Assembly (NCBI GenBank): GCA_963717845.1
Contig: CAVQXH010000001.1
Location: 1,264,942-1,328,941 of the forward strand
DNA length: 64,000 nucleotides
Reading direction: 5' to 3'
From: an uncultured Actinomycetes bacterium
GTDB lineage: Bacteria; Actinomycetota; Thermoleophilia; Gaiellales; JAICJC01
Shown here: positions 1 through 64,000 of the stretch, one piece after another
Position numbering within the stretch: the first letter of the stretch is position 1
Layout of the letters: the number at the start of each line of letters is the position of its first letter
The notes under the pieces: model-generated
The model's input: the letters and a program-made list of their open reading frames with translations, nothing else
Database searches by the model: none
Told to the model about the DNA's origin: nothing
Position numbers and translations under genes: made by a program

Positions 1-781
1 GCGGCTGTCGCGCAGGCTGCGGGCGGCGGCGGCCGCGGCCGAGCAGGTCACGGCGGGGTCGCTGTCTGCCCGGGTGAACGCGCGCGGCAGCGACGAGGTG
101 GCGGCGCTCGGGGCGGCGATGGACCGGATGGCCGACTCGCTGCAGGAACGGATCGAGCACGAGCAGCGGTTCGTCGCCAACGTCGCCCACGACCTGCGCA
201 CCCCGGTGACCGGCCTGGTCGCCGCCGCCAGCCTGCTCGAGCCCGACCGGGTGGGTACGGTCGTGCGGGAGCGGGTGGCGCGCCTGCACACGCTCGTCGA
301 GGACCTGCTCGAGATCTCGCGGCTCGAGAACGGCGCCGTCACCGCCGACCTGCGCTGGGTCGAGGTCGACGCGTTCGTGCGCAGCCTCGTGGCCCGCCGG
401 CCGGGCGTGATCGCCGACGCGCCCGACCCGGCCAGGGCGTTCACCGACCCGCGGCGGCTCGAGCGGATCATCGACAACCTGCTCGACAACTGCGCCCGTC
501 ACGGGGCGCCGCCGGTCACCGTGTCGGTGCGCGGCCGCACCATCGTCGTCACCGACAGCGGCCCCGGATTCGGCGCCGAGATCCTGGAGCGGGCCACCCA
601 GAGGTTCGCGACCGGCGACACCGCGCGCGGTCACGGCATCGGCCTGGGGCTCGCGATCGCCGCCGCGCAGGCGCGCGTGCTGGACGGGTCGCTCACCGTC
701 GCCAACCGCCCCGAGGGCGGTGCGCAGGTCACGGTCGAGCTCTCCGGCCGCGCCCCGACCGAGGACCCGGTCGGCGCATGA
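1..781 (+). CDS. Sensor histidine kinase, C-terminal part (5' end lies outside the window)
   Basis: The frame is open from the window edge to the stop at 779-781. It has an H-box (FVANVAHDLRTPVTG) and HATPase motifs (DNLLDNCARH, DSGPGF, GHGIGLGLAI). Confidence 0.9.
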   Translation, partial: RLSRRLRAAAAAAEQVTAGSLSARVNARGSDEVAALGAAMDRMADSLQERIEHEQRFVANVAHDLRTPVTGLVAAASLLEPDRVGTVVRERVARLHTLVEDLLEISRLENGAVTADLRWVEVDAFVRSLVARRPGVIADAPDPARAFTDPRRLERIIDNLLDNCARHGAPPVTVSVRGRTIVVTDSGPGFGAEILERATQRFATGDTARGHGIGLGLAIAAAQARVLDGSLTVANRPEGGAQVTVELSGRAPTEDPVGA

Positions 782-1818
782 GGCCCGCCCCGGCCGTCGC
801 GCTCGCCGTCGCCGCCGTGCTCGCCGCCGGCTGCGGCAACAGCGCCGGGCTGCACATCGAGGACGGCGGCCGCACCGTGCGCGTGCACCGGGTGCCCCCG
901 CCGCAGCCGCCGCCCACGACGCATGTCCACGTGCCGGCGACGCCGGGGGTGCACCTGGGCGCCCCTTCGGCGATCGCCTACGACGCGGGCACGCTCTGGT
1001 GCGCGGTGCAGCCCGCGGCGGGGCTCCTCGGCTCGCTCGTCACCGTCGACACCGCGACCGGCCGCCGGGTGGGGGCGCCCGTGCCGCTGCCGGCCGCCGG
1101 GCGGCCGTATCTGCTCGCGGTGGGCGCCGACGGCGTCTGGCTGGCGGCGGGTGTGCGGCTGTGGCGGATCGACCCGACGTCGGGCAAGGCGGTGGTGAGC
1201 GTCCGCCTGAGCGGGCCGGCGACCGCGCTCCTGGACACGGCCGGCTCCATCTGGGCGACCGTCGCGGCGCCGGGCGGCGGGCGGATCGTGCGTCTCGACC
1301 CCGGCTCGGGACAGCGCACCGCCGAGGCGCCGGTCGGCCCCTCGCCGAGCGCGCTCACCGTCGCCGCCGGCTCGGCCTGGGTCACCGACAGCGTCGACCA
1401 GTCGATCGAGCGGTTCGCGATCCACCCAAAGGCGCTGCGCGCCACCGCCACCATCCCGCTGCCGCGCTCGCCGGTGCGCGCCCCGACGCAGATCACCGTC
1501 TCCGGCGGGTTGGTGTGGGTATACGAGCGCGGCCGGGTGCTGCGCATCGGCCAGTCGTCGAACCGGGTGATCGGCACGACCCACGTCGCAGGCGTGGCGG
1601 GCGGGACGATCGCGGCCGGGAGCGGCGGCATCTGGGTGATCACCCGCACCCGCGCTCGCCGCCGCGGCGCCGTGCGGCTGCTCGACGCCGCCACCGGCCT
1701 GCCGCTCGGCCGCCGGATCGTGGTCGGCGGGCATCCGACCGCGATCGTCACCGACGGTCGCGCGGCCTGGGTGCTCGACTCGGCGGCGGATCGCCTGATC
1801 CGGGTCTTCCCGGACTGA
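778..1818 (+). CDS. Lipoprotein with beta-propeller-like repeats, function unknown
   Basis: The ATGA start overlaps the kinase stop. The N-terminus MRPAPAVALAVAAVLAAGC carries a lipobox (LAAGC). Short repeated W-containing strand motifs (GVWLA, SIWAT, SAWVT, LVWVY, GIWVI, AAWVL) are present. Confidence 0.7.
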   Translation: MRPAPAVALAVAAVLAAGCGNSAGLHIEDGGRTVRVHRVPPPQPPPTTHVHVPATPGVHLGAPSAIAYDAGTLWCAVQPAAGLLGSLVTVDTATGRRVGAPVPLPAAGRPYLLAVGADGVWLAAGVRLWRIDPTSGKAVVSVRLSGPATALLDTAGSIWATVAAPGGGRIVRLDPGSGQRTAEAPVGPSPSALTVAAGSAWVTDSVDQSIERFAIHPKALRATATIPLPRSPVRAPTQITVSGGLVWVYERGRVLRIGQSSNRVIGTTHVAGVAGGTIAAGSGGIWVITRTRARRRGAVRLLDAATGLPLGRRIVVGGHPTAIVTDGRAAWVLDSAADRLIRVFPD

Positions 1819-1867
1819 GCCCCGGCCGGGTGCGGATCTACGATCCGGCCGATGATGGCTGCGCCGC

Positions 1868-3673
1868 ATGGGTGAGATCGCCGCCTTCCTGCGCCGGTAC
1901 GCGCCGTTCGACGCGCTGCCCGACGGGGAGCTGGAGCAGGCCGAGGCGGCCGTGCTCGAGCGCACCTACGCCGAGGGCGAGCTGGTCCTGATCGAGGACG
2001 GCACCCCGGCCCGCCACCTCTACGTCGTCCGCACGGGCTCGGTCGAGCTCGTGCACGAGGAGGAGGTGATCGACGTGCTCGAGCCCGGCGAGGCGTTCGG
2101 TCACCCGTCGCTTCTGTCCGGCATGGCGCCCGCGTTCGACGTCCGCGCCCGCGAAGCGACCGTATGCCTGCTGCTGGACGCGGCCGTCGCCCGGCGTCTC
2201 CTCGGCAGCCCCTCAGGCGTCGAGTTCGTGGCCAGCTCGCTGCGCGAGCGGCTCGTCCGCACGGGCCATGTCGCCCACGCGCAGGCCGACCAGCGCACCG
2301 CCCATCTGGGCGCGCTCGTGCACCGGCCGGCGGTCGAGTGCCTGCCCGAGACGACCGCCGGGAATGCCGCGCGGCTGATGGCCGAGGCGGACGTGTCGTG
2401 CCTGCTCGTGCGCCTCCCCGACGGCTTCGGGATCGTCACCGACTCCGACCTGCGCCGCAAGCTGATCGCCCGCGACCGCTCCTACGACACGCCCGTGCGG
2501 GAGCTGATGGTGGCGCCCGCGCTCACGTTCCGGCCCGAGCGGCTGGCGGTCGACGCGATGATCGACATGCTCGACGCCGGGATCCATCACCTGCCGATCG
2601 TCGACGCCGGCGGCCTGCCTGTGGGCGTGGTGACGGCGACCGACCTGATGTATCTCGAGAGCCGCACGCCGTTCGCCCTGCGCCGCTCGATCGCCCACGC
2701 GGCGACGGTCGCCGAGGTGGTCGAGGCGGCGTCGCACCTCCCGCAGGTGGTGGTCTCGCTGACGCGCGCCGGCGTCGTCGCCACCGACATCGGCCGCGTC
2801 CTCGCGCTGCAGTCCGACACGGCGACCACGCGCCTGATCGACCTCGCCGTGGCCGAGCGCGGCACGGCCCCGTCGGCGTGGGCGTGGCTGGCGCTCGGGT
2901 CGACCGCCCGCCGGGAGGCGTCGCTCGCATCCGACCAGGACAACGCCCTCGCCTACGCCGGCGAGGACGACGACTGGTACGCGGCGCTCGCCGCCGATGT
3001 GAACGACGGCCTCGCCCGGTGCGGGTTCGGCGCCGACAACGCCGAGGTGCTCGCCCGCAACCGCCAGTGGCGCATGTCGGACGCCGACTGGCAGCGCGTC
3101 TTCCGCGACTGCCTGGAGCAGCCCGACCGCTCCCACCTGGTGCGGGCGGCGGTCGCGTTCGACTTCCGGCATGTCTGCGGCGGCCTGCAGATCGTCCGGC
3201 CGCTGGTCGAGATCGAGCGCCAGGCGCCGGCGCACCCCGACTTCCTGCGCAGGCTCGCCCGCACCGCGACCGACTTCCAGCCACCGCTCGGCTTCCGCGG
3301 CCGGCTGCAGATCGACGTCGACGGCCGCATCGACGTCAAGCGCGGCGGGGTGGTGCCGATCGCCAACCTGGCCCGGTTCCATGCCCTCCAGGCCGGGATC
3401 ACCGTCTCCGACACGATCGGGCGGCTGCGCGGAGCCGCCCAGGTCGGCTCGCTCGAGGGCGAGCGGGCGGCGGCCCTGGAGGAGGCGTTCGAGCTCGTCA
3501 CGCGGCTGCGCCTGGAGCACCAGGCCGGCGAGGTCGAGGCCGGCACGCCGCCGACCAACCGGATCGCCCCGGCCGACCTGGCGCCGCTCACGCGCGGCCA
3601 GCTGCGCAGCGCCCTGCGCATCGTCGCCGACGCACAGCACGCGCTCGCCAGGTTCGTCCCGCTGGGGATGTAG
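1868..3673 (+). CDS. Signalling protein: cyclic-nucleotide-binding domain + tandem CBS + DUF294-type nucleotidyltransferase
   Basis: 601-aa ORF. The N-terminus has a cNMP-binding fold (GELVLIEDGTPARHLYVVRTGSVEL...GEAFGHPSLL). CBS-like segments follow, and a C-terminal SDQDNAL nucleotidyltransferase-type motif is typical of the DUF294 family. Confidence 0.8.
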   Translation: MGEIAAFLRRYAPFDALPDGELEQAEAAVLERTYAEGELVLIEDGTPARHLYVVRTGSVELVHEEEVIDVLEPGEAFGHPSLLSGMAPAFDVRAREATVCLLLDAAVARRLLGSPSGVEFVASSLRERLVRTGHVAHAQADQRTAHLGALVHRPAVECLPETTAGNAARLMAEADVSCLLVRLPDGFGIVTDSDLRRKLIARDRSYDTPVRELMVAPALTFRPERLAVDAMIDMLDAGIHHLPIVDAGGLPVGVVTATDLMYLESRTPFALRRSIAHAATVAEVVEAASHLPQVVVSLTRAGVVATDIGRVLALQSDTATTRLIDLAVAERGTAPSAWAWLALGSTARREASLASDQDNALAYAGEDDDWYAALAADVNDGLARCGFGADNAEVLARNRQWRMSDADWQRVFRDCLEQPDRSHLVRAAVAFDFRHVCGGLQIVRPLVEIERQAPAHPDFLRRLARTATDFQPPLGFRGRLQIDVDGRIDVKRGGVVPIANLARFHALQAGITVSDTIGRLRGAAQVGSLEGERAAALEEAFELVTRLRLEHQAGEVEAGTPPTNRIAPADLAPLTRGQLRSALRIVADAQHALARFVPLGM

Positions 3674-3760
3674 CAGGGGACACGTTTGCGCGCGAACCCT
3701 TTACTCCGGCCGATCGACCTGATTCACTAGGCGCGGAAACCCGTTCCTCAAGGAGGTCTC

Positions 3761-5287
3761 ATGGCGGTCGATAGCGGCGCTCCTGACTACGAGGGTGGTG
3801 GCCTCAGCCGGGAGACGAACTGGTGGGGCGCATTCGTCATCGGACTCGCCGGCACGATTCTTGTGACGGGGATCGCGCCGGTGATGGTGACGTCCCTCGG
3901 GGCTGCGGCGATCCCCGTGATGGTCGTGATCACGATCACCGGGTATTTGCTGTGCCTGATCCTCGCGGAGCTCTCCGCGATGATGCCGGAGCGGACGGGC
4001 GGCTCTCCCACCTACGCCTACGTGGCATATAAGGACAAGTGGCCGCGGTTCGCCAAGCACGTGAACGGGTTCACGTCGTGGGCGTACTGGCTGGGCTGGT
4101 TCCCGGTCGCCCCGCTGAACATGATCCTGGCCTCGTTCTACATCACCGAGAAGTTCAACCTCTCGCAGAAGGGGTTCACGCCGATCCACACGCCGATCGC
4201 GTACTGGACGATCGTGATCTCCGTGGTCGGGATCCTGATCGTCTTCATCCCGGCGTGGCTGGGGATCCGGCTCGGGGCGATGTTCGCGACCGTGCTCGGC
4301 CTCCTGTCGATGATCCCGCTGACGCTGCTCGCGCTCATGCCGTTCCTGCATCCGTCGGCCGCCGACTGGGGCAACCTGTCCGGCTTCCACCAGCTGGACG
4401 GCACAGGATTCTTCACGCCTGACCTCGGCCATAACTGGCTCACCATCTACATCGCGTTCTCCTTCCTGCTGACGTGGAACGTGATCGCGATGGAGGCGGC
4501 CGCGTGCTACATCGGCGAGTGCCGCGACCCGGAGCGCGACGCCAAGATCGCGATGAACCTCGAGGGCCTGTACGGCCTGTTCATCTACACCATGATCCCG
4601 ATCGCGTTCGTGGTCGTCCTGGGCGCCACCGCGCTCAGCGATCCGAGCCAGGCCGACCCGCGCACCATCTTCTCCACGTTCGCCACGGCGGTGTTCGGGA
4701 CAGGTGCGTCGTGGCTCGACTGGGCGATCTCGATCATGCTGATCATCGCGCTCTCCCTGTCCGTGCTGAACGCGATCATGGGCTCGGCGCGCGCGCTGCA
4801 TCAGATGTCGATCGACGGCGAGTTCCCGCGCATCTTCTCGAGCGTGAACAGGCACGGCGTGCCCGGCTTCTCGATGGGCTTCAACGTCGTCTGCTCGATC
4901 CTGCTCATCTTCACGGGCGGCGCGGTCGAGATCTACTCGCTCTCGAACGTCGGCTACCTGGCGTCGTTCATTCCCGTCCTCGTCGGCTACTACCTGCTGC
5001 GCAAGTACCGGCCCGACATGAAGCGCCCGGTGCGCCTGCCGGAGTTCTTCAAGTACATCGCACTCCTGATGGCGGCCGGCTACTTCGTCATCTGGAGCTA
5101 CGGCGGGCTCGTCTACACGAGCCTTCCGAACGCGTTGCTCGGCGGCGCCGACACGCGGATCTACTTCTTCATCGGCTGGGCCATCCTGCTCTCCTACCTG
5201 CCGCTGTACTGGTACCGCATCAAGGTGGAGGATCCCAAGCACGCCCGGGAGGCGCCCGAGGCGCCGCAGATGGCCGCCGGCGACTGA
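3761..5287 (+). CDS. APC-superfamily amino acid/polyamine permease
   Basis: 508-aa polytopic membrane ORF with about 12 hydrophobic segments. A strong RBS (aaggagg) lies upstream of the ATG. Confidence 0.8.
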   Translation: MAVDSGAPDYEGGGLSRETNWWGAFVIGLAGTILVTGIAPVMVTSLGAAAIPVMVVITITGYLLCLILAELSAMMPERTGGSPTYAYVAYKDKWPRFAKHVNGFTSWAYWLGWFPVAPLNMILASFYITEKFNLSQKGFTPIHTPIAYWTIVISVVGILIVFIPAWLGIRLGAMFATVLGLLSMIPLTLLALMPFLHPSAADWGNLSGFHQLDGTGFFTPDLGHNWLTIYIAFSFLLTWNVIAMEAAACYIGECRDPERDAKIAMNLEGLYGLFIYTMIPIAFVVVLGATALSDPSQADPRTIFSTFATAVFGTGASWLDWAISIMLIIALSLSVLNAIMGSARALHQMSIDGEFPRIFSSVNRHGVPGFSMGFNVVCSILLIFTGGAVEIYSLSNVGYLASFIPVLVGYYLLRKYRPDMKRPVRLPEFFKYIALLMAAGYFVIWSYGGLVYTSLPNALLGGADTRIYFFIGWAILLSYLPLYWYRIKVEDPKHAREAPEAPQMAAGD

Positions 5288-5301
5288 TCACGGGAGCGCG
5301 G

Positions 5302-5817
5302 GTGGGAGCGGTGTTCAGCCGGGCATCGCCCCCACCCGATCCCGCCACCCTGCGCATCGAGCGGGTGGTGGTGGCGTCCGAGGGGCGGGCGTTCGACTGG
5401 GCGGTGCTCCAGCAGACGTTCGAGCTCGCCCGGCCCGCCCGTGCGCAGGTGCTCGTCGTCTCGATCGCCCGGATATGGGGAACCGCCCTCGGCTTCCCCA
5501 ACCCTGGCCTGAACCCGACCCGGCCCGAGTGGGACGCGCAGCGGCTTCGCGTCCGTGAGGCCGTCGAGGCGCTCGAGAAGGCCGGCTTCGAGGCTTCCGG
5601 GCATGTGATCGGCACCCGCCGGGCGGCCAAGCGGATCCTCGCCGAGGCGGCCCGCTTCGGCGCCGACGCGATCGTGATGGGCGCCGATCCGAAGCGCGTT
5701 GTCGTCGGCGACTTCCTGTGGTCGCAGGAGCCGTACCGGGTGGCGCGCCGGGCGCGGGTGCCGGTCTACCTCGTCCCGCTCGAGCCTCGCGGGCGAGGGG
5801 CGGCACCGGCAAGGTAG
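5302..5817 (+). CDS. Universal stress protein family (UspA-like)
   Basis: This is the GC3-supported tail of ORF 4474..5817. A GTG at 5302 sits 15 nt after the permease stop. The sequence ...AKRILAEAARFGADAIVMGAD...VARRARVPVYLV is USP-like. Confidence 0.65.
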   Translation: MGAVFSRASPPPDPATLRIERVVVASEGRAFDWAVLQQTFELARPARAQVLVVSIARIWGTALGFPNPGLNPTRPEWDAQRLRVREAVEALEKAGFEASGHVIGTRRAAKRILAEAARFGADAIVMGADPKRVVVGDFLWSQEPYRVARRARVPVYLVPLEPRGRGAAPAR

Positions 5818-5830
5818 ACTCGCCGCGGAG

Positions 5831-7117
5831 ATGCGAGTCCTCATTGTCGGATCCGGCGGTCGCGAGCACGCGCTGGCGTGGGCGCTCGCGCGCTCGCCGC
5901 TGCTCGGTGAGCTGCACGCCGCCCCGGGCAACCCTGGCATCGGCACCCTCGCCCGCCTGCACGCGGTGCCGGTGAGCGACCTCGAGGGCCTGACCCGGCT
6001 CGCGGCCGAGCTCGACACCGACCTCGTGGTCATCGGCCCCGAGGCGCCGCTGGTGGCCGGCCTGGCCGACCGCATGGCCGCCGCCGGCATCGCCGCGTTC
6101 GGCCCGTCGGCAGCGGCCGCGCAGCTCGAGGGCTCGAAGGCGTTCGCCAAGACCGTGATGGCCACGGCCGGCGTGCCGACGGCGCGCTTCGCGGTGTGCG
6201 ACACCGTCTCTGCGGCTCACGCCGCGATCGCCGAGGCGGACGGGGACGTCGTCGTCAAGGCCGACGGCCTGGCCGCCGGCAAGGGCGTTGTCGTGTGCTC
6301 GTCGACGGCGGAGGCGCACGCGGCGGTGGCGGCGGCGCTCGTGGACGACCGCTTCGGCGTCGCCGGCCACAGGGTGCTGATCGAGGAGCGGCTCGAGGGC
6401 GAGGAGCTCTCGCTGCTCGCGCTGTGCGACGGCGAGCACGTCATGCCGCTGGCGCCGGCTCGGGACTTCAAGCGCGCGGGCGACGACGACTCCGGCCCGA
6501 ACACCGGCGGCATGGGGTCGATCTCGCCGGTGCCGGGGATCGATGCCGACGCGGTCGCGGACATCGTCGCGCAGGTGCACCGGCCGGTCGTGAACGAGCT
6601 CGCCCGCCTCGGCTCGCCCTTCCGCGGCTGCCTGTACGCCGGGCTGATCATGACCGCCGACGGCCCGCGCGTGATCGAGTTCAACGTCCGCTTCGGCGAT
6701 CCCGAGACGCAGGTGATCCTGCCCCGCACCGGCGGCGACCTGCTGGCGCTGCTCGCGCGCGCCGCCGGGAGCAGCCTGGCCGGGTGCGAGGCCGAGCCGG
6801 CCGAGGCCGCCTGCGTGAGCGTCGTCGTGGCGTCGCGCGGATATCCCGACGCACCGGAGCTGGGCGACCCGATCGCCGGCGTCGACGCGGCCGAGGAGAT
6901 CGAGGGAGTGACCATCTTTCATGCCGGCACCGCTCACGGCGAGGCCGGCCTGCAGACCGCGGGAGGCAGAGTGCTGAACGTGACCGCCGTCGGGCCCGAC
7001 TTCGACACCGCCCGCCGGCGCGCCTACGCCGGCGTCGACGCGGTCCGGATCGCCGGCTCCCACCATCGCAGCGACATCGGCCGCGCGGCCGCCGCCGCGG
7101 AGCGTGTGCATGCGTGA
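5831..7117 (+). CDS. purD: Phosphoribosylamine--glycine ligase
   Basis: An internal ATG at 5831 gives [19 protein letters not shown]..., the canonical PurD N-terminus. The ATP-grasp body is colinear. Confidence 0.95.
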
Positions 7118-7595
7118 GCCACCCGCACCCGCGCCCGAGGTCAAGCACCTGTGGGCGGAGCTCGAGGCCAACGGGCCGGAGGTCGGCATCCTGATGGGCT
7201 CGGAGTCCGACCGCGAGGTGATGGAGGCGGCGGCGAACGAGCTCGCGGAGCGCGCCATCACCTACGAGATGCAGGCGCTCTCGGCCCACCGCGACCCCCG
7301 CGGCGTCGCCGAGTACGCCTCGACCGCGGCGCTGCGTGGCGTGCGCGTGATCATCGCCGGCGCCGGCAAGGCCGCGGCGCTGCCGGGCGTCGTGGCCGCC
7401 TACACCGAGCTGCCGGTGATCGGCGTCCCCATCCGCACGTCCGATCTCGGCGGCATGGACTCGCTGCTCTCGATCGTGCAGATGCCGCCCGGCGTCCCCG
7501 TGGCGTGCATGGCGATCAACGGCGCGCGCAACGCGGCCATCTTCGCCGCCAAGATCCTGGCCCAGGGCCAGATGCCGCCGCCCGCCGAGTTCTAG
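7104..7595 (+). CDS. purE: N5-carboxyaminoimidazole ribonucleotide mutase
   Basis: VGILMGSESD...SAHRDP...IIAGAGKAAALPGVVAA...PVIGVP are PurE signature blocks. The gene overlaps the purD end. Confidence 0.92.
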   Translation: MCMREPPAPAPEVKHLWAELEANGPEVGILMGSESDREVMEAAANELAERAITYEMQALSAHRDPRGVAEYASTAALRGVRVIIAGAGKAAALPGVVAAYTELPVIGVPIRTSDLGGMDSLLSIVQMPPGVPVACMAINGARNAAIFAAKILAQGQMPPPAEF

Positions 7596-8143
7596 GCGAA
7601 GTCGACCGCCTGGGTCGTGACCGTCCCGGCCGTGCGCCCCGGCGCCGTCTGGTACGTCCAGTACAGGTTCGTGTGGGCGATGACCTGGTCGGGCGGCGGC
7701 GCTCCCCACTCGGTCTGATCCTCGGTCGTGTGGGCGTCGCTGACGAGGGTCGCGTCGTACCCACGGGCGAGCGCCCCGTGCAGGGTCGAGCGGATACACG
7801 CGTCGGTCTGGGCGCCGACGACCACCAGCCGCCCGACTGCCTCGCCGGCGAGCATGTCCTCGAGGGCCGTGTCCTCGAACGAGTCGCCGTAGCGCTTCTC
7901 GAGCCGGGCCTCGGCCTCGGCCGGCCGCAGCTCTGGCACGATCCGCCATTCGTCGCTGCCCTTGGCCAGGTGCTCGTCGGAGTGCTGCACCCAGATCACC
8001 GGGACGCCGTGCTCCCGCGCCTTCTCGACCAGGCTGCCGATATTCGCGACGACCGCAGCCCGCTCGTGCGCCCCCTCGACGACGCCGTTCTGCACGTCGA
8101 CCACCAGAAGCGCCGTGTTCGGACGATTCTCGAGTGTGCTCAC
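7592..8143 (-). CDS. Isochorismatase-family cysteine hydrolase
   Basis: 183-aa ORF with TALLVVDVQNG...VIWVQH...LVVVGAQTDACIRST, the catalytic-Cys motif region. Confidence 0.85.
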   Translation of the reverse strand: MSTLENRPNTALLVVDVQNGVVEGAHERAAVVANIGSLVEKAREHGVPVIWVQHSDEHLAKGSDEWRIVPELRPAEAEARLEKRYGDSFEDTALEDMLAGEAVGRLVVVGAQTDACIRSTLHGALARGYDATLVSDAHTTEDQTEWGAPPPDQVIAHTNLYWTYQTAPGRTAGTVTTQAVDFA

Positions 8144-8373
8144 TGGTTCTCCTTCGTCTCGCCGACGGCTGCATCCGCCACGGTAGTGCTACCATGGCCG
8201 CCGCGCCGGAAACCGTCTCGGCCGCGGCTTTAGCCCTAGCTCGGAGCGATCGGGGCGGTGTTTCCGGGGGTGCGCCACTTGGCGCGTTGTACACATGTCA
8301 ATTGGAGTTCCCCGACACCCTCGCCACCCCCCGTCACCCACACGTCACATGTTGCCGCCCATACTCAAACGTA

Positions 8374-8862
8374 TGCCCTATGGCCCCGTCCCCACCTTGT
8401 ACAAGGCCCGCGGCGTGCCGCTCAAGCAGGCGGTGTGCGCCATCTGCGTCGACCGGACGCGCGGGCGCACGCGCAAGGTGACGCTGACGAACCGGGTGAG
8501 CGTCCATCTCTGCGAAGCGCATGCCGACCGCAGCTTCCAGACGCGCCGCGGTGGGCGCGACTTCGTGCGCACGCTGATGGGCGTGTGGCGGGCGAACGAC
8601 TGCCTCACCCTCGCCCGCAGCAGGGCGCTCGCCGCGCACCTCGACGAACCTGGCCGGGCACTCCGCCCGCCCGCGGCCCGGCAGCTACACGTGGCCGGAG
8701 CTGCGCCGCGACCTCGAGGCCCGCTACGCCGGCGGCGCGACACCGGCGCAGCTGCACCCGGCGATGCACGCTCGCCTGGCGCCGTTCCCGGCCCACCCGC
8801 CGAGCCGGCGCACCCTGCAGCGCTGGCATGCCGAGCACCGCTGGCTCGCCAGAGCGCCGTAG
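8374..8862 (+). pseudogene. Hypothetical Cys-cluster protein with an apparent +1 frame break near 8636-8645
   Basis: The N-terminal part (MPYGPVPTLYKARGVPLKQAVCAICVDRT...HLCEAH...AAHLD) is in the frame of ORF 8295. From about 8641, GC3 bias switches to the +1 frame (..GSYTWPELRRDLEARYAGGATPAQLH...RRTLQRWHAEHRWLARAP, stop at 8860-8862). Confidence 0.5.
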
Positions 8863-8937
8863 CCGCGGAGTCCCGCCACCCCCTTCGCTAGACTGGAAAC
8901 CCGCGCGGCCCCTCCGACCGAAGGTAGCGACTCCGGC

Positions 8938-10251
8938 TTGATCTCTCGCTATACCCGCCCCGCCATCGGCGCCGTATGGTCGGACGAGCGCAAGTTCCAG
9001 CGGTGGCTGGACGTGGAGATCGCAGCGATGGCCGCCTGGTCTGACCTGGGTGTGCTCCCCGGCGCCGCGGTCGACGCTGTCCGTGCCCGCGCCCGCATCG
9101 ACGTCGGCCGCATCGGCGAGATCGAGGACCGCACCCACCACGACGTGCTGGCCTTCACCGAGTCGGTGGCCGAGCAGGTCGGCGAGGAGGCCCGCTGGTT
9201 CCACTACGGCCTCACGTCGTCCGACGTCGTCGACACTGCCCTCGCTCTGCAGCTGCGCGACGCGGGCGAGCTCCTGCTCGCCGGCATCGACGCCGTCGAG
9301 CGGGCCGCCGTCGCCCGCGCCGAGGAGTTCCGGCACACGCCGATCATCGGCCGCACGCACGGCGTGCACGCCGAGCCGACGACGTTCGGCCTCGTGCTGC
9401 TCGGCTGGGTGACCGAGCTGCGCCGCCAGCGCGTGCGGCTGGGCGATGCCTTCGAGGGCGTCCGCGTCGGCAAGCTCTCCGGCGCTGTGGGCGCCTACGC
9501 CAACTCCGATCCGCGCATGGAGGCGCTCGCCCTGCACGACCTCGGTCTGGAGCGCGAGGACGTCGCCACCCAGGTGGTGCCGCGCGATCGCCACGCCGCC
9601 CTGCTCTCGGCCGTGGCGGGCGTCGGCGCGTCGCTCGAGCGGTTCGCCGTCGAGGTGCGGCACCTGCAGCGCACCGAGGTGCGGGAGGCGCTCGAGCCGT
9701 TCGCCACAGGGCAGAAGGGCAGCTCGGCGATGCCGCACAAGCGCAACCCGATCGTGTGCGAGCGCATCTGCGGCCTCGCCCGGATCCTGCGCGCGAACGC
9801 CCACGTCGGCCTCGAGGACGTCGCCCTCTGGCACGAGCGCGACATCTCCCACTCCTCGGCCGAGCGCGTCGTCCTGCCCGACTCCACCATCGCCCTCGAC
9901 TACATGCTCGACCGCACCCGCTGGCTGATCGAGGGCCTCGCGGTCGACCCCGAGCGAATGCTGCGAAACCTGGAGGCGTCGCACGGCCTGGTGTTCTCGG
10001 GCCGGGCGCTCCTGCGCCTGGTCGAGGCCGGCATGAGCCGGGAGGCGGCATACGAGCTGGTGCAGCGAAACGCGCTCGCCGCGTGGGACCAGGAGGTGGC
10101 GCTGCGCAGCCTGCTCGAGGCTGACGCCGACGTCGCGGCCGTCCTGACCGCGGCCGACCTCGACCAGATCTTCGACCTCGACGCCCTGCTCGTCCACGTG
10201 GACGAGATCTTCGACCGCACGCTACGACGCCCGGAGGTTGCCCATGCCTGA
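8938..10251 (+). CDS. purB: Adenylosuccinate lyase
   Basis: 437 aa. The sequence YTRP...WSDE.KF..WL.VE, GLTSSDVVDTA and SSAMPHKRNP form the fumarate-lyase signature. The start codon is TTG. Confidence 0.95.
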   Translation: MISRYTRPAIGAVWSDERKFQRWLDVEIAAMAAWSDLGVLPGAAVDAVRARARIDVGRIGEIEDRTHHDVLAFTESVAEQVGEEARWFHYGLTSSDVVDTALALQLRDAGELLLAGIDAVERAAVARAEEFRHTPIIGRTHGVHAEPTTFGLVLLGWVTELRRQRVRLGDAFEGVRVGKLSGAVGAYANSDPRMEALALHDLGLEREDVATQVVPRDRHAALLSAVAGVGASLERFAVEVRHLQRTEVREALEPFATGQKGSSAMPHKRNPIVCERICGLARILRANAHVGLEDVALWHERDISHSSAERVVLPDSTIALDYMLDRTRWLIEGLAVDPERMLRNLEASHGLVFSGRALLRLVEAGMSREAAYELVQRNALAAWDQEVALRSLLEADADVAAVLTAADLDQIFDLDALLVHVDEIFDRTLRRPEVAHA

Positions 10252-11146
10252 CACCCTGTCCCATCTGCACGAAGCCTCCGGCAAGGTGCGCGAGCTGTAC
10301 GGCTTCGGCGACCGGCTGCTGCTCGTCGCCTCCGACCGCATCTCCGCGTTCGACGTCGTGCTGCCGACTCCGATCCCGGACAAGGGCAGGGTGCTGACGG
10401 CGCTCTCGCGGTTCTGGTTCGAGCGCACCGCCGACCTGGTGCCGAACCACATGATCAGCATCGACGTCGCCGACTTCCCGGCCGAGGCCCGCGAGCTCCC
10501 CGACCTGGCCGGCCGGTCGATGCTCGCGAACCGGCTCGTGATGATGCCCATCGAGTGCGTCGTGCGCGGCTACCTGGTCGGGTCGGGCTGGAAGGACTAT
10601 CGCGCCACCGGGTCGGTGTGCGGCCACGCCCTGCCGAGCGGCCTGCGCGAGGCCGACCGCCTGCCCGAGCCGCTCTTCACGCCGTCGACGAAGGCGACCG
10701 AGGGGCACGACACGAACATCGATCGCGCCGGCGGCGTGGCGCTCGTCGGCGAGGAGCGGTTCGCGCGCCTCGAGCAGCTCTCGATCGAGCTCTACCGCAC
10801 GGCCGCCGACTACGCCCTCGAGCGCGGCATCATCATCGCCGACACCAAGTTCGAGTTCGGCGAGGACGCGCAGGGCCGGCTCGTGGTCGGCGACGAGGTG
10901 CTGACGCCGGACTCGTCCCGGTTCTGGCCCGTCGACGAGTACGCGCCCGGCAGCTCGCCGCCGTCCTACGACAAGCAGTACGTGCGCAACTGGCTCGAGA
11001 CGCTCGACTGGGACAAGACCCCGCCCGGCCCCGAGATCCCGGCCGACGTCGTCGCGGGCACGCGCGCCCGCTACGTGGAGGCCTACGAGCGGCTCACCGG
11101 CGAGCCCTTCCAGGCGTACCTGGACGCGACCCGGAGCGGCTCGTGA
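10238..11146 (+). CDS. purC: SAICAR synthetase
   Basis: GKVRELY...LLLVASDRISAFD...IIADTKFEFG and the C-terminal YERLTG match the long-form PurC. Confidence 0.95.
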   Translation: MPMPDTLSHLHEASGKVRELYGFGDRLLLVASDRISAFDVVLPTPIPDKGRVLTALSRFWFERTADLVPNHMISIDVADFPAEARELPDLAGRSMLANRLVMMPIECVVRGYLVGSGWKDYRATGSVCGHALPSGLREADRLPEPLFTPSTKATEGHDTNIDRAGGVALVGEERFARLEQLSIELYRTAADYALERGIIIADTKFEFGEDAQGRLVVGDEVLTPDSSRFWPVDEYAPGSSPPSYDKQYVRNWLETLDWDKTPPGPEIPADVVAGTRARYVEAYERLTGEPFQAYLDATRSGS

Positions 11147-11390
11147 AGGTGACGGTGACGGTGCGCCCCCGGGCCGGCATCCTCGACCCCCAGGGCGAGG
11201 CGCTGCGGCGCTCGCTGCAGGGGCTCGGGTACGCCGCGGCCGACGTGCGCGCGGGCAAGGTGTTCGACCTCGAGCTGGAGGCGGCCGACGAGCGTGAGGC
11301 CCTGCGGCTGGCCGGCCGGATCGCGGAGCAGGTGCTCTCGAACCCCCTGATCGAGGAGTTCGAGGTGCACGCGCACGCGGAGGTGCGCGC

Positions 11391-11394
<4 letters not shown>
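11143..11394 (+). CDS. purS: FGAM synthase subunit PurS
   Basis: The GTGA start overlaps the purC stop. The sequence VKVTVTVRPRAGILDPQGEALRRSLQGLGY...NPLIEEFEV is typical PurS. Confidence 0.9.
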
Positions 11395-12068
<674 letters not shown>

Positions 12069-12077
12069 GATGCGGCG

Positions 12078-14252
12078 GTGAGCGCAGTCACGCCGACGCC
12101 GCTGCACCGCTCCCTCGGCCTGACCGACGCCGAGTTCGAGCGCATCGGCGAGCTCCTCGAGCGCGAGCCGAACGACTTCGAGCTCGCGGTGTTCTCGCTG
12201 CTCTGGAGCGAGCACTGCGCCTACAAGCACTCGCGCGCGCTGCTCGCCGGCCTGCCCACGGAGGGCGAGCGGGTGCTGCAGGGCCCGGGCGAGAACGCCG
12301 GCGTGATCGACGTCGGCGACGGCCTCGCGGTCGCGCTCAAGGTCGAGAGCCACAACCACCCCTCCGCCGTCGAGCCGTTCCAGGGCGCGGCCACCGGTGT
12401 CGGCGGGATCCTGCGCGACATCTTCGCGATGGGCGCGCGCCCGATCGCCATCCTCGACTCGCTCCGCTTCGGCGAGCTCGACTCCGAGCGCCAGCGGCAC
12501 CTGTTCGCCCGCGTCGTCGAGGGCGTCGGCCACTACGGCAACTGCGTCGGCGTGGCCAACGTCGGCGGCGAGGTCGAGTTCGAGCCGGCGTACGCCCAGA
12601 ACTGCCTCGTGAACGCGATGTGCGTCGGGGTGCTACCGGTTGGGGGGCTGCAGTCCGCCGGCGCGAACGGCCCCGGCAACATGCTCGTCCTGTACGGGTC
12701 GAAGACCGGGCGCGACGGCATCGGCGGGGCGAGCGTGCTGGCCTCACAGGGCTTCGACGAGGGCTCCGAGGCCAAGCGCCCGAGCGTCCAGATCGGCGAC
12801 CCGTTCACCGGCAAGAAGCTGATCGAGTGCACCCTCGCGCTGCTCGAAGCGGGTCTCGTCGTCTCGCTGCAGGACCTGGGCGCCGCCGGCCTGGCGTCGT
12901 CGACGTCCGAGATGGCGTCCGCCGGGGGGGTCGGGCTCGATGTCGACCTCTCGGCCGTGACCGTCCGCGAGCCGGGCATGGAGCCGTTCGAGATCATGAT
13001 CTCCGAGTCGCAGGAGCGGATGGCCGCGATCGTCGAGCCGGGATCGTGGCCGCAGGTCGAGGCGGTCTGCCGCCGGTTCGAGGTCGATGCGACCGTGATC
13101 GGCGAGGTGACCGAGACCGGCCACCTGCGTGCCTTCTACGACGGTGAGCTCGTGGGCGACATCCCGGTGGCGACCCTCACCGACGACGCCCCCCGCTACG
13201 AGGTCGACCGTGCCCGCCCCGCCCGGCTGGCCGACGAGCCGGTGGCGGCGCCCGACTCCGACGTCGCCCCCGATGCGGCCCTGCGCGCGCTGCTCGGGGC
13301 GCCGGGCAGCGGCAGCCGGGGCTGGGTGACGCGGCAGTACGACCAGCTGGTCGGCTCCGGCACGGTGGTGCGGCCGGGCGGCGACGCGGCGGTGGTGCGC
13401 CTGACGCCCTCGCGGCGGGCGATCGCCATCTCGCTCGACGGCAACGGCCGGCGCACGTGGCTCGACCCGCGCCGGGGCGGCATGAGCGCCGTCTGCGAGG
13501 CCGCCCGCAACGTCGCGTGCACGGGCGCCCGCCCCGCAGCGGTCACGAACTGCCTCAACTTCGGAAACCCGGAGGATCCCGAGATCGGCTACGAGCTGGC
13601 CGAGGCGATCGCAGGCATGGCGGACGCGTGCACGGCGCTCGGCCTGCCGGTCGTCTCGGGCAACGTCTCGCTCTACAACGAGCACGACGGCCGCCCGATC
13701 CTGCCGACGCCGGTCGTCGGCGTGGTCGGCGTCCTCGCCGATGCCGACCTGGCCGTGCGGATCGGATTTCAGGAGGCGGGCGATGTGGTCCTCCTCGCGG
13801 GCGCCGGTATGAGCGCGGTGGACGGCTCGGACTACCAGAAGCTGATCCTGGGCGAGGTGGCCGGGCGCATCCCCGAGCCTGACCTCGAGCTCGAGCGGGC
13901 GCTGCACGCCTTCCTGGCCGCGGCGGCCGATCGCAAGCTGCTGCGCAGCGCCCACGACGTGGGCGGCGGCGGGCTGGCGATGGCCGTCGCCGAATCGGCG
14001 ATGGCCGGCGGCCTCGGCGTTCGCGTCGAGGAGGGCGGCGACCTGTTCGGCGAGGGCGACGGCCGGGTCGTCGTCTCGGCCCGACGGGCGGATGTCGCCG
14101 CGCTGCGCCGGCTCGCGTCCGGCCTGCCCCTGCGCCGGCTCGGCGCCGTCGGCGGCACCGAGATCGCCGTCGGGCCCGCCCGGATCTCTCTGGCCGACGC
14201 CGTCGCGGTCTACGAGGGCGCCCTGCCCGGCATCATGGACGGTGACGGCTGA
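12078..14252 (+). CDS. purL: FGAM synthase II (large subunit)
   Basis: 724 aa, with WSEHCAYKHS, ESHNHPSAVEPFQGAATGVGGILRD and SGNVSLYNE. Confidence 0.95.
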   Translation: MSAVTPTPLHRSLGLTDAEFERIGELLEREPNDFELAVFSLLWSEHCAYKHSRALLAGLPTEGERVLQGPGENAGVIDVGDGLAVALKVESHNHPSAVEPFQGAATGVGGILRDIFAMGARPIAILDSLRFGELDSERQRHLFARVVEGVGHYGNCVGVANVGGEVEFEPAYAQNCLVNAMCVGVLPVGGLQSAGANGPGNMLVLYGSKTGRDGIGGASVLASQGFDEGSEAKRPSVQIGDPFTGKKLIECTLALLEAGLVVSLQDLGAAGLASSTSEMASAGGVGLDVDLSAVTVREPGMEPFEIMISESQERMAAIVEPGSWPQVEAVCRRFEVDATVIGEVTETGHLRAFYDGELVGDIPVATLTDDAPRYEVDRARPARLADEPVAAPDSDVAPDAALRALLGAPGSGSRGWVTRQYDQLVGSGTVVRPGGDAAVVRLTPSRRAIAISLDGNGRRTWLDPRRGGMSAVCEAARNVACTGARPAAVTNCLNFGNPEDPEIGYELAEAIAGMADACTALGLPVVSGNVSLYNEHDGRPILPTPVVGVVGVLADADLAVRIGFQEAGDVVLLAGAGMSAVDGSDYQKLILGEVAGRIPEPDLELERALHAFLAAAADRKLLRSAHDVGGGGLAMAVAESAMAGGLGVRVEEGGDLFGEGDGRVVVSARRADVAALRRLASGLPLRRLGAVGGTEIAVGPARISLADAVAVYEGALPGIMDGDG

Positions 14253-15661
14253 TGTGCGGCGTCTTCGGCATCTACGCCCCGCCGGGCGATCCCGACCGCG
14301 ACGTCGCCCGGATGACCTTCTTCGGCCTCTTCGCGCTCCAGCACCGGGGCCAGGAGAGCGCCGGCATCGCGGTCTCCGACGGCGACCGGATCACGGCGAT
14401 GAAGGACATGGGCCTCGTCAGCCAGGTGTTCGACGAGCCGCGGCTCTCGGGCCTCGAAGGGCACATCGCGATCGGGCATGCGCGGTACTCGACCACCGGC
14501 TCGACGGTGTGGCAGAACGCGCAGCCCGTCGTCCGCCACGCCGGCGGGCGCACGATCGCCCTGGGGCACAACGGCAACCTGACGAACACGGCGGCCCTGC
14601 GCGAGGACCTGCACGCGCGCCGGGTGTCGATGCGCTCGACGTCCGACACCGAGGTGATGGCGGCGCTGATCGCCCAGCACGACTCCGGCGACCTGGGCGA
14701 CGCGGTCGCCGACGCGATGGGCCGCATCGAGGGCGCGTTCGCCGCGGTGGTCATGAGCGAGCGCGCCCTGGCCGGCTTCCGCGACCCGGACGGGATCCGG
14801 CCGCTCGTCGTCGGCCGCCTCGACGACGCGTGGGTGCTCGCGTCGGAGACCTGCGCCTTCGACCTGATCGGCGCCCGGGCCGAGCGCGAGCTCGCGCCGG
14901 GCGAGCTGGTGGTGATCGACGAGGGCGGCCCCCGCTATCGCCGCGTCGGCGACCGGCCCGGCTCGCTGTGCGTCTTCGAGTACATCTACTTCGCCCGGCC
15001 CGACTCGGTCATGGGCGGCCACGGCCTGCATGAGGTGCGGCGGGGCATGGGCGAGCGCCTCGCCGAGGAGGCGCCGGTCGCGGCCGACGTCGTGATCGGC
15101 GTGCCCGACTCGGGGACGCCGGCCGCGGTGGGCTACGCGAAGCGCAGCGGGATCCCGTTCGGCGAGGGGCTGGTCAAGAACCGCTACGTCGGACGCACGT
15201 TCATCCAGCCCGATCAGGCCCTGCGCGAGCGCGGCGTCAAGCTCAAGTTCAACGCGCTGCGGTCGGTGCTCGAGGGCCGCCGGGTCGTGGTGGTCGACGA
15301 CTCGATCGTGCGCGGCTCGACGACGCGCAAGCTCGTGCAGATGCTGTTCGAGGCGGGCGCCCGCGAGGTGCACCTGCGGGTGTCCTCGCCGCCGATCGTC
15401 TCGCCCTGCTTCTACGGCATCGACATGGCCGACCAGGACGAGCTGATCGCCGCCGGCCGCAGCGTCGAAGAGGTGCGTGAGCGGCTCGGGGCGACGTCGC
15501 TCGCCTACCTGTCGCTCGACGGCCTGGCGGCCGCCACCGGGCCGGCCGACGGCTTCTGCCGGGCCTGCCTGACCGGGGAGTACCCGACCGAGATCCCCGC
15601 CGACATGCGCCTGGCGAAGCTCCGGTTCGAGGCGGCGCCGGTGCCGGTGGAGATCCGGTGA
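14252..15661 (+). CDS. purF: Amidophosphoribosyltransferase
   Basis: The N-terminus MCGVFGI is the Ntn-Cys, and the PRTase motif VVVVDDSIVRGST is present. The start overlaps the purL stop. Confidence 0.95.
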   Translation: MCGVFGIYAPPGDPDRDVARMTFFGLFALQHRGQESAGIAVSDGDRITAMKDMGLVSQVFDEPRLSGLEGHIAIGHARYSTTGSTVWQNAQPVVRHAGGRTIALGHNGNLTNTAALREDLHARRVSMRSTSDTEVMAALIAQHDSGDLGDAVADAMGRIEGAFAAVVMSERALAGFRDPDGIRPLVVGRLDDAWVLASETCAFDLIGARAERELAPGELVVIDEGGPRYRRVGDRPGSLCVFEYIYFARPDSVMGGHGLHEVRRGMGERLAEEAPVAADVVIGVPDSGTPAAVGYAKRSGIPFGEGLVKNRYVGRTFIQPDQALRERGVKLKFNALRSVLEGRRVVVVDDSIVRGSTTRKLVQMLFEAGAREVHLRVSSPPIVSPCFYGIDMADQDELIAAGRSVEEVRERLGATSLAYLSLDGLAAATGPADGFCRACLTGEYPTEIPADMRLAKLRFEAAPVPVEIR

Positions 15662-16686
15662 GCGGCGATCGGCCGCCGCTGACATACGCCGGGTCGGGTG
15701 TGAGCCTCGATGCGTCCGGCGCCGTCGTCGAGCGGATCCGCTCGGCGGTCACGTCGACGCACGGCCGCGAGGTGCTCGGCGGCCACGGCGGCTTCGCCGG
15801 CCTCTTCACGCCGTCCGTCGGCGACCCGCTGATCGCCGCCGGCTGCGACGGGGTGGGGACGAAGGTGCTGCTCGGCGCCGCGGCCGGCCGCCACGCCGGC
15901 CTCGGCATCGACCTGGTGGCGATGAGCGTGAACGACGTGCTCACCTCGGGCTGCCGGCCCGCGTTCTTCATGGACGTGATCACGTGCGCCCAGATCGACG
16001 CCGACGTCGTCGCGGAGGTCGTGTCCGGCATCGCCGAGGGCTGCCGCCAGGCCGGCTGCGCCCTGCTCGGCGGCGAGACGGCCGAGCATCCCGACATGAT
16101 GCGGCCGGGCGAGTTCGACCTGGCCGGCTTCTGCGTCGCGATCGCCGAGCGGCGGGAGCTGGTCTCCGGCAGCCGCGTGCAGTCCGGCGACACCATCATC
16201 GGCCTGCCGTCCAGCGGGCCGCACGCCAACGGCTTCTCGCTCGTCCGCCGCCTGCTCGAGCGGGCGGGTACGGGCCTCGCCGACACGCCGGACGTGCTCG
16301 GCGGGGCGACCGTCGCCGATGCCCTGCTCGAGCCCACCCGCGTCTACGCCCGGCCGGTCGGCGAGCTCTGCCGCACGGTGGACGTGCGGGCGATGGCGCA
16401 CATCACCGGCGGCGGCATCCCGGGCAACCTCACCCGGCAGTTCCCGGAGGCGCTCGGCGCCGAGATCGACCTGGGATCGTGGCCGCGGCCGCCCGTGTTC
16501 GACTGGCTCGGATCGCTCGGGGTCGAGGAGGACGAGCTGCGCCGGGTCTTCAACCTCGGCCTCGGCTACGCGGCGGTGGTCGCGCCCGACGCCACGCCGG
16601 CCGCCCTCGCGGCGCTCGAGCGGGGCGGGTGCCCGAGCTTCGTCGCCGGCAGCGTCGCCGAGGGCGCGGGGGTGCGCTTCCGCTGA
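15658..16686 (+). CDS. purM: AIR synthetase
   Basis: YAGSGVSLDA...GGFAGLF...DGVGTK...DLVAMSVNDV...GGETAEHP. Confidence 0.95.
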   Translation: MSGDRPPLTYAGSGVSLDASGAVVERIRSAVTSTHGREVLGGHGGFAGLFTPSVGDPLIAAGCDGVGTKVLLGAAAGRHAGLGIDLVAMSVNDVLTSGCRPAFFMDVITCAQIDADVVAEVVSGIAEGCRQAGCALLGGETAEHPDMMRPGEFDLAGFCVAIAERRELVSGSRVQSGDTIIGLPSSGPHANGFSLVRRLLERAGTGLADTPDVLGGATVADALLEPTRVYARPVGELCRTVDVRAMAHITGGGIPGNLTRQFPEALGAEIDLGSWPRPPVFDWLGSLGVEEDELRRVFNLGLGYAAVVAPDATPAALAALERGGCPSFVAGSVAEGAGVRFR

Positions 16687-17252
16687 GAGTCGGCGTGCTC
16701 ATCTCCGGTGAGGGCACGAACCTGCAGGCGCTGCTCGACGCTCCCGACATCGACGTGGCCTGCGTCGTCTCGAGCCGTGCCGGCGCGGCTGGCCTCGATC
16801 GCGCCCTTCGGGCCGGCGTCCCGGCGCTGGCATCCTCCGAAGAGGCCGAGACGATCGCGTTCCTCGACGAGCACGGCGCCGGCCTCGTCGTGCTGGCCGG
16901 GTACATGCGCATCCTCTCGGCGGACTTCGTCGGCCGCTACTCGGGTCGCATCCTGAACGTGCACCCGGCGCTTCTGCCCGCATTTCCGGGCGCGACGGCC
17001 GTCGCAGACGCGATCGCGCACGGCGTCAAGGTCACCGGTGTGACGGTGCACCTGGTGGACGTGGACCACCAGGAGGTGGACAGCGGGCCGATCGTCCTGC
17101 AGGAGGCGCTGGCCGTTTCGTATGATGACACCGCCGCCGAGGTGATGGAGCGTCTTCACCGGATCGAGCACCGGTTGCTGCCGGAGGCGGTGCGGTTGTA
17201 CGGGGCGGGCAGGATCCACGTCGATGGACGGCGGGTGAGGGTGAGCAGATGA
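16683..17252 (+). CDS. purN: GAR formyltransferase (start uncertain: CTG at 16683 or GTG at 16695)
   Basis: (L)RVGVLISGEGTNLQALL...VVLAGYMRIL...ILNVHPALLPAFPG...VTGVTVHLVD. No in-frame ATG or GTG lies upstream of the conserved N-terminal strand. The CTG forms a CTGA overlap with the purM stop. Confidence 0.88.
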   Translation: MRVGVLISGEGTNLQALLDAPDIDVACVVSSRAGAAGLDRALRAGVPALASSEEAETIAFLDEHGAGLVVLAGYMRILSADFVGRYSGRILNVHPALLPAFPGATAVADAIAHGVKVTGVTVHLVDVDHQEVDSGPIVLQEALAVSYDDTAAEVMERLHRIEHRLLPEAVRLYGAGRIHVDGRRVRVSR

Positions 17253-18787
17253 AGATCAGACGGGCCCTGATATCGGTCAGTGACAAGAACGGCCTCTCGA
17301 CGTTCGCGCTCGGGCTGCATGCCCTCGGCGTGGAGCTGATCTCGACGTCGGGCACCGCGGCCTTCCTGGAGCAGGCGGGCGTCCCGGTGACGACGGTCGA
17401 GCAGGTGACGGGCTCGGCCGAGCTGCTCGGCGGCCGGGTGAAGACTCTGCACGCGTCGCTGCATGCGGCCATCCTCGCCCGGCGCGACCATCCCGACGAC
17501 ATGGCCTCGCTCGAGGCGGCCGGGATCGAGCCGATCGACCTCGTCGTCTGCAACCTGTACCCGTTCCGGTCGGTGGCGGCGCGCCGCGGCGTGTCCGAGG
17601 CCGAGGTGATCGCGAACATCGACATCGGCGGGCCGACGATGGTGCGGGCGGCGGCGAAGAACTTCCACTCCGTGGCCGTGGTCACCGAGCCCGACCGCTA
17701 CGGCTTCATGCTCGACGAGCTGAACTCCGACGGCGGCTCGCTCTCGCTCGACACCCGCCGCGACCTGGCCGGCGAGGCCTTTGCGCACGTGGCGTCCTAC
17801 GACTCGGCGGTCGCGGCCTGGTTCACCGACACCGAGCCCTTCCCCGACCGGCTCACGATCGACCTGGTCAAGGTCGGCGACCTGGCCTACGGCGAGAACC
17901 CCCACCAGCGGGCCGCGTTCTACCGTGAGGCCGGCGCCCGCCGGCACGTGCTCTCGCGCATCGACCAGGTCAGCGGCAAGCCGCTCTCGTTCAACAACCT
18001 CGCCGACCTGCAGGCGGCCCGCACGATCGCCGCCGCGTTCCAGCTTCCGGCCTGCGCGATCGTGAAGCACGCGAACCCGTGCGGCGTGGCGGTCGGCGCG
18101 ACGCTCGAGGAGGCCTACGCCCGCGCGCTCGCCGGCGATCCCCTGTCGGCGTTCGGCGCCGTGATCGCGGTCAACCGGCCGGTGACCGGCGCCCTCGCGG
18201 AGCGCATGATCGAGACGAAGGTCGATGTCCTCTTCGCGCCCGGATACGACGACGCCGCCCGCGAGACGCTCTCGTCGAAGCCGACCACGCGTGTCCTCGA
18301 AGACCGGGAGCGGCGCAAGACGAGCCCCGGCGAGCGCGACCTGCGGCGCGTGCTCGGAGGCGTGCTGATCCAGGATCGCGACAACGAGACCGAGGACCGG
18401 GCCGACATGCAGGTCGTGTCCGAGCAGGCGCCGGGCAAGCGCGAGTGGGAGGACATGCTGTTCGCGTGGCGCACCGTGCACTTCGTCCGCTCGAACGCGG
18501 TCGTGCTCGCCCGCGACCTGGCCGCGGTCGGGATCGGGGCGGGCCAGATGAGCCGCGTCGACGCGGTCAAGATGGCCGTCGCGAAGGCCGGCGAGCGGGC
18601 GCAGGGCGCGGTGCTCGCATCGGACGGCTTCTTCCCGTTCGCCGACGGGCCCGAGGCGGCCTTCGCCGCGGGCGTGCGTGCGATCGTGCAGCCGGGCGGC
18701 TCGGTGCGCGACGCCGACGTGATCGCCGCCGCGGACGCCGCCGGCGCCGCGATGGTCTTCACGGGCCGCCGCCACTTCCTGCACTAG
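17249..18787 (+). CDS. purH: Bifunctional AICAR transformylase / IMP cyclohydrolase
   Basis: RALISVSDKNGL...ISTSGTA..L...GRVKTLH...VVCNLYPF...GGPTMVRAAAKN; 512 aa. Confidence 0.95.
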   Translation: MKIRRALISVSDKNGLSTFALGLHALGVELISTSGTAAFLEQAGVPVTTVEQVTGSAELLGGRVKTLHASLHAAILARRDHPDDMASLEAAGIEPIDLVVCNLYPFRSVAARRGVSEAEVIANIDIGGPTMVRAAAKNFHSVAVVTEPDRYGFMLDELNSDGGSLSLDTRRDLAGEAFAHVASYDSAVAAWFTDTEPFPDRLTIDLVKVGDLAYGENPHQRAAFYREAGARRHVLSRIDQVSGKPLSFNNLADLQAARTIAAAFQLPACAIVKHANPCGVAVGATLEEAYARALAGDPLSAFGAVIAVNRPVTGALAERMIETKVDVLFAPGYDDAARETLSSKPTTRVLEDRERRKTSPGERDLRRVLGGVLIQDRDNETEDRADMQVVSEQAPGKREWEDMLFAWRTVHFVRSNAVVLARDLAAVGIGAGQMSRVDAVKMAVAKAGERAQGAVLASDGFFPFADGPEAAFAAGVRAIVQPGGSVRDADVIAAADAAGAAMVFTGRRHFLH

Positions 18788-20369
18788 CGGTGACGGGCGG
18801 TGCGAGCTGGGGGAAGAAGTGCCAGGCGACGTCCCTGAGCACTTCGATGATGAGTTGTGGTGTGAGCTCGGTATCGGGGTCGTCGAGCTGTGGCGGCAGC
18901 GTGGCTCCGAGGGCGCGTGCCTTCTCGATCAGGGCCGGGCCGGCGGCCTTGCCGAGGTGGCTGAGAGCCTGGCCGAGGATCTGGTAGTCGAGCGCCCAGT
19001 CGGGGAGGGGAGGCGCTTCGACGGTGATCCAGGTGTCGGGGTTGCGGGGTGCCCGGCGGGTGAAGAGGTGGTCGAAGGTACGTGCATGGGCGTCGCGCTG
19101 GGTGAGCGGGTCACCCAGGCCCCACGTCTTTCGCAGCGTGGCGATCAGCGAGGTATGGCGGTACTCCTCGTTGTACACCGAGCCTTGTTCGACCCACGGC
19201 GAGACCATGATGGCCGGGACGCGGTAGCCGGAGCGGTCGAACGTGAACCCGAACTCGCCGGGCGGTGCCGCCGGATCGGGCGGCGGGACGGGGCCGGGAG
19301 GGACGTGATCGTAGGTTCCGCCCGGCTCATCCCACCCGATCAGAAGCGCCGTGTTCCAGACGTTCGGGCCCGACGCGGACGTGGCCGAGCGGTAGCTGTC
19401 GTAGACGCGGGCGAGGAACGCCTCCCCGCCCAGGATCGACGACGGCGCGTCGATCCCGAGGTCGATGCCGTTGCCGAGCAGGGCGCGGCCCGCGGCCGGG
19501 TGGTAGTCGCCGTGTCCGGTGAGCATGTTCGGCTCGATCAGCGCGAAGTCCGGGAGCGTTCCGGCGGCGGCGTCACGCTCGAACTCGGCGAACGGCACGA
19601 AGTGGGTCGCCAGCCGGTGCTTCAGCCTGGGGTAGTGGATGACGCCGGTGAACGACAGCGGCATCGGCTCATCGACATACACCTTCCACGTCTTGCCGTG
19701 CTGCTCCAGCCGCTCGAAGAGGGTCTCGGCAGTGTTCTGCTCGAGCCACTTCTTGGCCGGGGAGTTCACGACCAGGCCCGACGACGTCGCCGCCGTCCAG
19801 AACGAGCGGTTCATGAACGTCTGTGAGGGCACCTCGCAGAACCAGTGGTCGAACACGCCGAAATCTCGCGCGATCCCCGCCAGCACCGGCACCTGCTCGG
19901 GCGTGTACCCGGTCATGATGTGGGCATACTCGTCGGCGGTCGGCTGGCGACCCACCTCAGCGGTGAACGTGCTGATGTAGTCGGTGACGAAGCCGTCCAT
20001 CGTCGGCTGCGCACCCGGCGGCGGCACGTTCCAGGGCGCTGCCATGCCCGTGTCCTGGTTGAGCTTGAAGCGATTGTGCTCATCCAGCGTGCCGTAGAGC
20101 TGCGTGTTCGTGTGGTACCACTCCTCGCCCGAATCCGGGTTCGGCGAGTCCATGTCCGTCGCGACCGTGTACGGCACGACCTTGCGATCCGCGCCGTGCT
20201 CGGCCCACTCCGGAATCGGGTTGGAGAGGTCCTTCCCGATCACACCCTCGAACGTCTTGCCATCCGCAGGCCCGTACAGCCGCCCGAGCAGGTTGTCCAG
20301 CGACCGGTTCTCGAACAGCACCACGACCACATGATCCAGCGCATTCGCGCGAGTCGCCGCGCCAGACAT
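18759..20369 (-). CDS. Phosphoesterase-family protein (phospholipase C / acid phosphatase family); no signal peptide seen
   Basis: 536 aa. HVVVVLFENRSLDNLLG is the family hallmark at the N-terminus. The gene is convergent with purH and overlaps its end by 29 nt. Confidence 0.8.
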   Translation of the reverse strand: MSGAATRANALDHVVVVLFENRSLDNLLGRLYGPADGKTFEGVIGKDLSNPIPEWAEHGADRKVVPYTVATDMDSPNPDSGEEWYHTNTQLYGTLDEHNRFKLNQDTGMAAPWNVPPPGAQPTMDGFVTDYISTFTAEVGRQPTADEYAHIMTGYTPEQVPVLAGIARDFGVFDHWFCEVPSQTFMNRSFWTAATSSGLVVNSPAKKWLEQNTAETLFERLEQHGKTWKVYVDEPMPLSFTGVIHYPRLKHRLATHFVPFAEFERDAAAGTLPDFALIEPNMLTGHGDYHPAAGRALLGNGIDLGIDAPSSILGGEAFLARVYDSYRSATSASGPNVWNTALLIGWDEPGGTYDHVPPGPVPPPDPAAPPGEFGFTFDRSGYRVPAIMVSPWVEQGSVYNEEYRHTSLIATLRKTWGLGDPLTQRDAHARTFDHLFTRRAPRNPDTWITVEAPPLPDWALDYQILGQALSHLGKAAGPALIEKARALGATLPPQLDDPDTELTPQLIIEVLRDVAWHFFPQLAPPVTASAGSGGGP

Positions 20370-20534
20370 CTCAAACTCCGATCAGTTCGACACCATCGAC
20401 GCTGCCCCGATCAGCCGTCGGGGCGGCCCACTCAGACCGGGAGCGTCGGCCGGACAAAGGCGGCCTGTGTCATCCGATCCGGATGATCGCCCGCACGGTC
20501 GCGCAAGGGCACGTCCCCGAGCGAACGGTCGGCG

Positions 20535-21563
20535 CTACTGCTCGGCGAGCAGGCGCGCGTACGCGCGCTCGTAGTCGGCCACCATGCGCTTCGCCGAGAA
20601 GCTCTCGTCCGCGACCGCGCGCGCCTCGAGGGGGTCGAGCGCGAGCAGCTCGGGGATGCATGCGGCCATCTCGTCGATGGTGTCGACGACGAGGCCGCTG
20701 CGGCCGTGCTCGACCACCTCGGGGACGGCGCCGAGGCGGGTGGCGAGCACCGGCGTCCCGCACGCCATCGACTCCACCATGACCAGGCCGAACGGCTCGG
20801 GCCACTGGATCGGGAACACCGTCCCGGCGGCCTTCTGCAGAAGCTCGACCTTGTCGTTGTGCGACACCTCGCCGACGTACTCGATGCCGTTGCCGAGGTA
20901 CGGCCGCACGGCCGCGTCGAAGTACTCGTGCTCGATCGGGTCGTGGATCTTCCCGGCCAGCCGCAGCGGCATGCCCGATTCGCGCGCGACCCGCACCGCG
21001 TTTCCGGCCCCCTTGTCCGGCGACATGCGGCCCAGGAAGAGCAGGTAGCCGTCGTTGCCCGGGTGGATGGGGTAGCTGTCCAGGTCGATCGCGTTGTGAC
21101 AGGTGGCAAGCCAGTTCAGCTCGGGCCGGGGGCTGCGCTGGTTCTCCGACAGCGACACCAGCCGCACCCGCGGCGAGACCCGCGCGATCTGGGCGTACAC
21201 GAGCCCGGGCTCGCCCGTGAGCGGTCCGTGGACGGTGTGGCAGAACGGCGTCGAGATCGCCTGCCCGAGCGCGCATGCCAGCGGGCCGGAGTGGTCGTGC
21301 ACCACGTCGTAGTCGCCGGCCTCCTCGAGGCAGGTGAGGGTGTGGTGCAGGTCGGGCATCGACATCCCGATGCGGTAGGAGGGCGGCTCGTCGTATGTGG
21401 TCACGAGCCGCGCCTTCGTCTGCGAGTCGCCGGCCGCGTACAGCGCGACGTCGTGGCCGTGGTCGACGAGGCCGTCGGCCAGGATCGAGACCACCCACTC
21501 GATGCCGCCGTAGCGCACCGGCGGAACCGCGAACCAGGCCGGGGCCAGCAGGGCGATCCTCAC
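20535..21563 (-). CDS. Glycosyltransferase family 4 (GT-B, group 1)
   Basis: MRIALLAP...PPVRYGGIEWVV is a GT4 N-terminus. The C-terminal E..G.V..E region (PEPFGLVMVESMACGTPVLA) is also present. Confidence 0.85.
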   Translation of the reverse strand: MRIALLAPAWFAVPPVRYGGIEWVVSILADGLVDHGHDVALYAAGDSQTKARLVTTYDEPPSYRIGMSMPDLHHTLTCLEEAGDYDVVHDHSGPLACALGQAISTPFCHTVHGPLTGEPGLVYAQIARVSPRVRLVSLSENQRSPRPELNWLATCHNAIDLDSYPIHPGNDGYLLFLGRMSPDKGAGNAVRVARESGMPLRLAGKIHDPIEHEYFDAAVRPYLGNGIEYVGEVSHNDKVELLQKAAGTVFPIQWPEPFGLVMVESMACGTPVLATRLGAVPEVVEHGRSGLVVDTIDEMAACIPELLALDPLEARAVADESFSAKRMVADYERAYARLLAEQ

Positions 21564-21572
21564 GATCCGATG

Positions 21573-22082
21573 TTACTGCGGCGGCGGCGGTGGATGGGGG
21601 TGGTGGCCCATCGGCGGATGGGGCGGCCGCGGCCGCCGTGGCGGGGCGGTGCCGGCCAGCACCGGCTCGAGCCGTGCGAGCGCCGCGGCCAGCGCGTCTG
21701 ATTCGTGCGGGGCGAGCGCCGTGAGCATCGGGTCGAGCCGGCTGCGGACGAGCCTCTGGGCCGACCGCAGGACGCGCTCGCCCTCGGCGGTAAGCACCGG
21801 CCGGCGGCGGCGACGGTCGGCCCCCGCGGCGGTGCGCGCGACCGTCCCCGCGCGCTCGAACGCCGCCATCAGCTGCGACACCGCCGCCTCCGACACGCCG
21901 GCTGCGCGCGCCAGGTCGGCGGCCGATTCGGTTCCGGCCGCGATCGCACGCAGGCCGAGGTACTGGCCGAGCGTGAGCGGTGGGTCGTGGCTCGCCAGCA
22001 CGCGCTCCATCCAGCGGGTCACGAGCGGCGCGACGGCCGCGAGCGTGTCGGCGGTGTTTGGGGTGCGCGGCCGCGGGGGCAT
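21573..22082 (-). CDS. MarR-family transcriptional regulator with a Pro/His-rich C-terminal tail
   Basis: The winged-HTH region is LTLGQYLGLRAIAAG...ADLARAAGVSEAAVSQLMAAFERAG. The tail is PPRRPRPPHPPMGHHPHPPPPPQ. Confidence 0.85.
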   Translation of the reverse strand: MPPRPRTPNTADTLAAVAPLVTRWMERVLASHDPPLTLGQYLGLRAIAAGTESAADLARAAGVSEAAVSQLMAAFERAGTVARTAAGADRRRRRPVLTAEGERVLRSAQRLVRSRLDPMLTALAPHESDALAAALARLEPVLAGTAPPRRPRPPHPPMGHHPHPPPPPQ

Positions 22083-22107
22083 ATACTTAAGTGAGCTTTA
22101 GTATATG
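22080..22107. promoter_or_regulatory. Perfect 8-bp inverted repeat CATATACT-N12-AGTATATG in the AT-rich MarR/permease divergent region (candidate MarR operator)
   Basis: Read directly: the left arm is 22080-22087 and includes the MarR start codon; the right arm is 22100-22107. This is the only AT-rich stretch in the neighbourhood. Confidence 0.6.
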
Positions 22108-22123
22108 GAAGGAAACTGCCCGC

Positions 22124-23215
22124 ATGCACGCTCTGTTCGCCGCCGTCCACGCCGCCCTCGCGGCCTCGATCCCGCTCGTGTGCTTCCTGACCGCCGTGAT
22201 CTGGCTGGCGAACGTCGCCGACCGCACGGGGCTCGCCGGCCGGATCGCACACGTGCTGGCCGGGCAGGCGCGCGGCAGCACGGCGCGATTGTACGTGCTC
22301 GTCTGCCTGGCCTGCGCGCTGCTCACGGCAACCGTCTCGCTCGACGGCGCCGTCGTCGTGATGGTGCCGGTGATCCTGGCTCTGGTCGAGCTCGGCGCCC
22401 CGGGGCGGCCGCTCCTGCTCGCCACGATCGGCGTGGCCAACGCGTTCTCGATCGCGGTCGTCCAGGGCAACCCCACAAACCTCGTCGTGATGAGCGGCCT
22501 GCACCTGGATCCCGGCACGTTCGATGCGACGATGCTCGGCCCGGGCACGGCGGCCGCCCTCATCTGCGCCGCGGTCGTGGCGGTGCGGGAGCGGTCGCGC
22601 CTGCGGGGATCGGTGCGCCCCGGCGCTGCGCCCGCGCTCGGGAGGGGGGCCGCCCTCGCGGCCGCCGCGCTCGTGGCGGCGGGCGCCGGCGAGGCGGTGG
22701 CGCCGGTCGCCGGCCTGGCGCCGTGGTGGCCCGTCTGCGTCGTCGCCGGCGTGACCGGGGTCGGGCTCATGGCCGCGGGTGTGCGGCCGCCGGCCGTGTC
22801 GGTGCCCTGGCGGATCGGGCTCTTCGTCACGGTGCTCGCGACGGCGCTCGGGGTGGCCGCCGACGTCGCCGGACTGGCCGCGGTGCGGCTGCCGTCCGGC
22901 TCCGTATGGGCGCTCCTGGCGGTGACCGTGGTCGCCGCGGCGGTGGCCGCCACGGTGAACAACCTACCGGCCGCGGTCGCCGCGGGGGCGCTCCTGCACT
23001 CCGGTCCGGCGGCCTTCGCCGTGCTCGCCGGGGTCTCCGTCGGCGCCCTGGCCGGGTCACGCGGATCGGTCGCCACGGTGCTCGTGCGCGACCTCGCCGG
23101 CGGCAGCTTCTCGGCCGCGATCGGCGAGGGCTACCTGCGCCTGTGGCCGGCGACCGCGGCCGTCGCGGCGATGGCCGCGACCGCGCTCATCTGGTTCACC
23201 GCCATGCCCGCCTAG
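22124..23215 (+). CDS. ArsB/NhaD-superfamily-like anion permease (putative)
   Basis: Polytopic membrane ORF, divergent from MarR. The ATG at 22124 is preceded by ggaagga. The track start at 22091 lies inside the operator and is less likely. Confidence 0.6.
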   Translation: MHALFAAVHAALAASIPLVCFLTAVIWLANVADRTGLAGRIAHVLAGQARGSTARLYVLVCLACALLTATVSLDGAVVVMVPVILALVELGAPGRPLLLATIGVANAFSIAVVQGNPTNLVVMSGLHLDPGTFDATMLGPGTAAALICAAVVAVRERSRLRGSVRPGAAPALGRGAALAAAALVAAGAGEAVAPVAGLAPWWPVCVVAGVTGVGLMAAGVRPPAVSVPWRIGLFVTVLATALGVAADVAGLAAVRLPSGSVWALLAVTVVAAAVAATVNNLPAAVAAGALLHSGPAAFAVLAGVSVGALAGSRGSVATVLVRDLAGGSFSAAIGEGYLRLWPATAAVAAMAATALIWFTAMPA

Positions 23216-23607
23216 CGGTTCTCGCGGCGCCACATGAACTTGAGCCCCGACCAGTCCTGGTCGATCGCGGCCACCTTCGTGTCGACGATCCCGAGCGGCA
23301 GGGCGTGCTCGCGCAGCCCGTTCTCGGTGATGTCGCTGCGGTGGCCGCCGGCGCGCCGCGGCCACGCCACCCACAGCGAGCCGGCGGGAAAGATGCGCTG
23401 CGCGAGCGCCGGCAGCCGGTCGGTCAGCTCGGCCTCCTCGCGGAAGAACGCGATCACGACGTCCGCAGGCTCCGGCGCGAGCACGTCTGCCACACCCTCG
23501 GGGAGCGCGGGGACGTGCCATCCGGCCGGCGCCAGGTCGAGCGCGAGCGTGCTCCCGGCCTTGATGCCGAGCTTCCTGGCGAGCGGGGTCTGCGAGTAGC
23601 CGGCCAT
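23212..23607 (-). CDS. DUF3052-family protein
   Basis: MAGYSQTPLARKLGIKAGSTLALD...LWVAWPRRAGGHRSDITEN...DQDWSGLKFMWRRE matches my recollection of the DUF3052 pattern. It is the GC3-supported tail of the long ORF 23212..25443. Confidence 0.75.
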   Translation of the reverse strand: MAGYSQTPLARKLGIKAGSTLALDLAPAGWHVPALPEGVADVLAPEPADVVIAFFREEAELTDRLPALAQRIFPAGSLWVAWPRRAGGHRSDITENGLREHALPLGIVDTKVAAIDQDWSGLKFMWRRENR

Positions 23608-23694
23608 GCCGGCGCGATTGTACGACGCACACCTGCGTGATGTTCGCCGCCCGCGGGGGGATAGATCGACGATGCTTGTCAAGGAGGAGCCCAG

Positions 23695-24462
23695 ATGAAC
23701 CCGCGTCGCATCGCCACCGTCTCGTTCGCCCTGCTGGCCCTGTGGCCGGCGGCGCCGGCCGCCGCCAAGTCCGTCGAGGTGCGCGCGGCCCGCGCGTGCG
23801 GCGCGACCGGGTGCGTGCCCCTGCCCGCGGCGATGGTTGCCCAGATGCTCGGCCGGTTCGAGGGTGGCGACACCGGCAATCCCGGCATGCGCCTGGGGCC
23901 GTTCTACCGGCTGCACATCCGGCCGCAGTCCGGCTCGTCGCTGCTCTTCTACGTCCCCGTGAGCCGCATGATCGTGGTGAACGGGCAGACGCTGCGGGTC
24001 GGTCCCCGCCACGCGGCCCGGCTCGGCGCTGTGCTCCGCGACGTGCAGCCGATCCCTCCGCGCATCGAGAGCGTGACGGTCGGCGCCCACGCGGCCGCGC
24101 ATCCGCAGGCATATACGCCCCTGCTGTACGGCCGGCCGGTGTCTGCGCCCGCGTCGGTGTGGAACCATCGGGACGTGCTGATCGCCATCGATATCGCCGG
24201 CGAGACGCCATGGAGCTACTGGGGAGCGGCCGAGTACTTCCCGTCGGCGCGGCTGCTGCATGTGCCCGACGGCGTCTGGGTGCGGGCGAGCGCCGGCCAG
24301 GCGGCGATGCTCGCGTCGGATCTGCATCCGGGACGGCGGGCGGCGCGGGGAGGCGGCACGAGCACCGCGACGGTGGCAGCCGTTGGCGCCGTCGCGGTTG
24401 CGATCGGCGCCGTGCTGGCCGTGGCCCTGCGGCGCCCTCGGCGACGGGCGCGGGTTGCCTAA
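23695..24462 (+). CDS. Secreted protein with a C-terminal membrane anchor, unknown function
   Basis: The signal peptide is MNPRRIATVSFALLALWPAAPAAA. The C-terminal TM plus basic tail is AVAVAIGAVLAVALRRPRRRARVA. An RBS (aaggagga) is present. The gene lies directly upstream of the ECF sigma gene. Confidence 0.65.
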   Translation: MNPRRIATVSFALLALWPAAPAAAKSVEVRAARACGATGCVPLPAAMVAQMLGRFEGGDTGNPGMRLGPFYRLHIRPQSGSSLLFYVPVSRMIVVNGQTLRVGPRHAARLGAVLRDVQPIPPRIESVTVGAHAAAHPQAYTPLLYGRPVSAPASVWNHRDVLIAIDIAGETPWSYWGAAEYFPSARLLHVPDGVWVRASAGQAAMLASDLHPGRRAARGGGTSTATVAAVGAVAVAIGAVLAVALRRPRRRARVA

Positions 24463-24465
24463 CAG

Positions 24466-24999
24466 GTGGCGGAAGGGACGCCCGAGGCCCGGTTTCGCCA
24501 TGAGCAACGCGACTTCGATGCACTCTTTCGCGCCCACCACGCCGAGATCGTGCGCTACCTGGCGGCCCGGCTCGGCTCCCGCGAGGAGGCCCGCGACGTC
24601 GCCGCCGAGGTGTTCGTCGAGGCCTGGCGGCGCACGCCGTCTCTGCGCTACCGGGGCCGGCCGGTGCTGGCGTGGCTCTATCGCGTCGCGGCCAACATGG
24701 CGGCCGACCGGATGAGCGCCCGGCGGCGAGAGCCCGTTGCGGCCGAGGTCCGCGACACCGCCTCCCCGGGTGACGAGGCCCAGGCCGTGGTCGAGCGCGA
24801 CCTGCTGCGCCGCGCGCTCGCCACGCTGCCCCCCGACCATGCGCTTGCGGTGCACCTGCGGCTCGTCGAGGGCTACCCCTTCGCCGACGTCGCCCGGGTG
24901 ATGGGCCGCAGCGTCGGCGCCTGCCAGATGCTGGTCCTGCGCGCCGGGCGGGAGCTGCGTGAGGCGCTCGAGCGGGAGGGCATCGATGCGCCGCAGTGA
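24466..24999 (+). CDS. ECF-type RNA polymerase sigma factor
   Basis: Region 2 is DVAAEVFVEAWRR...WLYRVAANMAADR. Region 4 is LPPDHALAVHLRLVEGYPFADVARVMGRSVGACQMLVLRAGREL. Confidence 0.9.
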   Translation: MAEGTPEARFRHEQRDFDALFRAHHAEIVRYLAARLGSREEARDVAAEVFVEAWRRTPSLRYRGRPVLAWLYRVAANMAADRMSARRREPVAAEVRDTASPGDEAQAVVERDLLRRALATLPPDHALAVHLRLVEGYPFADVARVMGRSVGACQMLVLRAGRELREALEREGIDAPQ

Positions 25000-26290
25000 C
25001 GACGCGACGCTGGCGCGCCGGCTGGCGGAGGCCCTGGACGGCCGGGCGCAGGCGACCGGGGAGCTCGAGGCGATCGTGCGCGTCCTCGAGGCGGCGGCGG
25101 CAGAGGCCCGCTTCGGCGTCGCCGCCGATGAGACCGAGCGCGCCCTCGCGGCGGCCCGCCCCCGCCCGCTCCGGGCCAGGCGGCGCTGGCCGGTGGCCGC
25201 GGCCGCGGCGGCGGTCGCCGTGGTCGCGGCGGCGCTGGTGCTGGCCTGGCCCTTCGGTGCGGCGTCGACCAGGGACGTCCAGGCGCAGGCGCTCGCCGCG
25301 CTCGGCGGGCCGGGGTCGGTGCTCGAGGTCGGCGAGCGGATCACGCCCGGCCCGGGCGGAGGGTTCGCCGCGTCGACGCGCACCGGCTGGCTCGACCCCG
25401 CCCGCGGCCGGGCCCTGTGGACGCAGAGCACGGCCGCCGGCACCGTGGTCGATCAGACCCTGGTCGAGCGCGGACGGGTGACCCGCTACGACCCGGCCAC
25501 GCACACCGCCGTCCTGGCGGCGTCGTGCACGGCCCTGGCGACGGGCTGCGCCTCGGCCGTCGACCCGATCGCGGTCTACCGGGCCGCCCTGCTTCGGGCG
25601 GCGGCCACGTCGGCGCACACGGTCACGTTCCATGGCCGCAGCGCCTACCGGTTCTCGCTGCCGGTCACGCGCCTGGCCGACGCCACCCGCGTGGCGCAGG
25701 TCGTCACGATCGACGCCCGCACGCTGCTCCCGGAGCGGATCGTGTGGCAAGCGGGTGGAGGCCGGACGATCGCCGTGATCGACATCCGCTCGGCGACGGT
25801 GATGGGGCGCGACCTCGCGCCGTCCGACGCGTTCTCGCTCGCGCTCCCGCAGCGGACGGCGATCACCCAGCTGGCCGCGTCGGGGCAGCCTGTGCGCCTG
25901 CTCGGCGCGAGCCGCATCAGCGTCGCCCGGGCGCGTGCTCTGCGACCGGCCCCCGACTGGCTCGGGCCGCGCGACGGCCGCTTCCCGCTCGGCCGGGTGA
26001 CGCGGTACCGCTACACGGGCGGGGCCGCCGTGATGCTGCGCTACGGCTCCCTGCGCGTCTGGAGCTACGGAGCGGTCGTGCCGCCGGCGCTGCTTGCCGA
26101 CCTGGCCGTACCCGTGAAGCAGTTCCCCGTCGGTGCGCGCACCGCCCGGCTCTACGCGACCGCCGGCGGCATGTTCGCGGTCGAGGTCGATCGCCCCGGC
26201 GGCACCGTCGTCGTGATCGCGCCGGCGCGCCTGAGCAGCGCCGCGATCAACGCGCTGCCGCGGCTGCGGCCGATGGCAGCAGCAGGTTGA
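24986..26290 (+). CDS. Putative anti-sigma factor (single TM, large extracytoplasmic domain)
   Basis: The gene overlaps the sigma stop. A short cytoplasmic N-terminus precedes the TM WPVAAAAAAVAVVAAALVLAWPF and an extracytoplasmic domain of about 330 aa. Confidence 0.6.
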   Translation: MRRSDDATLARRLAEALDGRAQATGELEAIVRVLEAAAAEARFGVAADETERALAAARPRPLRARRRWPVAAAAAAVAVVAAALVLAWPFGAASTRDVQAQALAALGGPGSVLEVGERITPGPGGGFAASTRTGWLDPARGRALWTQSTAAGTVVDQTLVERGRVTRYDPATHTAVLAASCTALATGCASAVDPIAVYRAALLRAAATSAHTVTFHGRSAYRFSLPVTRLADATRVAQVVTIDARTLLPERIVWQAGGGRTIAVIDIRSATVMGRDLAPSDAFSLALPQRTAITQLAASGQPVRLLGASRISVARARALRPAPDWLGPRDGRFPLGRVTRYRYTGGAAVMLRYGSLRVWSYGAVVPPALLADLAVPVKQFPVGARTARLYATAGGMFAVEVDRPGGTVVVIAPARLSSAAINALPRLRPMAAAG

Positions 26291-27293
26291 GGTCGCCGAA
26301 CTCGTGCCACAGGTAGCCGTGGGTGGCCGCGGCCGCGTAGCAGCGCTCTGTCAGCTCGCGGCCGGCGATCGCGCGCACGAGGTCGAGATGGGTGGCCTCG
26401 GGCGGGTGCCAGCCCGTGAGCAGGCCGTCCACGACGCCGGCGCCGCGCTCCTCGTCGATCACGAGCTCCGTCCAGCCCTGCGCCGCGGCGACCGCGGGTC
26501 CGCCCGCGGCCGCGGTCTCGAGGGCCCTCACGGCGGTCGTGCCCACCGCGATGACGCGCCCGCCGGCGGCGCGCACCGCGTTCACGTGCCGCGCGGTCGG
26601 CTCCGGGACGCTGTAGGGCTCGGGGAAGGGCGGCTCGCCGGTCTCGGGCGATGACACGCCCGTGTGCAGCACGATCGGCGCGAACTCGACGCCGGCCGCG
26701 ACCAGGGCGGTCACGAGCTCGGGCGTGAACGCGCGCCCCGCGCTCGGCATCTCGGCGCTGCCGGGCTGTGTGGCGAACACGGTCTGGTAGTCGGAGATCG
26801 GCCAGTCGGCTCCGGCGTAGGCGTAGCGGATCGGGCGGCCGTGGGCCTCGAGGTGCTCGTGCAGGCCCACCGGCAGGTCGAGCCGCGCCGTCCACAGCCG
26901 CGGGCCGCCCCGCAGCAGGCGCGCGCGGCCGCCGCCGGGGAGCGCCAGCCGCCAGCCGCGCCGGGCGGCCGCGAACGGCAGCGTGCCCGGGCCGGCCGGG
27001 ATGCGCAGCTCCACCGTCCACAGGTGCTCGTCCGGGTCGGCGCCCGGAAGCGGAGTGGACAGGTGCAGCCGCAGCAGCCGGCCTCCGGGCGCGACCGCGT
27101 CGAGCGCCGCCGGGAGCGTCTCCGACGTGTTGACCACGAGCAGGTCGCCCGGTGCGAGCAGCCGCGGCAGATCGCGGAAGACGGCGTGCGTGACGGTGCC
27201 GTCGCCGCGGCCCACGAGCAGGCGCACCAGGTCGCGGGCGACGCCCCGCCGCTCGGGCGGGGCGGTGGCCTCGGCCAGTGCGACGGCGCTCAC
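26247..27293 (-). CDS. queA: QueA-like S-adenosylmethionine:tRNA ribosyltransferase-isomerase family protein
   Basis: GDLLVVNTSETLPA, YQTVFA...GSAEMPSAGRAFT, IVLHTG, VIAVGTTAVRALE and LLTGWHPPEATHL are colinear with QueA motifs, though divergent. Confidence 0.75.
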   Translation of the reverse strand: MSAVALAEATAPPERRGVARDLVRLLVGRGDGTVTHAVFRDLPRLLAPGDLLVVNTSETLPAALDAVAPGGRLLRLHLSTPLPGADPDEHLWTVELRIPAGPGTLPFAAARRGWRLALPGGGRARLLRGGPRLWTARLDLPVGLHEHLEAHGRPIRYAYAGADWPISDYQTVFATQPGSAEMPSAGRAFTPELVTALVAAGVEFAPIVLHTGVSSPETGEPPFPEPYSVPEPTARHVNAVRAAGGRVIAVGTTAVRALETAAAGGPAVAAAQGWTELVIDEERGAGVVDGLLTGWHPPEATHLDLVRAIAGRELTERCYAAAATHGYLWHEFGDLNLLLPSAAAAAAR

Positions 27294-27991
27294 GCCGCTG
27301 CCTCGGATCGGCTCAGCTCGCGTGCGCGGTAGCGCCCCGACGGCAGGTCGCCCTCGATCAGCCGCAGCAGGCCGGGGACGCTCGTCTGCGGCCGCGGCCG
27401 GTCGGAGATGTCCTCGCCGGGGAAGGCCTCCTGGTGCATGCGGGTGCGCATGTCGCCGGGGTCGGCCCAGTACACGCGCAGATGCGGGTGCTCGGCCGCG
27501 AGCACGTTGGACAGCTGCTCGAGCGCGGCCTTCGCCGATCCGTACCCGCCCCAGCCGGGGTAGTTCTCGACGGCTGCGTCGGAGGTGATGTTGAGCACGA
27601 CGCCGCCGTCCGGCGCGAGCGCCGGCAGGGCCAGCTGGATCAGGCCGAGCGGGGCGAGCACGTTGATCCGGTAGACCGCGTCGAGCACCTCGAGCGGGTA
27701 GTCGGCCAGGTCGGGCTGCGGGCTCGGGCCGAGCACCGACGCGTTGTTTGCAAGCAGCCGCAGCCGGCCCATCCGCACCGCCGCTGCCACCAGCTCCTCG
27801 CGGTGGCGGGGATCGGCCACGTCGCCGGCGATCGCCGTCACGGCGGTCTTCTGCGCCAGCGCCTCCCGCGCCTCTGCGAGCGCGTCTGCGCCCCGTGCGT
27901 CGATGACGAGCCCGTAGCCGCGATCGGCCAGCGCCTGCGCCAGCGCGAGCCCGAGGCCGCGCGACGCTCCTGTGATGAGTGCGATATCCAT
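27290..27991 (-). CDS. SDR-family oxidoreductase
   Basis: The NAD(P) motif is MDIALITGASRGLGLALA, and the catalytic region is YGSAKAAL. The stop overlaps the QueA-like start. Confidence 0.88.
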   Translation of the reverse strand: MDIALITGASRGLGLALAQALADRGYGLVIDARGADALAEAREALAQKTAVTAIAGDVADPRHREELVAAAVRMGRLRLLANNASVLGPSPQPDLADYPLEVLDAVYRINVLAPLGLIQLALPALAPDGGVVLNITSDAAVENYPGWGGYGSAKAALEQLSNVLAAEHPHLRVYWADPGDMRTRMHQEAFPGEDISDRPRPQTSVPGLLRLIEGDLPSGRYRARELSRSEAAA

Positions 27992-28072
27992 GCGCCCAGG
28001 CTAGGCCGCCGCGTGCGCCGGCGCCTCGGGCGGGGGTCGCGATCTGGGCGGGACGTTGGTCCTAGACCGTCG

Positions 28073-28104
28073 CGGGAGGGGGCGCCCGCAGGCGCCCCCT
28101 CCCG
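28073..28104 (-). terminator. Perfect 14-bp GC hairpin (CGGGAGGGGGCGCC-cgca-GGCGCCCCCTCCCG) 14 nt downstream of the Cys-rich gene stop
   Basis: Read directly. There is no U-tract, as is common for high-GC terminator-like hairpins. Confidence 0.6.
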
Positions 28105-28117
28105 AGGTCGGCCCGGC

Positions 28118-29800
28118 CTACGTCGAGCAGGTCGGGTTGTGCCGCATCGGCCCCTCGAGGTTGCCGAAGAAGTACGCCGAGGGCTGCCCGTACTGATGCG
28201 TGCCGCCGAAGGTGTTGCCGTTGCGCATCTGCCCGAACTCCCACACACACTGGCCGTGCACCCTGGCCTGTGTCCAGAACGGGTAGAAGTTCCCCGGCGC
28301 CGCGGACGGAGGCACCGCGCACCCGACGCCGGTCGGCGCGCACGACGCCTCGCTGGCCGGGGCGTTGGTCTGGAACTGGATCGTCTTGTACGCATGCCCG
28401 CGCGTTCGCGGCTCCTGCTGCAGGAAGGGCGACGGATAGCGGTCGGGCTTCGTGTTGTCGGGCCAGTTCGGCCAGTACGACGTGCCGTCGTAGTCGAGGT
28501 CGCCGTTCTGGGCGATCGTCTGGATGCACCCCGCCACCTCGTTCGGAGGCGCGTGGCCACCGTGCGTGAAGCCGTTCGGCCAGCAGGGCGCGTCGGAGAC
28601 CTCCGGGTTCGGGGAGCCGTCCGGCGGGGCCGAGTTCTCGTACGGCCCGGTGCAGTTCTGCCAGATGGTGTCGGTGAAGTTCCCGACCGGGAACGGCATC
28701 GGGTCGGTCACGGACGTGCACGGCTCGAAGTGGCCGATCTCGAACTGGGTCGAGATGTTGGTCTCGAGCGCCGCCCACGGGATGATGTTCTGCGGCCTGG
28801 CCGTGTCGTACTCGGGCTGGTAGTTGAACGGGCGCCCGCTGCAGTCGGCGATCGACGTCTGCATGAAGCCGTTTCGCGCCGAGGCGATCATGAACCCGCT
28901 CTGCCCGGTCGTGAGGTCGTGGATGCTGGTCTCGAGCGCGTGCCCTCCACCACGCAGCTTCGCGTCGAAGATGTGGATCACGAGCCGGTCACCGGGATTC
29001 ATCAGCAGCGTCTCGCCGTTCGGCGTCGCCGTGTTGCCGTTTGCGAGCTGCGGGCTGGGCGGCCCGGTGGGCACGCCGTCTCTCTGGATGAACGCGAAGT
29101 TGGTCGGCTCCTCGCAGTTGGGGTTGCAGTTCACGAATCCGAGCTCGCACTCGAGGTCGTTGATGTGCAGCGACGCGCACCAGTGCGTGTTGTCGCACGA
29201 GATCGAGTCGACGAACGGCGCGAACCCGGGCGGGTAGAACTGCATCTCGAGGAACGAGCTGCCGCCGCCGCCCTGGTCGAACGTGGGCGGATGGTGCGGG
29301 GCGTTGGAGTCGCTGCGCGGCTTGCACGGGTTGAGCGGGTAGGACTCGGCGTTGCACAGCGCCATCGAGAACCACGGCGCGATCGAGAGCTCGAACCAGT
29401 GCGTGACGTCGGTGCCCGGATGGGCCACGGTCGGAAGCGCGGCGGGATCGAAGGGCAGCCGCTCCTTCCAGGTGATGTCGTTGCCGGAGCCGTGCCGCTT
29501 GGACAGGAACCGGATGATGGGCTCGTCATGGCCGATGTACTTGCCGTTGTCCTCGAACCGGGTCGGCTTGCCGTCATACAGCGAGCGCGGGTCGCTGCAG
29601 ACGAGCGAGGCGCGCAGCGCGTGCTGGCTCTTGCTCTGGCCGTTGCAATCGAGCATGCCGCTCGCCCCCGGCTTCACGCCGGTGCTGGCGCCGGCAGACG
29701 CTGGGGCGGCGGCGGTCATCGCACACGCGGCCAGGAGCGCGATCACCCACGGTCCGAGCCGCCTACGGCTGCGGGCCTCCTTGGACAGGGACCATGACAT
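28118..29800 (-). CDS. Secreted cysteine-rich protein of unknown function (about 560 aa, 18 Cys in the mature part)
   Basis: An internal ATG at 29800 gives MSWSLSKEARSRRRLGPWVIALLAACAMTAAAPASA, a signal peptide with an RRR motif. GC3 is high throughout. I could not place motifs such as YIGHDEP, FLEMQFYPPG and THWCASLHINDLECELGFVNCNPNCEEP in any family. Confidence 0.75.
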   Translation of the reverse strand: MSWSLSKEARSRRRLGPWVIALLAACAMTAAAPASAGASTGVKPGASGMLDCNGQSKSQHALRASLVCSDPRSLYDGKPTRFEDNGKYIGHDEPIIRFLSKRHGSGNDITWKERLPFDPAALPTVAHPGTDVTHWFELSIAPWFSMALCNAESYPLNPCKPRSDSNAPHHPPTFDQGGGGSSFLEMQFYPPGFAPFVDSISCDNTHWCASLHINDLECELGFVNCNPNCEEPTNFAFIQRDGVPTGPPSPQLANGNTATPNGETLLMNPGDRLVIHIFDAKLRGGGHALETSIHDLTTGQSGFMIASARNGFMQTSIADCSGRPFNYQPEYDTARPQNIIPWAALETNISTQFEIGHFEPCTSVTDPMPFPVGNFTDTIWQNCTGPYENSAPPDGSPNPEVSDAPCWPNGFTHGGHAPPNEVAGCIQTIAQNGDLDYDGTSYWPNWPDNTKPDRYPSPFLQQEPRTRGHAYKTIQFQTNAPASEASCAPTGVGCAVPPSAAPGNFYPFWTQARVHGQCVWEFGQMRNGNTFGGTHQYGQPSAYFFGNLEGPMRHNPTCST

Positions 29801-29840
29801 AGCTGCCCACCCCTTCGGGAGACGAATATGGACGCAGGTA

Positions 29841-29869
29841 GAAATAGTCCAGTTGGGTCTCTGTGTCAA
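29841..29869 (-). promoter_or_regulatory. Sigma70-like promoter for the Cys-rich gene: TTGACA-17 nt-TATTTC (minus strand)
   Basis: The reverse complement of 29864-29869 is TTGACA, and the reverse complement of 29841-29846 is TATTTC. It lies in a locally AT-richer gap, leaving a leader of about 40 nt with RBS gaaggggtgg. Confidence 0.5.
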
Positions 29870-29891
29870 TGACTACGAACACGCACCGTTT

Positions 29892-30728
29892 TCAGCCGGA
29901 TCGCTTGAGGCGGCCGTGCTGTTTGGCATACCGCTCGCCGCGCGAGAACACGTACAGTCCGAGCGGGATCGCGATGACCCCGATCACGATCAGCGGCCAG
30001 ATGTCGTCCCAGATCGCTGCGACGCCCGCGCCGTCGAGGATCGCCCGCCGCGCGCCCTCGAGCGTGTAGGTGGCCGGCGACACGACCGAGATCCACTGCA
30101 TCCACTGCGGCAGCACGCTGACCGGGTAGTACACCCCCGACACGACGAGCAGCAGGCCCTGCGCGATGAACCCGAGCTGCGTGCCCTTCTCGGGCGAGAT
30201 CAGGGGCAGCACCGCGGTCATCATGCCGATCCCGACGAACGAGAGCGACGAGATCGCGAGCACGAGCGTCGCCGCGGCGAAGTCGGGGTTGCCGAAGTGG
30301 ACGTCGAGGAAGCTCGCCACCACGACGAACAGGAGCACCGTCCGCAGCACGCCGTAGAAGACGGCGAACGCGCCCATCCCGAGCAGGTGCGCGGGCCGCG
30401 ACAGCGGGGCCATGAACGTGTACTCGATCGTGCCCTCCCACCGCTCCCAGGCGACCGTCTCGGTCTCGATCTCGAAGATGAGCCCGAGGTATGACCACAC
30501 CACCGCGCCGATCAGGAGGACGATGGTCTCGCGGTTCACGTCCAGGCGGTAGCCGGCCGCCTCCACGCCCTTCGCGATGAAGACGATCGTGAGCGTGTTC
30601 GCGACGGTGTACAGGAACCAGGCCAGCTCCCACCATGCGAACCGGCGGATCAGGTAGGTGTTGCGCTCGACGATGCCGGCGAAGCCGATCACCTCGCGCC
30701 GCACCGCCACGGATGCCTGCCGCATCAT
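29892..30728 (-). CDS. ABC-2 type exporter permease
   Basis: 278 aa with 6 TM segments and an ABC-2 layout. The start overlaps the ATPase stop. Confidence 0.85.
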   Translation of the reverse strand: MMRQASVAVRREVIGFAGIVERNTYLIRRFAWWELAWFLYTVANTLTIVFIAKGVEAAGYRLDVNRETIVLLIGAVVWSYLGLIFEIETETVAWERWEGTIEYTFMAPLSRPAHLLGMGAFAVFYGVLRTVLLFVVVASFLDVHFGNPDFAAATLVLAISSLSFVGIGMMTAVLPLISPEKGTQLGFIAQGLLLVVSGVYYPVSVLPQWMQWISVVSPATYTLEGARRAILDGAGVAAIWDDIWPLIVIGVIAIPLGLYVFSRGERYAKQHGRLKRSG

Positions 30729-31543
30729 GCGGTCACCTCCGACTCGGTCTCGGCCTCGTCCTCGAAGCTGCGCCCGGTCGCCATCATGAAGGCGTCCTCG
30801 AGCGTCGCGGCGCCGTAGCGGTCACGGATCTCGCCGGGCGTGTCCAGGCAGAGCAGGTTGCCTCCGTGCAGGATCCCCACCCGGTCGGCGAGCGCCTCGG
30901 CCTCGGCCATGTCGTGGGTGCACAGGAGGATCGTGCAGTCGTGCTGGCGGCGCAGGTCGCGCACGAGCTCCTGCACCTCGAGCTTGGAGCGGGGGTCGAG
31001 GCCGGTGGTCGGCTCGTCGAGGAGGAGCAGCACCGGCGAGGTCAGAAGCGCCCGGGCGAGCGCGATCTTCTGCTGCATCCCGCGGGAGAGGTCCTCCATC
31101 GGCTCGCCGCGGCGGTCGGGCGGAAAGCCCACGCGGCGCAGGATCGCCGGGATGGCCGTGCGCGTCTGCCGCGGGGTGAGGCCGTAGAAGCGCGCCGAGT
31201 AGCTCAGGTTCTCGGCCGGGGACATGCGCTTGAAGAACGACGCCTCCACCGACACCCGGTTCACCAGCCGCTGCACCGCGCGCGGGTGCGCGCCGACGTC
31301 GATGCCGAACACCTCGGCCGTGCCGCCGTCGTGCAGGAGCAGCGTCGAGAGCACGCGCACGAGCGTCGACTTGCCGGAGCCGTTCTGGCCCAGGATGGCG
31401 ACGCACTCGCCGCGCGCGAGGGTGAAGGTCACGCCCTGCAGGGCCGCCACACGGCGGCGGCGGACGCGGCCACGGCGGCGGCCGTCGCGGCGGATGAACT
31501 CCTTGCGCAGATCGTGGACTTCGACGGCGGGATGGGTGGACAC
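30725..31543 (-). CDS. ABC transporter ATP-binding protein
   Basis: Walker A GQNGSGKST, signature LSRGMQQK, Walker B LLLLDEPTTGLD and the H-loop CTHD are all present. Confidence 0.92.
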   Translation of the reverse strand: MSTHPAVEVHDLRKEFIRRDGRRRGRVRRRRVAALQGVTFTLARGECVAILGQNGSGKSTLVRVLSTLLLHDGGTAEVFGIDVGAHPRAVQRLVNRVSVEASFFKRMSPAENLSYSARFYGLTPRQTRTAIPAILRRVGFPPDRRGEPMEDLSRGMQQKIALARALLTSPVLLLLDEPTTGLDPRSKLEVQELVRDLRRQHDCTILLCTHDMAEAEALADRVGILHGGNLLCLDTPGEIRDRYGAATLEDAFMMATGRSFEDEAETESEVTA

Positions 31544-31709
31544 GCGGACGCTCCAGGGACGACGGCGATCGGCTCCGGCTCCGCGCAGGGACGCACCGAG
31601 GTGCGTGCGGGCGGAGCGAGACTGATGGGGCGGCGGGCGGCGCGGGCCGGGCGGAAAACCCGGCGCAGCCGGTGACTCTAGCAGACGTCCGCAGCGACCT
31701 CGATCCCGC

Positions 31710-32417
31710 TTGGGCGGCCGGTTCCCGGGCGGTCCCGCCGATGCCGTTGGCTATGGTTGCCCGGTGGAATCGGTCGCAGGCACAAACGGCGACCGGCCCG
31801 TGGCGGTGCCCGCCCGGCCGGCCGCCCTCGCGCTGAAACGCTCGTTTGACGTCTGCGCCGCCGCCGCGGGGCTCGTGGTGCTCTCGCCGGTGCTCGCGGC
31901 GCTCGCGGCGGTGATCCTCGTCGAGGACGGGATGCCGGTGCTCTTCCGCCAGGAGCGGGCCGGGCAGGACGGCGAGCCGTTCACCATCTTCAAGTTCCGC
32001 ACGATGATCCGCGAGGCCCATGCCCATGGCGACGGGCTCGCCGTCAACGAGGGCGACGACCGCATCCTGCGCAGCGGCGACTTCTATCGCCGCTACGGCC
32101 TCGACGAGCTGCCGCAGCTCTGGAACGTCCTGCGCGGCGAGATGTCGATCATCGGCCCGCGGCCGACGCTGATGGATCAGGTGCAGCGCTACAACCCGCG
32201 CCAGCGGCTGCGCCTGGCGATGCGCCCCGGGGTGACCGGCTGGTCGCAGATCCACGGCCGCACGTCGATCCCGTGGTCGCGCCGGATCGAGCTCGACGTG
32301 TGGTACGTCGAGCACTGGTCGCTGCGGCTCGACGCGCGCATCCTGTGGCGGACGCTGCACCAGATGACGCGGCCGGCCGAGACCTACAAGGGCACGACGG
32401 GCGGCTGGGACCTGTGA
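31710..32417 (+). CDS. Undecaprenyl-phosphate sugar phosphotransferase (small bacterial sugar transferase family); start uncertain
   Basis: KRSFDV...VLSPVL...FRQER.G..G..F.IFKFRTM...DELPQLWNVLRGEMSIIGPRP are hallmark blocks. Confidence 0.88.
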   Translation: MGGRFPGGPADAVGYGCPVESVAGTNGDRPVAVPARPAALALKRSFDVCAAAAGLVVLSPVLAALAAVILVEDGMPVLFRQERAGQDGEPFTIFKFRTMIREAHAHGDGLAVNEGDDRILRSGDFYRRYGLDELPQLWNVLRGEMSIIGPRPTLMDQVQRYNPRQRLRLAMRPGVTGWSQIHGRTSIPWSRRIELDVWYVEHWSLRLDARILWRTLHQMTRPAETYKGTTGGWDL

Positions 32418-33430
32418 GCAAGCGGTCGGTGCTGCTCACGTGCGCCGGGCAGCGCGTGGACGTCGTGCGGGCCTTCCGCGAGGCGCTCGACGGCCTCGGC
32501 TGGGACGGCGACGTGGTCGCGGTCGACGCGAACCCGCTCTCGCCGGCGCTGATGAAGGCCGACCGCGGGGTCGTGGTGCCGGTCGCGAGCAGCCCCGACT
32601 ACGTGCCGGCGCTGGCCGACCTGGTGACCGCCCACGGCGTGCGCGCGGTGCTGCCGCTGGCCGACCTCGACAACGTCGAGCTCGTCGCCGGCCGTGCGCT
32701 CCTCGAGGCCGCCGGGGCGGCGCTGCTTCTGCCCGACCTGGCTGTGGCCGAGGCCATGTTCGACAAGTACCGCTGCCACGAGGCGCTGCTCGCCGCCGGC
32801 CTGCCGTCGCCCGACACGTGGATCCCCGAGGAGCTGCCGCCGCGGCCGCCGCTGCCGCTGCTCGTGAAGCGGCGGTGGGGGTATGCGTCGCGCGACATCT
32901 ACCGCTGCGAGAGCCTGGCCGAGGTGCGCTTCTTCGTCGCCTACGCGGGCGTGCCGGTGATCGTGCAGCGGTTCTGTCCTGGCGAGCAGTTCTCGATCGA
33001 CGTCCTCTGCGATCTGCAGGGCACGGCGGTGAACGTCATCCCGCGCACGATGATCGAGTCGAAGGGCGGCGAGTCGATCAAGGGCATGACCATCGCCGAT
33101 CCGCGCCTGATCGAGCTCGGGCGCACGGTCGCCGAGGGCCTGCGGCTGGTCGGTCCGGCGACCGTCCAGTGCTTCGACGAGCCGGAGGGCCTGCCGGTCA
33201 CCGACATCAACTGCCGCTTCGGCGGGGCCTTCCCGCTCCCGCTCGCGGCGGGCTCGCGCTATCCCGAGCTGGTGCTGCGGATCGCCTGCGGCGAGCGCAT
33301 CGAGCCGCACGTGGGCAGGTTCACGCCCGGGGTGACGATGACCCGCTACTACGACACCGTGATCCTGCCGCAGGGCGACCGCGCCGCTGCCGCCGAGGCG
33401 CTCGGCGGCGCCCCGGCGGCCGCAGACTAG
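32414..33430 (+). CDS. ATP-grasp enzyme (carbamoyl-phosphate-synthase-L-like ATP-binding fold)
   Basis: The GTGA start overlaps the sugar-transferase stop. An ATP-grasp layout follows (..DKYRCHEALLAAGLPSP..LLVKRRWGYASRDIY..VIVQRF.PGEQFSIDV..DINCRFGG). Confidence 0.75.
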   Translation: MSKRSVLLTCAGQRVDVVRAFREALDGLGWDGDVVAVDANPLSPALMKADRGVVVPVASSPDYVPALADLVTAHGVRAVLPLADLDNVELVAGRALLEAAGAALLLPDLAVAEAMFDKYRCHEALLAAGLPSPDTWIPEELPPRPPLPLLVKRRWGYASRDIYRCESLAEVRFFVAYAGVPVIVQRFCPGEQFSIDVLCDLQGTAVNVIPRTMIESKGGESIKGMTIADPRLIELGRTVAEGLRLVGPATVQCFDEPEGLPVTDINCRFGGAFPLPLAAGSRYPELVLRIACGERIEPHVGRFTPGVTMTRYYDTVILPQGDRAAAAEALGGAPAAAD

Positions 33431-33436
33431 ACCCGT

Positions 33437-33664
33437 CTAGCCGCCGCTCGACTGCGTGAACCGGGGCGGCAGGGGCGCCTCGGCGACGTGCGCCACGAGC
33501 ACCGGCCGGTCCCACCAGGTGTGCGTGTGGCCGCACCCGCGCGACTGCAGGCACCGCGGCGGCGGGTGGTCGAAGAGGCCCGCGACGTCGGCCGGCGCCG
33601 GCCCGATCAGGACGACGAGCGCTGCGACCGTCCCGAGCGCGAGCTGCCTGCGCCTCACCACCAT
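33437..33664 (-). CDS. Small exported/membrane protein (75 aa) with a CxxxxGCGHTH motif
   Basis: GC3 is nearly uniform across the ORF. The N-terminus is hydrophobic (MVVRRRQLALGTVAALVVLIGPAPA). It begins 18 nt after the stop of the upstream PAS-GGDEF-EAL gene on the same strand. Confidence 0.55.
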   Translation of the reverse strand: MVVRRRQLALGTVAALVVLIGPAPADVAGLFDHPPPRCLQSRGCGHTHTWWDRPVLVAHVAEAPLPPRFTQSSGG

Positions 33665-33682
33665 GCGCCGATCCTATCGCGG

Positions 33683-35902
33683 TCAGCCCACCACGGGCTC
33701 GCGATCGAAGCGGCGATAGAGCGGCTCGACCGCGTCCGCCGGCACCGCCGGGCTGAACAGGAACCCCTGGCCGAGCGTGCACCCCTCGCGCTTCAGGAAC
33801 TCGTACTGGTCGGGCGTCTCGATGCCCTCGGCCAGCGCCTCGGCGCCGATGTTGCGGGCGAGCTGGATGATCGTGGTCGCGATCGCGTTGGCGTGCGGGC
33901 TCCCGGGGATGTCGCGCACGAACGCGCGATCGATCTTGAGCGTCGAGACAGGCATCTCGGTGAGGCGGCTGAGCGACGAATGGCCCGTGCCGAAGTCGTC
34001 GATCGCGAGCTTGATGCCGCGCCGGTGCAGATCGTGCAGGATGGCCTGAGTGCGGTCGGGCTCGGTCATCGCGCTCGACTCGCTCACCTCGACGACGATC
34101 TGGCTGGGGTCGAGGCCGCTCGCGCGGATCGTGTGCAGCAACCGCTCGGCCGCCTCCGGGTGCCAGTGGGCGATGGGCAGGTTGACGGCCGCGCGGATGT
34201 TCATCTCGCCTGCAAGCCACGGCCGTGACACCCGGCACACCTCGTCGACGACCCACTCCGAGATGGCGCCGATCAGATCGGTGCGCTCGGCCAGGGGGAT
34301 GAAGGCCGAGGGCGCCAGCAGCCCGTCGTCGGGGTGGTTCCAGCGGATGAGCGCCTCGACGCCCACCATGTGCATGTCCTCGAGGCGCAGGATCGGCTGG
34401 TAGTGGAGCACGAACTCGCCGCGCTCGAGTGCGAGCTGCATCTGTGCCGTCAGCGACACCTGGGCTGCGCCGTTTGCCGCTGCCGGCAGCGAGCGCCGGG
34501 CGAGCTCCTTCGACCGGTACATGGCCGCGTCGGCGCGGCGCAGGAGCTCGTCGCGGCCGGTGGCGTCGTCGGGGTAGAGCGCGATGCCGACGCTGCCGCC
34601 CGCCGCGATCGTGGCGCCGTCGATCGCGGCCGGCGCGGCCAGGGCCTGCTCGACGTGCTCGGCGATCGTCTGGGCGATGGCCCGCGGGCCCGGCGACGCG
34701 TCCGTCGGCAGGTCGGCGACCAGGACGAGGAACTCGTCGCCGCCGTGGCGGGCGACCAGATCGGTGGCCCGCGTCGCCCGCTCGAGCCGCCGCGCGACCT
34801 GGCGCAGCAGCTGGTCGCCCGCCTGGTGCCCGTGCGTGTCGTTGGTGAGCTTGAAGTCGTCCAGGTCGACGTACAGGACGGCCACGCCGCGCCCGTGCCG
34901 CTGGGCGCGCGCGAGCGCCAGGTCGAGGTGCTCGGCGAACATGAGCCGGTTCGGCAGGCCGGTCAGGTCGTCGTGGTAGGCGAGGTAGGCCACGCGCTGC
35001 TCGGCCAGCTTGCGGGCGGTGATGTCGCGGCCGATCTCGGCCGCGCCGATCACGTGGCCGGCCGCGTCGACGATGGGCGAGACGGTCAGCGCCACCCGCA
35101 CCTCGACCCCGTCCTTGCGCACCCGCACCGTCTCCAGGTTCTCGACCGGCTCTCCCCGCCGGATCAGCGCCAGCAGCGCCGGCGAGTCGGCCGGGCGGCC
35201 GCGCGGCTCGACGAGCGAGATGCGGCGGCCGACCGCCTCGGTGGCGGAGTGGCCGTACAGGCGCTCGGCGCCGCGGTTCCACGATTCGATGACCCCGTCG
35301 AGGGTCTGCGACACGATGGCGTCCTCGGACGACTGGACGATCGCGGCCAGGTCGTAGAGCGCCCGCTGGGACCGGCGCCGGTCGCTCTGGTCGCGCACCT
35401 GGAGCAGCCGCAGGCGGGTGGCGACGCCGGCCAGCGGCGCCGACGACACCTCGGCCGAGAAGGTCGTTCCGTCGTCGCGCCTGGCCGTGACCTCGTAGCG
35501 GCCGTCCCGCTCCCACACCCGCGCGGGCGCGTCGGCCTGCATGGGTGCGAGCAGCCCGTCCTCCAGGGTGGCGCCGACCGTGTCGTCGCGCCGCAGACCG
35601 AGCATGCGCTCGGCCGCCGAGTTGCACTCGACCAGCGTCCCGCGCTCGTCCACGACGAGCACGGCGTCCGGCGTCGACGCCACGATCGCGTGGGCGAGGG
35701 CGTCGTCGCGGCGGCGGCGGCGGCCGATCACGGCCCTGGTCGAGACGGCGCCCGCGAGGGCTGCCAGCCACAGCGCCGCGGGGGCGACGCGCCAGTACCA
35801 GGCGGTGCCCGCCCCGGCCAGGAGCCACCAGCTCGCGGCGGCGACGGCGCCGGCCGCCCACAGACCGAAGCCCGCACCCCGATACCGCCCTACCCGGCTC
35901 AC
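33683..35902 (-). CDS. Membrane-anchored PAS-PAS-GGDEF-EAL c-di-GMP signalling protein
   Basis: 739 aa. N-terminal TM segments precede two PAS modules, a GGDEF domain (RHGGDEFLVLV) and an EAL domain (VEALIRW...DDFGTGHSSL). Confidence 0.92.
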   Translation of the reverse strand: MSRVGRYRGAGFGLWAAGAVAAASWWLLAGAGTAWYWRVAPAALWLAALAGAVSTRAVIGRRRRRDDALAHAIVASTPDAVLVVDERGTLVECNSAAERMLGLRRDDTVGATLEDGLLAPMQADAPARVWERDGRYEVTARRDDGTTFSAEVSSAPLAGVATRLRLLQVRDQSDRRRSQRALYDLAAIVQSSEDAIVSQTLDGVIESWNRGAERLYGHSATEAVGRRISLVEPRGRPADSPALLALIRRGEPVENLETVRVRKDGVEVRVALTVSPIVDAAGHVIGAAEIGRDITARKLAEQRVAYLAYHDDLTGLPNRLMFAEHLDLALARAQRHGRGVAVLYVDLDDFKLTNDTHGHQAGDQLLRQVARRLERATRATDLVARHGGDEFLVLVADLPTDASPGPRAIAQTIAEHVEQALAAPAAIDGATIAAGGSVGIALYPDDATGRDELLRRADAAMYRSKELARRSLPAAANGAAQVSLTAQMQLALERGEFVLHYQPILRLEDMHMVGVEALIRWNHPDDGLLAPSAFIPLAERTDLIGAISEWVVDEVCRVSRPWLAGEMNIRAAVNLPIAHWHPEAAERLLHTIRASGLDPSQIVVEVSESSAMTEPDRTQAILHDLHRRGIKLAIDDFGTGHSSLSRLTEMPVSTLKIDRAFVRDIPGSPHANAIATTIIQLARNIGAEALAEGIETPDQYEFLKREGCTLGQGFLFSPAVPADAVEPLYRRFDREPVVG

Positions 35903-36015
35903 GCCTCGCCTCCCTCGGCTGCCCGCCTCGCCAGCGTCCGTTCGTCTCGCGAAATGATACGACGCTCCTCCCTGCGCTCCTGCGGCCGTGGCGGCGGCGT
36001 GGCAGGATTGCGACG

Positions 36016-37029
36016 GTGGCCCGCTACCACGCGCCCGGCCGTGTCAACCTGATCGGCGAGCACACCGACTACGCCGGCGGCCTCGTCCTCCCGGCGGCGA
36101 TCGACCGCGGCCTCACGCTCGACTGCGTGGCCGCCGACCGGATCCGGCTGCGCTCCTCGGCCGCGCCCGGCGAGGCCGACCTGGGGCCAGACGGGGCCGG
36201 CGCCGCGGAGGGGTTCGGGCGGTACGTGGGCGCCCTGGCGGCCGAGCTGGCCGATCTCGGCCGGGCGCCGTGCGGGATCGACGGCCGCATCGCCGCCGAC
36301 CTGCCCGCCGGCGCGGGCCTCGCGTCGTCCGCGGCGCTGCTCGTGGCCGTCGGCCTCGCCCTGTGCGACGCCGCCGGCATGGAGCTCGCGCCGCTCGCGC
36401 TCGCCGGCGCCTGCCGCCGGGCCGAGGAGCGGGCGGTGGGCGTTCCGTGCGGCATCATGGATCCAGCCGTCGCGCTGCTCGGCCGGGCCGGGCAGGCGCT
36501 TCTGCTCGACTGCGGCTCGCTCGCCCACCGCCACGTGCCGCTGCCGGATGGGCTCGGGCTGATCGTCGTCGACTCCGGCGCGCGCCGGCGCCTGGCCGAG
36601 ACGGGCTACGCCGCCCGGCGGCGCGAGCTCGAGCGCGCGCTCGCCGGCGACCGCGACGAGACGGCCGCCCGCCGCCTGCGGCATCTGCGCTCCGAGAACG
36701 CCCGGGTCGAGCAGGCCGCCGCGGCGCTCGCGGAGGGCGACGCCCGCGCCCTCGGCCCGATCCTCGCGGCCGGCCACGCCAGCCTGCGCGACGACTTCGA
36801 GGTCTCGACCCCCGAGCTCGACCTGCTGGTCGGGCTCGCCCTCGACGCGGGCGCGTGGGCGGCGCGGATGACCGGCGGCGGCTTCGGCGGCGCGATCGTG
36901 GCGCTCGCCCCGGCAGGTCGGTGCGCCGCCATCGCTGCGTCCGTGGCCGCCGGCTACCGGGCCGCGACCGGGCGGGCGACCGCGCCGATCGTCACGCGCG
37001 CCGCGGACGGCGCCCGGCGGCTGGCGTGA
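36016..37029 (+). CDS. galK: Galactokinase (GHMP kinase), short N-terminus
   Basis: The galactokinase signature APGRVNLIGEHTDYAGG, the GHMP motif PAGAGLASSAAL and the C-terminal MTGGGFGG are present. The start is GTG at 36016. Confidence 0.85.
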   Translation: MARYHAPGRVNLIGEHTDYAGGLVLPAAIDRGLTLDCVAADRIRLRSSAAPGEADLGPDGAGAAEGFGRYVGALAAELADLGRAPCGIDGRIAADLPAGAGLASSAALLVAVGLALCDAAGMELAPLALAGACRRAEERAVGVPCGIMDPAVALLGRAGQALLLDCGSLAHRHVPLPDGLGLIVVDSGARRRLAETGYAARRRELERALAGDRDETAARRLRHLRSENARVEQAAAALAEGDARALGPILAAGHASLRDDFEVSTPELDLLVGLALDAGAWAARMTGGGFGGAIVALAPAGRCAAIAASVAAGYRAATGRATAPIVTRAADGARRLA

Positions 37030-37074
37030 GCCGAGAAGCGGGGCCAGGCCGCGACAGGCGGGGACAGTCCCCTG

Positions 37075-37996
37075 TTAGGCCGGTGCGCGGGCGAGCGGCT
37101 GGCACAGGCAGTGCACGCCGCCGCCGGCGAGCTGGAACTGGCTCATGTCCGGGTCGTAGACGACGAGGCCGAGCGCCCGCAGCTTGGCGTTCAGGTCGGT
37201 CGCGAACGCCGTGGAGAGCACCCGGTCGCCGCCCAGGGCGACCACGTTGCAGCCCAGGCCCATCGTCTCGCGGAAGCCGACGGGCACGATCTGGATCCGC
37301 CTGGACTCGAGCCACTGGACGACGGCCGGGTCGGTCGTCTCGAGGCAGACCGCGGCGAGGCCGGGGGCGACCATGCACACCATCAGGTCGAGGTGCACGT
37401 AGAACTCGTCGATCGGCGCGTAGCAGACGTCGTAGCCCTCGCGCTCGAGCCAGCCGCCGACCTGGCGCGCCCCGACCTCCTCGCTGCGCATGCCGGTGAA
37501 CCCGATCAGGGCGCTGCCCGGCGCGACGAGCGCGAAGTCGCCGCCCTCGAAGCTCCCGGCGGTGACCAGGTCGTAGATGGGGATGCCGTTGCCGGCGTAG
37601 AAGTCGAGGCAGGGGGCGTACTCGCCGCGCCGGCGCGGGTTGGCGAGCTGGCAGACCACGGCGCCCCACGGCGTCATGATGCTCGAGTCGCGCGTGTACA
37701 CGCCGTAGGCGAGCTCGGCGCGGGCCTCGATCAGGTGCACCGCCACCCCGGCCGTAGCGGAAGGCGTCCACCATCTCGCCGTGCTGGCGCAGCGCCAGGT
37801 CGCGGTCGAAGCGATGGCCGCGGCGCAGGGTGTCGCGGACGAGCGCCGAGTAGGCCGCGTTCTCCTCCCCGAGCCAGCGAAACGCGCTCGGGTCGGCCAG
37901 CAGCACGTCCCGCATCGGGGCGTACTCGGAATCGATGCCCCAGCGCTCGAGCGCGGTCGTGCCGCCCTCGGCCGCGCGCCTGCCGATCGCCGCCAC
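37075..37996 (-). pseudogene. Amidinotransferase/DDAH-superfamily guanidino-group-modifying enzyme with an apparent +1 frame break near 37744-37757
   Basis: The N-terminal 84 aa are in the frame of ORF 36992..37996 (..RQHGEMVDAFRY). The remainder is in the frame of ORF 37075..37746 (VAVHLIEARAELAYGVYTRDS...GGGVHCLCQPL). GC3 switches at tacggccggggtgg. Confidence 0.7.
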
Positions 37997-38503
37997 CTAG
38001 GCGACCACCGGGCTGCGCCGCTCCATCAGGAGCACGTCGCGCCACTCGCCCCGCAGCCGGCCGAGCCGCTCACGGCGGCCGACCAGCCGGAATCCGGCCC
38101 GCTCGTGCAGCCGCACGCTGGCCGTGTTCTCGGGGAACATCCCGGCCTGCAGCGTCCACAGCCCGCCGGCCTCCGCGGAGGCGACCAGCGCGGCGAGGAG
38201 GGCTGCGCCGACACCGTGCCCGCGCGCGTCCGCTGCCACGTAGACGCTCACCTCGGCGACACCGGCGTACACGCACCGTCCGGACACGGGCGTGAGCGCC
38301 GCCCATCCCACCGGCCCCGCCTCCGTCGCGGCCATGAGGCGGTGGTCGGGCAGGTGGGAGCGGTCGAACCGCTCCCAGTCGGGCACCTCGGTCTCGAACG
38401 TGGCGTCCCCGCTCGCGATGCCGTCGGCGTAGATCCGGGCCACGTCGCCCCAGTCGCCGGCCGTCATCGCCGTGATCGCGAGCTTCGCCGCCCCTGTGGT
38501 CAC
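37997..38503 (-). CDS. GNAT N-acetyltransferase (phosphinothricin-acetyltransferase-like)
   Basis: The GTGA start overlaps the Dyp stop. Sequences include DWGDVARIYADGIASGDATFE and ..VYVAADARGHGVGAALL..NTASVRLHERAGF. The stop TAG directly abuts the next start. Confidence 0.82.
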   Translation of the reverse strand: MTTGAAKLAITAMTAGDWGDVARIYADGIASGDATFETEVPDWERFDRSHLPDHRLMAATEAGPVGWAALTPVSGRCVYAGVAEVSVYVAADARGHGVGAALLAALVASAEAGGLWTLQAGMFPENTASVRLHERAGFRLVGRRERLGRLRGEWRDVLLMERRSPVVA

Positions 38504-39675
38504 GCGAGCATCGTCTCGCCGACGTATCCGCCGGGGCGGATCCCGGGCGGGACGGCGTACATCGCGCTGCCGCGCGGCACCGGGTACTCGACCGTGAACC
38601 GGTCGTGGACGGCGAGCCGGCTCTGGATCGGGATGAACTGCCGGCGCGGGTCGCGCTGATAGGCGATGAAGAAGAGGCCGCCGAGCGGCGATGAGATCTG
38701 GTCGTCGTAGCCGGTGGTGAAGGTGTAGCCGCGGCGCAGGATGCGCTCGGCCTCGCTGCCCGGCTTGCGCGGGTTCGCCACCATGATGTGGCAGTCGGTG
38801 GGCTCCTTGGAGGCGATCACGGGATCGAACTCGTGCTTCTGGCCGAACGGCGCGCCGCTGGCCTTGCGCCTGCCGAACGCGTACTCCTGCACGCTCAGCG
38901 GCTCGGTCACGAAGTTCGCGACGTGCACCGTCAGGTTGCGGGTGACGAGATAGGTGCCGTTGGTCATCCAGGCGGGCCCGTCGCTCGCGTTGACCCACAC
39001 GTTGGAGCGCATCTTGGCCGTGTCCTCGCCATGCAGGTTGTTCGTGCCGTCCTTGAAGCCGACGATGTTGCGCGGCGTGCCGCCCTTCTCGCCGGGCAGG
39101 GCGTCGCGCACGAAGCCGTACTGCGACCAGCGCACCCGGGTGGCGGCGCCGGTCACGGCCACGAGCGCGGCCTGCGCCCGCTCCACCACCTCGCGGCTGG
39201 CCGCGCAGCACTGCACGCCGATGTCGCCGTCGCTCAGCTCGGGGCGCAGCTGGTCGCCCTTGAAGTGCGGCATGTCGACGAGCGCCGGCGGCCGCTGCGA
39301 GGCGAGCCCGAAGCGCGAGTCGAACAGGCTCGCGCCGAAGCCGAACGTGATCGTCAGGAGCGCGGGGTCGAAGCTCTCGCCGGCGGGCGGCGCCTTCCCG
39401 GCCGTGAGGTCGGCGGCGGCCGTCGTCAGCGCCCGCATCACGTCGCGCAGGCCTGACTTCCCCGGCACCTGCACGTCGAGCGCCGCGAACTGGAGGTACT
39501 TCGGCTGCGGGTTCGTGATGCCGGCCTGGTGGACGCCGTGGAACTGCTCGACCTGGGAGTCGGCGCTGGCCGACCCGCTCTCGAGCTTCGCGTAGCCCGC
39601 TGCGCCCAGCGCCAGGCCTCCACCCGCCGCCCCAGCCCACCGCAACAGGTGCTTGCGCGACAGTCGCCGGCTCAT
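38500..39675 (-). CDS. Tat-exported Dyp-type peroxidase (EfeB-like)
   Basis: The ATG at 39675 gives MSRRLSRKHLLRWAGAAGGGLALGAAG, a twin-arginine signal. The Dyp core is FKDGTNN...ILRRGY.F and GLFFIAYQRD. Confidence 0.9.
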   Translation of the reverse strand: MSRRLSRKHLLRWAGAAGGGLALGAAGYAKLESGSASADSQVEQFHGVHQAGITNPQPKYLQFAALDVQVPGKSGLRDVMRALTTAAADLTAGKAPPAGESFDPALLTITFGFGASLFDSRFGLASQRPPALVDMPHFKGDQLRPELSDGDIGVQCCAASREVVERAQAALVAVTGAATRVRWSQYGFVRDALPGEKGGTPRNIVGFKDGTNNLHGEDTAKMRSNVWVNASDGPAWMTNGTYLVTRNLTVHVANFVTEPLSVQEYAFGRRKASGAPFGQKHEFDPVIASKEPTDCHIMVANPRKPGSEAERILRRGYTFTTGYDDQISSPLGGLFFIAYQRDPRRQFIPIQSRLAVHDRFTVEYPVPRGSAMYAVPPGIRPGGYVGETMLA

Positions 39676-39736
39676 CCGTTTGCATCCTACCGCGGCCGCG
39701 CCGCCGGTTCGGCGGCAGCATCTACAGTTAACGCCG

Positions 39737-39916
39737 ATGCGGATCGTGGCCGAGCATCTGCCGCACCTGATCCCGGCCGTCGCCGGCCTCGGGTTCCTGG
39801 GCTGGTTCTCGTGGCACCTGCGCACCGGCCCGCCCGCCGAGCTCTCCGATCAGGAGCTCGCCGCCTGGCAGGAGGCGCGCGCCGCGCGCCGCAAGCGCCC
39901 CAAGCTCGAGCGGTGA
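39737..39916 (+). CDS. Small single-TM protein (59 aa)
   Basis: ATG at 39737, GC3-rich. The sequence is MRIVAEHLPHLIPAVAGLGFLGWFSWHL..., followed by a charged tail. A TACAGT -10-like hexamer lies 8 nt upstream, so the transcript may be leaderless. Confidence 0.5.
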   Translation: MRIVAEHLPHLIPAVAGLGFLGWFSWHLRTGPPAELSDQELAAWQEARAARRKRPKLER

Positions 39917-39929
39917 GCCCGCCGGCCGT

Positions 39930-40749
39930 GTGACCGCGCCCGCGGCGACCTCCTTCACGTTCGAGCCGGCCTTCGCCGTGGCCGCCGCCCTGGCCGCGGT
40001 GGTGTACCTGCGCGCCGCCCACCGGGCGGCCGTCCCAGGCTGGCGGCGGGCATCGTTCCTCGCAGGGATGGTGCTGATGGCCGCCCCGCTCAACTCGCCG
40101 CTCGAGACGATCGCGGTGCACTACCTGCTGCTCGGCCACCTGGTGCAGAACGCGCTCATCGCCGATCTGGCGCCGCCGCTCGCTGCTGCTCGGGCTCACG
40201 GCCGGCATGGGCGCGGCGATCCTGCGCCGGCTGGGCCCGACCGGGCGGCTGCTGCAGTCGGGCTTCGGCTGGCCGCTGTGGGTGGTGGGGTGGTACGGCA
40301 CCCACCTCGCCCGTCCCTACACCTACGCCCTCGAGCACCCGCTGGCGCTCGACGCCGAGCACGCGTTCCTGATCCTGATCGGCCTGTGCTTCTGGTGGCC
40401 CGTGGTGGTGCCGGGCCCGCGCCGGATGGGCTCGGGCGTCGCCGTGCTCTACCTGCTCGGGGCCTTCGTCGCCGCCTCGTTCCTCGGCCTCGCCTACACC
40501 TTCATCCCGACGCCGCTCTACGCCTACTACGTCCACGCCCCGCGGCTCTGGGGCATCTCGGCGGCCCGCGACCAGAACCTCGGCGGAGTGCTCATGACCG
40601 CCGAGCAGTCGGCCGTGTTCCTGACCGCGGTGGCGCTCACGCTCCTGCGCCTGCTCGAGGAGGAGCAGGAGCGGGCCGACCACCAGGTGGCGGCGGCGCT
40701 CGAGGGCGAGGCCGCGCGGGCGGGGAGCGCGCCGGCGCGAGAGGATTAG
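39930..40749 (+). pseudogene. ctaG: CtaG-like cytochrome c oxidase assembly factor (COG3336 type), copy 1, with an apparent +1 frame break near 40178-40190
   Basis: The N-terminal 84 aa are in the frame of ORF 39930 (..HLVQNALIADLAPPL). The sequence continues in the frame of ORF 40207 (LLLLGLTAGMGAAILRRL...). The joined product is colinear with copy 2. Confidence 0.7.
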
Positions 40750-40755
40750 CGCCGC

Positions 40756-41586
40756 ATGCTGCCGCTCCTCGCCGCACGGGACGTGTCGGCCGCCTCGATC
40801 GCGGGCGCCTGGCACCTGCGCCCGGCGGCGGCCGTGTTCACGATCCTGGCCCTGGCGGCGTTCGCCCCCGCCTTCGCCCGCGCCCGCCGCAGCGATCCGG
40901 CGGGGGCGCCGTGGACGCGCGCCGCGCTCTTCGCCGCGGGCGTCGCCCTGATGACGGTGCCGTTGTGCTCGCCGCTCAACGCCGCCGCCGAGCGCTATCT
41001 GCTGTCGGCGCACATGCTCGAGCATGTGCTCCTGGCCGACGCCGGCCCGGCGCTGCTCGTGCTGGCCGTGCGCGGGCCGATCGCCCGGGGCATGGCCGAG
41101 CGGCTGCGGCCACTGCGGCCGGTGACCGACGTGCTGTTGCGACCTGGCGTCACGCTCGCAGCGTGGGCGGGCGTGATCGGCCTCTGGCACGTGCCGGCCC
41201 TGTATGACCGCGCGCTCGGGTCGGCCGCGCTGCACAACCTCGAGCATGCCTCGTTCGTCCTCGTCGGGACGTTGGTCTGGATCCAGATGATCGACCCCAC
41301 CGGCAGCGGCCGGCTGGCGCTGCCCGGGCGGCTGGCCTTCACGGTGGCCGTGTTCTTCGCCGGCCAGGTGCTCTCCGACGCGCTCGTGTTCTCGTTCCAT
41401 GCGTACTACCCGGCGTACGCCGATCAGCCCGGCCGCCTGCTCGGGCTCTCGCCGCTCGCCGACCAGCGCCTAGCGGGCATCGTGATGGCGCTCGAGCAGC
41501 TGCTGACGCTGGGGACGTGCTTCGTGGTGCTCCTGCTCCAGCTGCGCCGCGGCGGCCGGCTGCAGCGGGCTGTGATGCGCGCTTAA
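40756..41586 (+). CDS. ctaG: CtaG-like cytochrome c oxidase assembly factor, copy 2 (intact)
   Basis: 276-aa polytopic protein with HMLEHVLLADAGPALLVLA...NLEHASFVLVG..., the conserved His-containing motifs. Confidence 0.8.
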   Translation: MLPLLAARDVSAASIAGAWHLRPAAAVFTILALAAFAPAFARARRSDPAGAPWTRAALFAAGVALMTVPLCSPLNAAAERYLLSAHMLEHVLLADAGPALLVLAVRGPIARGMAERLRPLRPVTDVLLRPGVTLAAWAGVIGLWHVPALYDRALGSAALHNLEHASFVLVGTLVWIQMIDPTGSGRLALPGRLAFTVAVFFAGQVLSDALVFSFHAYYPAYADQPGRLLGLSPLADQRLAGIVMALEQLLTLGTCFVVLLLQLRRGGRLQRAVMRA

Positions 41587-41607
41587 GACTCGCGGCGGCC
41601 ATCATGA

Positions 41608-41743
41608 GGGCCGGTTGAGGCGGCCGGGAATACGTTGGCCGCATGACCGCCGCCTCGCCCGCTCCGGCACCGCAGCGTGACGCAATCTTGAGCCTCCCGG
41701 CCCGATCTTTCAGGGCCGGTTGAGGCGTTCGTGCCTACGTTGG
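41608..41743 (+). promoter_or_regulatory. Three-part leader: duplicated GGGCCGGTTGAGGCG-N8-TACGTTGG elements flanking a complementary GAGCCTCCCGGCCC segment
   Basis: Copy 1 is 41608-41622 plus 41631-41638. Copy 2 is 41713-41727 plus 41736-41743. The complement is at 41690-41703. Copy 2 contains the GAGG Shine-Dalgarno sequence 5 nt before the GTG at 41731. Confidence 0.6.
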
Positions 41744-42375
41744 GGACGATGATTCAGCACGACTCCAAGGCTGGCCGCCGGGCCTCCGCAGAGACGGACG
41801 CGCTCCCCAGCCCGCTGCGCTCGGCCGCTCCGTACGCCGTCATCCTCGCGGCCGCGCCGGTGATGGCGGCGGGGCGTGCCATCACGTGGCGCTGGGCCCT
41901 CGCAATGGCGACCGCAGCGCTCGTCGCCGCGGCAGGTGCAGGTGCCTGGGGCTGGATGCGGCGCGTCATGGTGTGCGACCTGGCCGACCGGTGGATCGCC
42001 ACCGGCGCCGGCGCGCCGCCCGCGGACGCCGTCGTGACGCAGCGCCGGGCGCAGCTCTCGAGCACGCGCGAGCAGCGCATGCTGGCCACGTCGCTGCGGC
42101 GGCTCGTCGCCGCCGCTCAGGAGCCTGCGCGCGTCTCGGCGCGGGTGCCCACCGACCGCCGGGCCGTGCGCGCCGAGGCCGCGGCGATCGAGCGCCTGGC
42201 GGCGCACCTGGCTGATGTGAACACGCCGGTCGAGGCGCGCAGCGTCGCCCTCGTGCACCTGCTCGTCTCCGACGCCGGCAGCCCGCTTTACCGCAATGGA
42301 CAGCCGGGCGGGGAGGACCTGCACCGGCGCCTGACCCAGGTGCTGTTCGAGATCGAGAGAGGTGTGGACCGATGA
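41731..42375 (+). CDS. Hypothetical membrane protein (2 predicted TM segments plus a helical soluble domain), first gene of the kdp transcription unit
   Basis: 214-aa ORF. Its stop overlaps (ATGA) the next small ORF, which overlaps kdpF. I recognised no family. Confidence 0.6.
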   Translation: MPTLGTMIQHDSKAGRRASAETDALPSPLRSAAPYAVILAAAPVMAAGRAITWRWALAMATAALVAAAGAGAWGWMRRVMVCDLADRWIATGAGAPPADAVVTQRRAQLSSTREQRMLATSLRRLVAAAQEPARVSARVPTDRRAVRAEAAAIERLAAHLADVNTPVEARSVALVHLLVSDAGSPLYRNGQPGGEDLHRRLTQVLFEIERGVDR

Positions 42376-42455
42376 ATGATGTGGAGTCAATCGTGCTCAT
42401 GGTCGTCTGCATGGTGGCCATGTTCGGCGTGATCGCCGGATTCGAGCGTCTGTGA
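42372..42455 (+). CDS. 27-aa hydrophobic peptide (MNDVESIVLMVVCMVAMFGVIAGFERL)
   Basis: Hand-translated. It has an ATGA overlap upstream and a TGATG overlap with kdpF downstream. GC3 is mostly G/C. Confidence 0.5.
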   Translation: MNDVESIVLMVVCMVAMFGVIAGFERL

Positions 42456-42544
42456 TGGCCGGCAGCGACATCTTCGGCCTCGTCGTCTCGATCCTGCTCT
42501 TCGTCTACCTCTGCTACGCGCTCTTTCGAGGGGAGAACCTGTAG
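42455..42544 (+). CDS. kdpF: K+-transporting ATPase subunit F
   Basis: Hand-translated as MAGSDIFGLVVSILLFVYLCYALFRGENL, which matches the KdpF pattern (..YL.YAL..). It ends 1 nt before the kdpA ATG. Confidence 0.8.
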   Translation: MAGSDIFGLVVSILLFVYLCYALFRGENL

Positions 42545-44269
42545 ATGACCCTCATTCCCGCGCAGGGGATCGCGCAGATCCTCTTCTACGTCATCGTGCT
42601 GCTGGCGGTGACGCCGCTCCTGGGCTCCTACATGGCCCGGGTGTACGAGGGCGAGGACGTCCTGCTCGCCCGCTGGTTCGGCGTTGCGGAGCGCGGCTTC
42701 TACCGCCTGCTGCGGACATCGCCCGAGGACGAGCAGGACTGGAAGGGCTACGGCACGAGCGTGATCGTGTTCAGCCTGCTCTTCCTGATCCCGCTGTACG
42801 TGCTCCTGCGTGTGCAGGGACACCTGCCGCTCAATCCTGACCACCTCCCGAGCGTCAACGCCGGCGTCGCCGCGAACACCGCCTCGAGCTTCGTCACGAA
42901 CACGAACTGGCAGTACTACGGCGGCGAGTACACCATGAGCTACCTGAGCCAGATGGCCGGCCTCGCGGTGCAGAACTTCATCTCGGCCGCCGTCGGCATG
43001 GCCGTGCTGGCCGCGATGATCCGCGGCTTCGCCCGCCGCGAGACCTCCAAGCTCGGCAACTTCTGGGTCGATCTCTACCGCACGACCGCCTACATCCTGC
43101 TGCCGATCTGCATCGTCACGGCGGCCTTCTTCATCTGGCAGGGCGTCCCCGACACGTTCAGCGGCCACGCGGTCGCGCACACCGTCCAGGGCCACACGCA
43201 GAGCATCGCCCGCGGGCCGGTGGCGTCCCAGATCGCGATCAAGCAGCTGGGCACGAACGGCGGCGGCTTCTACAACTCGAACTCGGCCGTGCCGTTCGAG
43301 AACCCGACCGGGTTCACGAACTTCGTCTCGATGCTGTTCCTGCTGATCATCGGATCGGCAGAGGTGTTCATGTTCGGGAAGATGGTGCGGGCGACCCGGC
43401 AGGGGTGGTCGATCCTCGCGGTCATGTTCATCCTGATGATCGCGGGCGTCGTGATCGCCGCCCCCGCCGAGCAGCACGCATCGCCGGTGCTGCGCCAGTC
43501 GGGCGTCAACATCACGGCGTCGGCCAATTCGCCCGGCGGCAACATGGAGGGCAAGGAGATCCGCTGGGGGATCGCCAACAGCGCTCTTTGGGCCGACGCG
43601 ACGACCGACGCCTCAAACGGCTCGGTGAACGCGAGCCACGACTCGATGACGGCCCTCGGCGGCGCGGTGCCGCTGACCAACATCTTCATCGGCGAGGTGA
43701 TCTTCGGCGGTGTCGGCTCGGGCCTCTACGGCATGCTCATGCTGGTCATCATCGCCGTCTTCGTCGGCGGCCTGATGGTCGGGCGCACGCCCGAGTACCT
43801 GGGCAAGAAGATCGAGGCCCGGGAGATGAAGCTGGCCGTGATCGGCTCGATCTGGGTGCCGCTCGTCGTGCTCGTCCTGACGGCCGTCGCGATGTCGACG
43901 CACGCGGGCAAGCTCTCGATCTTCAACGCCGGCCCGCACGGCTTCACCGAGGCGTTCTACGCCTACACGTCGCAGACCAACAACAACGGCAGCGCCTTCG
44001 CCGGCTACGGGGCGCTGCACTTCTCGACCATGCTCGGCGCATTCGCGATGCTGGTGGGGCGGTTCGTGCCGCTCCTGGCGGCGCTCGCGATCGGCGGCTC
44101 GGTGGCGCTCAAGAAGACCGCCCCCGCGTCGGCCGGGACGATGCGCACCGACGGGCCAACGTTCGTGGTGCTCCTGACCGGCGTCGTCATCCTGCTGCCC
44201 GCCCTCACCATCCTGCCCGCGATCGTGCTGGGCCCGGTGGTCGAGGCACTCACAACGAAGCTCTTCTAG
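42545..44269 (+). CDS. kdpA: K+-transporting ATPase subunit A
   Basis: 574 aa, with TNTNWQ.Y.GE, QLGTNGGGF.N.NSA.PFEN and NNGSAFAG. Confidence 0.95.
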   Translation: MTLIPAQGIAQILFYVIVLLAVTPLLGSYMARVYEGEDVLLARWFGVAERGFYRLLRTSPEDEQDWKGYGTSVIVFSLLFLIPLYVLLRVQGHLPLNPDHLPSVNAGVAANTASSFVTNTNWQYYGGEYTMSYLSQMAGLAVQNFISAAVGMAVLAAMIRGFARRETSKLGNFWVDLYRTTAYILLPICIVTAAFFIWQGVPDTFSGHAVAHTVQGHTQSIARGPVASQIAIKQLGTNGGGFYNSNSAVPFENPTGFTNFVSMLFLLIIGSAEVFMFGKMVRATRQGWSILAVMFILMIAGVVIAAPAEQHASPVLRQSGVNITASANSPGGNMEGKEIRWGIANSALWADATTDASNGSVNASHDSMTALGGAVPLTNIFIGEVIFGGVGSGLYGMLMLVIIAVFVGGLMVGRTPEYLGKKIEAREMKLAVIGSIWVPLVVLVLTAVAMSTHAGKLSIFNAGPHGFTEAFYAYTSQTNNNGSAFAGYGALHFSTMLGAFAMLVGRFVPLLAALAIGGSVALKKTAPASAGTMRTDGPTFVVLLTGVVILLPALTILPAIVLGPVVEALTTKLF

Positions 44270-44286
44270 AGAGGGGCGACATCACC

Positions 44287-44865
44287 ATGCGCAAGGACAT
44301 CATCCGCTCGGCGATCGTGATCGTCGCGAGCACCGTCGTGCTCGGGTTGATCTACCCCGCGGTGATGGTGCTGTTCGGCCAGGTCTTCTTCTCGAGCCAG
44401 GCCAACGGCAGCCTCATCACCCGCAACGGCAAGACCGTGGGCTCGAAGCTCGCCGCGCAGGCGTTCAACGGCCCGCGCTACTTCCACGAGCGCCCGTCGG
44501 CGGTCGCCTATAACGCCGCCGGCACGAGCTTCTCCAACCTCGGCCCGAACGCCAAGGCGCTGCGGACGCTCGTGAAGACCCGGATCCGGAAGATCATGGC
44601 GCTCGAGGGGCCGTACAACCCCGGTCTGACCGTCCACGACATTCCGGTCGACGCCGTTACGGCCTCGGCATCGGGCATCGACCCCGAGATCTCGAAGGCG
44701 TACGCCTACCTGCAGGCGCCGCGGATCGCGGCGGTGCGGCACCTGCCGCTCGCGACCGTCCGCAGCCTGATCACCTCACACGTCACCGGCCGCTCCCTGG
44801 GCTTCCTCGGGGAGCCGGGCGTGAACGTGCTCGAGCTCAACCTCGCACTCGACCAGGAGCACTGA
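44287..44865 (+). CDS. kdpC: K+-transporting ATPase subunit C
   Basis: The ATG at 44287 gives an N-terminal TM, then GSLI..NGK.VGS.L.AQ.F....[19 protein letters not shown] and [10 protein letters not shown]. Confidence 0.9.
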
Positions 44866-46922
44866 TGGCCCGGCAAGAAGCCAAGCTGTTCACGCGGGAG
44901 ATCGTCACCCGCGCGACGATCGACTCGATCAAGAAGCTCGATCCCCGGATCCAGCTGCGAAATCCGGTCATGTTCGTGGTCGAGGTGGGCTCGGCGATCA
45001 CCACCGCCACCTTCTTCATCGACCTGATCGGCGGCGGCGGCCAGGCGCTCTGGTTCACCGGCGACATCGCCCTCTGGCTGTGGCTCACGGTGATCTTCGC
45101 GAACTTCGCCGAGGCGATCGCCGAGGGCCGCGGCAAGGCCCAGGCCGACACGCTGCGGGCGATGCGCACGACGACGCTGGCCACGAGGCGGCGCGACGAC
45201 GGCGGCACCGAGCAGGTGCCGGCCCCCGAGCTGCGGCGCGGCGACATCGTGGTGGTCGAGGCCGGCGAGGCGATCCCCGCAGACGGAGACGTCGTCGAGG
45301 GCATCGGCTCGGTGGACGAGTCGGCCATCACCGGCGAGTCGGCGCCGGTGATCCGCGAGTCGGGCGGCGACCGCTCGGCCGTCACCGGCGGCACCCGGCT
45401 GCTCTCCGACCGCCTGGTCGTCCAGGTCACGCAGGAGCCGGGCAAGTCCTTCCTCGACCGCATGATCGCGCTGGTCGAGGGCGCGGCCCGGCGCAAGACG
45501 CCCAACGAGATCGCGCTCAACATCCTGCTCGCCGGCCTCACCCTGATCTTCCTGGTCGCCGTCGTGACGCTGCAGCCGTTCGCCCTGTATGCCAAGAGCG
45601 GCGTCTCGACGACCGTGCTGATCTGCCTGCTCGTGGCGTTGATCCCGACCACGATCGGCGCGCTGCTCTCCTGCATCGGCATCGCCGGCATGGACCGGCT
45701 CGTGCGCCGCAACGTGCTCGCCCTGTCGGGCCGCGCGGTCGAGGCCTCGGGCGACATCGACGTGCTCCTGCTCGACAAGACGGGCACGATCACGCTCGGC
45801 AACCGCGAGGCCGTCGAGTTCATCCCCGCCCCGGGGGTGGAGCCGCACGACCTGGCCGAGGCCGCCCAGCTCTCGTCGCTGGCCGACGAGACGCCCGAGG
45901 GCCGCTCGATCGTCGTCCTCGCCAAGCAGTTCGGCGTGCGCGAGCACGAGCTCTCGACCATCGAGGCCGAGTTCGTCCCCTTCTCGGCCACCACCCGCAT
46001 GAGCGGTGTGAACATGAACGGCACGGTCATCCGCAAGGGCGCGACCGACGCGGTGCGCCACTTCGTCGAGGAGAGCGGCGGCCGCGTGCCGGCCGAGGTC
46101 GACGCGGCCGTCGATCGCATCGCCCGGGACGGCGGCACCCCGCTCGTCGTCGCCCGCGACAACTGGACGCTTGGCGTCATCTACCTGAAGGACATCGTCA
46201 AGGGCGGCATCAAGGAGCGCTTCGACGAGCTGCGCAAGATGGGCATCCGCACGGTGATGATCACCGGGGACAACCCCGTCACGGCCGCATTCATCGCCAA
46301 CGAGTCCGGTGTCGACGACTTCCTGGCCGAGGCGACGCCCGAGAACAAGATGGCCCTGATCAAGGAGGAGCAGGCCAAGGGCCGCATGGTCGCCATGACC
46401 GGCGACGGCACGAACGACGCGCCCGCGCTCGCCCAGGCCGACGTCGGCGTCGCCATGAACACCGGCACGCAGGCCGCGAAGGAGGCCGGCAACATGGTCG
46501 ACCTCGACTCCAACCCGACCAAGCTGATCGAGATCGTCGAGGTGGGCAAGCAGCTGCTGATCACGCGCGGCGCCCTGACCACGTTCTCGATCGCAAACGA
46601 CGTGGCCAAGTACTTCGCGATCCTGCCGGCCATGTTCGCGTTCACGTATGCGGCCCATCCCGGCGATCACGGGCCGCTCTGGACGATCAACGTCATGAAG
46701 CTCGGGACGCCGCTCTCGGCGGTCACCTCGGCCATCATCTTCAACGCCCTGGTCATCCCGATCCTGATCCCGCTCTCGCTGCGCGGCGTCCGCTACCGCG
46801 CGATCGGCGCCACCGCCCTGCTGCGCCGGAATCTGCTCATCTACGGCCTGGGCGGCATCATCGCGCCCTTCATCGGCATCAAGCTGATCGACCTCGTGGT
46901 GCACAACGTCCTCGGGGCGTAG
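44865..46922 (+). CDS. kdpB: K+-transporting P-type ATPase subunit B
   Basis: 685 aa, with the phosphorylation motif DKTGTIT, TGDNP and [18 protein letters not shown]. Confidence 0.95.
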
Positions 46923-46931
46923 GGTCGGCGG

Positions 46932-48020
46932 ATGCGCGGCCGATTCCGGATCCTGCTGGGTGCCGCCGCCGGGGTGGGGAAGACCTACCGCATGCTGCAG
47001 GAGGGCCGTCAGGCGGCGCTCGAGGGCGTCGATGTCGTCATCGGCTACCTCGAGCCGCACGACCGCCCCGAGACGGCGGCGCTCGCCGAGGGGCTCGAGG
47101 TCGTGGCGCGGCGGACGGTCGAGCACCAGGGGGTGGCGCTCCAGGAGATGGACACCGTCGCGGTCATCCGCCGCGCGCCGGAGCTCACCCTGATCGACGA
47201 GCTCGCCCACACGAACGCCCCCGGCTCGCGCCACGCCAAGCGCTACCAGGACATCGAGGACGTGCTCGACGCGGGCATCGACGTCATCTCCACCGTCAAC
47301 GTCCAGCACCTCGAGAGCCTGAACGACACGGTGTTCGAGCTGACCGGCGTGCGCGTCCGCGAGACGTTCCCCGACAGCATCCTGGACGAGGCCGACGAGG
47401 TCGTGCTGGTCGACCTCTCCCCGCAGGAGCTGCAGGAGCGCCTGCGCGCGGGCAAGGTGTACCCGATGAGCCGGGTCGACACGGCGCTGCAGAACTTCTT
47501 CCGCACCGAGAACCTGGGGGCGCTGCGCCAGCTCGCGCTGCGGGAGCTGTCCGAGGATGTCGAGGCCCGGCGCGAGACCGCAGTGATCGACCCGGCCGCG
47601 CAGCAGGCCATCCTCGAGCGGATCCTCGTCCTGGTCACGCCGCAGCCGAGCTCGCAGCGGCTGCTGCGGCGGGCCTGGCGCTCGGCTCAGCGGCTCGGTG
47701 CCGACATCGACGTCCTGTGGGTGCGCGACCCGGGCGAGCGCCTCTCCGAGGAGCAGACCGTCGCGCTGGCGGCGCTGCGGCGGCTCGCCGCGATCCTGGG
47801 CGCGCACTTCCTCGAGGAGGAGAGCGGCGACGTGATCGCGTCGGTGCGGTCGATCGTGATCGACCGCGGGACGACCTACGTCTACCTGGGCACGCCCGCG
47901 CGCCGCCGCGCCGAGGAGATCCTGCACGGAGCGTTCCTGGGCCGGCTGATCGCCGCGCTGCCGGGCGTCGACATCCGCATCGCAGCCGACCGCGCCCGCC
48001 GGCGGGAGCTGCACCCGTGA
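46932..48020 (+). CDS. kdpD: KdpD N-terminal sensor module (KdpD domain + Usp domain) as a separate protein
   Basis: FRILLGAAAGVGKTYRML.EG...DVVIGY.E.H.R.ET...DELAHTN...RH.KRYQD...GIDV.STVN.QH.ESL is the KdpD N-terminal domain. It ends at RARRRELHP before any TM segment. Confidence 0.88.
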   Translation: MRGRFRILLGAAAGVGKTYRMLQEGRQAALEGVDVVIGYLEPHDRPETAALAEGLEVVARRTVEHQGVALQEMDTVAVIRRAPELTLIDELAHTNAPGSRHAKRYQDIEDVLDAGIDVISTVNVQHLESLNDTVFELTGVRVRETFPDSILDEADEVVLVDLSPQELQERLRAGKVYPMSRVDTALQNFFRTENLGALRQLALRELSEDVEARRETAVIDPAAQQAILERILVLVTPQPSSQRLLRRAWRSAQRLGADIDVLWVRDPGERLSEEQTVALAALRRLAAILGAHFLEEESGDVIASVRSIVIDRGTTYVYLGTPARRRAEEILHGAFLGRLIAALPGVDIRIAADRARRRELHP

Positions 48021-48496
48021 GGCTCGGCCGGCGCCGCACGCCCCAGGCCCGCCCGGGCGCGCCGCGGCTGCTCGTCCCGTTCTCCGGTGGGCAGCTCGAC
48101 CCGGCCGTGCTCGACGCCGCACTTCGGATCGCCCGCGCCGACGAGGCGGTGTTCGTCCCCGCCTACCTGATCATGGTCCCGTTCTCGCTGGCGCTCGACT
48201 CGCCGCTGCGGCAGGAGGTCGAGGTGGCCCTGCCGGTGCTCGAGGCGGTCGAGCTGCACGCCCAGGAGGAGGGGGTGCCCGTCGACGCGCGCCTGGAGCG
48301 GGGGCGGTCGCTGCGCGACGCGCTGCGGCGGCTGTGGGAGGTCGAGAGCTTCGACCGCATCCTGCTGCCCGTCTCGGCCGACGAGCGGGCCGGCTTCGAC
48401 GAGCGCGACATCGCCTGGATCCTGATGCACGCTCCGACCGAGACGCTCGCATTGCGGCCCGCGGCGGGCAGCGTCCGTGCGAGAGTGACGCGGTGA
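48017..48496 (+). CDS. Stand-alone Usp-like protein inserted between the two KdpD parts
   Basis: The GTGA start overlaps the upstream stop. GC3 is high. The sequence LLVPFSGG...FVPAYLIMVP...DRILLPV is a USP-like alpha/beta pattern. Confidence 0.6.
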   Translation: MRLGRRRTPQARPGAPRLLVPFSGGQLDPAVLDAALRIARADEAVFVPAYLIMVPFSLALDSPLRQEVEVALPVLEAVELHAQEEGVPVDARLERGRSLRDALRRLWEVESFDRILLPVSADERAGFDERDIAWILMHAPTETLALRPAAGSVRARVTR

Positions 48497-49905
48497 TCGC
48501 ACGCGCGTACGCGACGCTCGACAGCGCGTCGGGATCGCGCCGCCACGGGCTGGCCGTGGGCGCGAGCGTCGTCGTGCTGGTCGTCGTCACGGTGGCGATC
48601 GGGCTGCTGAAGTCGTTCGTGCCCGTGCTCAGCCTGGGCGTGCTCTACGTGTTCGCGGTGCTGCCCATCGCGGTCGCGTTCGGCCTGATCTACGCGGTGC
48701 TCGTCTCGATCGCGAGCATGCTCGCCTTCAACTGGTTCTTCCTGCCGCCGGTGCACACGTTCACGCTGTCTGACTCGCGCAACTGGTTTGCCCTGGCGGT
48801 GTACGTGGTCACGGCCGTCGTCGTCAGCGGCCTCGCCGCGAGCGCGCGCCGCCGGGCGACCGAGGCGGAGCAGCGCGAGGTCGAGACCGCCCTTCTGGCC
48901 GATGTGGCCGCCTCCCTGCTCGAGGGCGGCGACGTGGCCGCCGAGCTCGGGGCGATCAGCGAGCGCGTGGCGAGGATCCTGAAGGCACGGTCGGCGGCGA
49001 TCGTGCTCGGCGCCGAGCCGGGCCCGTCGCCGACGGCGGCGCCGATCGAGCTCGTGGCCGGCGCCCGCCGGGTCGGCACGCTCGAGCTGGTCGAGGGCGG
49101 CGAGCCGAACCTGGCCGCGCGCAGGCGGCTGCTGCCGGCGCTCGCCTCGCTCCTGGCGGTGGCGGTCGATCGCGAGCGGCTTGCGAACGAGGCGTTCGAG
49201 GCCGAGGCGCTGCGGCGGTCGGACACCATGAAGACCGCGGTGCTGCGGGCCGTCAGCCACGATCTGCGCTCTCCGCTCACGGCGATCCGGGCCGCGAGCG
49301 ACGGGCTCGAGGACGAGACGCTCGCGCTCACCGACGCCGATCGCCGCGAGCTGCTCGACACGATCAGCGTCGAGGTGCGCCGGCTCGAGGGCGTCGTCGA
49401 CAACCTGCTCGCCCTGTCCCGCCTGCAGGCCGGGGCGCTCGCACCGATGCCCGAGGTGTGGACGGTCGACGACCTGGTCTACGGGGCCCTGGCCGATGTC
49501 GGCAGGAGCACCGAGCGGGTGAACGTCTCGGTGCCGGCCGACACGCCGCCCGTGCTCGTCGACGCCGTGCAGGCGCGCCAGATCCTGAGCAACCTGATCG
49601 ACAACGCCCTCAAGTTCTCGCCGCCGGAGAGTCCGGTGAGCGTGCGCGTGACCAGGACGCGCAAGGAGGTGATCGTGCGCGTCGTCGACCAGGGCCGGGG
49701 CCTGCCCGAGAACGAGCTCGAGCACGTCTTCGAGCCGTTCTATCGCGGCGCTCCTGCGCAGGATCAGACCGGCACCGGCCTGGGCCTCGCCATCGCGCGC
49801 GGCTTCGCCGAGGCAAACGGCGGCCGCCTGTGGGCCGAGTCACGCCCGGGGCAGGGCGCCGGCTTCGCGCTCGCGCTGCCGCCCGCGGCCGAGGCCCCCG
49901 CGTGA
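48493..49905 (+). CDS. kdpD: KdpD C-terminal module: DUF4118-type TM region, GAF-like linker and HisKA-HATPase histidine kinase
   Basis: The start is a GTGA overlap. TM region: ..LSLGVLYVFAVLPIAVAFGL.. NWFFLPPVHTF. H-box: SHDLRSPLTAI. N/G boxes: NLIDNALKFSP, DQGRGLP, GTGLGLAIARG. Confidence 0.9.
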   Translation: MIARAYATLDSASGSRRHGLAVGASVVVLVVVTVAIGLLKSFVPVLSLGVLYVFAVLPIAVAFGLIYAVLVSIASMLAFNWFFLPPVHTFTLSDSRNWFALAVYVVTAVVVSGLAASARRRATEAEQREVETALLADVAASLLEGGDVAAELGAISERVARILKARSAAIVLGAEPGPSPTAAPIELVAGARRVGTLELVEGGEPNLAARRRLLPALASLLAVAVDRERLANEAFEAEALRRSDTMKTAVLRAVSHDLRSPLTAIRAASDGLEDETLALTDADRRELLDTISVEVRRLEGVVDNLLALSRLQAGALAPMPEVWTVDDLVYGALADVGRSTERVNVSVPADTPPVLVDAVQARQILSNLIDNALKFSPPESPVSVRVTRTRKEVIVRVVDQGRGLPENELEHVFEPFYRGAPAQDQTGTGLGLAIARGFAEANGGRLWAESRPGQGAGFALALPPAAEAPA

Positions 49906-50603
49906 GCACCGGCCTGATCCTGGTCGTCGACGACGAGCCCCAGATCCTGCGCGCCCTGACCACCAACCTGCGCGGCGCAGGCTACGAGGTCGTGCGCGCG
50001 GCCACCGCGGAAGAGGCGCTCGCGGCCGCCGCCACGCGGCCGCCCGACGCCGTGGTGCTCGACCTGGTGCTGCCCGACGGCTCCGGTGTGGACGTGTGCC
50101 GCGAGCTGCGGTCGTGGAGCCAGGTGCCCATCGTGATCCTGTCGGCGATCGGCGAGGAGAGCCAGAAGGTCGCCGCCCTCGACGCGGGCGCCGACGACTA
50201 CGTCACCAAGCCGTTCGGCATGGGCGAGCTCCTGGCCCGGCTGCGGGCGGCGATGCGCCGGGCGGCGCCGGCGGGCGGCGAGTCGATCGCCGTGGGCGGC
50301 CTCGTGGTCGACTTCGACCGCCACCAGGTGACCGTCGACGGCGTGCCCGTGCCGGTCACCCGGATCGAGTTCGACCTGCTGTCGCTCTTCGTGCGCAACG
50401 AGGGCAAGCTCCTCACCCATCGTACGATCCTGCGCGAGGTGTGGGGCCCGGCCTACCAGATCGAGTCGCACTATCTGCACGTCTACATCAGCAAGCTGCG
50501 GGGGAAGATCGAGCATGACCCGCGCCATCCGCAGTATCTGATCACCGAGCCGGGCGCCGGCTACCGGCTGACCCGCCCGGCGGCCGGCGGCGCGCCGGCG
50601 TGA
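49902..50603 (+). CDS. kdpE: OmpR-family response regulator KdpE
   Basis: The start is a GTGA overlap. The receiver domain is LVVDDEPQI...DLVLPDG.G and the winged-helix domain is THR.IL.EVWGP......HYLHVYIS.LR.K. Confidence 0.9.
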   Translation: MSTGLILVVDDEPQILRALTTNLRGAGYEVVRAATAEEALAAAATRPPDAVVLDLVLPDGSGVDVCRELRSWSQVPIVILSAIGEESQKVAALDAGADDYVTKPFGMGELLARLRAAMRRAAPAGGESIAVGGLVVDFDRHQVTVDGVPVPVTRIEFDLLSLFVRNEGKLLTHRTILREVWGPAYQIESHYLHVYISKLRGKIEHDPRHPQYLITEPGAGYRLTRPAAGGAPA

Positions 50604-50635
50604 CGTTCGCCGCGCGATCTGCGTAGAGTCGGGCG

Positions 50636-51139
50636 GTGCCCGACCTGCAGCGCCTGCGAGCCGACCATGCCGCGGCGGTCTTCGCCTTCGAGGTGGCGAA
50701 CCGGGCCTACTTCGCCGCGTCGATCTCCGACCGTGGCGACGAGTACTTCGAGCGGTTCAGCGAGCGCCACAGCGCGTTGCTGGCCGAGCAGGAGGCCGGC
50801 ATCGGCGCCTTCCATGTGCTCGTCGCCGAGGACGGCGCGGTGGTGGGCCGGTTCAACCTGGTCTTCGGCGAGGACGGTACGGCGGTGCTCGGGTACCGGG
50901 TCGCGCAGCACGTCGCCGGCCGCGGTGTGGCGACGGCGGCGGTGCGCGAGGTGTGCCGGCTCGCGCCCGCGCGGTACGGGCTGCGCACGCTCAGGGCGGC
51001 CACCTCACACGACAATGTCGCGTCCCGGAAGGTGCTGACGAACGCCGGGTTCGTCGCGGCCGGCCCGGCCGACCCGGCCGACCTCGGCGGCAAGCCCGGC
51101 ACCTGGTATCAGCGCGACCTCGTGCCGCCTGAGCCCTGA
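50636..51139 (+). CDS. GNAT acetyltransferase (RimJ/RimL-like)
   Basis: 167 aa, with ..LGYRVAQHVAGRGVATAAV....SHDNVASRKVLTNAGF. Confidence 0.8.
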   Translation: MPDLQRLRADHAAAVFAFEVANRAYFAASISDRGDEYFERFSERHSALLAEQEAGIGAFHVLVAEDGAVVGRFNLVFGEDGTAVLGYRVAQHVAGRGVATAAVREVCRLAPARYGLRTLRAATSHDNVASRKVLTNAGFVAAGPADPADLGGKPGTWYQRDLVPPEP

Positions 51140-51147
51140 CGCCGCGG

Positions 51148-52138
51148 TCACATCGTCGTGGCGATCCGCACCGCCACGTAGGCGACGTAGGAGCCGACGA
51201 TCGCCGCCCCCGCGAGCCTGCCGGCGCCGTTGCGCTTCCCCACGAGCACGAGCGTCGCGACGGTGACCGCGACCATCCAGAGGTAGTCGAGCCCGAATCC
51301 GGCGCCGCCGCGGGCGGCGCTGACGATGACCGCCGGCACGAGGATCCCCATCGACAGGTTGATCGTGTTCGAGTTGAGCGCCTCGCTGACCAGCGCCGCG
51401 CCGCGCCCCGCGAGGCCGAGCCGGATCGCCGTATAGGCATTGGGCAGGCTCGTCAGCGTGGCCAGCAGGAGGAGGCCGACGAGCGGCCGCGGCACGCCCC
51501 AGCGGCCGGCCACGAGCACCGCCGAGTAGACCATGCCGATGCTGCCGGCGATGATCACGACCAGGGCCGGCAGCTCGCGGACGAAGAGCGCCCACGACCT
51601 GCATGGCGCGCCCGGCGGGCGAGGGGGCGCCCGCGACGGCGGCCGAGGCCACCGCCGGGGCGGGCTCGCGGGGCGGCAGCGGGCCGTGGAAGGTCCCTCG
51701 CGCGAGCAGGATCAGGTAGGGAACGGCGCCCGCGGCGAAGACGCCGAGGGCGATCCACGGCTCGACGCCGGCGAAGAGCACGGCTGCGGTCACCGCCGTC
51801 GCAAAGAGCGCGAACGTCCCCTCCAGAGCAAGGGCGGGCCGCTCCAGCCGGACGCTCCCGGCGAGGAGCGCGCTCATGCCCACCATCGCCGCCAGGTTGA
51901 AGATGTTCGAGCCCAGGAGCACCCCGACACCGACCCCGCGCTCTCCGCGCAGCATCGCCGTCAGCCCCGACGAGAGCTCCGGCCCGTCGGCGGCGAGGGC
52001 GGTGAGCAGGCCGAGCACGGCCTCGTGGATCCCGAGCCGGGCACCGAGGCGGTCGAGCCTGCGTGCGAACAGCGCAGACGCGACCAATGTGGCCGCCAGG
52101 GACGCGAAGAACAGGATGAGCGCGACCGGCGTGGACAC
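51148..52138 (-). pseudogene. CaCA-family sodium/calcium exchanger (YrbG-like) with an apparent +1 frame break near 51589-51598
   Basis: The first half (MSTPVALILFF...GSNIFNLAAMVG...) is in the frame of ORF 51005..52138. The second half (WALFVRELPALVVIIAGSIGMVY...LTSLPNAYTAI..NSNTINL) is in the frame of ORF 51148..51558. GC3 switches in the central loop. Confidence 0.7.
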
Positions 52139-52296
52139 GGTCAGTGCGCGCCTCCGGGCGGTGAATGGGGGCGGCGCGGGATGGGCGGGGGGCGGTCCAT
52201 GGCGGTGGGCTCGCCGACCCGACTTCCCGGCACACCGCGGCCGACTCTAGCGGGTTCGAGGTATCCAGCGGCGGGGCTCGGGGTTACGATCTGAAG

Positions 52297-53613
52297 GTGA
52301 GCACGGCCTCGGCTCTACGCACGGACGCGGGCGGCGGCGTCCGCCGGCTCGGCTGGGGCCTGGGCGATCAGGCCCTCTCGAGCCTCACCAACTTCGCCCT
52401 CGCGATCCTGGTCGCGCGCACCGTGAGCACGTCGGCGCTCGGGGCGTTCGGGCTCGCGTTCACCACCTACACGATCACCCTCGGCGCCACCCGCGCGCTC
52501 TGCGCGGAGCCGCTCACCGTGCGCTACAGCGCCACCGGCGAGCGCGAGTGGCGGGAGGGCGCGGCGGCCGCGACCGGCGTGGCGCTGGTGCTCGGGGCGG
52601 TCGCCGGCGTGCTCTGCATCGGGGCGTCCTTCCTGTTCGGCGGCACGCTGCGGCCGTCGCTGATCGTGCTCGGCCTGAGCATGCCCGGACTGATCGTCCA
52701 GGACACCTGGCGCAGCGCCTTCTTCTGCCATCTGCGCGGGTCATACGCGTTCGCGAACGACCTCGCCTGGGCGATCGCCCAGGTCGTGCTGGTCGCGGCG
52801 GTGCTGGCCGTCGGCCTGCGCTCCTCGCCTGCGTTCATCCTCGCCTGGGCCGGCGCGGCCAACGTCGCGGCGGTGTTCGGGATCGTCCAGGCGGGGTTCC
52901 TGCCCCGGCCGCTGCGGGCGCGGCACTGGCTCTCGCGCCACCGCGATCTCGGCCCTCGCTACCTGATCGAGTTCGTCGCCCGCAACGCCGCCCAGTCGGG
53001 CGCGATGTATGCCACGGCCGGGTTCGCGGGCCTGTCTGCGGCCGGCGCCCTGCGCGGCGCCCAGGTCGCGCTCGGCCCGCTCAACATCCTGAACATGGGC
53101 GTGACGTCGCCGGCGATCGCGGAGTCGGTGCGGATCGCCCGCCGCTCGCCGCGGCGGATGCTGCGCGCCGTGACGATCCTCGCGGTCGCCCTCGTCGTCG
53201 TCTTCGTCCTCTGGGGCGTCGCCATGTACCTGCTGCCGGACTCGGCCGGCGAGGCGCTCCTGAAGCGCTCGTGGCTGCCCGCCCACCCGGTCATCCTGCC
53301 GTATACCGCCGTGATGGCGGCGTCCGGCATGCTCACGGCGGCCACCGTCGGCCTGCGGGCGATGGCCGCCGCCAAGCGCAGCATGCGCTCGCGCCTCGTC
53401 ACCGGCGTCCTGGCCGTCACCGGCGGTACGGTGGGCGCGGCCACCTTCGGCGCGGTCGGCGCGGCCCTCGGCCTCGCGGCAGGGCTCTGGATCGGCGGCA
53501 TCCAGTGGTGGCAGCAGCTGCACGCTGCGGTCGTCGAGGAGGAGGAGCGGCGCAGCATGGTCGCCGCGGCGCCGCTCGCCGTCTCCGGCACCGCCGACCG
53601 GGAGCACGTGTAA
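52297..53613 (+). CDS. Polysaccharide/oligosaccharide flippase-like membrane protein (Wzx/MOP-like)
   Basis: The GTG at 52297 gives about 12 TM segments. The N-terminal pattern GWGLGDQALSSLTNFALAILVAR is typical of polysaccharide biosynthesis membrane proteins. Confidence 0.65.
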   Translation: MSTASALRTDAGGGVRRLGWGLGDQALSSLTNFALAILVARTVSTSALGAFGLAFTTYTITLGATRALCAEPLTVRYSATGEREWREGAAAATGVALVLGAVAGVLCIGASFLFGGTLRPSLIVLGLSMPGLIVQDTWRSAFFCHLRGSYAFANDLAWAIAQVVLVAAVLAVGLRSSPAFILAWAGAANVAAVFGIVQAGFLPRPLRARHWLSRHRDLGPRYLIEFVARNAAQSGAMYATAGFAGLSAAGALRGAQVALGPLNILNMGVTSPAIAESVRIARRSPRRMLRAVTILAVALVVVFVLWGVAMYLLPDSAGEALLKRSWLPAHPVILPYTAVMAASGMLTAATVGLRAMAAAKRSMRSRLVTGVLAVTGGTVGAATFGAVGAALGLAAGLWIGGIQWWQQLHAAVVEEEERRSMVAAAPLAVSGTADREHV

Positions 53614-53641
53614 AAGTCCGGAAAGGTTGGGCGGGTAATGC

Positions 53642-53670
53642 TTGACAATGCGCCGTGCTCGCGGTGTACT
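53642..53670 (+). promoter_or_regulatory. Sigma70-like promoter TTGACA-17 nt-TGTACT upstream of the histidine phosphatase gene
   Basis: Read directly in a locally AT-richer gap. It is followed by a leader containing a 10-bp hairpin (53685-53717) and the RBS gagggag. Confidence 0.5.
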
Positions 53671-53744
53671 TGTGAACGATTGGTGTACCGCCGGACGCTG
53701 GGAGGCCCCGGCGGTGCAGGGCACGACCAGTGAGGGAGTAGTAC

Positions 53745-54440
53745 ATGCACGACGAAATGCACGCGGCCTCGGCCGCAGGTCGGCGGACATGTCGCGTTCA
53801 TCTCGTCCGGCATGGACAGACGATCATGAATGCGCAGGTCAGGTTTCGCGGCCGCCTCGAAGTTCCCCTGAACGAGGTCGGCCGGGCCGAGGCCCGCGAG
53901 GCGGCCCGGTCGCTCGTCGGCTCCGGCCTTGTCGCCGTGTACACGAGCCCGCTCGGGCGGGCGCGTGAGGTCGCCGAGGCGATCGCCGTCAAGAACGGCG
54001 TCGGCGCGGTGCGGGCGCAGCCCGGCCTCCTCAACCTGGACTACGGCGCGTGGGAGGGCCTGACGAAGGAGGAGTCCGCGCAGGTCGACCCCGAGGCGTG
54101 GGCTGCCTACGTGAACGATCCCGAGCGGGCGGTCTGCCCCGAGGGCGAGGCCGTCGCCGACGCGGCGGACCGTGTCGTCGAGGCGCTGCGCGCCATCGCC
54201 CGGGAGCACCCGGGCCAGAGCGTCGCGGCGGTGTCGCACGGCGTCATGCTGCGCCTGGCGGTGCTGCGCGTGGCCGGCGCATCCGACGACGACTGGCAGT
54301 TCGCGATGCCGACCGGCGGCGCGATCGTGTTCGAGATCGACGGCGACGAGATCACCCTCGTCTCTGAGGTCGACCGCAGCAAGTCGGATCCGCGCAAGGC
54401 GTCTGGCGCCCCGGCTACGCTGTCTGAACGCGCGGGTTGA
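53745..54440 (+). CDS. Histidine phosphatase family protein (phosphoglycerate-mutase-like)
   Basis: The catalytic RHG motif (VHLVRHGQT) is present, along with ..YTSPLGRA.E.A and VAAVSHGVMLR. Confidence 0.85.
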   Translation: MHDEMHAASAAGRRTCRVHLVRHGQTIMNAQVRFRGRLEVPLNEVGRAEAREAARSLVGSGLVAVYTSPLGRAREVAEAIAVKNGVGAVRAQPGLLNLDYGAWEGLTKEESAQVDPEAWAAYVNDPERAVCPEGEAVADAADRVVEALRAIAREHPGQSVAAVSHGVMLRLAVLRVAGASDDDWQFAMPTGGAIVFEIDGDEITLVSEVDRSKSDPRKASGAPATLSERAG

Positions 54441-55249
54441 TCTCAGCAGGGCGCGATCGGGCGCGGCTCGGTGTTCGCCGCGCGCGCTGGTCGGTGCGTA
54501 CCCGCGCGGCGGAGCACGCCGGCTACCTGCATGTGGCCCGGCGCATCTACGGCGACGGCGTCGTCTCTCCCGCCACGGAGCTTGTGATCGACGGGTTCAC
54601 CCGGTCGGCGTCGACGTTCGCCGTGGTCGCGTTCCAGCTGGCCCAGCCGGCGCCCGTGCGGGTCGGCCACCACATCCACGCCCCCAGTCAGATCATCGCG
54701 GCGGTCCGGCGCGACGTGCCCGTCCTGCTCACCGTGCGCCCGCCGGAGGACACGGTGCTCTCGCTCGTCGTCCGCGAGCCCTACGTGACCCTCGCCCAGG
54801 GCATCACCGCCTACGCGCGGTTCCACGCCAAGCTCAGCGACCACCTGGCCGGGATGGTGGTCGCCGACTTCGCCGAGGTGACGACGCATCTCGACCGCAG
54901 CATCGAGCGCGTGAACGCCCGCTTCGGCACCGCCTTCACGCCGTTTCGGCCCACGCCCGAGGGCACGGCCGAATGCTTCGAGCTGATCGAGATGCGCGCC
55001 CGGCGCCCGCCATGGCGGCCGGCCATCCGGGACTTCCTCTCGGGGGTCATCTCACGGGCCGAGCTCGAGCAGGCGGCCGCCGCCCACCCGGGAGGTCTCG
55101 CCGCCGTGCCGGAGCATCGCGCCCAGCGGCCGTCGGCCTACAAGGAGGCGCGCAAGGACGAGCTGCGCAGCGCCTACCACGCCCCGGCGCTCGCCCGCCT
55201 GCGGGAGCGGGCGGACGCGATCTACGCCCGATTCGCCGCCGCCTCCTGA
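54437..55249 (+). CDS. Hypothetical protein (possible sulfotransferase-like P-loop fold, weak)
   Basis: 270-aa ORF whose TTGA start overlaps the upstream stop. DGFTRSASTF resembles a 5'-PSB-type loop. No secure family call. Confidence 0.45.
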   Translation: MISAGRDRARLGVRRARWSVRTRAAEHAGYLHVARRIYGDGVVSPATELVIDGFTRSASTFAVVAFQLAQPAPVRVGHHIHAPSQIIAAVRRDVPVLLTVRPPEDTVLSLVVREPYVTLAQGITAYARFHAKLSDHLAGMVVADFAEVTTHLDRSIERVNARFGTAFTPFRPTPEGTAECFELIEMRARRPPWRPAIRDFLSGVISRAELEQAAAAHPGGLAAVPEHRAQRPSAYKEARKDELRSAYHAPALARLRERADAIYARFAAAS

Positions 55250-55302
55250 GCACCCGGCAGAAATTCCCAGCAGCCTGTTGGAGTCGCGTTGATCCGCAAG
55301 TC

Positions 55303-55330
55303 TTGACTTGACTCGTTCCGGGGTTATGTT
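55303..55330 (+). promoter_or_regulatory. Sigma70-like promoter TTGACT(TGACT)-16 nt-TATGTT upstream of the beta-propeller gene
   Basis: Read directly: 55303-55308 is TTGACT and 55325-55330 is TATGTT. The RBS gggggaga precedes the ATG at 55365. Confidence 0.5.
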
Positions 55331-55364
55331 GGAGTGCAGTCACACGAGGCTTGGGGGAGAATCG

Positions 55365-56523
55365 ATGCTGGGTCGAACGAGACGGTTGGGGTTTGCAGCT
55401 GCGGCGACGATGGTCGCCGGGCTGGGCACTGCGGGGGTGGCACAGGCGGTCATCGTGCAACCGCACCCGGTGCCGACCTGGCAGACGAATGGTCGCGTGA
55501 ATGCGATCGCCGTCTCCGGGACGACGGTGTATCTCGGGGGACAGTTCACGTCGATGCGCCCGGCCGGCGCAGCGGCGGGCACGGGTGAGGTGGCGCGCAA
55601 CCACGTCGCCGCAGTCAGCCTGACGACGGGCAACCTGCTGCCGTGGAACCCGAACGCAAACGGGACGGTGCGGGCGATCAAGGTCGCGGGAACGGCCGTG
55701 TATCTCGGCGGGGCGTTCACGCAGGTCGGCGGGGTCGGTCATCCGCGCATCGCCAAGGTCGCGGCCACCGGAGCCGGCGCACTCGTCGCGGGATGGAACG
55801 CCACCGCGAGCGGCGAGGTGTTCTCGATCGCCTCGGCCGGCGGCACGATCTACCTCGGCGGCGGCTTCGGCACCGTCGACGGCAGCGCCCGCCCCAACCT
55901 GGCCGCGGTCAAGGGGTCGGATGGAACGGTGCTGCCGTGGAACCCGGGCACCGACGGACAGGTGCGCTCGATCAAGTTCACCTCGGCCACGCGGCTCGTG
56001 GTCGGCGGGACGTTCACGCACCTCGCGGGCGCCGCGACGACGAACCTCGGCGCGGTCGACGCCGCCATCGGGCAGCTCGCTGCCGTGGCAGGGCCACATC
56101 ACCTACCCGGTGATCGGCCTCGCGAACGACGCGGCCGGCGTGTACGTGGCCGGTGCGGGCGGCGGTGGCAACTTCGCCGCGTTCAACCCGGCGACCGGCG
56201 CCCCGCTGTGGCAGGGCGGCACGAATGGGAACGTCCAGGCGATCGGCGTGGCGGGCGGCTTCGTCTACCTGGGTGGCCACTTCCAGACCTACTGCGGGCC
56301 GCAGCATGGCCAGCACACGTGCACGACCCCGATCAGCCGCGACAAGCTGCTCGCGGTCAACGAGACGACCGGCGCGCTGCAGGCGTGGAATCCGAGCGCG
56401 AACAGCGTCCTCGGCGTCTTCGCCCTTCAGGGCGTCGGCTCCAACAGCGACATGCTGGTCGGTGGCGACTTCACCAGCACCGGCCAGAAGAAGCAGCAGG
56501 GGTACGCGCAGTACACGCCGTGA
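55365..56523 (+). pseudogene. Secreted beta-propeller repeat protein with an apparent +1 frame break near 56073-56086
   Basis: The signal peptide is MLGRTRRLGFAAAATMVAGLGTAGVAQA. The repeats are V.AIAVSG.TVYLGG.F... The N-terminal 239 aa are in the frame of ORF 55308. The rest (LPWQGHITYPVIGL...VYLGGHF...) is in the frame of ORF 55921. Confidence 0.7.
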
Positions 56524-56550
56524 GCGGCACACCTGCCTGAGGCACCACCT

Positions 56551-56582
56551 CGAGGCCCTCGCACTCCGGTGCGGGGGCCTCG
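56551..56582 (+). terminator. GC-rich hairpin CGAGGCCC-tc-GCAC-tccg-GTGC-gg-GGGCCTCG 28 nt after the beta-propeller stop
   Basis: Read directly. It is followed by auucg, a weak U content. Confidence 0.5.
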
Positions 56583-56841
56583 ATTCGCGATGGGGCATTT
56601 CGGATCCCTGTGATGCGCTGGGCGGCGAGAACCGAGCCTCGCAAGGACGCAGGGAGCGGTCATAGTGGTGGAACTCTGGGCGCGACCGAGAACGTCGCGA
56701 GGCGACGGTTCGCAGCCGCAGCTCACCAACGCTCCGTCGGTCCAGCCCCCATTCATCGCGTCCAGGCGTGCAGGGATTCGAATTGCCCCATCCGGTTCCG
56801 GAAGGCATCTTCAAGCGCCACCGGGCCGGGCCGATTAAGCG

Positions 56842-58192
56842 GTGGACGAGCCGAGCCTGCACCCCATGCCCGAAGCTGACGCCCCCGACGAGCCGCAGCA
56901 TCCCCGCCCAACGCGGCGCGTCACGGTGCCCATCTCGTTCACCGGGGACATGGCCGGGTTCCTGTTCGACCTCCTGAGCGACATCGAGGCGATCGTGTGG
57001 GAGGCGGACGCCGACACGCTCGCGGTCGAGTTCGTGAACGACCGCGTGCTCGACCTGCTCGGCTACGAGCCGATGGATCTGATCGCGGTGCCGGACTTCT
57101 GGAGCGGGACCGTCGTGCACCCGGACGACCGCGAGCGGTACCTGGCGTCGAGCGCCGAGGTGCTCGCGGCGCGGGGTGTCGCGGGTGACCTATCGCGCGC
57201 TCTCGCGTGACCAGCGGGTCGTGTGGCTCTCGAGCGTCGCGCACCTCACCATCGACCAGGAGGGCCGGCGGCGCATCCGCGGGCTCGAGACCGACGTGAC
57301 CGCGATGAAGCGGGCCGAGGAGCAGGCGCGCGAGTCCGAGGAGCGGTTCCGGCTCCTGTCCGAGGCCTCGCGTGACTCGGTCATCGTCCACACCGGCGGC
57401 ACGATCGTCGAGGTGAACCAGGCCTTCTGCGACCAGTTCGGCTGGTCGGCGGACGAGGCGCTCGACCTGCGGCCCGAGGACTACATCGCCCCCGAGTCGA
57501 TCGCCGTGGCGCTGGCGCGTCTGGCCGACGGCACGACCGGCGCGTTCGAGCTCACAGGCGTGCACCGCAGCGGCGCCCGCCGCTGGTACGCCGCCCAGAG
57601 CCAGGAGACGCGCTACCACGGGGAGCTCGCCCGCGTCGTCGTCCTGACGGACATCACCGACCTGAAGGAGCGCGAGGAGCGCGCCCTCCACGACGCCAAC
57701 CACGATCAGCTGACAGGGCTGCCCAACCGGGCTGCGTTCGAGCGGCGGCTCGACGATGAGCTCAATCGGCGCGAGCCCGGCCACGTCCTGGGCATGCTCT
57801 TCTGCGACCTGAACGGCTTCAAGCGCGTGAACGACGACCACGGCCACGCCGCCGGCGACTCGCTGCTGCGGCTGGTCGCGCAGCGGCTCGGGAGCGTCGT
57901 GCGCACGAGCGACCCGGTGTTCCGGCTCGGCGGCGACGAGTTCGTGATCCTGCTCCCGCTCCTGCCCGAGGCCGACGCCGAGCGGGTGGTCGACGTGATG
58001 CGCCGCCGGCTCCTGACCGTCTTCGCCCCGTCGTTCTCCGTCGGCCCGGCGGCCGTCCACGTCGGCGTCGCCGTCGGCACCGCCATGTGCCCGCGCGACG
58101 GCGCCACCGCGGATGCGCTGGTCGGCCACGCCGACACGGCCATGTACGTGCACAAGCGCATGAGCAAGTCGAAGGGCGATCGGGCGGCGTAG
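56842..58192 (+). pseudogene. PAS-PAS-GGDEF diguanylate cyclase with an apparent +1 frame break near 57171-57180
   Basis: The first PAS is split: ..HPDDRERYLASSAEVLAAR is in the frame of ORF 56842, and VSRVTYRALSRDQRVVWLS... is in the frame of ORF 57176. The GGDEF domain is RLGGDEFVILL. Confidence 0.75.
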
Positions 58193-58276
58193 CCTGCTCG
58201 CATGCGCGGCCCGGTTGAGGCAGAATCGGTCGGCCGCCGACCGGCGGTGAAGTCCTCCGACCCGCAGGAGACCGCC

Positions 58277-59659
58277 ATGGCCGACACCAAGATCCTGCTG
58301 CCCGAGCGCGACATGCCCCGCGCCTGGTACAACATCCTCGCCGACGCGCCCTCTCCGCCGCAGCCGCCGCTGCACCCGGGCACGGGCCAGCCGATCGGCC
58401 CGGACGACCTCGCGCCGCTCTTCCCGATCGACCTGATCATGCAGGAGGTCTCGACCGAGCGCGAGATCCCGATCCCCGAGGAGGTCATCGACGTGCTGCG
58501 GCTGTGGCGGCCGACGCCGCTCTCATCGCGCGCACCGGCTCGAGCGCGCCCTGGGCACGCGCTCGCGCATCTACTACAAGTACGAGGGCGTCTCGCCCGC
58601 CGGGTCGCACAAGCCGAACACGGCCGTCGCCGCAGGCGTACTACAACGCCAAGGCGGGCCGCACCCGGATCGCCACCGAGACCGGCGCCGGCCAGTGGGG
58701 CAGCTCGATGGCGCTCGCCTGCGGCTACTTCGGGCTCGAGTGCAAGGTGTACATGGTGCGCGTCTCCTACGACCAGAAGCCGTACCGGCGGATGATGATG
58801 GAGACATGGGGCGCGTCCGTCGTGCCCAGCCCATCGCCGGACACGAACGCCGGCCGGGCGATGCTCGAGCACGATCCCGACTCGCCGGGCAGCCTCGGCA
58901 TGGCCATCTCCGAGGCGGTCGAGGACGCCGCCACCCACGACGACACGAGCTACGCGCTCGGCTCGGTGCTGAACCACGTGCTGCTGCACCAGACGGTGAT
59001 CGGGCAGGAGGCGCAGCGCCAGCTCGACGCTCGCGGGCGAGCGCGGCGTGGACGTCGTCATCGGCTGCGTGGGCGGCGGGTCGAACTTCTCGGGCCTCGC
59101 GCTGCCGTTCGTGCGCGACAAGATCGCGGGCGCCGACATCGAGATCATCGCGTGCGAGCCGGCGGCGTGCCCGACGCTCACGCGCGGGCCGTTCGCCTAC
59201 GACTTCGGCGACACGGCCCAGCTGACGCCGCTCGTCGCGATGCACACGCTCGGGCACGACTTCGTCCCGCCGGGCATCCACGCGGGCGGGCTGCGCTACC
59301 ACGGCGCCGCGCCGATCGTCTCGCAGCTGCTGCTGGACGGCCTGCTGCGCGCCGAGGCCTACCGCCAGAACGACGTGTTCGCGGCCGCGATCACCTTCGC
59401 CCGCTCGGAGGGGATCGTGCCGGCGCCCGAGAGCGCCCACGCCATCAAGGGCGTCGTCGACGCCGCCAAGCGGGCGGACGAGTCCGGCACCGAGCAGGCG
59501 ATCCTGTTCAACCTCTCCGGCCACGGCCACTTCGACATGGCCGCCTACGACGCCTACCTGCACCACCGGCTCGAGGACCACGAGCTGCCCGAGGCGGAGA
59601 TCGCCCGCGCGCTGCGCGCGATCGAGCCGCTGCCCAAGCCGGCGGTGCCGGCCGGGTAG
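58277..59659 (+). pseudogene. TrpB2-type tryptophan synthase beta-like PLP enzyme with three apparent +1 frame breaks
   Basis: [20 protein letters not shown]...RLWRPTPL (frame 2); [35 protein letters not shown] (frame 0, PLP-Lys motif); [23 protein letters not shown]...EAQRQLD (frame 1); [20 protein letters not shown]... (frame 2). The breaks lie near 58518-58527, 58626-58636 and 59024-59036. Confidence 0.8.
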
Positions 59660-59670
59660 GCTTCGGTCCG

Positions 59671-60324
59671 ATGCGGCGCGCGATTGTGGCACTCACGCTC
59701 GGGCTCGCCCTGGGCTTCCCGGCGCAGGCCCTCGCGAGCGGCGCGACGGTCGTGCACGGGTGGCGCGTGAACCTCGACGGCGACGCGCACATGGAGCACG
59801 TGCGGCTGATGCTCCAGCTCAAGCCCAACCCGTTCGGCGGCACCGTGCCGATCAGGCAGCACTGGCTCCAGGTGGTCGACCGCGTCGGCGGCCGCACCGT
59901 GAAGACGCGGATCACCCCGATCCTCGAGCACATGCTGCCGCGCTTCATCCGGATCGCGGACCTGAACACGGACGGCCGGCCCGAGATCTTCTACCGCGGG
60001 TTCAACGGCGGCGCGGGCGCGGTGCCGGTGTTCGCCGGCATCCGCGGCTGGGACGGCACGTCCAAGCACCGCTTCTGGTCATACGCGCCGCCGTACCCAC
60101 CGCTCATCCACGGCGGCCATCACTACCGCTACGTCGGCGCGAGCGTCACGCTCGAGAACCTGGCCGCGGCCGCAACGCCCGGGCTCGAGGTGCATCTCGT
60201 CCAGGGGGAGGCGCGCCCGGCCGATCCGGACTGCTGCCCGAGCCAGCTCCTGGTCCGCAACTACCGCTTCGATTCGGCGGCGCGCTCCTGGGTGCTCTAC
60301 CAGACCGTCTGGCGACCGACCTAG
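59671..60324 (+). CDS. Secreted hypothetical protein
   Basis: The ATG at 59671 gives [22 protein letters not shown], a signal peptide. The ORF is GC3-rich to the stop at 60324. No family was recognised. Confidence 0.6.
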
Positions 60325-60330
60325 AGCCGG

Positions 60331-61670
60331 TCAGCCTCCCGCGGCGGCCCGCTGCAGCCCGGCGGTGATCCCCGCCGCGACCTCCTCGAGCTGCTCCGCC
60401 GTGCAGATCAGCGGCGGCGAGATCGCCAGGCACGGGTTCACCCGGTCGTCGAGGCGCACGATCACGCCCTCGCGCCGGATCGCGTCCCGCGCCGCGGGCA
60501 GGGCGCTCGCGTCGCGCAGCTCGATGGCGCGGAAGAAGCCGTGGCCGCGGGCCTCGACGACCAGCGGCGAGGCCGCCGCGACGTCGTCGAGCAGCCGGCC
60601 GAGGGTGTCCTCCAGCGTGCGCACGTTGGCGAGCACGTCGAGCCGCTCCATGATGTCGAGGTTCGCGAGCGCCACGGCGCACGAGAGCGGATGGCCGCCG
60701 AACGTGAAGCCGTGCGCGTACACGGTCTTCTGGTCGATCAGCGGCGCGGCGACGTCGTCGCTGAAGAGCACGCCGCCGAGCGGGGCCTGTCCCGAGGTGA
60801 CGCCCTTCGCGAACGTGATCATGTCGGCGTCGAACCCGAGCCGGTCGGAGCCGAACCAGGCCCCGAGGCGGCCGAAGCCCGTGATCACCTCGTCGCACCA
60901 GAGCAGCAGGCCGTAGCGGTCGCAGACCTCGCGCAGCCGGGCGCCGTACCCCGGCGGGGGCGCCAGGCAGCCGCCCGCGTTCTGCACCGGCTCGACCACG
61001 ACCGCGGCGACGGTGTGCGGCCCCTCCGCGACGATGGTGCGCTCGATCGCGGCGATCGCGGCGTCGGTCCACTCCTCGTCGGTGACGGCGTGGCGGGTAG
61101 TGGCGGCGGTCGGTGTTCTCGGCGTGACGAACGTCGCCGAGAAGCGGCTCGAACGGTGCCCGTGCGGCCGGGATCCCGGTCAGCGAGAGCGCGCCGAGCG
61201 TGCAGCCGTGGTAGGCGCCGCGGCGGGCGACGATCTTGCGCCGCAGCGGCTCGCCGCGGCCGAGCCAGTGCTGGCGGACGAGCTTGAGCGCCGACTCGAC
61301 CGCCTCGGAGCCGCCCGACGTGAAGAACGCGCGGGTGAGGTTCTCGGGGGCGAGGCCGGTGACGCGCCGCGTCAGCTCGACCGGCGGCGGGCGACGTCGC
61401 CGCCCAGTTCGGGTAGAAGCCGAACGACTCGAGCTGCCGCTTGGCGGCCTCGCCGAGCTCGGCGCCGTGGGAGTAGCCGATCTGGGTCGTGAACAGGCCG
61501 GACATCGCGTCCAGGAGCCGCGTGCCGTCGGCCTCGAACACGTACGGCCCCTCGCCGCCGACCAGGATCGGAGGAGCGGTGCCGTCGAAGTCGGCCATCC
61601 GCGTCCATGACAACCACTCACCGGCCGCGGCCTCCCGCAGCGCGTCGACGCCTACGTCCATCGTCGCCAT
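60331..61670 (-). pseudogene. Class III (omega-type) PLP aminotransferase with two apparent +1 frame breaks
   Basis: The N-terminus (..GPYVFEADGTRLLDAMSGLFTTQIGYSHG..) is in the frame of ORF 60885..61670. The middle (..FFTSGGSEAVESALKL...YHG.T.GALS) is in the frame of ORF 60146..61621. The C-terminus (VVVEPVQNAGG...LWCDEVITGFGRLG...KG.TSG..P) is in the frame of ORF 60331..60999. The breaks lie near 61381-61392 and 61100-61106. Confidence 0.8.
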
Positions 61671-61746
61671 CGCCGATCCTCCTCGTCGAAAATGCTCTTT
61701 GCGGCGAGCATAGCCGCTGACGCCGCCGGGCCTGTACCGTCAGGAA

Positions 61747-62382
61747 ATGACGGATCCGCGCAAGCAGATCGTGCGGGCGGGCTACGACCGGCTGGCGGCC
61801 ACGTTCCTGGCATGGGGCGCGCGGGTCGAGGGCGATCCGCGCGACCGGTACGTCGAGGAGTTCGCCGCGCTCCTGCCCGTGCCCGGGACCGTGCTCGACC
61901 TGGGGTGCGGCGCGGGCGTCCCTTCGACCCGGCGCCTGGCGGAGACCTTCGACGTGGTCGGCGCCGACATCTCCGAGGTCCAGATCGGGCTCGCCCGCCA
62001 CAACGTGCCCGGCGCACGGTTCGTACGGGCCGATATGACCGACCTCGAGCTCGCTCCGGCGTCGTTCGACGGGGTCTGCGCCCTCTACTCGATCGCCCAC
62101 ATCCCGCGCGAGCAGCACGCCGATGTGTTCGCGCGCGTCCGGCGGTGGCTGCGGCCCGGCGGTGTGCTCCTGGCGTCGCTCGGCGTCGGCGACCTGCCCG
62201 GCTGGACGGGCGACTGGCTCGGCGAGCCGATGTTCTTCTCGAGCCACGCGGCGGATGCGAACCTGCGCCTGCTGGCCGCTGCCGGCCTCGACGTCGTGCA
62301 CGCCGAGGCGGTGACCATGCGAGAGCCCGAGGGCGAGGCGACGTTCCAGTGGGTCATCTGCCGCGCGCCGCGCGGCGCGTGA
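61747..62382 (+). CDS. Class I SAM-dependent methyltransferase
   Basis: Motif I is [10 protein letters not shown]; ..[14 protein letters not shown].. and WLRPGGVLL follow. Confidence 0.85.
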
Positions 62383-62412
62383 GCCGGGGCCTGGCCCCGC
62401 TTCGCAGGTGCC

Positions 62413-63295
62413 TCAGGCGGCCGGGTCGGCCGGGGCGGCCCCGCCCGGGCGGCGCCGGCGCATCTCCTGGAGCGCCGCGCGCATGTCGGCGCGCACGAAC
62501 CCCTTCAGCGCGCCGTGGCGCTTCTGCGGCTTGCGCCCGAGCCGGCCGATCAGGTCGTCGCTCGCGCTGCGGTAGGCGGCGGCGGCGCTCGAGCGCGGCG
62601 CGCTGACGACGACGGGCACGCCCGCGAGCGCGGCCGAGTCGTAGCGGGCGCTGCGCGGGATCTGCGTCGGCGACACCAGATCGCCGAACCGCTCGCGCAT
62701 CAGGGCGGCGGCGGCCGTGGCGCCGGGGCGGCGGGCGTCGACGAACGTCGGCAGGAGGACGAGCGGCGTGTAGCGGCGGCTGGTCTCGCGCTCGATCCGC
62801 CGCACGGCCTCGATCGTCCCCTGCAGCGCGTCGATCGACAGGTAGTCCGCCGCAGCCGGGATCACGACCGAGTCGGCCGCTCGCAGCGCCGCAGCCGAGA
62901 GCCCGCCCAGCCCGGGTGGGGTGTCGACCACGACCACCTCCCACTCCTCGCTCGCACCCTCGATCGCGGCGGCGAAGCGCTCGCCGTGGCGGTGGTCGGT
63001 GAAGACCGACACCTCCTCGCCGATCAGGCGCGTGTCGGCGGGCACAACGCCCAGCCGGGACGAGCGCCGGCACGGGCGACGAGCGGGCGAACCAGCGCGG
63101 CTTGCCGCGGAACATCCCGCCCGAGCCGTCGTCGGCGGCCGCCGGAACGCCGACGGCGACGCCGGCCGAGCCCTGCGGATCGAGATCCACGAGCAGCACG
63201 GCGCGTGAGTCGAGCGACATGGCCGCAGCCAGGTTGACCGCGGTCGTCGTCTTGCCGACCCCACCCTTGCGGTTGACCACGGCGATCACGTGCAC
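62413..63295 (-). pseudogene. Orphan ParA/Soj-like ATPase with an apparent +1 frame break near 63052-63062
   Basis: The GTG start gives [23 protein letters not shown]...[11 protein letters not shown], a deviant Walker A, in the frame of ORF 62354..63295. The rest ([14 protein letters not shown]...[10 protein letters not shown]...) is in the frame of ORF 62413..63264. No parB is adjacent. Confidence 0.75.
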
Positions 63296-63305
63296 GCGGC
63301 CATTC

Positions 63306-63334
63306 TGTCACGAACTCGGCCCTGTGTCGTGACA
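63306..63334. promoter_or_regulatory. Perfect inverted repeat TGTCACGA-N13-TCGTGACA just upstream of the parA-like start
   Basis: Read directly. It lies in the divergent gap between the parA-like gene and the small ORF/CYTH pair. Confidence 0.45.
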
Positions 63335-63431
63335 TCTACGGATGTCGATCGGGTCGTGCCCCGATGCGGCCCTGGCCGGGCCCGGCGAGAATCGGATTCC
63401 AAGCACGAATTTCGATCCAGGAGGGCCTCCC

Positions 63432-63605
63432 ATGGCCGGCACCCAGCAGCTCTCGCCCGCTCCCCCCACGTTCGATCGAGCCCGCTTCTTCCGCCACGAG
63501 CACGACGAGCTTCTCGCCGCCGTCGAGCGCGCCCGCAGGCGGCCCGAGCGCCGCCCGGCCGCTCGGCGGCAAACGGTTGCGCCAATGGTACGATCGCGCG
63601 GGTGA
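63432..63605 (+). CDS. Small hypothetical protein (57 aa)
   Basis: A strong RBS (caggaggg) lies 6-7 nt upstream of the ATG. The stop overlaps (GTGA) the CYTH gene start. GC3 is good in the first two thirds and weaker at the end. Confidence 0.4.
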   Translation: MAGTQQLSPAPPTFDRARFFRHEHDELLAAVERARRRPERRPAARRQTVAPMVRSRG

Positions 63606-64000
63606 AGGCCACCCTCGAGCGGGAGCGCAAACTCACAGCACCCCCTGGATTCGCGCTCCCGGCCCTCCCGGGTGACCCTCTGCCCGTGCGAGAGCTGAGC
63701 TCGACGTACCACGACACGACCGACCTGCGGCTGGCCGCCGGCGGGATCACCCTGCGCTATCGCACCGAGCGCGGTCACGGCGCCTGGCAGCTGAAGCTGC
63801 CCCACGGCGAGGATCGGCTCGAGCTCGAGTTCGAGGGCACCGCCCGGGCGGCGCCGGCCGAGGTGCTCGACCTGCTCACCGCCCACCTGCGCGGGAAGCG
63901 GCCGGCGCCGGTCGCGCGGCTGCGCACCCGCCGTGCCGGCGTCCTCGTCCGCTCCGGCGACCGCAGGGTCGCCGAGGTCGTCAAGGACGCCGTCTCGGTG
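63602..64000 (+). CDS. CYTH-domain protein (triphosphate tunnel metalloenzyme), 3' end outside the window
   Basis: Hand-translated frame: VKATLERERKLTAPPGFALPAL...LSSTYHDTTDLRLAAGGITLRYRTE...WQLKLP. This matches the CYTH N-terminal pattern (E.ERK....Y.DT.D..L....I.LR.R). The frame is open to the window end. Confidence 0.75.
   Translation, partial: MKATLERERKLTAPPGFALPALPGDPLPVRELSSTYHDTTDLRLAAGGITLRYRTERGHGAWQLKLPHGEDRLELEFEGTARAAPAEVLDLLTAHLRGKRPAPVARLRTRRAGVLVRSGDRRVAEVVKDAVSV

Follow-up and report, generated by a model that had tools for sequence, protein, structure and literature searches.

Introduction

The G1 glutamic peptidases, or eqolisins (MEROPS G1, PF01828 Peptidase_A4), are secreted, mainly fungal enzymes in which ~206 mature residues form a concanavalin-like two-sheet beta-sandwich with a half-pipe cleft, as in scytalidoglutamic peptidase (1S2B/2IFW). 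Most of their clades keep a C47-C127 disulfide, the C-loop. Their catalytic dyad is Gln53/Glu136 in SCP-B numbering, and the mature enzyme is preceded by a basic prosegment of ~55 aa that follows the signal peptide (PMC6154417). Neprosin (7ZVA) and HC7 (8PN5) also rely on carboxylates for catalysis on a beta-sandwich. Neprosin is made as a zymogen whose pro-domain is all-beta (PMC9343461). Legume lectins and concanavalin A belong to the same fold class. The beta-jelly-roll polysaccharide lyases of PL28, such as ulvan lyase NLR48 (6D2C), and of PL14, such as alginate lyase 5GMT, are cleft enzymes with extracellular polymers as substrates. Uronate lyases (PL28/PL14/PL7) are expected to need conserved basic residues as well as Tyr/His catalytic residues, with which the uronate is neutralised and deprotonated.

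Here, we analyze a gene in a stretch of 64,000 nucleotides from an uncultured Actinomycetes bacterium of the Gaiellales lineage (the window). We tentatively explain its product as a stand-alone, Sec-exported extracellular hydrolase of a new family, with about nine disulfides and an elaborated concanavalin-like beta-sandwich. The G1 peptidases, the nearest relatives that we could detect by sequence, share with the product its predicted secretion and, as far as the model shows, its fold class. They differ from it in several respects: the window protein has 560 aa and nine predicted disulfides, it carries conserved His residues that G1 does not have, and its family is found in soil Actinomycetota, Chloroflexota, and Dormibacterota.

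Results and Discussion

A stand-alone gene with conserved flanking signals

The gene and the elements around it are as follows.

28118..29800, minus strand: coding sequence of a 560-aa secreted protein, with its stop codon at 28118-28120 and a GC3 of 0.94
29806..29816, minus strand: Shine-Dalgarno-like GAAGGGGTGGG, 5 nt upstream of the ATG; conserved in loci L004 and L006
29838..29857, minus strand: conserved block CCCAACTGGACTATTTCTAC with the -10-like TATTTC (29841-29846), 17 nt after the -35
29864..29869, minus strand: -35-like hexamer TTGACA, a perfect -35; conserved in loci L004 and L006
28073..28104, minus strand: terminator-like hairpin with a perfect 14-bp G+C stem closing a 4-nt loop, 13 nt past the stop codon

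The open reading frame was listed as 28118-29869 on the minus strand, starting from a TTG. These three bases open the TTGACA hexamer, so translation really starts from the ATG at 29800, 5 nt past GAAGGGGTGGG. The start codon of a homolog with 95% identity (P0001) is at the same place, and the resulting length agrees with the roughly 560 aa originally predicted. GC3 in the open reading frame (0.93-0.94) is similar to that of the neighboring genes, and the frame is a real gene. An overlapping plus-strand frame of 839 aa was set aside as a high-GC artefact.

Compared with 12 neighboring proteins, the product is enriched in N (6.7% vs 1.7%), F (5.7% vs 2.7%), T (7.3% vs 4.6%), W (2.1% vs 1.3%), Y (2.7% vs 2.0%), and C (3.4% vs 1.0%), and depleted in A (7.4% vs 14.8%) and R (3.6% vs 8.5%), in line with the composition first described for it. 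This composition, reflected in a GC1 of 0.57, accounts for the lower GC content of the gene (67.6% against 72.9%). Recent horizontal transfer of the window copy was ruled out, as its GC3 equals that of the neighbors, the block is syntenic, and divergence in L004 and L006 is even. No paralogs were found within the window. The remaining low-GC1 open reading frames in the window encode an amino-acid permease, KdpA, and KdpB.

Upstream, the promoter-like element is kept in L004 and L006 although the flanking intergenic DNA diverges. The block CCCAACTGGACTATTTCTAC is identical in all three loci, and both of its flanks have diverged in L006. The original prediction had called the element a near-consensus TTGACA-17-TATTTC promoter. 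The element is present and its -35 is perfect, but “near-consensus” overstates the case, because the -10-like hexamer matches TATAAT at 3/6 positions and lacks the final T, and a consensus promoter scan made no call there. Across the family, TTGACA is the most enriched upstream hexamer (17/80 loci vs 1.1 expected), and an SD-like motif lies upstream in 65/80 loci. The family-wide k-mer enrichment for a shared upstream regulator motif returned only TTGACA and SD-like k-mers, and an Rfam search for a riboswitch or leader RNA over 26000-33000 gave no match at E<=1.

At the 3' end, the perfect 14-bp hairpin that had been predicted was found; it has a fold energy of -58.8 kcal/mol in an 86-nt context (z = -4.9) and is without a U-tract. 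The hairpin in L006 carries a compensatory change from A:U to U:A. Strong hairpins lie 3' of the stop codon in 61/81 family loci, against 0/83 control windows. Together with the conserved promoter-like element and a median upstream gap of 228 nt across family loci, these hairpins support the proposal that the gene is a stand-alone, independently transcribed unit.

Across 83 loci, there was no conserved neighbor or operon partner; the commonest neighbor is a generic SDR (14/83 loci), an ABC ATPase is present in 9/83, and synteny with the ABC-2 exporter/sugar-transferase cluster is limited to close Gaiellales relatives. The attempt to read a function from that adjacent cluster therefore fails.

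Predicted export and disulfide bonding

The N-terminus of the product has the layout of a signal peptide.

29693..29800, minus strand: signal peptide, residues 1-36, with a basic RRR stretch, a hydrophobic stretch at residues 18-32, and a likely signal peptidase I site between ASA and G

It reads MSWSLSKEARSRRRLGPWVIALLAACAMTAAAPASA followed by G, and passes from a basic stretch to a hydrophobic stretch to an AxA site; cleavage by signal peptidase I is likely to fall between ASA and G. The hydrophobic 12-mer scores 2.4, and such a segment is present in 85/89 family members. In the structural model described below, pLDDT is <50 at residues 1-16 and 28-35. The RRR-containing signal peptide of the original prediction is thus present, while the RRR itself does not hold up as a Tat signal. 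The sequence SRRRLGP fits the Tat motif S/T-R-R-x-F-L-K only in part, RR occurs in the N-terminus of only 32/89 members, and a loose RRx-hydrophobic-hydrophobic motif occurs in 16/89. Tat export was accordingly rejected as a family trait, and Sec export appears to be the conserved feature. C26 lies in a lipobox-like LAAC of the signal peptide. Lipoprotein anchoring does not appear to be a family trait either: a lipobox-like N-terminus was found in only 19/190 members, often with the Cys midway along the hydrophobic region.

The protein has 19 Cys in total, C26 and 18 in the mature part, which bears out the predicted count of 18. All 18 mature Cys are invariant among 26 close homologs, and in the wider family the pairs 52/68, 218/225, 361/383, and 487/494 are gained or lost together. 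The covariation of these four pairs and the widespread hydrophobic N-terminal segment support the view that the protein is exported and disulfide-bonded, as had been proposed from its sequence.

A large and highly conserved family without a name

Sequence searches returned >2,600 close matches, and the family comprises 1,254 clusters when grouped at 50% identity. Species-representative genomes account for at least 595 matches, sometimes with two to three copies per genome. The hosts, a point that the original prediction had left to be checked, are mostly uncultured soil Actinomycetota, Chloroflexota, and Dormibacterota. Full-length homologs are 58-95% identical to the window protein, and ~60% identity is maintained across the three phyla. 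Among 52 representatives at 29-55% identity, 80 positions are >=85% conserved. Constraint of this degree resembles that on enzymes.

The family was indeed unrecognised. Pfam, NCBIfam, and PDB sequence searches, run with the single protein, with a 96-sequence profile, and member by member at E<=10, left the core domain unmatched; every family member is a “hypothetical protein” in its source annotation, and a literature search found no description of the family. About 50 long multidomain relatives carry Ig-like, DUF11, FG-GAP, NHL, and TIG domains, and none has a recognised carbohydrate-binding module. They align mainly to query residues 30-400, and in them the shared domain caps the N-terminal end of stalks built from Ig-like, DUF11, or FG-GAP domains.

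A predicted concanavalin-like beta-sandwich

An AF2 model built from a 96-sequence alignment that included the 29-55% identity representatives reached a pLDDT of 92.1 and a pTM of 0.90; the 26 close homologs alone gave a pLDDT of 37. The model consists mostly of beta strands and has two parts.

28601..29680, minus strand: core beta-sandwich (concanavalin-like jelly roll), residues ~41-400, from AF2 and Foldseek; common to the long relatives
28121..28600, minus strand: C-terminal region, residues 401-560, which packs on the core; three conserved Cys pairs, pLDDT mostly >90

Residues 401-560 are more variable among distant relatives. The model is a single compact globule and shows no string of modules, contrary to the disulfide-rich modules originally suggested.

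The Foldseek matches in the PDB are weak and all concanavalin-like (6d2c, 8pn5, 4qhw, 7zva, 5gmt, and legume lectins), with LamG and pentraxin domains also among the structural neighbors; matches in BFVD are likewise concanavalin-like. Since no match has a TM-score >0.30, only the fold class is established by the model, namely a concanavalin-like beta-sandwich.

The best-scoring neighbors are glycan-active proteins rather than peptidases. PL28 ulvan lyase NLR48 is the best match (E 2.7e-4, probability 0.93), and 4qhw, a putative two-domain sugar hydrolase, has a probability of 0.80. The window protein is 9-10% identical to PL28 and PL14 and about twice the size, and its family has none of the conserved Lys/Arg that uronate lyases would be expected to need; its TM-score with 6d2c is 0.17 (query) or 0.30 (target) at an rmsd of 14.5 Å. 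Neprosin and HC7 are among the top matches as well (E 3e-3 to 2e-2), by structure comparison alone and with low probabilities (0.13-0.35) and an rmsd of 18-23 Å. Nothing comparable to the all-beta pro-domain of neprosin is evident in the window protein. Like legume lectins and concanavalin A, the protein has acidic loops that suggest divalent-cation sites, but the Foldseek probability for these lectins is <=0.21, hhalign is at background (P 0.3), and the window family is far more conserved.

Relation to the G1 glutamic peptidases

Profile comparison pointed to G1. Against a 52-sequence PF01828 profile, hhalign gave probabilities of 17-44% and P from 2e-4 to 1.5e-3, compared with P from 0.06 to 0.85 for the controls (GH11, GH12, ConA, reversed sequences, and a reversed profile). 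The GH-C clan, with its two catalytic Glu on the concave sheet, stayed at the level of the reversed controls, with P of 0.2-0.7 for GH11 (BCX) and 0.06-0.08 for GH12 (Cel12A) and no Pfam match. Among the four families that were profile-tested (G1, GH11, GH12, and ConA), only G1 rose above the controls.

The alignment to G1 is collinear over up to 186 columns. It pairs W143 with W6 of G1, C202 and C320 (both >=91% conserved) with the C47-C127 disulfide, DLTTGQ with NLTTGQ, and PWAAL with VPFAxF, and it includes GD271. Two invariant Cys and a GD...LxxLTTGQ hairpin are thus among the aligned features. A by-eye match of YIGHDE to WVGIDG of G1 was discarded, as hhalign places the G1 N-terminus from residue ~136 on.

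Membership in G1 is not shown by these results, because the catalytic dyad was not recovered. In low-confidence regions of the alignment, Q53 falls near I213 and E136 at F325 or P329/E330, and the residues opposite the dyad are no family-wide conserved Gln/Glu, though a shifted equivalent may exist. The PF01828 HMM did not match the window protein at E<=1 or 43 diverse members at E<=10, and G1 structures were absent from the Foldseek top 50. There is also no room for a basic prosegment, with the conserved, confident fold beginning at residue 41, ~5 residues past the predicted cleavage site. As part of our tentative best explanation, G1 would be the nearest relative detectable by sequence, and the family would stand outside G1 with a rebuilt active site.

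A putative active site

Four conserved motifs are the main candidates for function.

29519..29533, minus strand: GHDEP, residues 90-94, with H91 and E93 as putative active-site residues or metal ligands; invariant in alignment A1
29234..29248, minus strand: E185-M-Q187-F-Y189 in beta-strand 181-189, a putative cleft stripe; 94-96% conserved in distant members
28730..28741, minus strand: E354-I-G-H357, a second putative active-site element; E354 and H357 94% conserved, G356 invariant
28484..28501, minus strand: DLDYDG, residues 434-439, a putative Ca2+ loop of DxDxDG type; D434, D436, D438, and G439 invariant in alignment A1

GHDEP is 87-92% conserved in 52 distant members. E185, Q187, and Y189 alternate along their strand and so should share one face. 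H91, E93, E185, Q187, E354, and H357 are co-substituted in P0129, P0243, P0227, and others, with Fisher p for co-loss of 1e-5 to 4e-9 over ~7 divergent sequences and with phylogeny ignored. P0129 and P0243 have lost both E354 and H357, joint changes at H91 and H357 are seen in these two and in P0259, and degenerate members lose the GHDEP residues along with E185/Q187. Conservation of the six residues and their tendency toward joint loss suggest a single putative active site. In the 52 distant members, conservation of Lys and Arg stays below 85% at every position. D438 and G439 are >=90% conserved family-wide, and the motif type makes DLDYDG a putative Ca2+-binding loop.

Based on these features, we propose that the concave sheet would hold an extracellular polymer substrate in its cleft, which would be lined by the E185-x-Q187-x-Y189 stripe, by H91/E93 of GHDEP, and by E354/H357. 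Bonds would be cleaved hydrolytically by carboxylate or carboxylate-amide general acid/base chemistry, much as in glutamic peptidases and clan-type jelly-roll glycosidases, and a metal held by the two His may assist. Given that G1 is the nearest relative by sequence, we slightly favor a peptide or glycopeptide as the substrate, rather than a pure glycan. Catalysis, the substrate, and the roles of individual residues are what we infer here, as are Ca2+ binding and the cleavage site of the signal peptide.

Alternative explanations

Much of the same evidence can be read differently. The protein could be a glycan-active enzyme, either a two-carboxylate glycoside hydrolase (e.g. E185 and E354) or a polysaccharide lyase, which would break down extracellular or cell-wall polysaccharide as other jelly-roll CAZymes do. 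The Foldseek ranking, in which PL28 and 4qhw lead and PL14 and legume lectins follow, favors such an enzyme, as do the many conserved carboxylates and the richness in aromatics, N, and T. The lack of a conserved Lys/Arg speaks against uronate lyase chemistry, though, and GH11/GH12 remain at background in hhalign. Every TM-score is <=0.30, the ~50 long relatives are without a recognised carbohydrate-binding module, and no sugar-transporter or CAZyme neighborhood is conserved. Taking these together, we regard a glycan-active enzyme as somewhat unlikely. The same long relatives, with the domain atop Ig-like/DUF11/FG-GAP stalks, have an adhesin-like architecture, and legume lectins, LamG, and pentraxin are among the structural neighbors. 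Two loops, DxDxDG and the conserved D164/N166, may be Ca2+ sites. These observations would fit a binding domain of lectin or adhesin type that does no catalysis, with the conserved residues serving as Ca2+/Mn2+ and ligand sites like those of legume lectins. Such a domain seems improbable to us. For a lectin, it would be unusual to keep ~60% identity between phyla and 80 near-invariant positions in distant members, and when a conserved Glu/Gln/His set is lost as a block in a few paralogs, a catalytic site is the more typical case.

The conserved His residues could also belong to a metal-dependent, possibly redox enzyme with an HxE...H-type triad (H91, E93, H357), as in jelly-roll and cupin metalloenzymes. 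H91-x-E93 and H357 are 87-94% conserved, H91 and H357 co-change in the three members named above, and the fold is a jelly roll; against this, the Foldseek matches include no cupin or 2-oxoglutarate oxygenase, and the family has no conserved basic residue that could bind a cosubstrate. We consider such an enzyme quite improbable. A hydrolase of a new family is still the explanation that we favor. More hesitantly, we suggest that the protein founds a new catalytic family, in which a bacterial offshoot of the glutamic-peptidase/jelly-roll lineage, stapled by disulfides, re-invented its active site from His, Glu, and Gln. The original description of an extracellular enzyme or glycan- or metal-binding protein is a fair one in light of the modeled fold and the conserved His/Glu/Gln cluster.

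Implications

Extracellular enzymes of largely uncultured bacteria underlie soil carbon and nitrogen turnover, and the family described here is widespread and highly conserved, but it is unnamed, is not modeled in Pfam or NCBIfam, and has no relative with a solved structure. As an enzyme, it would represent a new catalytic family on a known fold; as a lectin or a structural protein, it would be just another domain of unknown function. This study supplies a confident model and targets for mutation (H91, E93, E185, Q187, E354, and H357). If the window protein is a founding member in the sense proposed above, the family would be a new one for MEROPS or CAZy, and it could add to the turnover of extracellular polymers in soil.

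Gene and product

The span 28073-29869 holds a single real gene, on the minus strand. The longest open reading frame listed (28118-29869, minus strand) begins at a TTG made up of the first three bases of a TTGACA hexamer. Translation truly starts at the ATG at position 29800; this ATG is preceded by GAAGGGGTGGG and a 5-nt gap and coincides with the start of the 95% identical homolog P0001. The product has 560 aa and 19 cysteines, of which 18 belong to the mature protein and one, C26, to the signal peptide.

28118-29800, minus strand: target gene
27278-29797, plus strand: antisense open frame of 839 aa, overlapping the target
42545-44269 and 44865-46922, plus strand: kdpA and kdpB, potassium-transport ATPase subunits

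We rejected the antisense frame as a high-GC artefact, since the GC3 signal and all homologs belong to the minus-strand frame. The target has a GC3 of 0.94, like its neighbours, and its GC content is below that of the window (67.6% vs. 72.9%) because of an unusual amino acid composition, seen as a GC1 of 0.57. The Kdp genes also have a low GC1, but this stems from their encoding membrane proteins and does not reflect kinship with the target. The original prediction was confirmed as an observation (gene, cysteines, and flanking elements), and its claim of a deviant composition was borne out against 12 neighbouring proteins: N (6.7% vs. 1.7%), F (5.7% vs. 2.7%), T (7.3% vs. 4.6%), and C (3.4% vs. 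1.0%) are elevated, and A (7.4% vs. 14.8%) and R (3.6% vs. 8.5%) are depleted.

Transcription unit and genomic context

29864-29869, minus strand: -35-like TTGACA, 17 nt from TATTTC
29841-29846, minus strand: -10-like TATTTC
28073-28104, minus strand: terminator-like hairpin with a perfect 14-bp stem and 4-nt loop, beginning 13 nt past the stop codon

A generic promoter and terminator scan of the flanks called neither element, because the -10 shares only three of its six bases with TATAAT, not including the final T, and the hairpin lacks a U-tract. Comparative evidence supports both as putative elements. CATTGACACA and CCCAACTGGACTATTTCTAC are identical at the homolog loci L004 (96% relative) and L006 (88% relative), and in L006 the DNA on either side of them diverges. 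TTGACA is the top enriched upstream hexamer across 80 family loci (17 loci vs. 1.1 expected). The hairpin's folding has a z of -4.9 against shuffles, and its L006 counterpart (about 6570-6610, 3' of the stop codon) has a stem in which U:A replaces A:U, a compensatory change (GGGAGG/CCTCCC to GGTGG/CCACC).

A stand-alone arrangement characterises the family. The upstream gap has a median of 228 nt and reaches at least 60 nt in 76/80 loci, the stop codon is followed by a hairpin with an energy of at most -25 kcal/mol in 61/81 loci, as against 0/83 control windows inside the gene, and an Rfam search of 26000-33000 returned no match. The target is thus very probably monocistronic.

The surrounding block (26247-32417: QueA-like, SDR, target, ABC-2 permease, ABC ATPase, and Bac_transf sugar transferase) is syntenic only in L004 and L006, which are Gaiellales-type MAGs at 88-96% identity, and is absent around the relatives L005 and L010 (71-72%). 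Target and neighbours diverge equally (96% vs. 92-98% in L004; 89% vs. 87-93% in L006), which indicates vertical inheritance within this clade. Neighbours were unrelated on three homolog contigs, and clustering of flanking ORFs from 83 loci found no conserved partner, the commonest being a generic SDR (14/83) and an ABC ATPase (9/83). With synteny confined to close relatives, we therefore see no functional link between the target and the exporter cluster. Two other features of the window are:

32273-33430, plus strand: PylC-like ATP-grasp ORF, as listed
33683-35902, minus strand: PAS-GGDEF-EAL signalling protein

The ATP-grasp ORF extends over the last ~145 nt of the Bac_transf gene (31710-32417, plus strand), and the start of the ATP-grasp gene is probably further downstream than listed.

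An exported, unannotated family

Sequence searches of the target against Pfam, NCBIfam, and PDB gave no match, nor did the 96-sequence family profile against PDB, and the target domain stayed unmatched when 43 diverse members were each scanned against Pfam at E<=10. Every member is named "hypothetical protein" at source. We found 2,624 matches among scored candidates (the best 120 full-length, at least 59% identical), 1,254 representatives after clustering at 50% (E<=1e-3), and no fewer than 595 matches among species-representative genomes. The closest genome match among those listed is a Gaiellales MAG (96% identity). The best 80 of these genome matches are all MAGs, from Gaiellales, Solirubrobacterales, Streptosporangiaceae, Dormibacterota, Ktedonobacterales, Limnocylindria, and other Chloroflexota, many with Microflora Danica (MFD) or soil-MAG (SMAG) isolate labels. 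Several soil MAGs have two to three copies on different contigs or positions (L018, L029, and L046 in MFD00125.bin.1.5; L058 and L060; L040 and L070), which suggests paralog expansion.

An N-terminal hydrophobic segment is present in 85/89 members and RR in only 32/89, pointing to Sec as the conserved export route, which would also suit a protein with many disulfides. The 18 mature cysteines are invariant among close homologs, and in distant members four pairs are each lost jointly (C52/C68, C218/C225, C361/C383, and C487/C494; Jaccard 0.6-0.92), as would be expected of disulfide partners. C26 belongs to a lipobox-like LAAC of the signal peptide (residues 23-26, window 29723-29734), and a linker rich in Ala, Pro, Ser, and Gly comes next. 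The target copy may be a lipoprotein instead of a freely secreted protein; a similar context occurs in only 19/190 members.

The original interpretation therefore stands in part. Its unrecognised family, exported product, and stand-alone unit agree with the empty searches, the hydrophobic segments, and the family-wide gaps and hairpins, respectively. Its derivation of function from the adjacent ABC-2 exporter/sugar-transferase cluster is not supported, as no partner is conserved across the 83 loci.

Predicted fold and candidate active site

AF2 reached a pLDDT of 37 with 26 close homologs, and of 92.1 (pTM 0.90) with the 96-sequence alignment, which includes representatives at 29-55% identity. 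The modelled target is a near all-beta globule. Its Foldseek matches in PDB are weak throughout.

Table. Foldseek matches of the model in PDB (E; probability; target-normalised TM)
PL28 ulvan lyase 6d2c: 2.7e-4; 0.93; 0.30
HC7 peptidase 8pn5: 3.1e-3; 0.35; 0.24
Putative sugar hydrolase 4qhw: 1.3e-2; 0.80; 0.30
Neprosin 7zva: 1.9e-2; 0.13; 0.19
PL14 alginate lyase 5gmt: 4.2e-2; 0.28; 0.27

All listed matches are concanavalin-like jelly rolls, with legume lectins lower down, and a viral library gave the same picture. From the model, the concanavalin-like fold class is established, and nothing finer.

Conservation reaches 85% or more at 80 positions in the 52 representatives of 29-55% identity. 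The polar residues at these positions include Y88, H91, D92, E93, D164, N166, E185, Q187, Y189, N226, E231, N234, D271, D279, D295, N310, E354, H357, D403, D438, and Y442; none is Lys or Arg. E185, Q187, and Y189 alternate along strand 181-189 of the model and would thus share one sheet face. The few members altered at any of H91, E93, E185, Q187, E354, and H357 are usually altered at several: P0243 at six, P0129 at five, P0227 at four, and P0192, P0166, and P0259 at two each. Fisher tests on 281 sequences gave p = 4e-9 (H91-E93), 4e-6 (E185-Q187), and 1e-5 (E93-E185), with controls against other variable positions mostly non-significant; counts are small, some changes at 354/357 are truncation gaps, and the tests ignore kinship, the degenerate sequences also being the most divergent. 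This is consistent with a single functional site having decayed in a small number of paralogs.

Several invariant motifs resemble those of the G1 glutamic peptidases (eqolisins), so we compared the profiles using hhalign. The G1 profile was the PF01828 alignment of 52 real database proteins, the scytalidoglutamic peptidase sequence was identical to PDB 1S2B, and control sequences were checked against PDB beforehand.

Table. hhalign comparisons of the family
Full profile vs. G1 profile: probability 17%, P 1.5e-3
Residues 41-400 vs. G1 profile: probability 31%, P 5e-4
Residues 255-400 vs. G1 profile: probability 44%, P 2.3e-4
Single G1 sequence: score 26-28, P 1.4-3.7e-3
GH11 xylanase: score 9-16, P 0.2-0.7
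GH12 Cel12A: score 17-20, P 0.06-0.08
Concanavalin A: score 12-15, P about 0.3
Reversed sequences or reversed G1 profile: score 10-20, P 0.08-0.85

Because G1 outscores these controls, the profile signal is specific, though weak. The two profiles align collinearly across as many as 186 columns; the alignment pairs W143 with G1 W6 and C202 and C320 with the G1 C47-C127 disulfide, and matches GD271, DLTTGQ with NLTTGQ, and PWAAL with VPFAxF. G1 hallmarks include a Q53/E136 dyad and a basic prosegment some 55 aa long (PMC6154417). The dyad was not recovered at conserved positions of the family, the target has no room for such a prosegment, and PF01828 matched neither the target nor, at E<=10, the 43 members. 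On this evidence, the target is a distant relative of G1 and does not belong to it.

We tentatively favour a Sec-exported hydrolase, stabilised by disulfides and probably Ca2+, with an elaborated concanavalin-like sandwich, distant kinship to glutamic peptidases, and a predicted, re-invented Glu/Gln/His site. DLDYDG (434-439) is a putative Ca2+ loop of the DxDxDG type. A glycan-active enzyme, as the lyase and sugar hydrolase matches might suggest, is somewhat unlikely; the absence of conserved Lys/Arg argues against uronate lyase chemistry, and the GH11 and GH12 controls score below G1. Long relatives of 870-1,100 aa (P0128-P0149, P0215, and others) carry the target-type domain N-terminally, followed by Ig-like, DUF11, FG-GAP, NHL, TIG, CARDB, or FIMAH repeat stalks, a layout resembling adhesin or surface-display architecture. 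Their domain scans contained no recognised carbohydrate-binding module. We consider a lectin or adhesin domain improbable. A metal or redox enzyme is very unlikely. In three long relatives (P0207, P0222, and P0230; alignment A2), D92A accompanies changes at N226 and N234, a hint that these positions make up another group of coupled residues, perhaps for binding a metal or ligand; the three proteins might just represent a single subfamily.

The family is new, and its fold is a known one. It is of moderate interest, mainly because uncultured soil bacteria carry it so widely, and with such strong conservation, although it is wholly unannotated.

Follow-up and report, generated by a model that had tools for sequence, protein, structure and literature searches.

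The mechanistic and structural understanding of the Kdp potassium pump rests wholly on the four-subunit complex of E. coli. To our knowledge, the kdp operon of C. acetobutylicum is the only one described in which 2 small ORFs are located ahead of kdpA, along with a further extra gene (kdpX). The products of these ORFs, orfZ/kdpZ and orfY/kdpY, are reportedly hydrophobic peptides recovered together with the purified pump. The operon name, kdpZYABCXDE, is given in a passage of PMC5401905 that cites Treuner-Lange 1997. The E. coli KdpFABC complex is functional, and was solved, as a four-subunit complex without counterparts of the 2 gene products examined here (PMC6255902), and the parts of PMC12648545 (citing Gassel 1999) and PMC6255902 that deal with KdpF describe it as stabilising the Kdp complex. 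Lineage-specific extra kdp genes are present in cyanobacteria (kdpG, in the order KdpABGCD) and in Halobacterium (kdpQ, in the order kdpFABCQ) (PMC13099474, PMC7002104), and the four-gene set of E. coli is therefore not universal. Split KdpD systems are found in Deinococcus, Anabaena and Alicyclobacillus (PMC11018627).

The kdp operon in the window, by which we mean the whole 64,000-nucleotide stretch analysed here, contains the cistrons ORF214-pepX-kdpF-kdpA-kdpC-kdpB-kdpD(N), in that order. It is headed by 2 unnamed, conserved genes that we refer to as ORF214 and pepX; the 27-aa pepX peptide of the window is called pep27. The features of the locus are as follows:

41569-41636, plus strand: upstream copy of the promoter module, with phased heptamers and a -10 hexamer TACGTT at 41631-41636 (second PWM match, 13.8 bits).
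41643-41723, plus strand: putative remnant ORF of 26 aa, MTAASPAPAPQRDAILSLPARSFRAG, with its ATG 6 nt downstream of the first -10 hexamer.
41674-41741, plus strand: candidate kdp promoter module (best PWM match in the window, 26.1 bits, exceeding the mean by about 7 SD).
41749-42375, plus strand: ORF214 with corrected start, 208 aa (homologues, promoter position, dN/dS, AlphaFold2 model).
42372-42455, plus strand: pep27 of the pepX family, a 27-aa single-helix membrane peptide, MNDVESIVLMVVCMVAMFGVIAGFERL (synonymous-change conservation, counterparts, signature scan).
42455-42544, plus strand: kdpF (TIGR02115, 3.8e-9, 36.2 bits with a cut-off of 26.85; PF09604, 2e-5).
42545-44269, plus strand: kdpA (PF03814, 3.2e-223).
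44287-44865, plus strand: kdpC, between kdpA and kdpB (PF02669, 2.9e-64).
44865-46922, plus strand: kdpB, the P-type ATPase subunit (PF00122, PF00702), with a start that overlaps the kdpC stop by TGATG.
46932-48020, plus strand: stand-alone KdpD N-terminal domain plus Usp chain (PF02702, 5.6e-92; PF00582).
48334-49905, plus strand: separate membrane histidine kinase (DUF4118-HisKA-HATPase).
49902-50603, plus strand: OmpR-family response regulator, KdpE-like (PF00072, 1.2e-28; PF00486, 4.1e-21), overlapping the kinase gene by GTGA.

The chain of ORFs and its junctions (ATGA, TGATG and TAGATG) were all present as described in the original prediction. The ORF at 41731-42375 overlaps the 27-aa ORF by ATGA, the 27-aa ORF overlaps kdpF by TGATG, and the kdpF stop codon directly abuts the kdpA start codon (TAG-ATG), such that the 4 genes follow each other on one strand up to kdpA, with stop and start codons that overlap or abut. 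The identities proposed for kdpF and kdpA were confirmed by the HMM matches listed above. No terminator-like site was found between positions 41749 and 42545, and a search of Rfam at E<=1 over positions 40500 to 43500 gave no riboswitch or leader RNA match.

The first ORF was predicted to start at position 41731 and to encode 214 aa. The reading frame is indeed present at 41731-42375, but its homologues begin at the position of M7, and a -10 hexamer (TACGTT, 41736-41741) is located 7 nt before ATG 41749, which fits the TANNNT, 6 to 8 nt pattern of leaderless genes. The protein is therefore most likely of 208 aa, starting at 41749, and GTG 41731 would instead fall within the promoter module. 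DNA with a high G+C content is rich in long spurious ORFs, and overlapping ORFs of 226 and 503 aa are present on the minus strand here, which raises the question of whether one or both genes are chance open frames in this 73% G+C genome. We assign a negligible probability to this explanation and regard it as effectively excluded: ORF214 has a frame-specific, coding-type G+C profile (0.77/0.60/0.89 at codon positions 1/2/3), it has homologues with conserved motifs down to 27% identity, dN/dS values are below 1, the family alignment gave a confident structure prediction, and pepX occupies the same position in over 80 loci. Loss of the reading frames in most relatives was not seen. We conclude that ORF214 and pep27 are genuine genes that evolve under purifying selection and have a conserved linkage. 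For ORF214, for which 20 close homologues were identified, the pairwise dN/dS values of 0.3 to 0.57 suggest just moderate constraint.

The ORF214 family numbered 1802 representatives overall, and its profile family comprised 237 cluster representatives at E<1e-10, to which a word-indexed search with a broad alignment added just 5 more-distant members; as far as seen, the family is confined to Thermoleophilia. The AlphaFold2 model inferred from the family alignment (pLDDT 91.4, pTM 0.82) contained 2 membrane helices and a helical bundle, and the protein is predicted to consist of a short N-terminal tail, 2 transmembrane helices and a cytoplasmic helical domain of about 130 residues. The earlier description of a membrane protein of unknown family agrees with the outcome of our HMM and structure searches. 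Pfam and NCBIfam gave nothing consistent across 51 family members, the best match in a sequence-profile search of the PDB had an E value of 0.75, and the best Foldseek match of the model (pLDDT 91) in the PDB had an E value of 2.5 and a TM-score of 0.18. A PspM match in 1 of the 51 members was taken as noise.

The synteny upstream of kdpF in the relatives was in line with the original prediction, and the chain of an ORF214-like gene, pepX, kdpF and kdpA recurred even in distant ones. It was preserved in loci L001 to L008, and the same chain was seen, at 27% to 38% identity, in L088 and L089; a gap of 83 nt in the P0172 contig is also compatible with it. Of the 80 genome loci, 24 had an ORF214-like gene directly upstream and another 4 had one directly after kdpB, while a search of the 4 kb around kdpA revealed none in the remaining 52, such that the pump is not strictly dependent on ORF214. 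In some Solirubrobacterales a version of the domain without transmembrane segments is joined to the 3' end of kdpB; for the copy in L073, which is devoid of membrane helices, the coupling to kdpB is an ATGA overlap.

It was noted that ORF214 directly follows 2 genes of the Caa3_CtaG family in the window, L001 and L005. A membrane protein unrelated to Kdp that merely shares the transcript, for example one tied to CtaG-like cytochrome oxidase assembly genes, would account for this arrangement, for the absence of ORF214 from the majority of surveyed kdp loci, and for the lack of any domain in ORF214 that points to potassium or ATPase biology. However, the neighbours on the far side vary, being kdpE in L088, L089 and the P0172 contig and ctaG in the clade of the window, whereas the kdp side is constant. 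Furthermore, a kdp-type promoter is located directly ahead of ORF214, the paralogous form without transmembrane helices is coupled to kdpB in other lineages, and all 5 of the genomic contexts of family members that were looked up were kdp loci. We therefore consider there to be only a slim chance that ORF214 is unrelated to Kdp, and favor a dedicated association with the pump.

The promoter module consists of 4 phased 7-nt repeats and a -10 hexamer, followed by 6 to 8 nt to the start codon, and emerged from the comparison of loci; a scan for sigma-70 consensus sequences found no promoter. In the window, the heptamers are GTGACGC (41677), CTTGAGC (41687), TTTCAGG (41708) and GTTGAGG (41719), the last of which is separated from the -10 hexamer by a gap of 10 nt. 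Their cores begin at 41678, 41688, 41710 and 41720, with spacings of 10, 22 and 10 nt, as compared to 11, 21 and 11 nt in other loci. These direct repeats, about one helical turn apart, resemble sites of the OmpR/PhoB type, and the heptamers are presumed to be the binding sites of the OmpR-type response regulator KdpE.

The PWM was trained solely on 10 loci in which pepX is the first gene, and yielded only 2 positive scores on both strands of the window, at 41674 and 41569, the next best being -2.7 bits. In about 20 further loci that start with ORF214, the single best match, at about 16 to 63 bits, was located right before the start of the ORF214-like gene; in the closest relatives, which carry 2 copies of the module, the match at this site was the second best. 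The module thus precedes pepX when pepX is the first gene and is shifted to ORF214 where ORF214 is present. All 10 training loci, and almost every tested locus that starts with ORF214, showed the leaderless geometry from the -10 hexamer to the start codon, with the exception of L008, which has 12 nt between the -10 hexamer and the start, and an SD-like GGAG. Because the module is positioned directly before it, ORF214 is likely to head the kdp operon as its first, leaderless cistron. The recurring chain, together with this promoter position, also favors the single mRNA that had been proposed.

The equivalent of the upstream module drives a gene of about 155 aa in L001, L002, L008 and L029, and at the site of the 26-aa ORF the closest relatives carry an ORF of 137 to 160 aa that the window lacks. 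As judged from this comparison, the 26-aa ORF appears to be what is left after loss of the gene of about 155 aa. A direct repeat of about 40 nt upstream of ORF214 was initially a candidate regulatory repeat, but is instead explained as a duplicate of the complete promoter that remained after the gene was deleted.

A counterpart of pepX was identified in 81 of the 84 loci that contain kdpF. Among the Thermoleophilia genome loci with kdpF, an equivalent ORF of 23 to 42 aa abuts kdpF in 73 of 76. The typical family member has 26 or 27 aa and a single helix with an acidic N-terminus and a basic C-terminus, from which an N-out, C-in orientation is predicted. We formulated a signature (an ORF of 23 to 31 aa that starts with M-x(0-2)-[DE]-[ILVFT], has a hydrophobic core and ends with [RKN]-[LVI]), which was written after seeing both the Thermoleophilia and the outgroup sequences. 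Its sole match on both strands of the window was pep27. In about 750 kb of Thermoleophilia loci it had 68 matches, all immediately upstream of kdpF, and it matched one ORF just upstream of kdpF in each of 8 alphaproteobacterial or Deinococcus loci; away from kdpF there was no match in the window, in the Thermoleophilia loci or in 67 kb of outgroup DNA.

Upstream of kdpF, look-alikes that agree in length and end signature are present in Alphaproteobacteria, Deinococcus and one Burkholderiales locus, whereas no pepX-like ORF was found in E. coli, 4 Firmicutes kdp loci, a Picosynechococcus locus or a Halobacterium locus. The statement that canonical kdp operons start with kdpF holds for E. coli, but in Alphaproteobacteria and Deinococcus kdpF is itself preceded by unannotated pepX-like ORFs. 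With an HMM of the Thermoleophilia peptides, the Azospirillum brasilense peptide ranked first of 1518 ORFs (E=0.008) and the other outgroup peptides were non-significant; it is therefore length, position and the end signature, defined in hindsight, that support the proposed cross-phylum homology. Neither pep27 nor 61 pepX members had a Pfam or NCBIfam match, even at E values up to 1 to 10, and a literature search that included the S. meliloti ribosome-profiling supplements found no published second peptide before kdpF. The description of pep27 as a second KdpF-sized peptide holds for its size of 27 aa, but paralogy to KdpF was not demonstrable: a comparison of 61 pepX and 42 KdpF sequences with hhalign gave a probability of 15.8% over 15 columns, and a KdpF duplicate was thus not supported.

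In most Thermoleophilia loci pepX is the first, apparently leaderless cistron, and its stop codon overlaps the kdpF start codon in 58 of the 81 cases, such that translation of kdpF may depend on pepX. It could be a regulatory upstream ORF in which the act of translation matters rather than the released peptide, by opening of the mRNA, by coupling of ribosomes into kdpF/kdpA or by targeting of the mRNA to the membrane. The low identity within the family, with a mean column identity of 55%, M1 as the sole invariant residue and R26 nearly so, is consistent with such a function. However, the dN/dS values of 0.07 to 0.2 for pep27 within the close clade indicate purifying selection on the amino acid sequence, and length, hydrophobic core and charged ends are kept across phyla. 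Furthermore, the pepX-like ORF in Proteobacteria and Deinococcus ends 10 to 100 nt before kdpF, and the stop/start coupling is therefore not conserved in these groups. We consider it rather unlikely that translation alone is what matters, and favor a function of the peptide itself. The 2 roles are compatible and not mutually exclusive.

Taken together, ORF214 and pep27 are probably the first 2 cistrons of a potassium-limitation operon and accessory to the Kdp pump. Comparative genomics points to a dedicated linkage and lends good support to the suggestion that they are additional Kdp subunits or regulators, from which physical membership in the pump complex is inferred. Since both conserved genes seem to be induced along with the pump genes, the pump probably has partners beyond those of the E. 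coli model. We propose that the adjacent OmpR-type KdpE would bind the 4 helically phased heptamers upstream of the -10 hexamer, and that transcription would start at or beside the A of ATG 41749 to give a leaderless mRNA. Ribosomes would then move from ORF214 to pep27, kdpF and kdpA via the junctions at which stop and start codons overlap or abut. The pepX peptide may insert into the membrane beside the pump in a KdpF-like manner, as an extra small subunit or a stabiliser of the KdpA/KdpB assembly, and ORF214, with its two-helix anchor and cytoplasmic domain, may be an accessory or regulatory protein that partners with either the pump or the soluble KdpD-N serine-kinase chain.

More tentatively, and with somewhat less than even confidence, pepX could be an ancient and widespread fifth membrane component of Kdp in Thermoleophilia, Alphaproteobacteria, Deinococcus, some Betaproteobacteria and possibly mycobacteria, joined in Thermoleophilia by ORF214, which would regulate either the pump or the KdpD-N serine kinase from the cytoplasm. 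In mycobacteria, as in M. smegmatis, kdpF is preceded by a 120-nt "untranslated" leader. Such a component would have been overlooked because it is shorter than the limits of gene callers and absent from E. coli. If true, a conserved extra peptide across several major phyla would make many Kdp pumps machines of 5 components, or would place them under the control of a peptide-coding leader. Annotation pipelines overlook pepX almost everywhere at present, and its function is testable in tractable carriers such as Sinorhizobium, Azospirillum, Deinococcus and relatives of Caulobacter. Culturable carriers of pepX or a look-alike include Patulibacter defluvii, Sinorhizobium meliloti (pSymA), Azospirillum brasilense, Deinococcus radiodurans and Phenylobacterium. 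Thermoleophilia are an abundant class of soil bacteria, for which ORF214 represents an uncharacterised, confidently foldable family without a match to solved structures, tied by its context to potassium homeostasis. The putative four-repeat regulator box and leaderless architecture offer a specific signature by which the regulon of these uncultured bacteria can be recognised.

Among the described systems, the small ORFs before kdpA in C. acetobutylicum (kdpZ/kdpY) are, by description, comparable in placement to the extra ORFs of the window, whereas the 4 Firmicutes loci examined contained no pepX-like ORF. The genes kdpG and kdpQ are likewise lineage-specific additions within kdp operons, but their positions differ, since kdpG is located between kdpB and kdpC and kdpQ after kdpC. 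The split KdpD layout is shared by the window, with the KdpD-N/Usp chain right after the pump genes and a separate histidine kinase and regulator; no ORF214-like protein has been reported from the systems of Deinococcus, Anabaena and Alicyclobacillus, and the ORF214 HMM had no match in the 3.3 kb covered of a Deinococcus kdp locus. Like KdpF (PF09604/TIGR02115), the 29-aa fourth subunit in E. coli, pep27 is a single helix of less than 30 aa at the head of the operon with a translational link toward kdpA. However, it is present besides a bona fide KdpF, matches neither of the KdpF models and is without the conserved KdpF motif G-L...Y-L.YAL.RGE. Small membrane partners of P-type ATPases are known from eukaryotes, namely sarcolipin, phospholamban and FXYD. 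In bacteria, MgtR/MgtS and AcrZ are examples of a single helix that docks on a transporter and adjusts how stable or active it is (PMC12648545). Although pepX has no sequence relation to any of these peptides, the action proposed for it would, by analogy, be similar to theirs.

The window has a G+C content of 73%, and the genes in the region of the potassium-pump operon kdp are all located on the plus strand, with the following arrangement:

39930-41586, plus strand, directly upstream: two tandem genes of the Caa3_CtaG family (cytochrome oxidase assembly), followed by a gap of 145 nt before the ORF at 41731-42375
41569-41636, plus strand: second kdp promoter module, also complete (13.8 bits), with ATG 41643 after it
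41643-41723, plus strand: stub ORF of 26 aa behind the second module copy
41674-41741, plus strand: main module (26.1 bits), with GGGGACG and then ATG 41749 after it
41731-42375, plus strand: membrane-protein gene ORF214, as first called
42372-42455, plus strand: ORF for the 27-aa peptide pep27
42455-42544, plus strand: kdpF
42545-44269, plus strand: kdpA
44287-44865, plus strand: kdpC
44865-46922, plus strand: kdpB
46932-48020, plus strand: stand-alone KdpD-N/Usp chain
48334-49905, plus strand: separate DUF4118-HisKA-HATPase kinase
49902-50603, plus strand: OmpR-type regulator

The junctions from ORF214 through pep27 and kdpF to kdpA, reported in the original prediction as ATGA, TGATG and TAGATG, were exactly right when re-read from the sequence. 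It was also noted that the mechanical ORF list contained very long overlapping alternative-frame ORFs in the Caa3_CtaG region, as is typical of DNA with 73% G+C.

In loci that start with pepX, which is the peptide family that includes pep27, the 68 nt upstream of pepX had a fixed architecture. Four heptamers with the consensus CTTCAGG formed two pairs, with a spacing of 10-11 nt inside the pair and about two turns between the pairs, followed by a 10-nt gap, a TANNNT hexamer, and 6-8 nt to the ATG. Leaderless actinobacterial mRNAs have a hexamer-to-ATG distance of this geometry, and regulators of the OmpR family usually bind helically phased direct repeats. The module may thus give rise to a leaderless mRNA, and the heptamers are candidate sites for an OmpR-family regulator.

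A weight matrix trained on ten pepX-first loci only had its single best match (roughly 16-63 bits) directly before the start codon of the ORF214-like gene in about 20 loci where this gene comes first, and no comparable match before pepX in these loci. In the closest relatives, L001, L002, L008 and L029, which carry two module copies, the site before the ORF214-like start was the second-best match. On both strands of the 64-kb window, the matrix was positive at two sites only, the next-best score being -2.7 (background, -52 +/- 11). This placement is the strongest evidence for a single transcription unit, and agrees with the original claim of one mRNA. The module just before ATG 41749 also indicates that ORF214 heads the kdp operon. 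The ORF was thereby retained but not its predicted length of 214 aa, since the module and the N-termini of the homologues, which align with residue M7, place the probable start at ATG 41749 (208 aa) rather than at GTG 41731.

The second module in the window is explained by the same four relatives, in which it drives a retained gene of about 155 aa without a Pfam match (LLVTTSAHV...HVVIPAVLPPTLPISAMP...). This gene has been deleted in the window, where the 26-aa stub remains.

The GC content by codon position in ORF214 was 0.77/0.60/0.89, as in the neighboring genes, and the signal was frame-specific along the ORF. Close homologs (n = 20, 56% to 100% identity) all came from metagenomes or MAGs, and the homolog profile retrieved 1802 cluster representatives at E<1e-3, of which 237 at E<1e-10. 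The family motifs include ADxWI immediately after the membrane helices, R..EL.S.R.RR.LA.SLRR, P.NR, and PV..RGV....LLT...SPLY. Pairwise dN/dS values were 0.3-0.57 for ORF214 and 0.07-0.2 for pep27 in comparisons with L001, L002, L005 and L008, the pep27 protein being kept through synonymous changes. With homologs and a coding-type GC pattern for ORF214, synonymous conservation for pep27, and the dN/dS values for both, chance ORFs are excluded in both cases.

An AlphaFold2 model of ORF214 from a 51-sequence alignment (pLDDT 91.4, pTM 0.82) predicted two transmembrane helices, the second of which extends, as one long helix, into a bundle of helices. Foldseek gave no match to the model in PDB (best E=2.5, TM-score 0.18), and the sequence profiles had no match in PDB, Pfam or NCBIfam. 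The pepX peptides likewise matched no Pfam or NCBIfam model.

All ORF214 family members with viewable context were located in a kdp locus. Members of the close clade were flanked by ctaG and pepX, while those at 27% to 38% identity were located between pepX and kdpE, the gene for the OmpR-type response regulator (L088, L089 and the P0172 contig). A search of genomes with KdpA gave 80 loci, which belonged without exception to Thermoleophilia-type Actinomycetota (MAGs of Gaiellales and Solirubrobacterales, and Patulibacter defluvii), the closest with KdpA identities of 92% and 86%. The ORF214-like gene was directly upstream of pepX in 24 of these and directly after kdpB in 4. One of the latter encodes a 163-aa protein without membrane helices, the ATG of which overlaps the kdpB stop (ATGA; L073, 8462-8953), and the same helix-free domain follows kdpB in L049, L051 and L082 (~8450-9000). 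That the gene keeps to kdp while its other neighbors and even its end of the operon change is a classic mark of functional linkage, and the form without membrane helices and signal peptide suggests that the conserved helical domain is cytoplasmic. By its model and context, ORF214 appears to represent a protein family of Thermoleophilia that is dedicated to kdp and novel in structure.

A hydrophobic ORF of 23-42 aa ending -1 to +38 nt from the kdpF start was present in 81 of the 84 kdpF-bearing loci (73/76 genome loci), and its stop overlapped the kdpF start codon in 58 of the 81. The pepX consensus is MxDLxAIxIAxxCFAxxFxLIxxL[DE]R[VI]. Kinship with KdpF from the same genomes was not demonstrable (hhalign 15.8%); tests of family membership placed pep27 outside KdpF, which we regard as a functional analog. 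A Solirubrobacterales subgroup (L048, L052-L055, L057, L066, L071, L080; about 3756-3912) had a variant of 41-42 aa in which the helix is preceded by a conserved extension at the N-terminus, ADIFPGGGGP(L/I)AD, and the start is mostly GTG or TTG. An additional ORF of 90 aa was seen between kdpF and kdpA in L089 (1247-1519), with a C-terminus (...VYAVVRGKRIL) resembling a degenerate second KdpF tail.

Outgroup kdp loci were drawn from a plasmid collection. ORFs of 26-27 aa with pepX-like ends were located 10-100 nt upstream of kdpF in Azospirillum sp. B510, A. brasilense, Acetobacter pasteurianus, Rhizobium bangladeshense, Sinorhizobium terangae, S. meliloti pSymA, Phenylobacterium, and Deinococcus radiodurans (L092 4775-4858; L096 438-521; L102 627-707; L103 326-409; and others). 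These peptides start with M-x-D-[IL] and end with [DSTR]-[RN]-[LV]; looser versions occurred in Novosphingobium and Mycetohabitans. None was found in the loci of E. coli, a Comamonadaceae plasmid, Cupriavidus, four Firmicutes, Picosynechococcus, and Halobacterium. A regular-expression signature, composed after viewing the sequences, matched only kdpF-upstream ORFs in 67 kb of outgroup DNA, pep27 alone in the window, and 68 ORFs in the Thermoleophilia loci, every one at the kdpF position. An HMM built from Thermoleophilia only gave one significant outgroup peptide (E=0.008, first of 1518 ORFs). With a post hoc pattern and a single significant peptide, homology across phyla is likely but not proven. 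The ORFs were missing from the annotation tables of all fetched records, exact-sequence look-ups returned only "hypothetical protein" and "conserved exported protein of unknown function", and reviews of small membrane proteins list KdpF and no other peptide for the Kdp pump. pepX seems to be an unannotated peptide family that accompanies kdpF in several phyla.

The comparative genomics supports the earlier interpretation of the two products as additional Kdp subunits or regulators. Under K+ limitation, a regulator would bind the four-repeat box and RNA polymerase would initiate at A41749 or an adjoining base; the 5' AUG would load ribosomes, which the overlapping stops and starts would carry from ORF214 through pep27 and kdpF to kdpA. 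The acidic N-terminus and basic C-terminus of pep27 suggest that it would insert as a single helix, N-out and C-in. As its most likely role we favor, with some reserve, an accessory pump helix similar to KdpF. The main alternative, in which the act of translating the ORF matters and not the peptide, appears rather improbable; it is compatible with an accessory helix. Speculatively, ORF214 would be tethered to the membrane and act in the cytoplasm as a partner either of KdpB or of the soluble KdpD-N serine kinase, the chain that phosphorylates KdpB Ser162 in E. coli (PMC11018627).

The kdp operon in the window is in itself ordinary. The gene order F-A-C-B (42455-46922) was common to all Thermoleophilia loci with gene calls viewed (L002, L073, L088), the order in E. 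coli and the Azospirillum outgroup locus being F-A-B-C. KdpD is split (46932-50603), with the KdpD-N/Usp chain beginning 9 nt past kdpB, followed by the kinase and the regulator. This layout resembles that of Deinococcus, Anabaena and Alicyclobacillus, where the pump genes are likewise followed by a KdpD-N chain encoded on its own (PMC11018627). The interest lies instead in the unannotated kdpF-companion peptide family and the kdp-dedicated ORF214 family. Two small ORFs ahead of kdpA have their nearest precedent in kdpZYABCXDE of Clostridium acetobutylicum (cited in PMC5401905); no pepX-like ORF was found in the four other Firmicutes loci examined. In M. smegmatis, the kdp mRNA begins 120 nt before kdpF, its first base being the fourth of a mis-annotated ORF (PMC5401905), and this leader has room for a leaderless pepX-type ORF. 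Other lineage-specific extra kdp genes are the cyanobacterial kdpG (PMC13099474) and the haloarchaeal kdpQ (PMC7002104).

Follow-up and report, generated by a model that had tools for sequence, protein, structure and literature searches.

Results

In the window, i.e., the whole 64,000-nucleotide stretch of DNA that was analyzed, the genes in Table 1 appear to form a compact kdp operon that consists of a small ORF, kdpF, kdpA, kdpC, kdpB, the genes designated D1, U2, and D3, and kdpE. The order in which kdpC precedes kdpB is non-canonical; the KdpC of a related locus (L081) is 192 aa long. KdpB shares 64% identity with E. coli KdpB, its Ser159 is the equivalent of E. coli S162, and the sequence around TGES is identical. 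D1 starts 9 nt past the end of kdpB, and the junction of D3 and kdpE is a third GTGA overlap after those at D1/U2 and U2/D3. The preliminary description had reported three separate ORFs joined by GTGA overlaps, and the sequence contains them at exactly those positions. Their frames step 0, 2, 1 (coordinate modulo 3), which is the plain geometry of an NTGA overlap. Mechanically called ORFs extend further (45080-48496 and 48334-49905), but their extra length is due to the GC content of 73%, and relatives conserve the overlapping start codon, which supports translation starts at 48017 and 48493. An Rfam scan of the whole window at the gathering score returned no c-di-AMP riboswitch and no other element, and a promoter and terminator scan of 41500-51500 found nothing exceeding the shuffle expectation.

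Table 1. Genes and start/stop junctions of the kdp locus, in window coordinates.
Feature	Coordinates	Strand	Remarks
Small hydrophobic ORF, 27 aa	42372..42455	+	Translation MNDVESIVLMVVCMVAMFGVIAGFERL; GTGA overlap with kdpF; same-position ORF in L081
kdpF, 30 aa	42452..42544	+	29-aa ORF with weak Potass_KdpF match at the same position in L085 and L087
kdpA	42545..44269	+	Pfam KdpA, E 3e-223
kdpC	44287..44865	+	Pfam KdpC, E 3e-64; ATG 44287 after AGAGGGG ribosome-binding site
kdpB, P-type ATPase subunit	44865..46922	+	TGES with Ser159; DKTGT at 304
D1 (ORF1), KdpD-N + Usp chain, 362 aa	46932..48020	+	ATG 46932, TGA 48018-48020
GTGA start/stop overlap D1/U2	48017..48020	+	Conserved in 66/80 and 72/74 loci
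U2 (ORF2), divergent USP-fold protein, 159 aa	48017..48496	+	GTG 48017, TGA 48494-48496
GTGA start/stop overlap U2/D3	48493..48496	+	Also in L081 and 6 metagenome loci of close relatives
D3 (ORF3), membrane histidine-kinase chain, 470 aa	48493..49905	+	GTG 48493, TGA 49903-49905
kdpE, OmpR-type response regulator	49902..50603	+	GTG 49902; best NCBIfam match KdpE PRK10529, E 3e-69

D1 had been described as the N-terminal domain of KdpD followed by a Usp domain, and Pfam found both: KdpD (PF02702) at residues 2-210 (E 6e-92) and Usp (PF00582), which scored 27.5 bits when residues 217-362 were scanned alone, above the gathering threshold of 24. Aligned to full-length E. coli KdpD, D1 covered residues 22-349 with 44% identity, its Usp region matching the E. 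coli Usp domain, D3 was co-linear with residues 402-880, and U2 had no match. The break falls in the linker that separates Usp from the first transmembrane helix (residues ~385-400 of E. coli KdpD). In D1, the Walker A motif GAAAGVGKT (10-18; consensus GxxxxxGKT), the aromatic residue Y19, Walker B D89/E90, and the adenine-coordinating R170 are intact; their E. coli counterparts are K37/T38, W39, D109/E110, and R190, respectively. D1 also matched the structure 2r8r (E 9e-66). The NCBIfam model NF038185 (KdpD_non_kinase) matched D1 with 361.9 bits, residues 2-354 aligning with positions 18-373 of 373; this is below the curated cut-off of 550 bits, so D1 is a relative and, by the curated rule, no member of that family.

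In D3, Pfam detected a DUF4118 transmembrane region (23-128), HisKA (247-314, with His256), and HATPase_c (357-464). The earlier reading of ORF3 as a TM-GAF-kinase protein agrees with these results for the transmembrane and kinase domains, but residues 130-262 matched no GAF family in Pfam, even at E 10, and a GAF domain can be assigned only by positional equivalence to E. coli KdpD.

U2 is captured by no curated family: its score against PF00582 was 18.3 bits (E 0.0036), under the gathering threshold of 24, and there was no NCBIfam match. Its AF2 model (pLDDT 87.2, pTM 0.83; elements E-H-E-H-E-H-E-H-E) shows the five-stranded sheet and the (beta-alpha)4-beta topology of the USP fold. When this model was searched against the PDB with Foldseek, the best 25 matches were all USPs (probability 1.0, target-normalized TM-score ≤0.78), and TeaD (3hgm) and the KdpD-USP structure 7ji4 were among the top matches. 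There are >1000 homologues, almost all of them stand-alone, and the profile search gave 764 representative clusters. D90, R92, G96, R97, E110, and W134 are strictly invariant, and about two thirds of the orthologues (47/63 and 44/72) carry a hydrophobic helix at the N terminus, with an Arg-rich flank after it; the window U2 is the anchor-less form. The UspFG-type ATP-binding motif G-x2-G-x9-G-(S/T) is absent from the beta4-alpha4 region of U2, which reads G126-F-D-E-R-D-I-A-W-I-L-M-H-A-P-T and retains only the first Gly (G126). The Firmicute c-di-AMP motif (A/G/C)-x-S-x-S-x2-N...(Y/F) is absent from U2, which reads P-F-S-G-G-Q-L-D...Y50 with a Ser that is variable across the family, and also from D1 (L-V-T-P-Q-P-S-S...W). 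We abandoned this motif as a ligand predictor because the Deinococcus radiodurans protein lacks it too; it is not predictive, and failing it leaves binding possible. Two candidate relationships were rejected: a duplicate of the D1 Usp domain, for which the profile-profile comparison was not significant (hhalign E 0.33), and an orthologue of E. coli UspC (hhalign probability 2.7%).

The gene lengths (362/159/470/228) and overlaps in L081 are identical to those of the window, and its U2 is 82% identical. For the three genes, dN/dS was 0.24, 0.22, and 0.21 and GC3 was 0.96-0.97. The repeated layout and the purifying selection on all three genes bear out the earlier claim that these are separate functional genes rather than indel artefacts, and the sequencing-error reading was dropped on these grounds. 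Across protein identities of 42-99%, the recurrence of the D1/U2 overlap is far beyond chance.

In 76 of 80 genome loci, D1 lay directly 5' of U2, with the 4-nt overlap in 66, and a U2-anchored scan of metagenome loci found D1 upstream in 74/75, with the overlap in 72. The remaining four of the 80 loci carried D1 without U2, so U2 is not strictly required. In-frame D1-linker-U2 fusions were found in two proteins, P0278 and P0228, which are 45% identical to each other. The assemblies that encode the fused proteins are long-read MAGs, and frameshift artefacts are evident in some of these (P0267, P0268); the long "fusion" proteins P0267, P0268, P0221, P0233, and P0256 were set aside as probable frameshift run-ons. 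An AF2 model of the natural fusion P0278 (mixed alignment) predicted each domain with confidence but not their arrangement (pTM 0.42), and in this low-confidence arrangement the two USP domains did not superpose on the tandem USPs Rv2623 and UspE (rmsd ~18 A).

The preliminary description had suggested checking relatives for the three-gene layout. L081 shares it, but the contiguous D1-U2-D3 form is a minority layout (19/58 loci). The dominant layout, D3-kdpE-kdpA-C-B-D1-U2, was found in at least 47 of the 80 loci, with representatives in Gaiellales, Solirubrobacterales, and Conexibacter. Because D3-kdpE upstream of the pump genes dominates in both orders, the split appears to be ancient and older than the adjacency. 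Likewise, because D3-kdpE lies upstream of kdpFACB in most Thermoleophilia relatives, its position beside U2 looks like a secondary rearrangement, and the D1-U2-D3 adjacency is probably derived. The gene fission first proposed, if read as a local or recent event in a canonical kdpD, is at odds with this distribution.

Discussion

Taken as a whole, the locus is probably best explained as a kdp operon with the split Kdp regulator typical of Thermoleophilia, in which U2 is a partner of D1. The split itself was known already, and U2 is the new element. Split Kdp regulators occur in 140 of 5495 species (Silberberg 2024, PMC11018627); both the split class and Conexibacter woesei are listed in the same paper, which also cites the split kdpD of Alicyclobacillus acidocaldarius (Schleussinger 2006). 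With these reports and the NCBIfam non-kinase model, the separation of KdpD is not a novelty. In the known split, the KdpD-N + Usp chain acts on KdpB as an atypical serine kinase and the other chain is a membrane histidine kinase acting with KdpE, and serine-kinase activity on KdpB has been shown for E. coli KdpD and a short KdpD (PMC11018627). The preliminary description held that the N-terminal module must dock in trans, but, being itself a serine kinase that acts on KdpB according to the published work, this module need not dock onto the kinase part.

The window shares with the published split its two chains, the site of the break, a gene order in which the serine-kinase chain directly follows the pump genes, the presence of KdpE, and conserved Walker motifs and KdpB target serine. 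The differences are a third coupled USP-fold gene after the serine-kinase chain, the pump order kdpF-A-C-B, and the placement of D3 and kdpE, which follow U2 by 4-nt overlaps and form no separate unit. From the E. coli alignment, the intact motifs, the identical TGES context of KdpB, and PMC11018627, D1 is predicted to be the soluble chain with atypical serine-kinase activity. If E. coli KdpD and the short Deinococcus geothermalis KdpD are a guide, it would phosphorylate Ser159 of KdpB, whose target motif is conserved here, and thereby switch the pump off, while D3 would be the membrane histidine kinase that controls transcription together with KdpE.

D1 also aligns over its length with the NF038185 model, which represents the short non-kinase KdpD found in Deinococcus, cyanobacteria, and haloarchaea. 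The short KdpDs of Deinococcus, Allomeiothermus, and Picosynechococcus are 44-49% identical to D1 and are likewise encoded last in the pump operon; no U2-like gene was found downstream at these loci (plasmids). In contrast to these systems, the window also has a cognate KdpD-type histidine kinase and KdpE.

U2 is a distinct small protein family that is near-obligately linked to D1 and usually membrane-anchored, and apparently it is a conserved partner of the N-terminal piece across Thermoleophilia that has so far gone undescribed. The "extra Usp" of the preliminary description therefore stands in that it has no counterpart in E. coli KdpD, but it is a separate small protein family rather than a KdpD domain. 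U2 would be made together with D1 via the conserved start/stop overlap, and it may serve the serine-kinase chain as a dedicated partner or tether, presumably in contact with D1; the simplest form of such contact would be a USP-USP pair with the Usp domain of D1 itself. Such pairing is only an analogy, because U2 is not detectably related to the D1 Usp domain or to E. coli UspC. In most relatives, the N-terminal anchor helix of U2 may hold D1 at the membrane; the window lineage would have lost this helix, leaving U2 as a soluble regulatory partner, and the tether role does not apply to the window because its U2 has no anchor. We tentatively propose, with somewhat less than even confidence, that U2 is a third, previously unrecognized component of split Kdp regulators: a small USP-fold adaptor, usually membrane-anchored and co-translated 1:1 with the soluble serine-kinase chain, that recruits or gates this chain at the membrane beside KdpFABC.

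UspC provides a precedent for this role, as a stand-alone USP-fold protein that acts on KdpD via its Usp domain, although its gene is unlinked to kdp, it has no membrane anchor, and it is not co-translated with KdpD. TeaD, one of the best structural matches of U2, regulates the transporter of its own operon. The fusions P0278 and P0228 hold two USP domains in tandem, as do the tandem-type USPs Rv2623, UspE, and TTHA0350; unlike these, the D1 Usp domain and U2 are not detectably paralogous, and U2 has no ATP-binding G-x2-G-x9-G-S/T.

U2 could instead be mainly a small-molecule sensor that binds, for example, c-di-AMP or another adenine nucleotide and so informs the serine-kinase chain of K+ or osmotic status, a reading that we regard as rather doubtful. 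[quoted passage not shown] G126, the first Gly of the beta4-alpha4 loop, and the beta2 aromatic Y/F50 are conserved and the triphosphate motif is absent, which is the pattern of conserved and absent residues seen in the c-di-AMP-binding KdpD USP. In addition, the short KdpD of Deinococcus geothermalis is stimulated by c-di-AMP (PMC11018627), and Conexibacter has a diadenylate cyclase. However, half of the U2 orthologues have Ser in place of the loop residue Asp28, and the strictly invariant residues of U2 are not those through which classical USPs contact nucleotides. The Firmicute c-di-AMP motif, absent also from the Deinococcus radiodurans protein, is missing from U2 and D1, and the window has no riboswitch for c-di-AMP or other Rfam element.

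A recent in-place split, after which the N-terminal module and Usp re-associate in trans with the TM-kinase and U2 bridges D1 and D3, is improbable. The window and its close relatives do have three contiguous, translationally coupled genes, and D3 follows anchor-less U2 somewhat more often (10/20 vs 8/31). Heermann et al. reportedly found in 2003 that the separated N-terminal domain of E. coli KdpD can act in trans on KdpD without that domain. Nevertheless, the dominance of the upstream D3-kdpE layout in both orders places the split before the adjacency, the D1-U2 pair is conserved whether or not D3 lies nearby, and the association of the anchor with the position of D3 is weak. Moreover, the stand-alone KdpD-N/Usp chains of Deinococcus work without any histidine kinase (PMC11018627).

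Actinomycetota have an abundance of USP genes, often beside transporters, and four loci hold D1 without U2, so U2 might be a general stress USP that is in the kdp operon by chance, with no specific link to KdpD. We consider this very improbable, given that the D1-U2 adjacency is near-obligate from either anchor gene, the 4-nt overlap is conserved, in-frame fusions exist, and among the loci examined the U2 family was not found outside the D1 context. Finally, although a GC content of 73% makes long spurious ORFs and homopolymer errors plausible, and frameshift pseudo-fusions do occur in some related long-read MAGs, the chance that sequencing or assembly frameshifts broke a canonical single kdpD into three, or that the locus is a decaying pseudogene, is practically negligible, since the three genes recur in independent assemblies with unchanged lengths and overlaps, D1 and D3 are not even neighbors in most relatives, full-length KdpD has no U2 counterpart, and purifying selection acts on all three genes.

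It was reportedly only in 2024 that the N-terminal domain of KdpD was recognized as a serine kinase. For annotation, our results mean that such loci are not to be "repaired" as a frameshifted kdpD, and domain-architecture surveys that are limited to kdpD-annotated proteins miss accessory subunits such as U2. If U2 is the adaptor proposed here, it would replace the tether and input given by the TM/GAF part in full-length KdpD, and the anchor-less form in the window and the fused forms would be evolutionary variants. U2 is thus a concrete candidate for the missing input or tether of stand-alone short KdpD chains, and its near-obligate coupling spans Thermoleophilia, a large class of soil bacteria that is abundant and poorly studied.

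Gene Organization of the kdp Locus

The preliminary description reported KdpD in the window as three overlapping genes, and these are present in the sequence as listed in the table. D1 (the KdpD N-terminal domain plus Usp chain), U2 (a USP-fold protein), and D3 (a membrane histidine kinase) are joined at both junctions by GTGA, in which a GTG start overlaps a TGA stop. Because few stop codons occur at a G+C content of ∼73%, the mechanical ORFs were far longer than the assigned genes, and the starts of D1, U2, and D3 were assigned by comparison with relatives. On the 5′ side of D1 lie, in order, a 27-aa hydrophobic ORF, kdpF, kdpA, kdpC, and kdpB. The canonical order of the pump genes is kdpF-A-B-C; in the window, kdpC precedes kdpB (kdpF-A-C-B), and the gene of the serine-kinase chain therefore lies directly 3′ of its substrate gene, kdpB. 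The same order was found in essentially all of 80 Thermoleophilia-type loci, with C-B-A in one locus, and the order in D. radiodurans MP1 is B-A-C. The 27-aa ORF may encode a leader peptide or else one more small subunit in the membrane; L081, a locus of a relative, has a 56-aa ORF at the equivalent position. An Rfam scan of both strands of the whole 64-kb window (1–64000) returned no family at the gathering score, and thus no riboswitch or other Rfam-curated RNA family was detected there.

Features of the kdp locus and related matches in the window
Feature	Position	Strand	Length	Remark
HK-like match	182–742			weak second histidine-kinase-like match to the C-terminal half of D3
27-aa ORF	42372–42455		27 aa	hydrophobic, MNDVESIVLMVVCMVAMFGVIAGFERL; overlaps the kdpF start via GTGA
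kdpA-kdpC-kdpB	42545–46922	+		pump genes
D1 (ORF1)	46932–48020	+	362 aa	
U2 (ORF2)	48017–48496	+	159 aa	
D3 (ORF3)	48493–49905	+	470 aa	
kdpE	49902–50603	+		joined to D3 by a fourth GTGA

The Pfam models assigned KdpD (PF02702, E = 6e-92) and Usp to D1, and DUF4118, HisKA, and HATPase_c to D3, in which no GAF domain was found even at E = 10; U2 had a sub-threshold Usp match only (18.3 bits vs. a threshold of 24). On E. coli KdpD (894 aa), D1 maps to residues 22–349 (44% identity) and D3 to residues 402–880, which places the break in the linker that connects Usp to the first transmembrane helix. No region of that protein matched U2, in agreement with the earlier proposal of an extra Usp module without a canonical counterpart. 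The L081 locus (82% U2 identity) has the identical gene set, with lengths of 362/159/470/228 aa and identical 4-nt overlaps. Between the window and L081, dN/dS was 0.24 for D1, 0.22 for U2, and 0.21 for D3 (third-position GC, 0.96–0.97), values that indicate purifying selection on all three. Sequencing error is therefore excluded as the cause of the three ORFs, and they are, as first proposed, separate true genes.

Relationship to Known Split KdpD Systems

The KdpD N-terminal domain has been described as an atypical serine kinase that phosphorylates Ser162 of KdpB and thereby inhibits the pump (Silberberg et al., 2024; PMC11018627). In that study, the KdpD/Usp chain and the TM/GAF/DHpCA histidine-kinase chain were separate polypeptides in 140 of 5495 species, the serine-kinase chain typically being retained 3′ of the pump genes; c-di-AMP stimulated the short KdpD of Deinococcus geothermalis, and in the supplement Conexibacter woesei is listed as having KdpE, a diadenylate cyclase, and a chain described as “KdpD domain, Usp domain” (PMC11018627). 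D1 matches NCBIfam NF038185 (“KdpD-like non-kinase potassium sensor”) from end to end at 362 bits, below the curated cut-off of 550, and retains Walker A, the aromatic residue, Walker B, and the adenine-binding Arg, while the window KdpB retains the TGES serine in a context identical to that of E. coli KdpB. Given the published split, this match, and the conserved motifs, D1, D3, and KdpE are a member of the described class. Docking of the N-terminal module onto the kinase in trans, as once suggested, is not needed. In contrast to the window, no U2 was found at the short-KdpD loci inspected in Deinococcus, Allomeiothermus, and Picosynechococcus.

A D1-anchored scan of a one-genome-per-species bacterial set gave 80 loci, all from Thermoleophilia-type MAGs (Gaiellales, Solirubrobacterales, and Conexibacter). 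The dominant layout, in at least 47 of the 80, was D3-kdpE-kdpA-kdpC-kdpB-D1-U2; few had D3-kdpE 3′ of U2 as in the window, where the pair is present only downstream. When metagenome contigs were scanned with U2 as the anchor, D3 directly followed U2 in 19 of the 58 loci with room for it, and the U2/D3 GTGA overlap was restricted to close relatives of the window. The dominance of the upstream layout, with this minority of 19/58, shows that the split is ancient, and by parsimony the contiguous D1-U2-D3 order would be a derived minority rearrangement rather than an in-place fission. The preliminary interpretation therefore stands for the real separate genes and the truly extra Usp-like protein, but not for a new fission of kdpD: the D1/D3 split is itself an ancient, published architecture, and the adjacency is probably secondary. 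A further relative has an extra 246-aa ORF (L083:1460–2200) between kdpE and kdpF; with DUF4118, a faint GAF_2 match, and no kinase domains, it resembles a shortened duplicate of the sensor portion that lacks the kinase.

The U2 Family and Its Coupling to D1

Homologues of U2 numbered > 1000 at E ≤ 1e-3, nearly all of them stand-alone proteins of ∼160 aa annotated as hypothetical or, at best, UspA-family; when 1.84 billion representative proteins were searched with a profile, 764 clusters were recovered, mostly of 110–260 aa. The AlphaFold2 model of U2 has the USP topology (pLDDT 87.2, pTM 0.83), and its top PDB matches were USPs throughout, among them TeaD, which regulates a transporter, and the USP domain of KdpD with bound c-di-AMP. 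U2 was rejected both as a recent copy of the D1 Usp domain (hhalign E = 0.33) and as a UspC orthologue.

U2 lay directly 3′ of D1 in 76 of the 80 D1-anchored loci, with a 4-nt start/stop overlap in 66 of these (35 ATGA, 29 GTGA, and 2 TTGA). Conversely, D1 was upstream in 74 of the 75 U2-anchored loci with upstream room, overlapping in 72. The link of U2 to D1 is thus near-obligate. Four loci (L008, L018, L053, and L068) had no U2 within 3 kb downstream (past position 9100; HMM search of six-frame ORFs) and appear to represent lineages that lost it. When orthologues were read from the conserved overlap start codon, 47 of 63 genome and 44 of 72 metagenome sequences started with a hydrophobic helix (∼20 residues), after which came an Arg-rich stretch. 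This helix is a predicted membrane anchor, and the USP domain would then face the cytoplasm; the window U2 and its close relatives have no such helix and keep the Arg-rich remnant.

Two homologous proteins, P0278 (569 aa) and P0228 (538 aa; 45% mutual identity), are in-frame D1-linker-U2 fusions, with linkers of 30–52 aa and no anchor. P0278 is encoded at L085:8001–9710 in a kdpF-A-C-B context; in this locus, the one of the two that was inspected, a 149-aa ORF separates kdpB from the fusion gene, and there is no D3/kdpE within 8 kb. Other apparent fusions were frameshift run-ons in long-read MAGs. Loci L086, L087, L035, L055, and L058, from MAGs of this type, contain broken or run-on genes: kdpA and COX1 are each found in three pieces, and D1 continues into the frame of U2. 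Because assembly frameshifts mimic fusions, layouts counted in these MAGs should be treated with caution.

Possible Role of U2

U2 may have a ligand-sensing role, but the evidence is weak. The family conserves the first Gly of the loop and the β2 aromatic residue and is missing the triphosphate motif, the same pattern as in the c-di-AMP-binding KdpD USP. However, half of the family has Ser in place of Asp28, the residues that are strictly invariant (F22, P48, L51, D90, R92, G96, R97, E110, G126, and W134) do not coincide with the nucleotide contacts of classical USPs, and prediction by motif was unsuccessful even for the Deinococcus radiodurans protein.

A partnership with D1 is better supported. 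The fusions lend support to the view that D1 and U2 cooperate physically, and a USP–USP contact is plausible because UspC binds the KdpD Usp domain in E. coli (discussed in PMC8214093 and PMC2714519). The AlphaFold2 model of P0278 had confident domains in an unconfident arrangement (pTM 0.42), and this low-confidence packing did not resemble tandem USPs. The anchor suggests that, in most lineages, U2 would tether D1, which is otherwise soluble, to the membrane close to the pump. What is new at this locus is the U2 family, apparently a part without prior description, together with the conserved way in which it is coupled to the serine-kinase chain. In the best-supported reading, D3/KdpE would exert transcriptional control, D1 would act post-translationally through KdpB phosphorylation, and U2 would be a dedicated partner of D1, produced in step with it via translational coupling.
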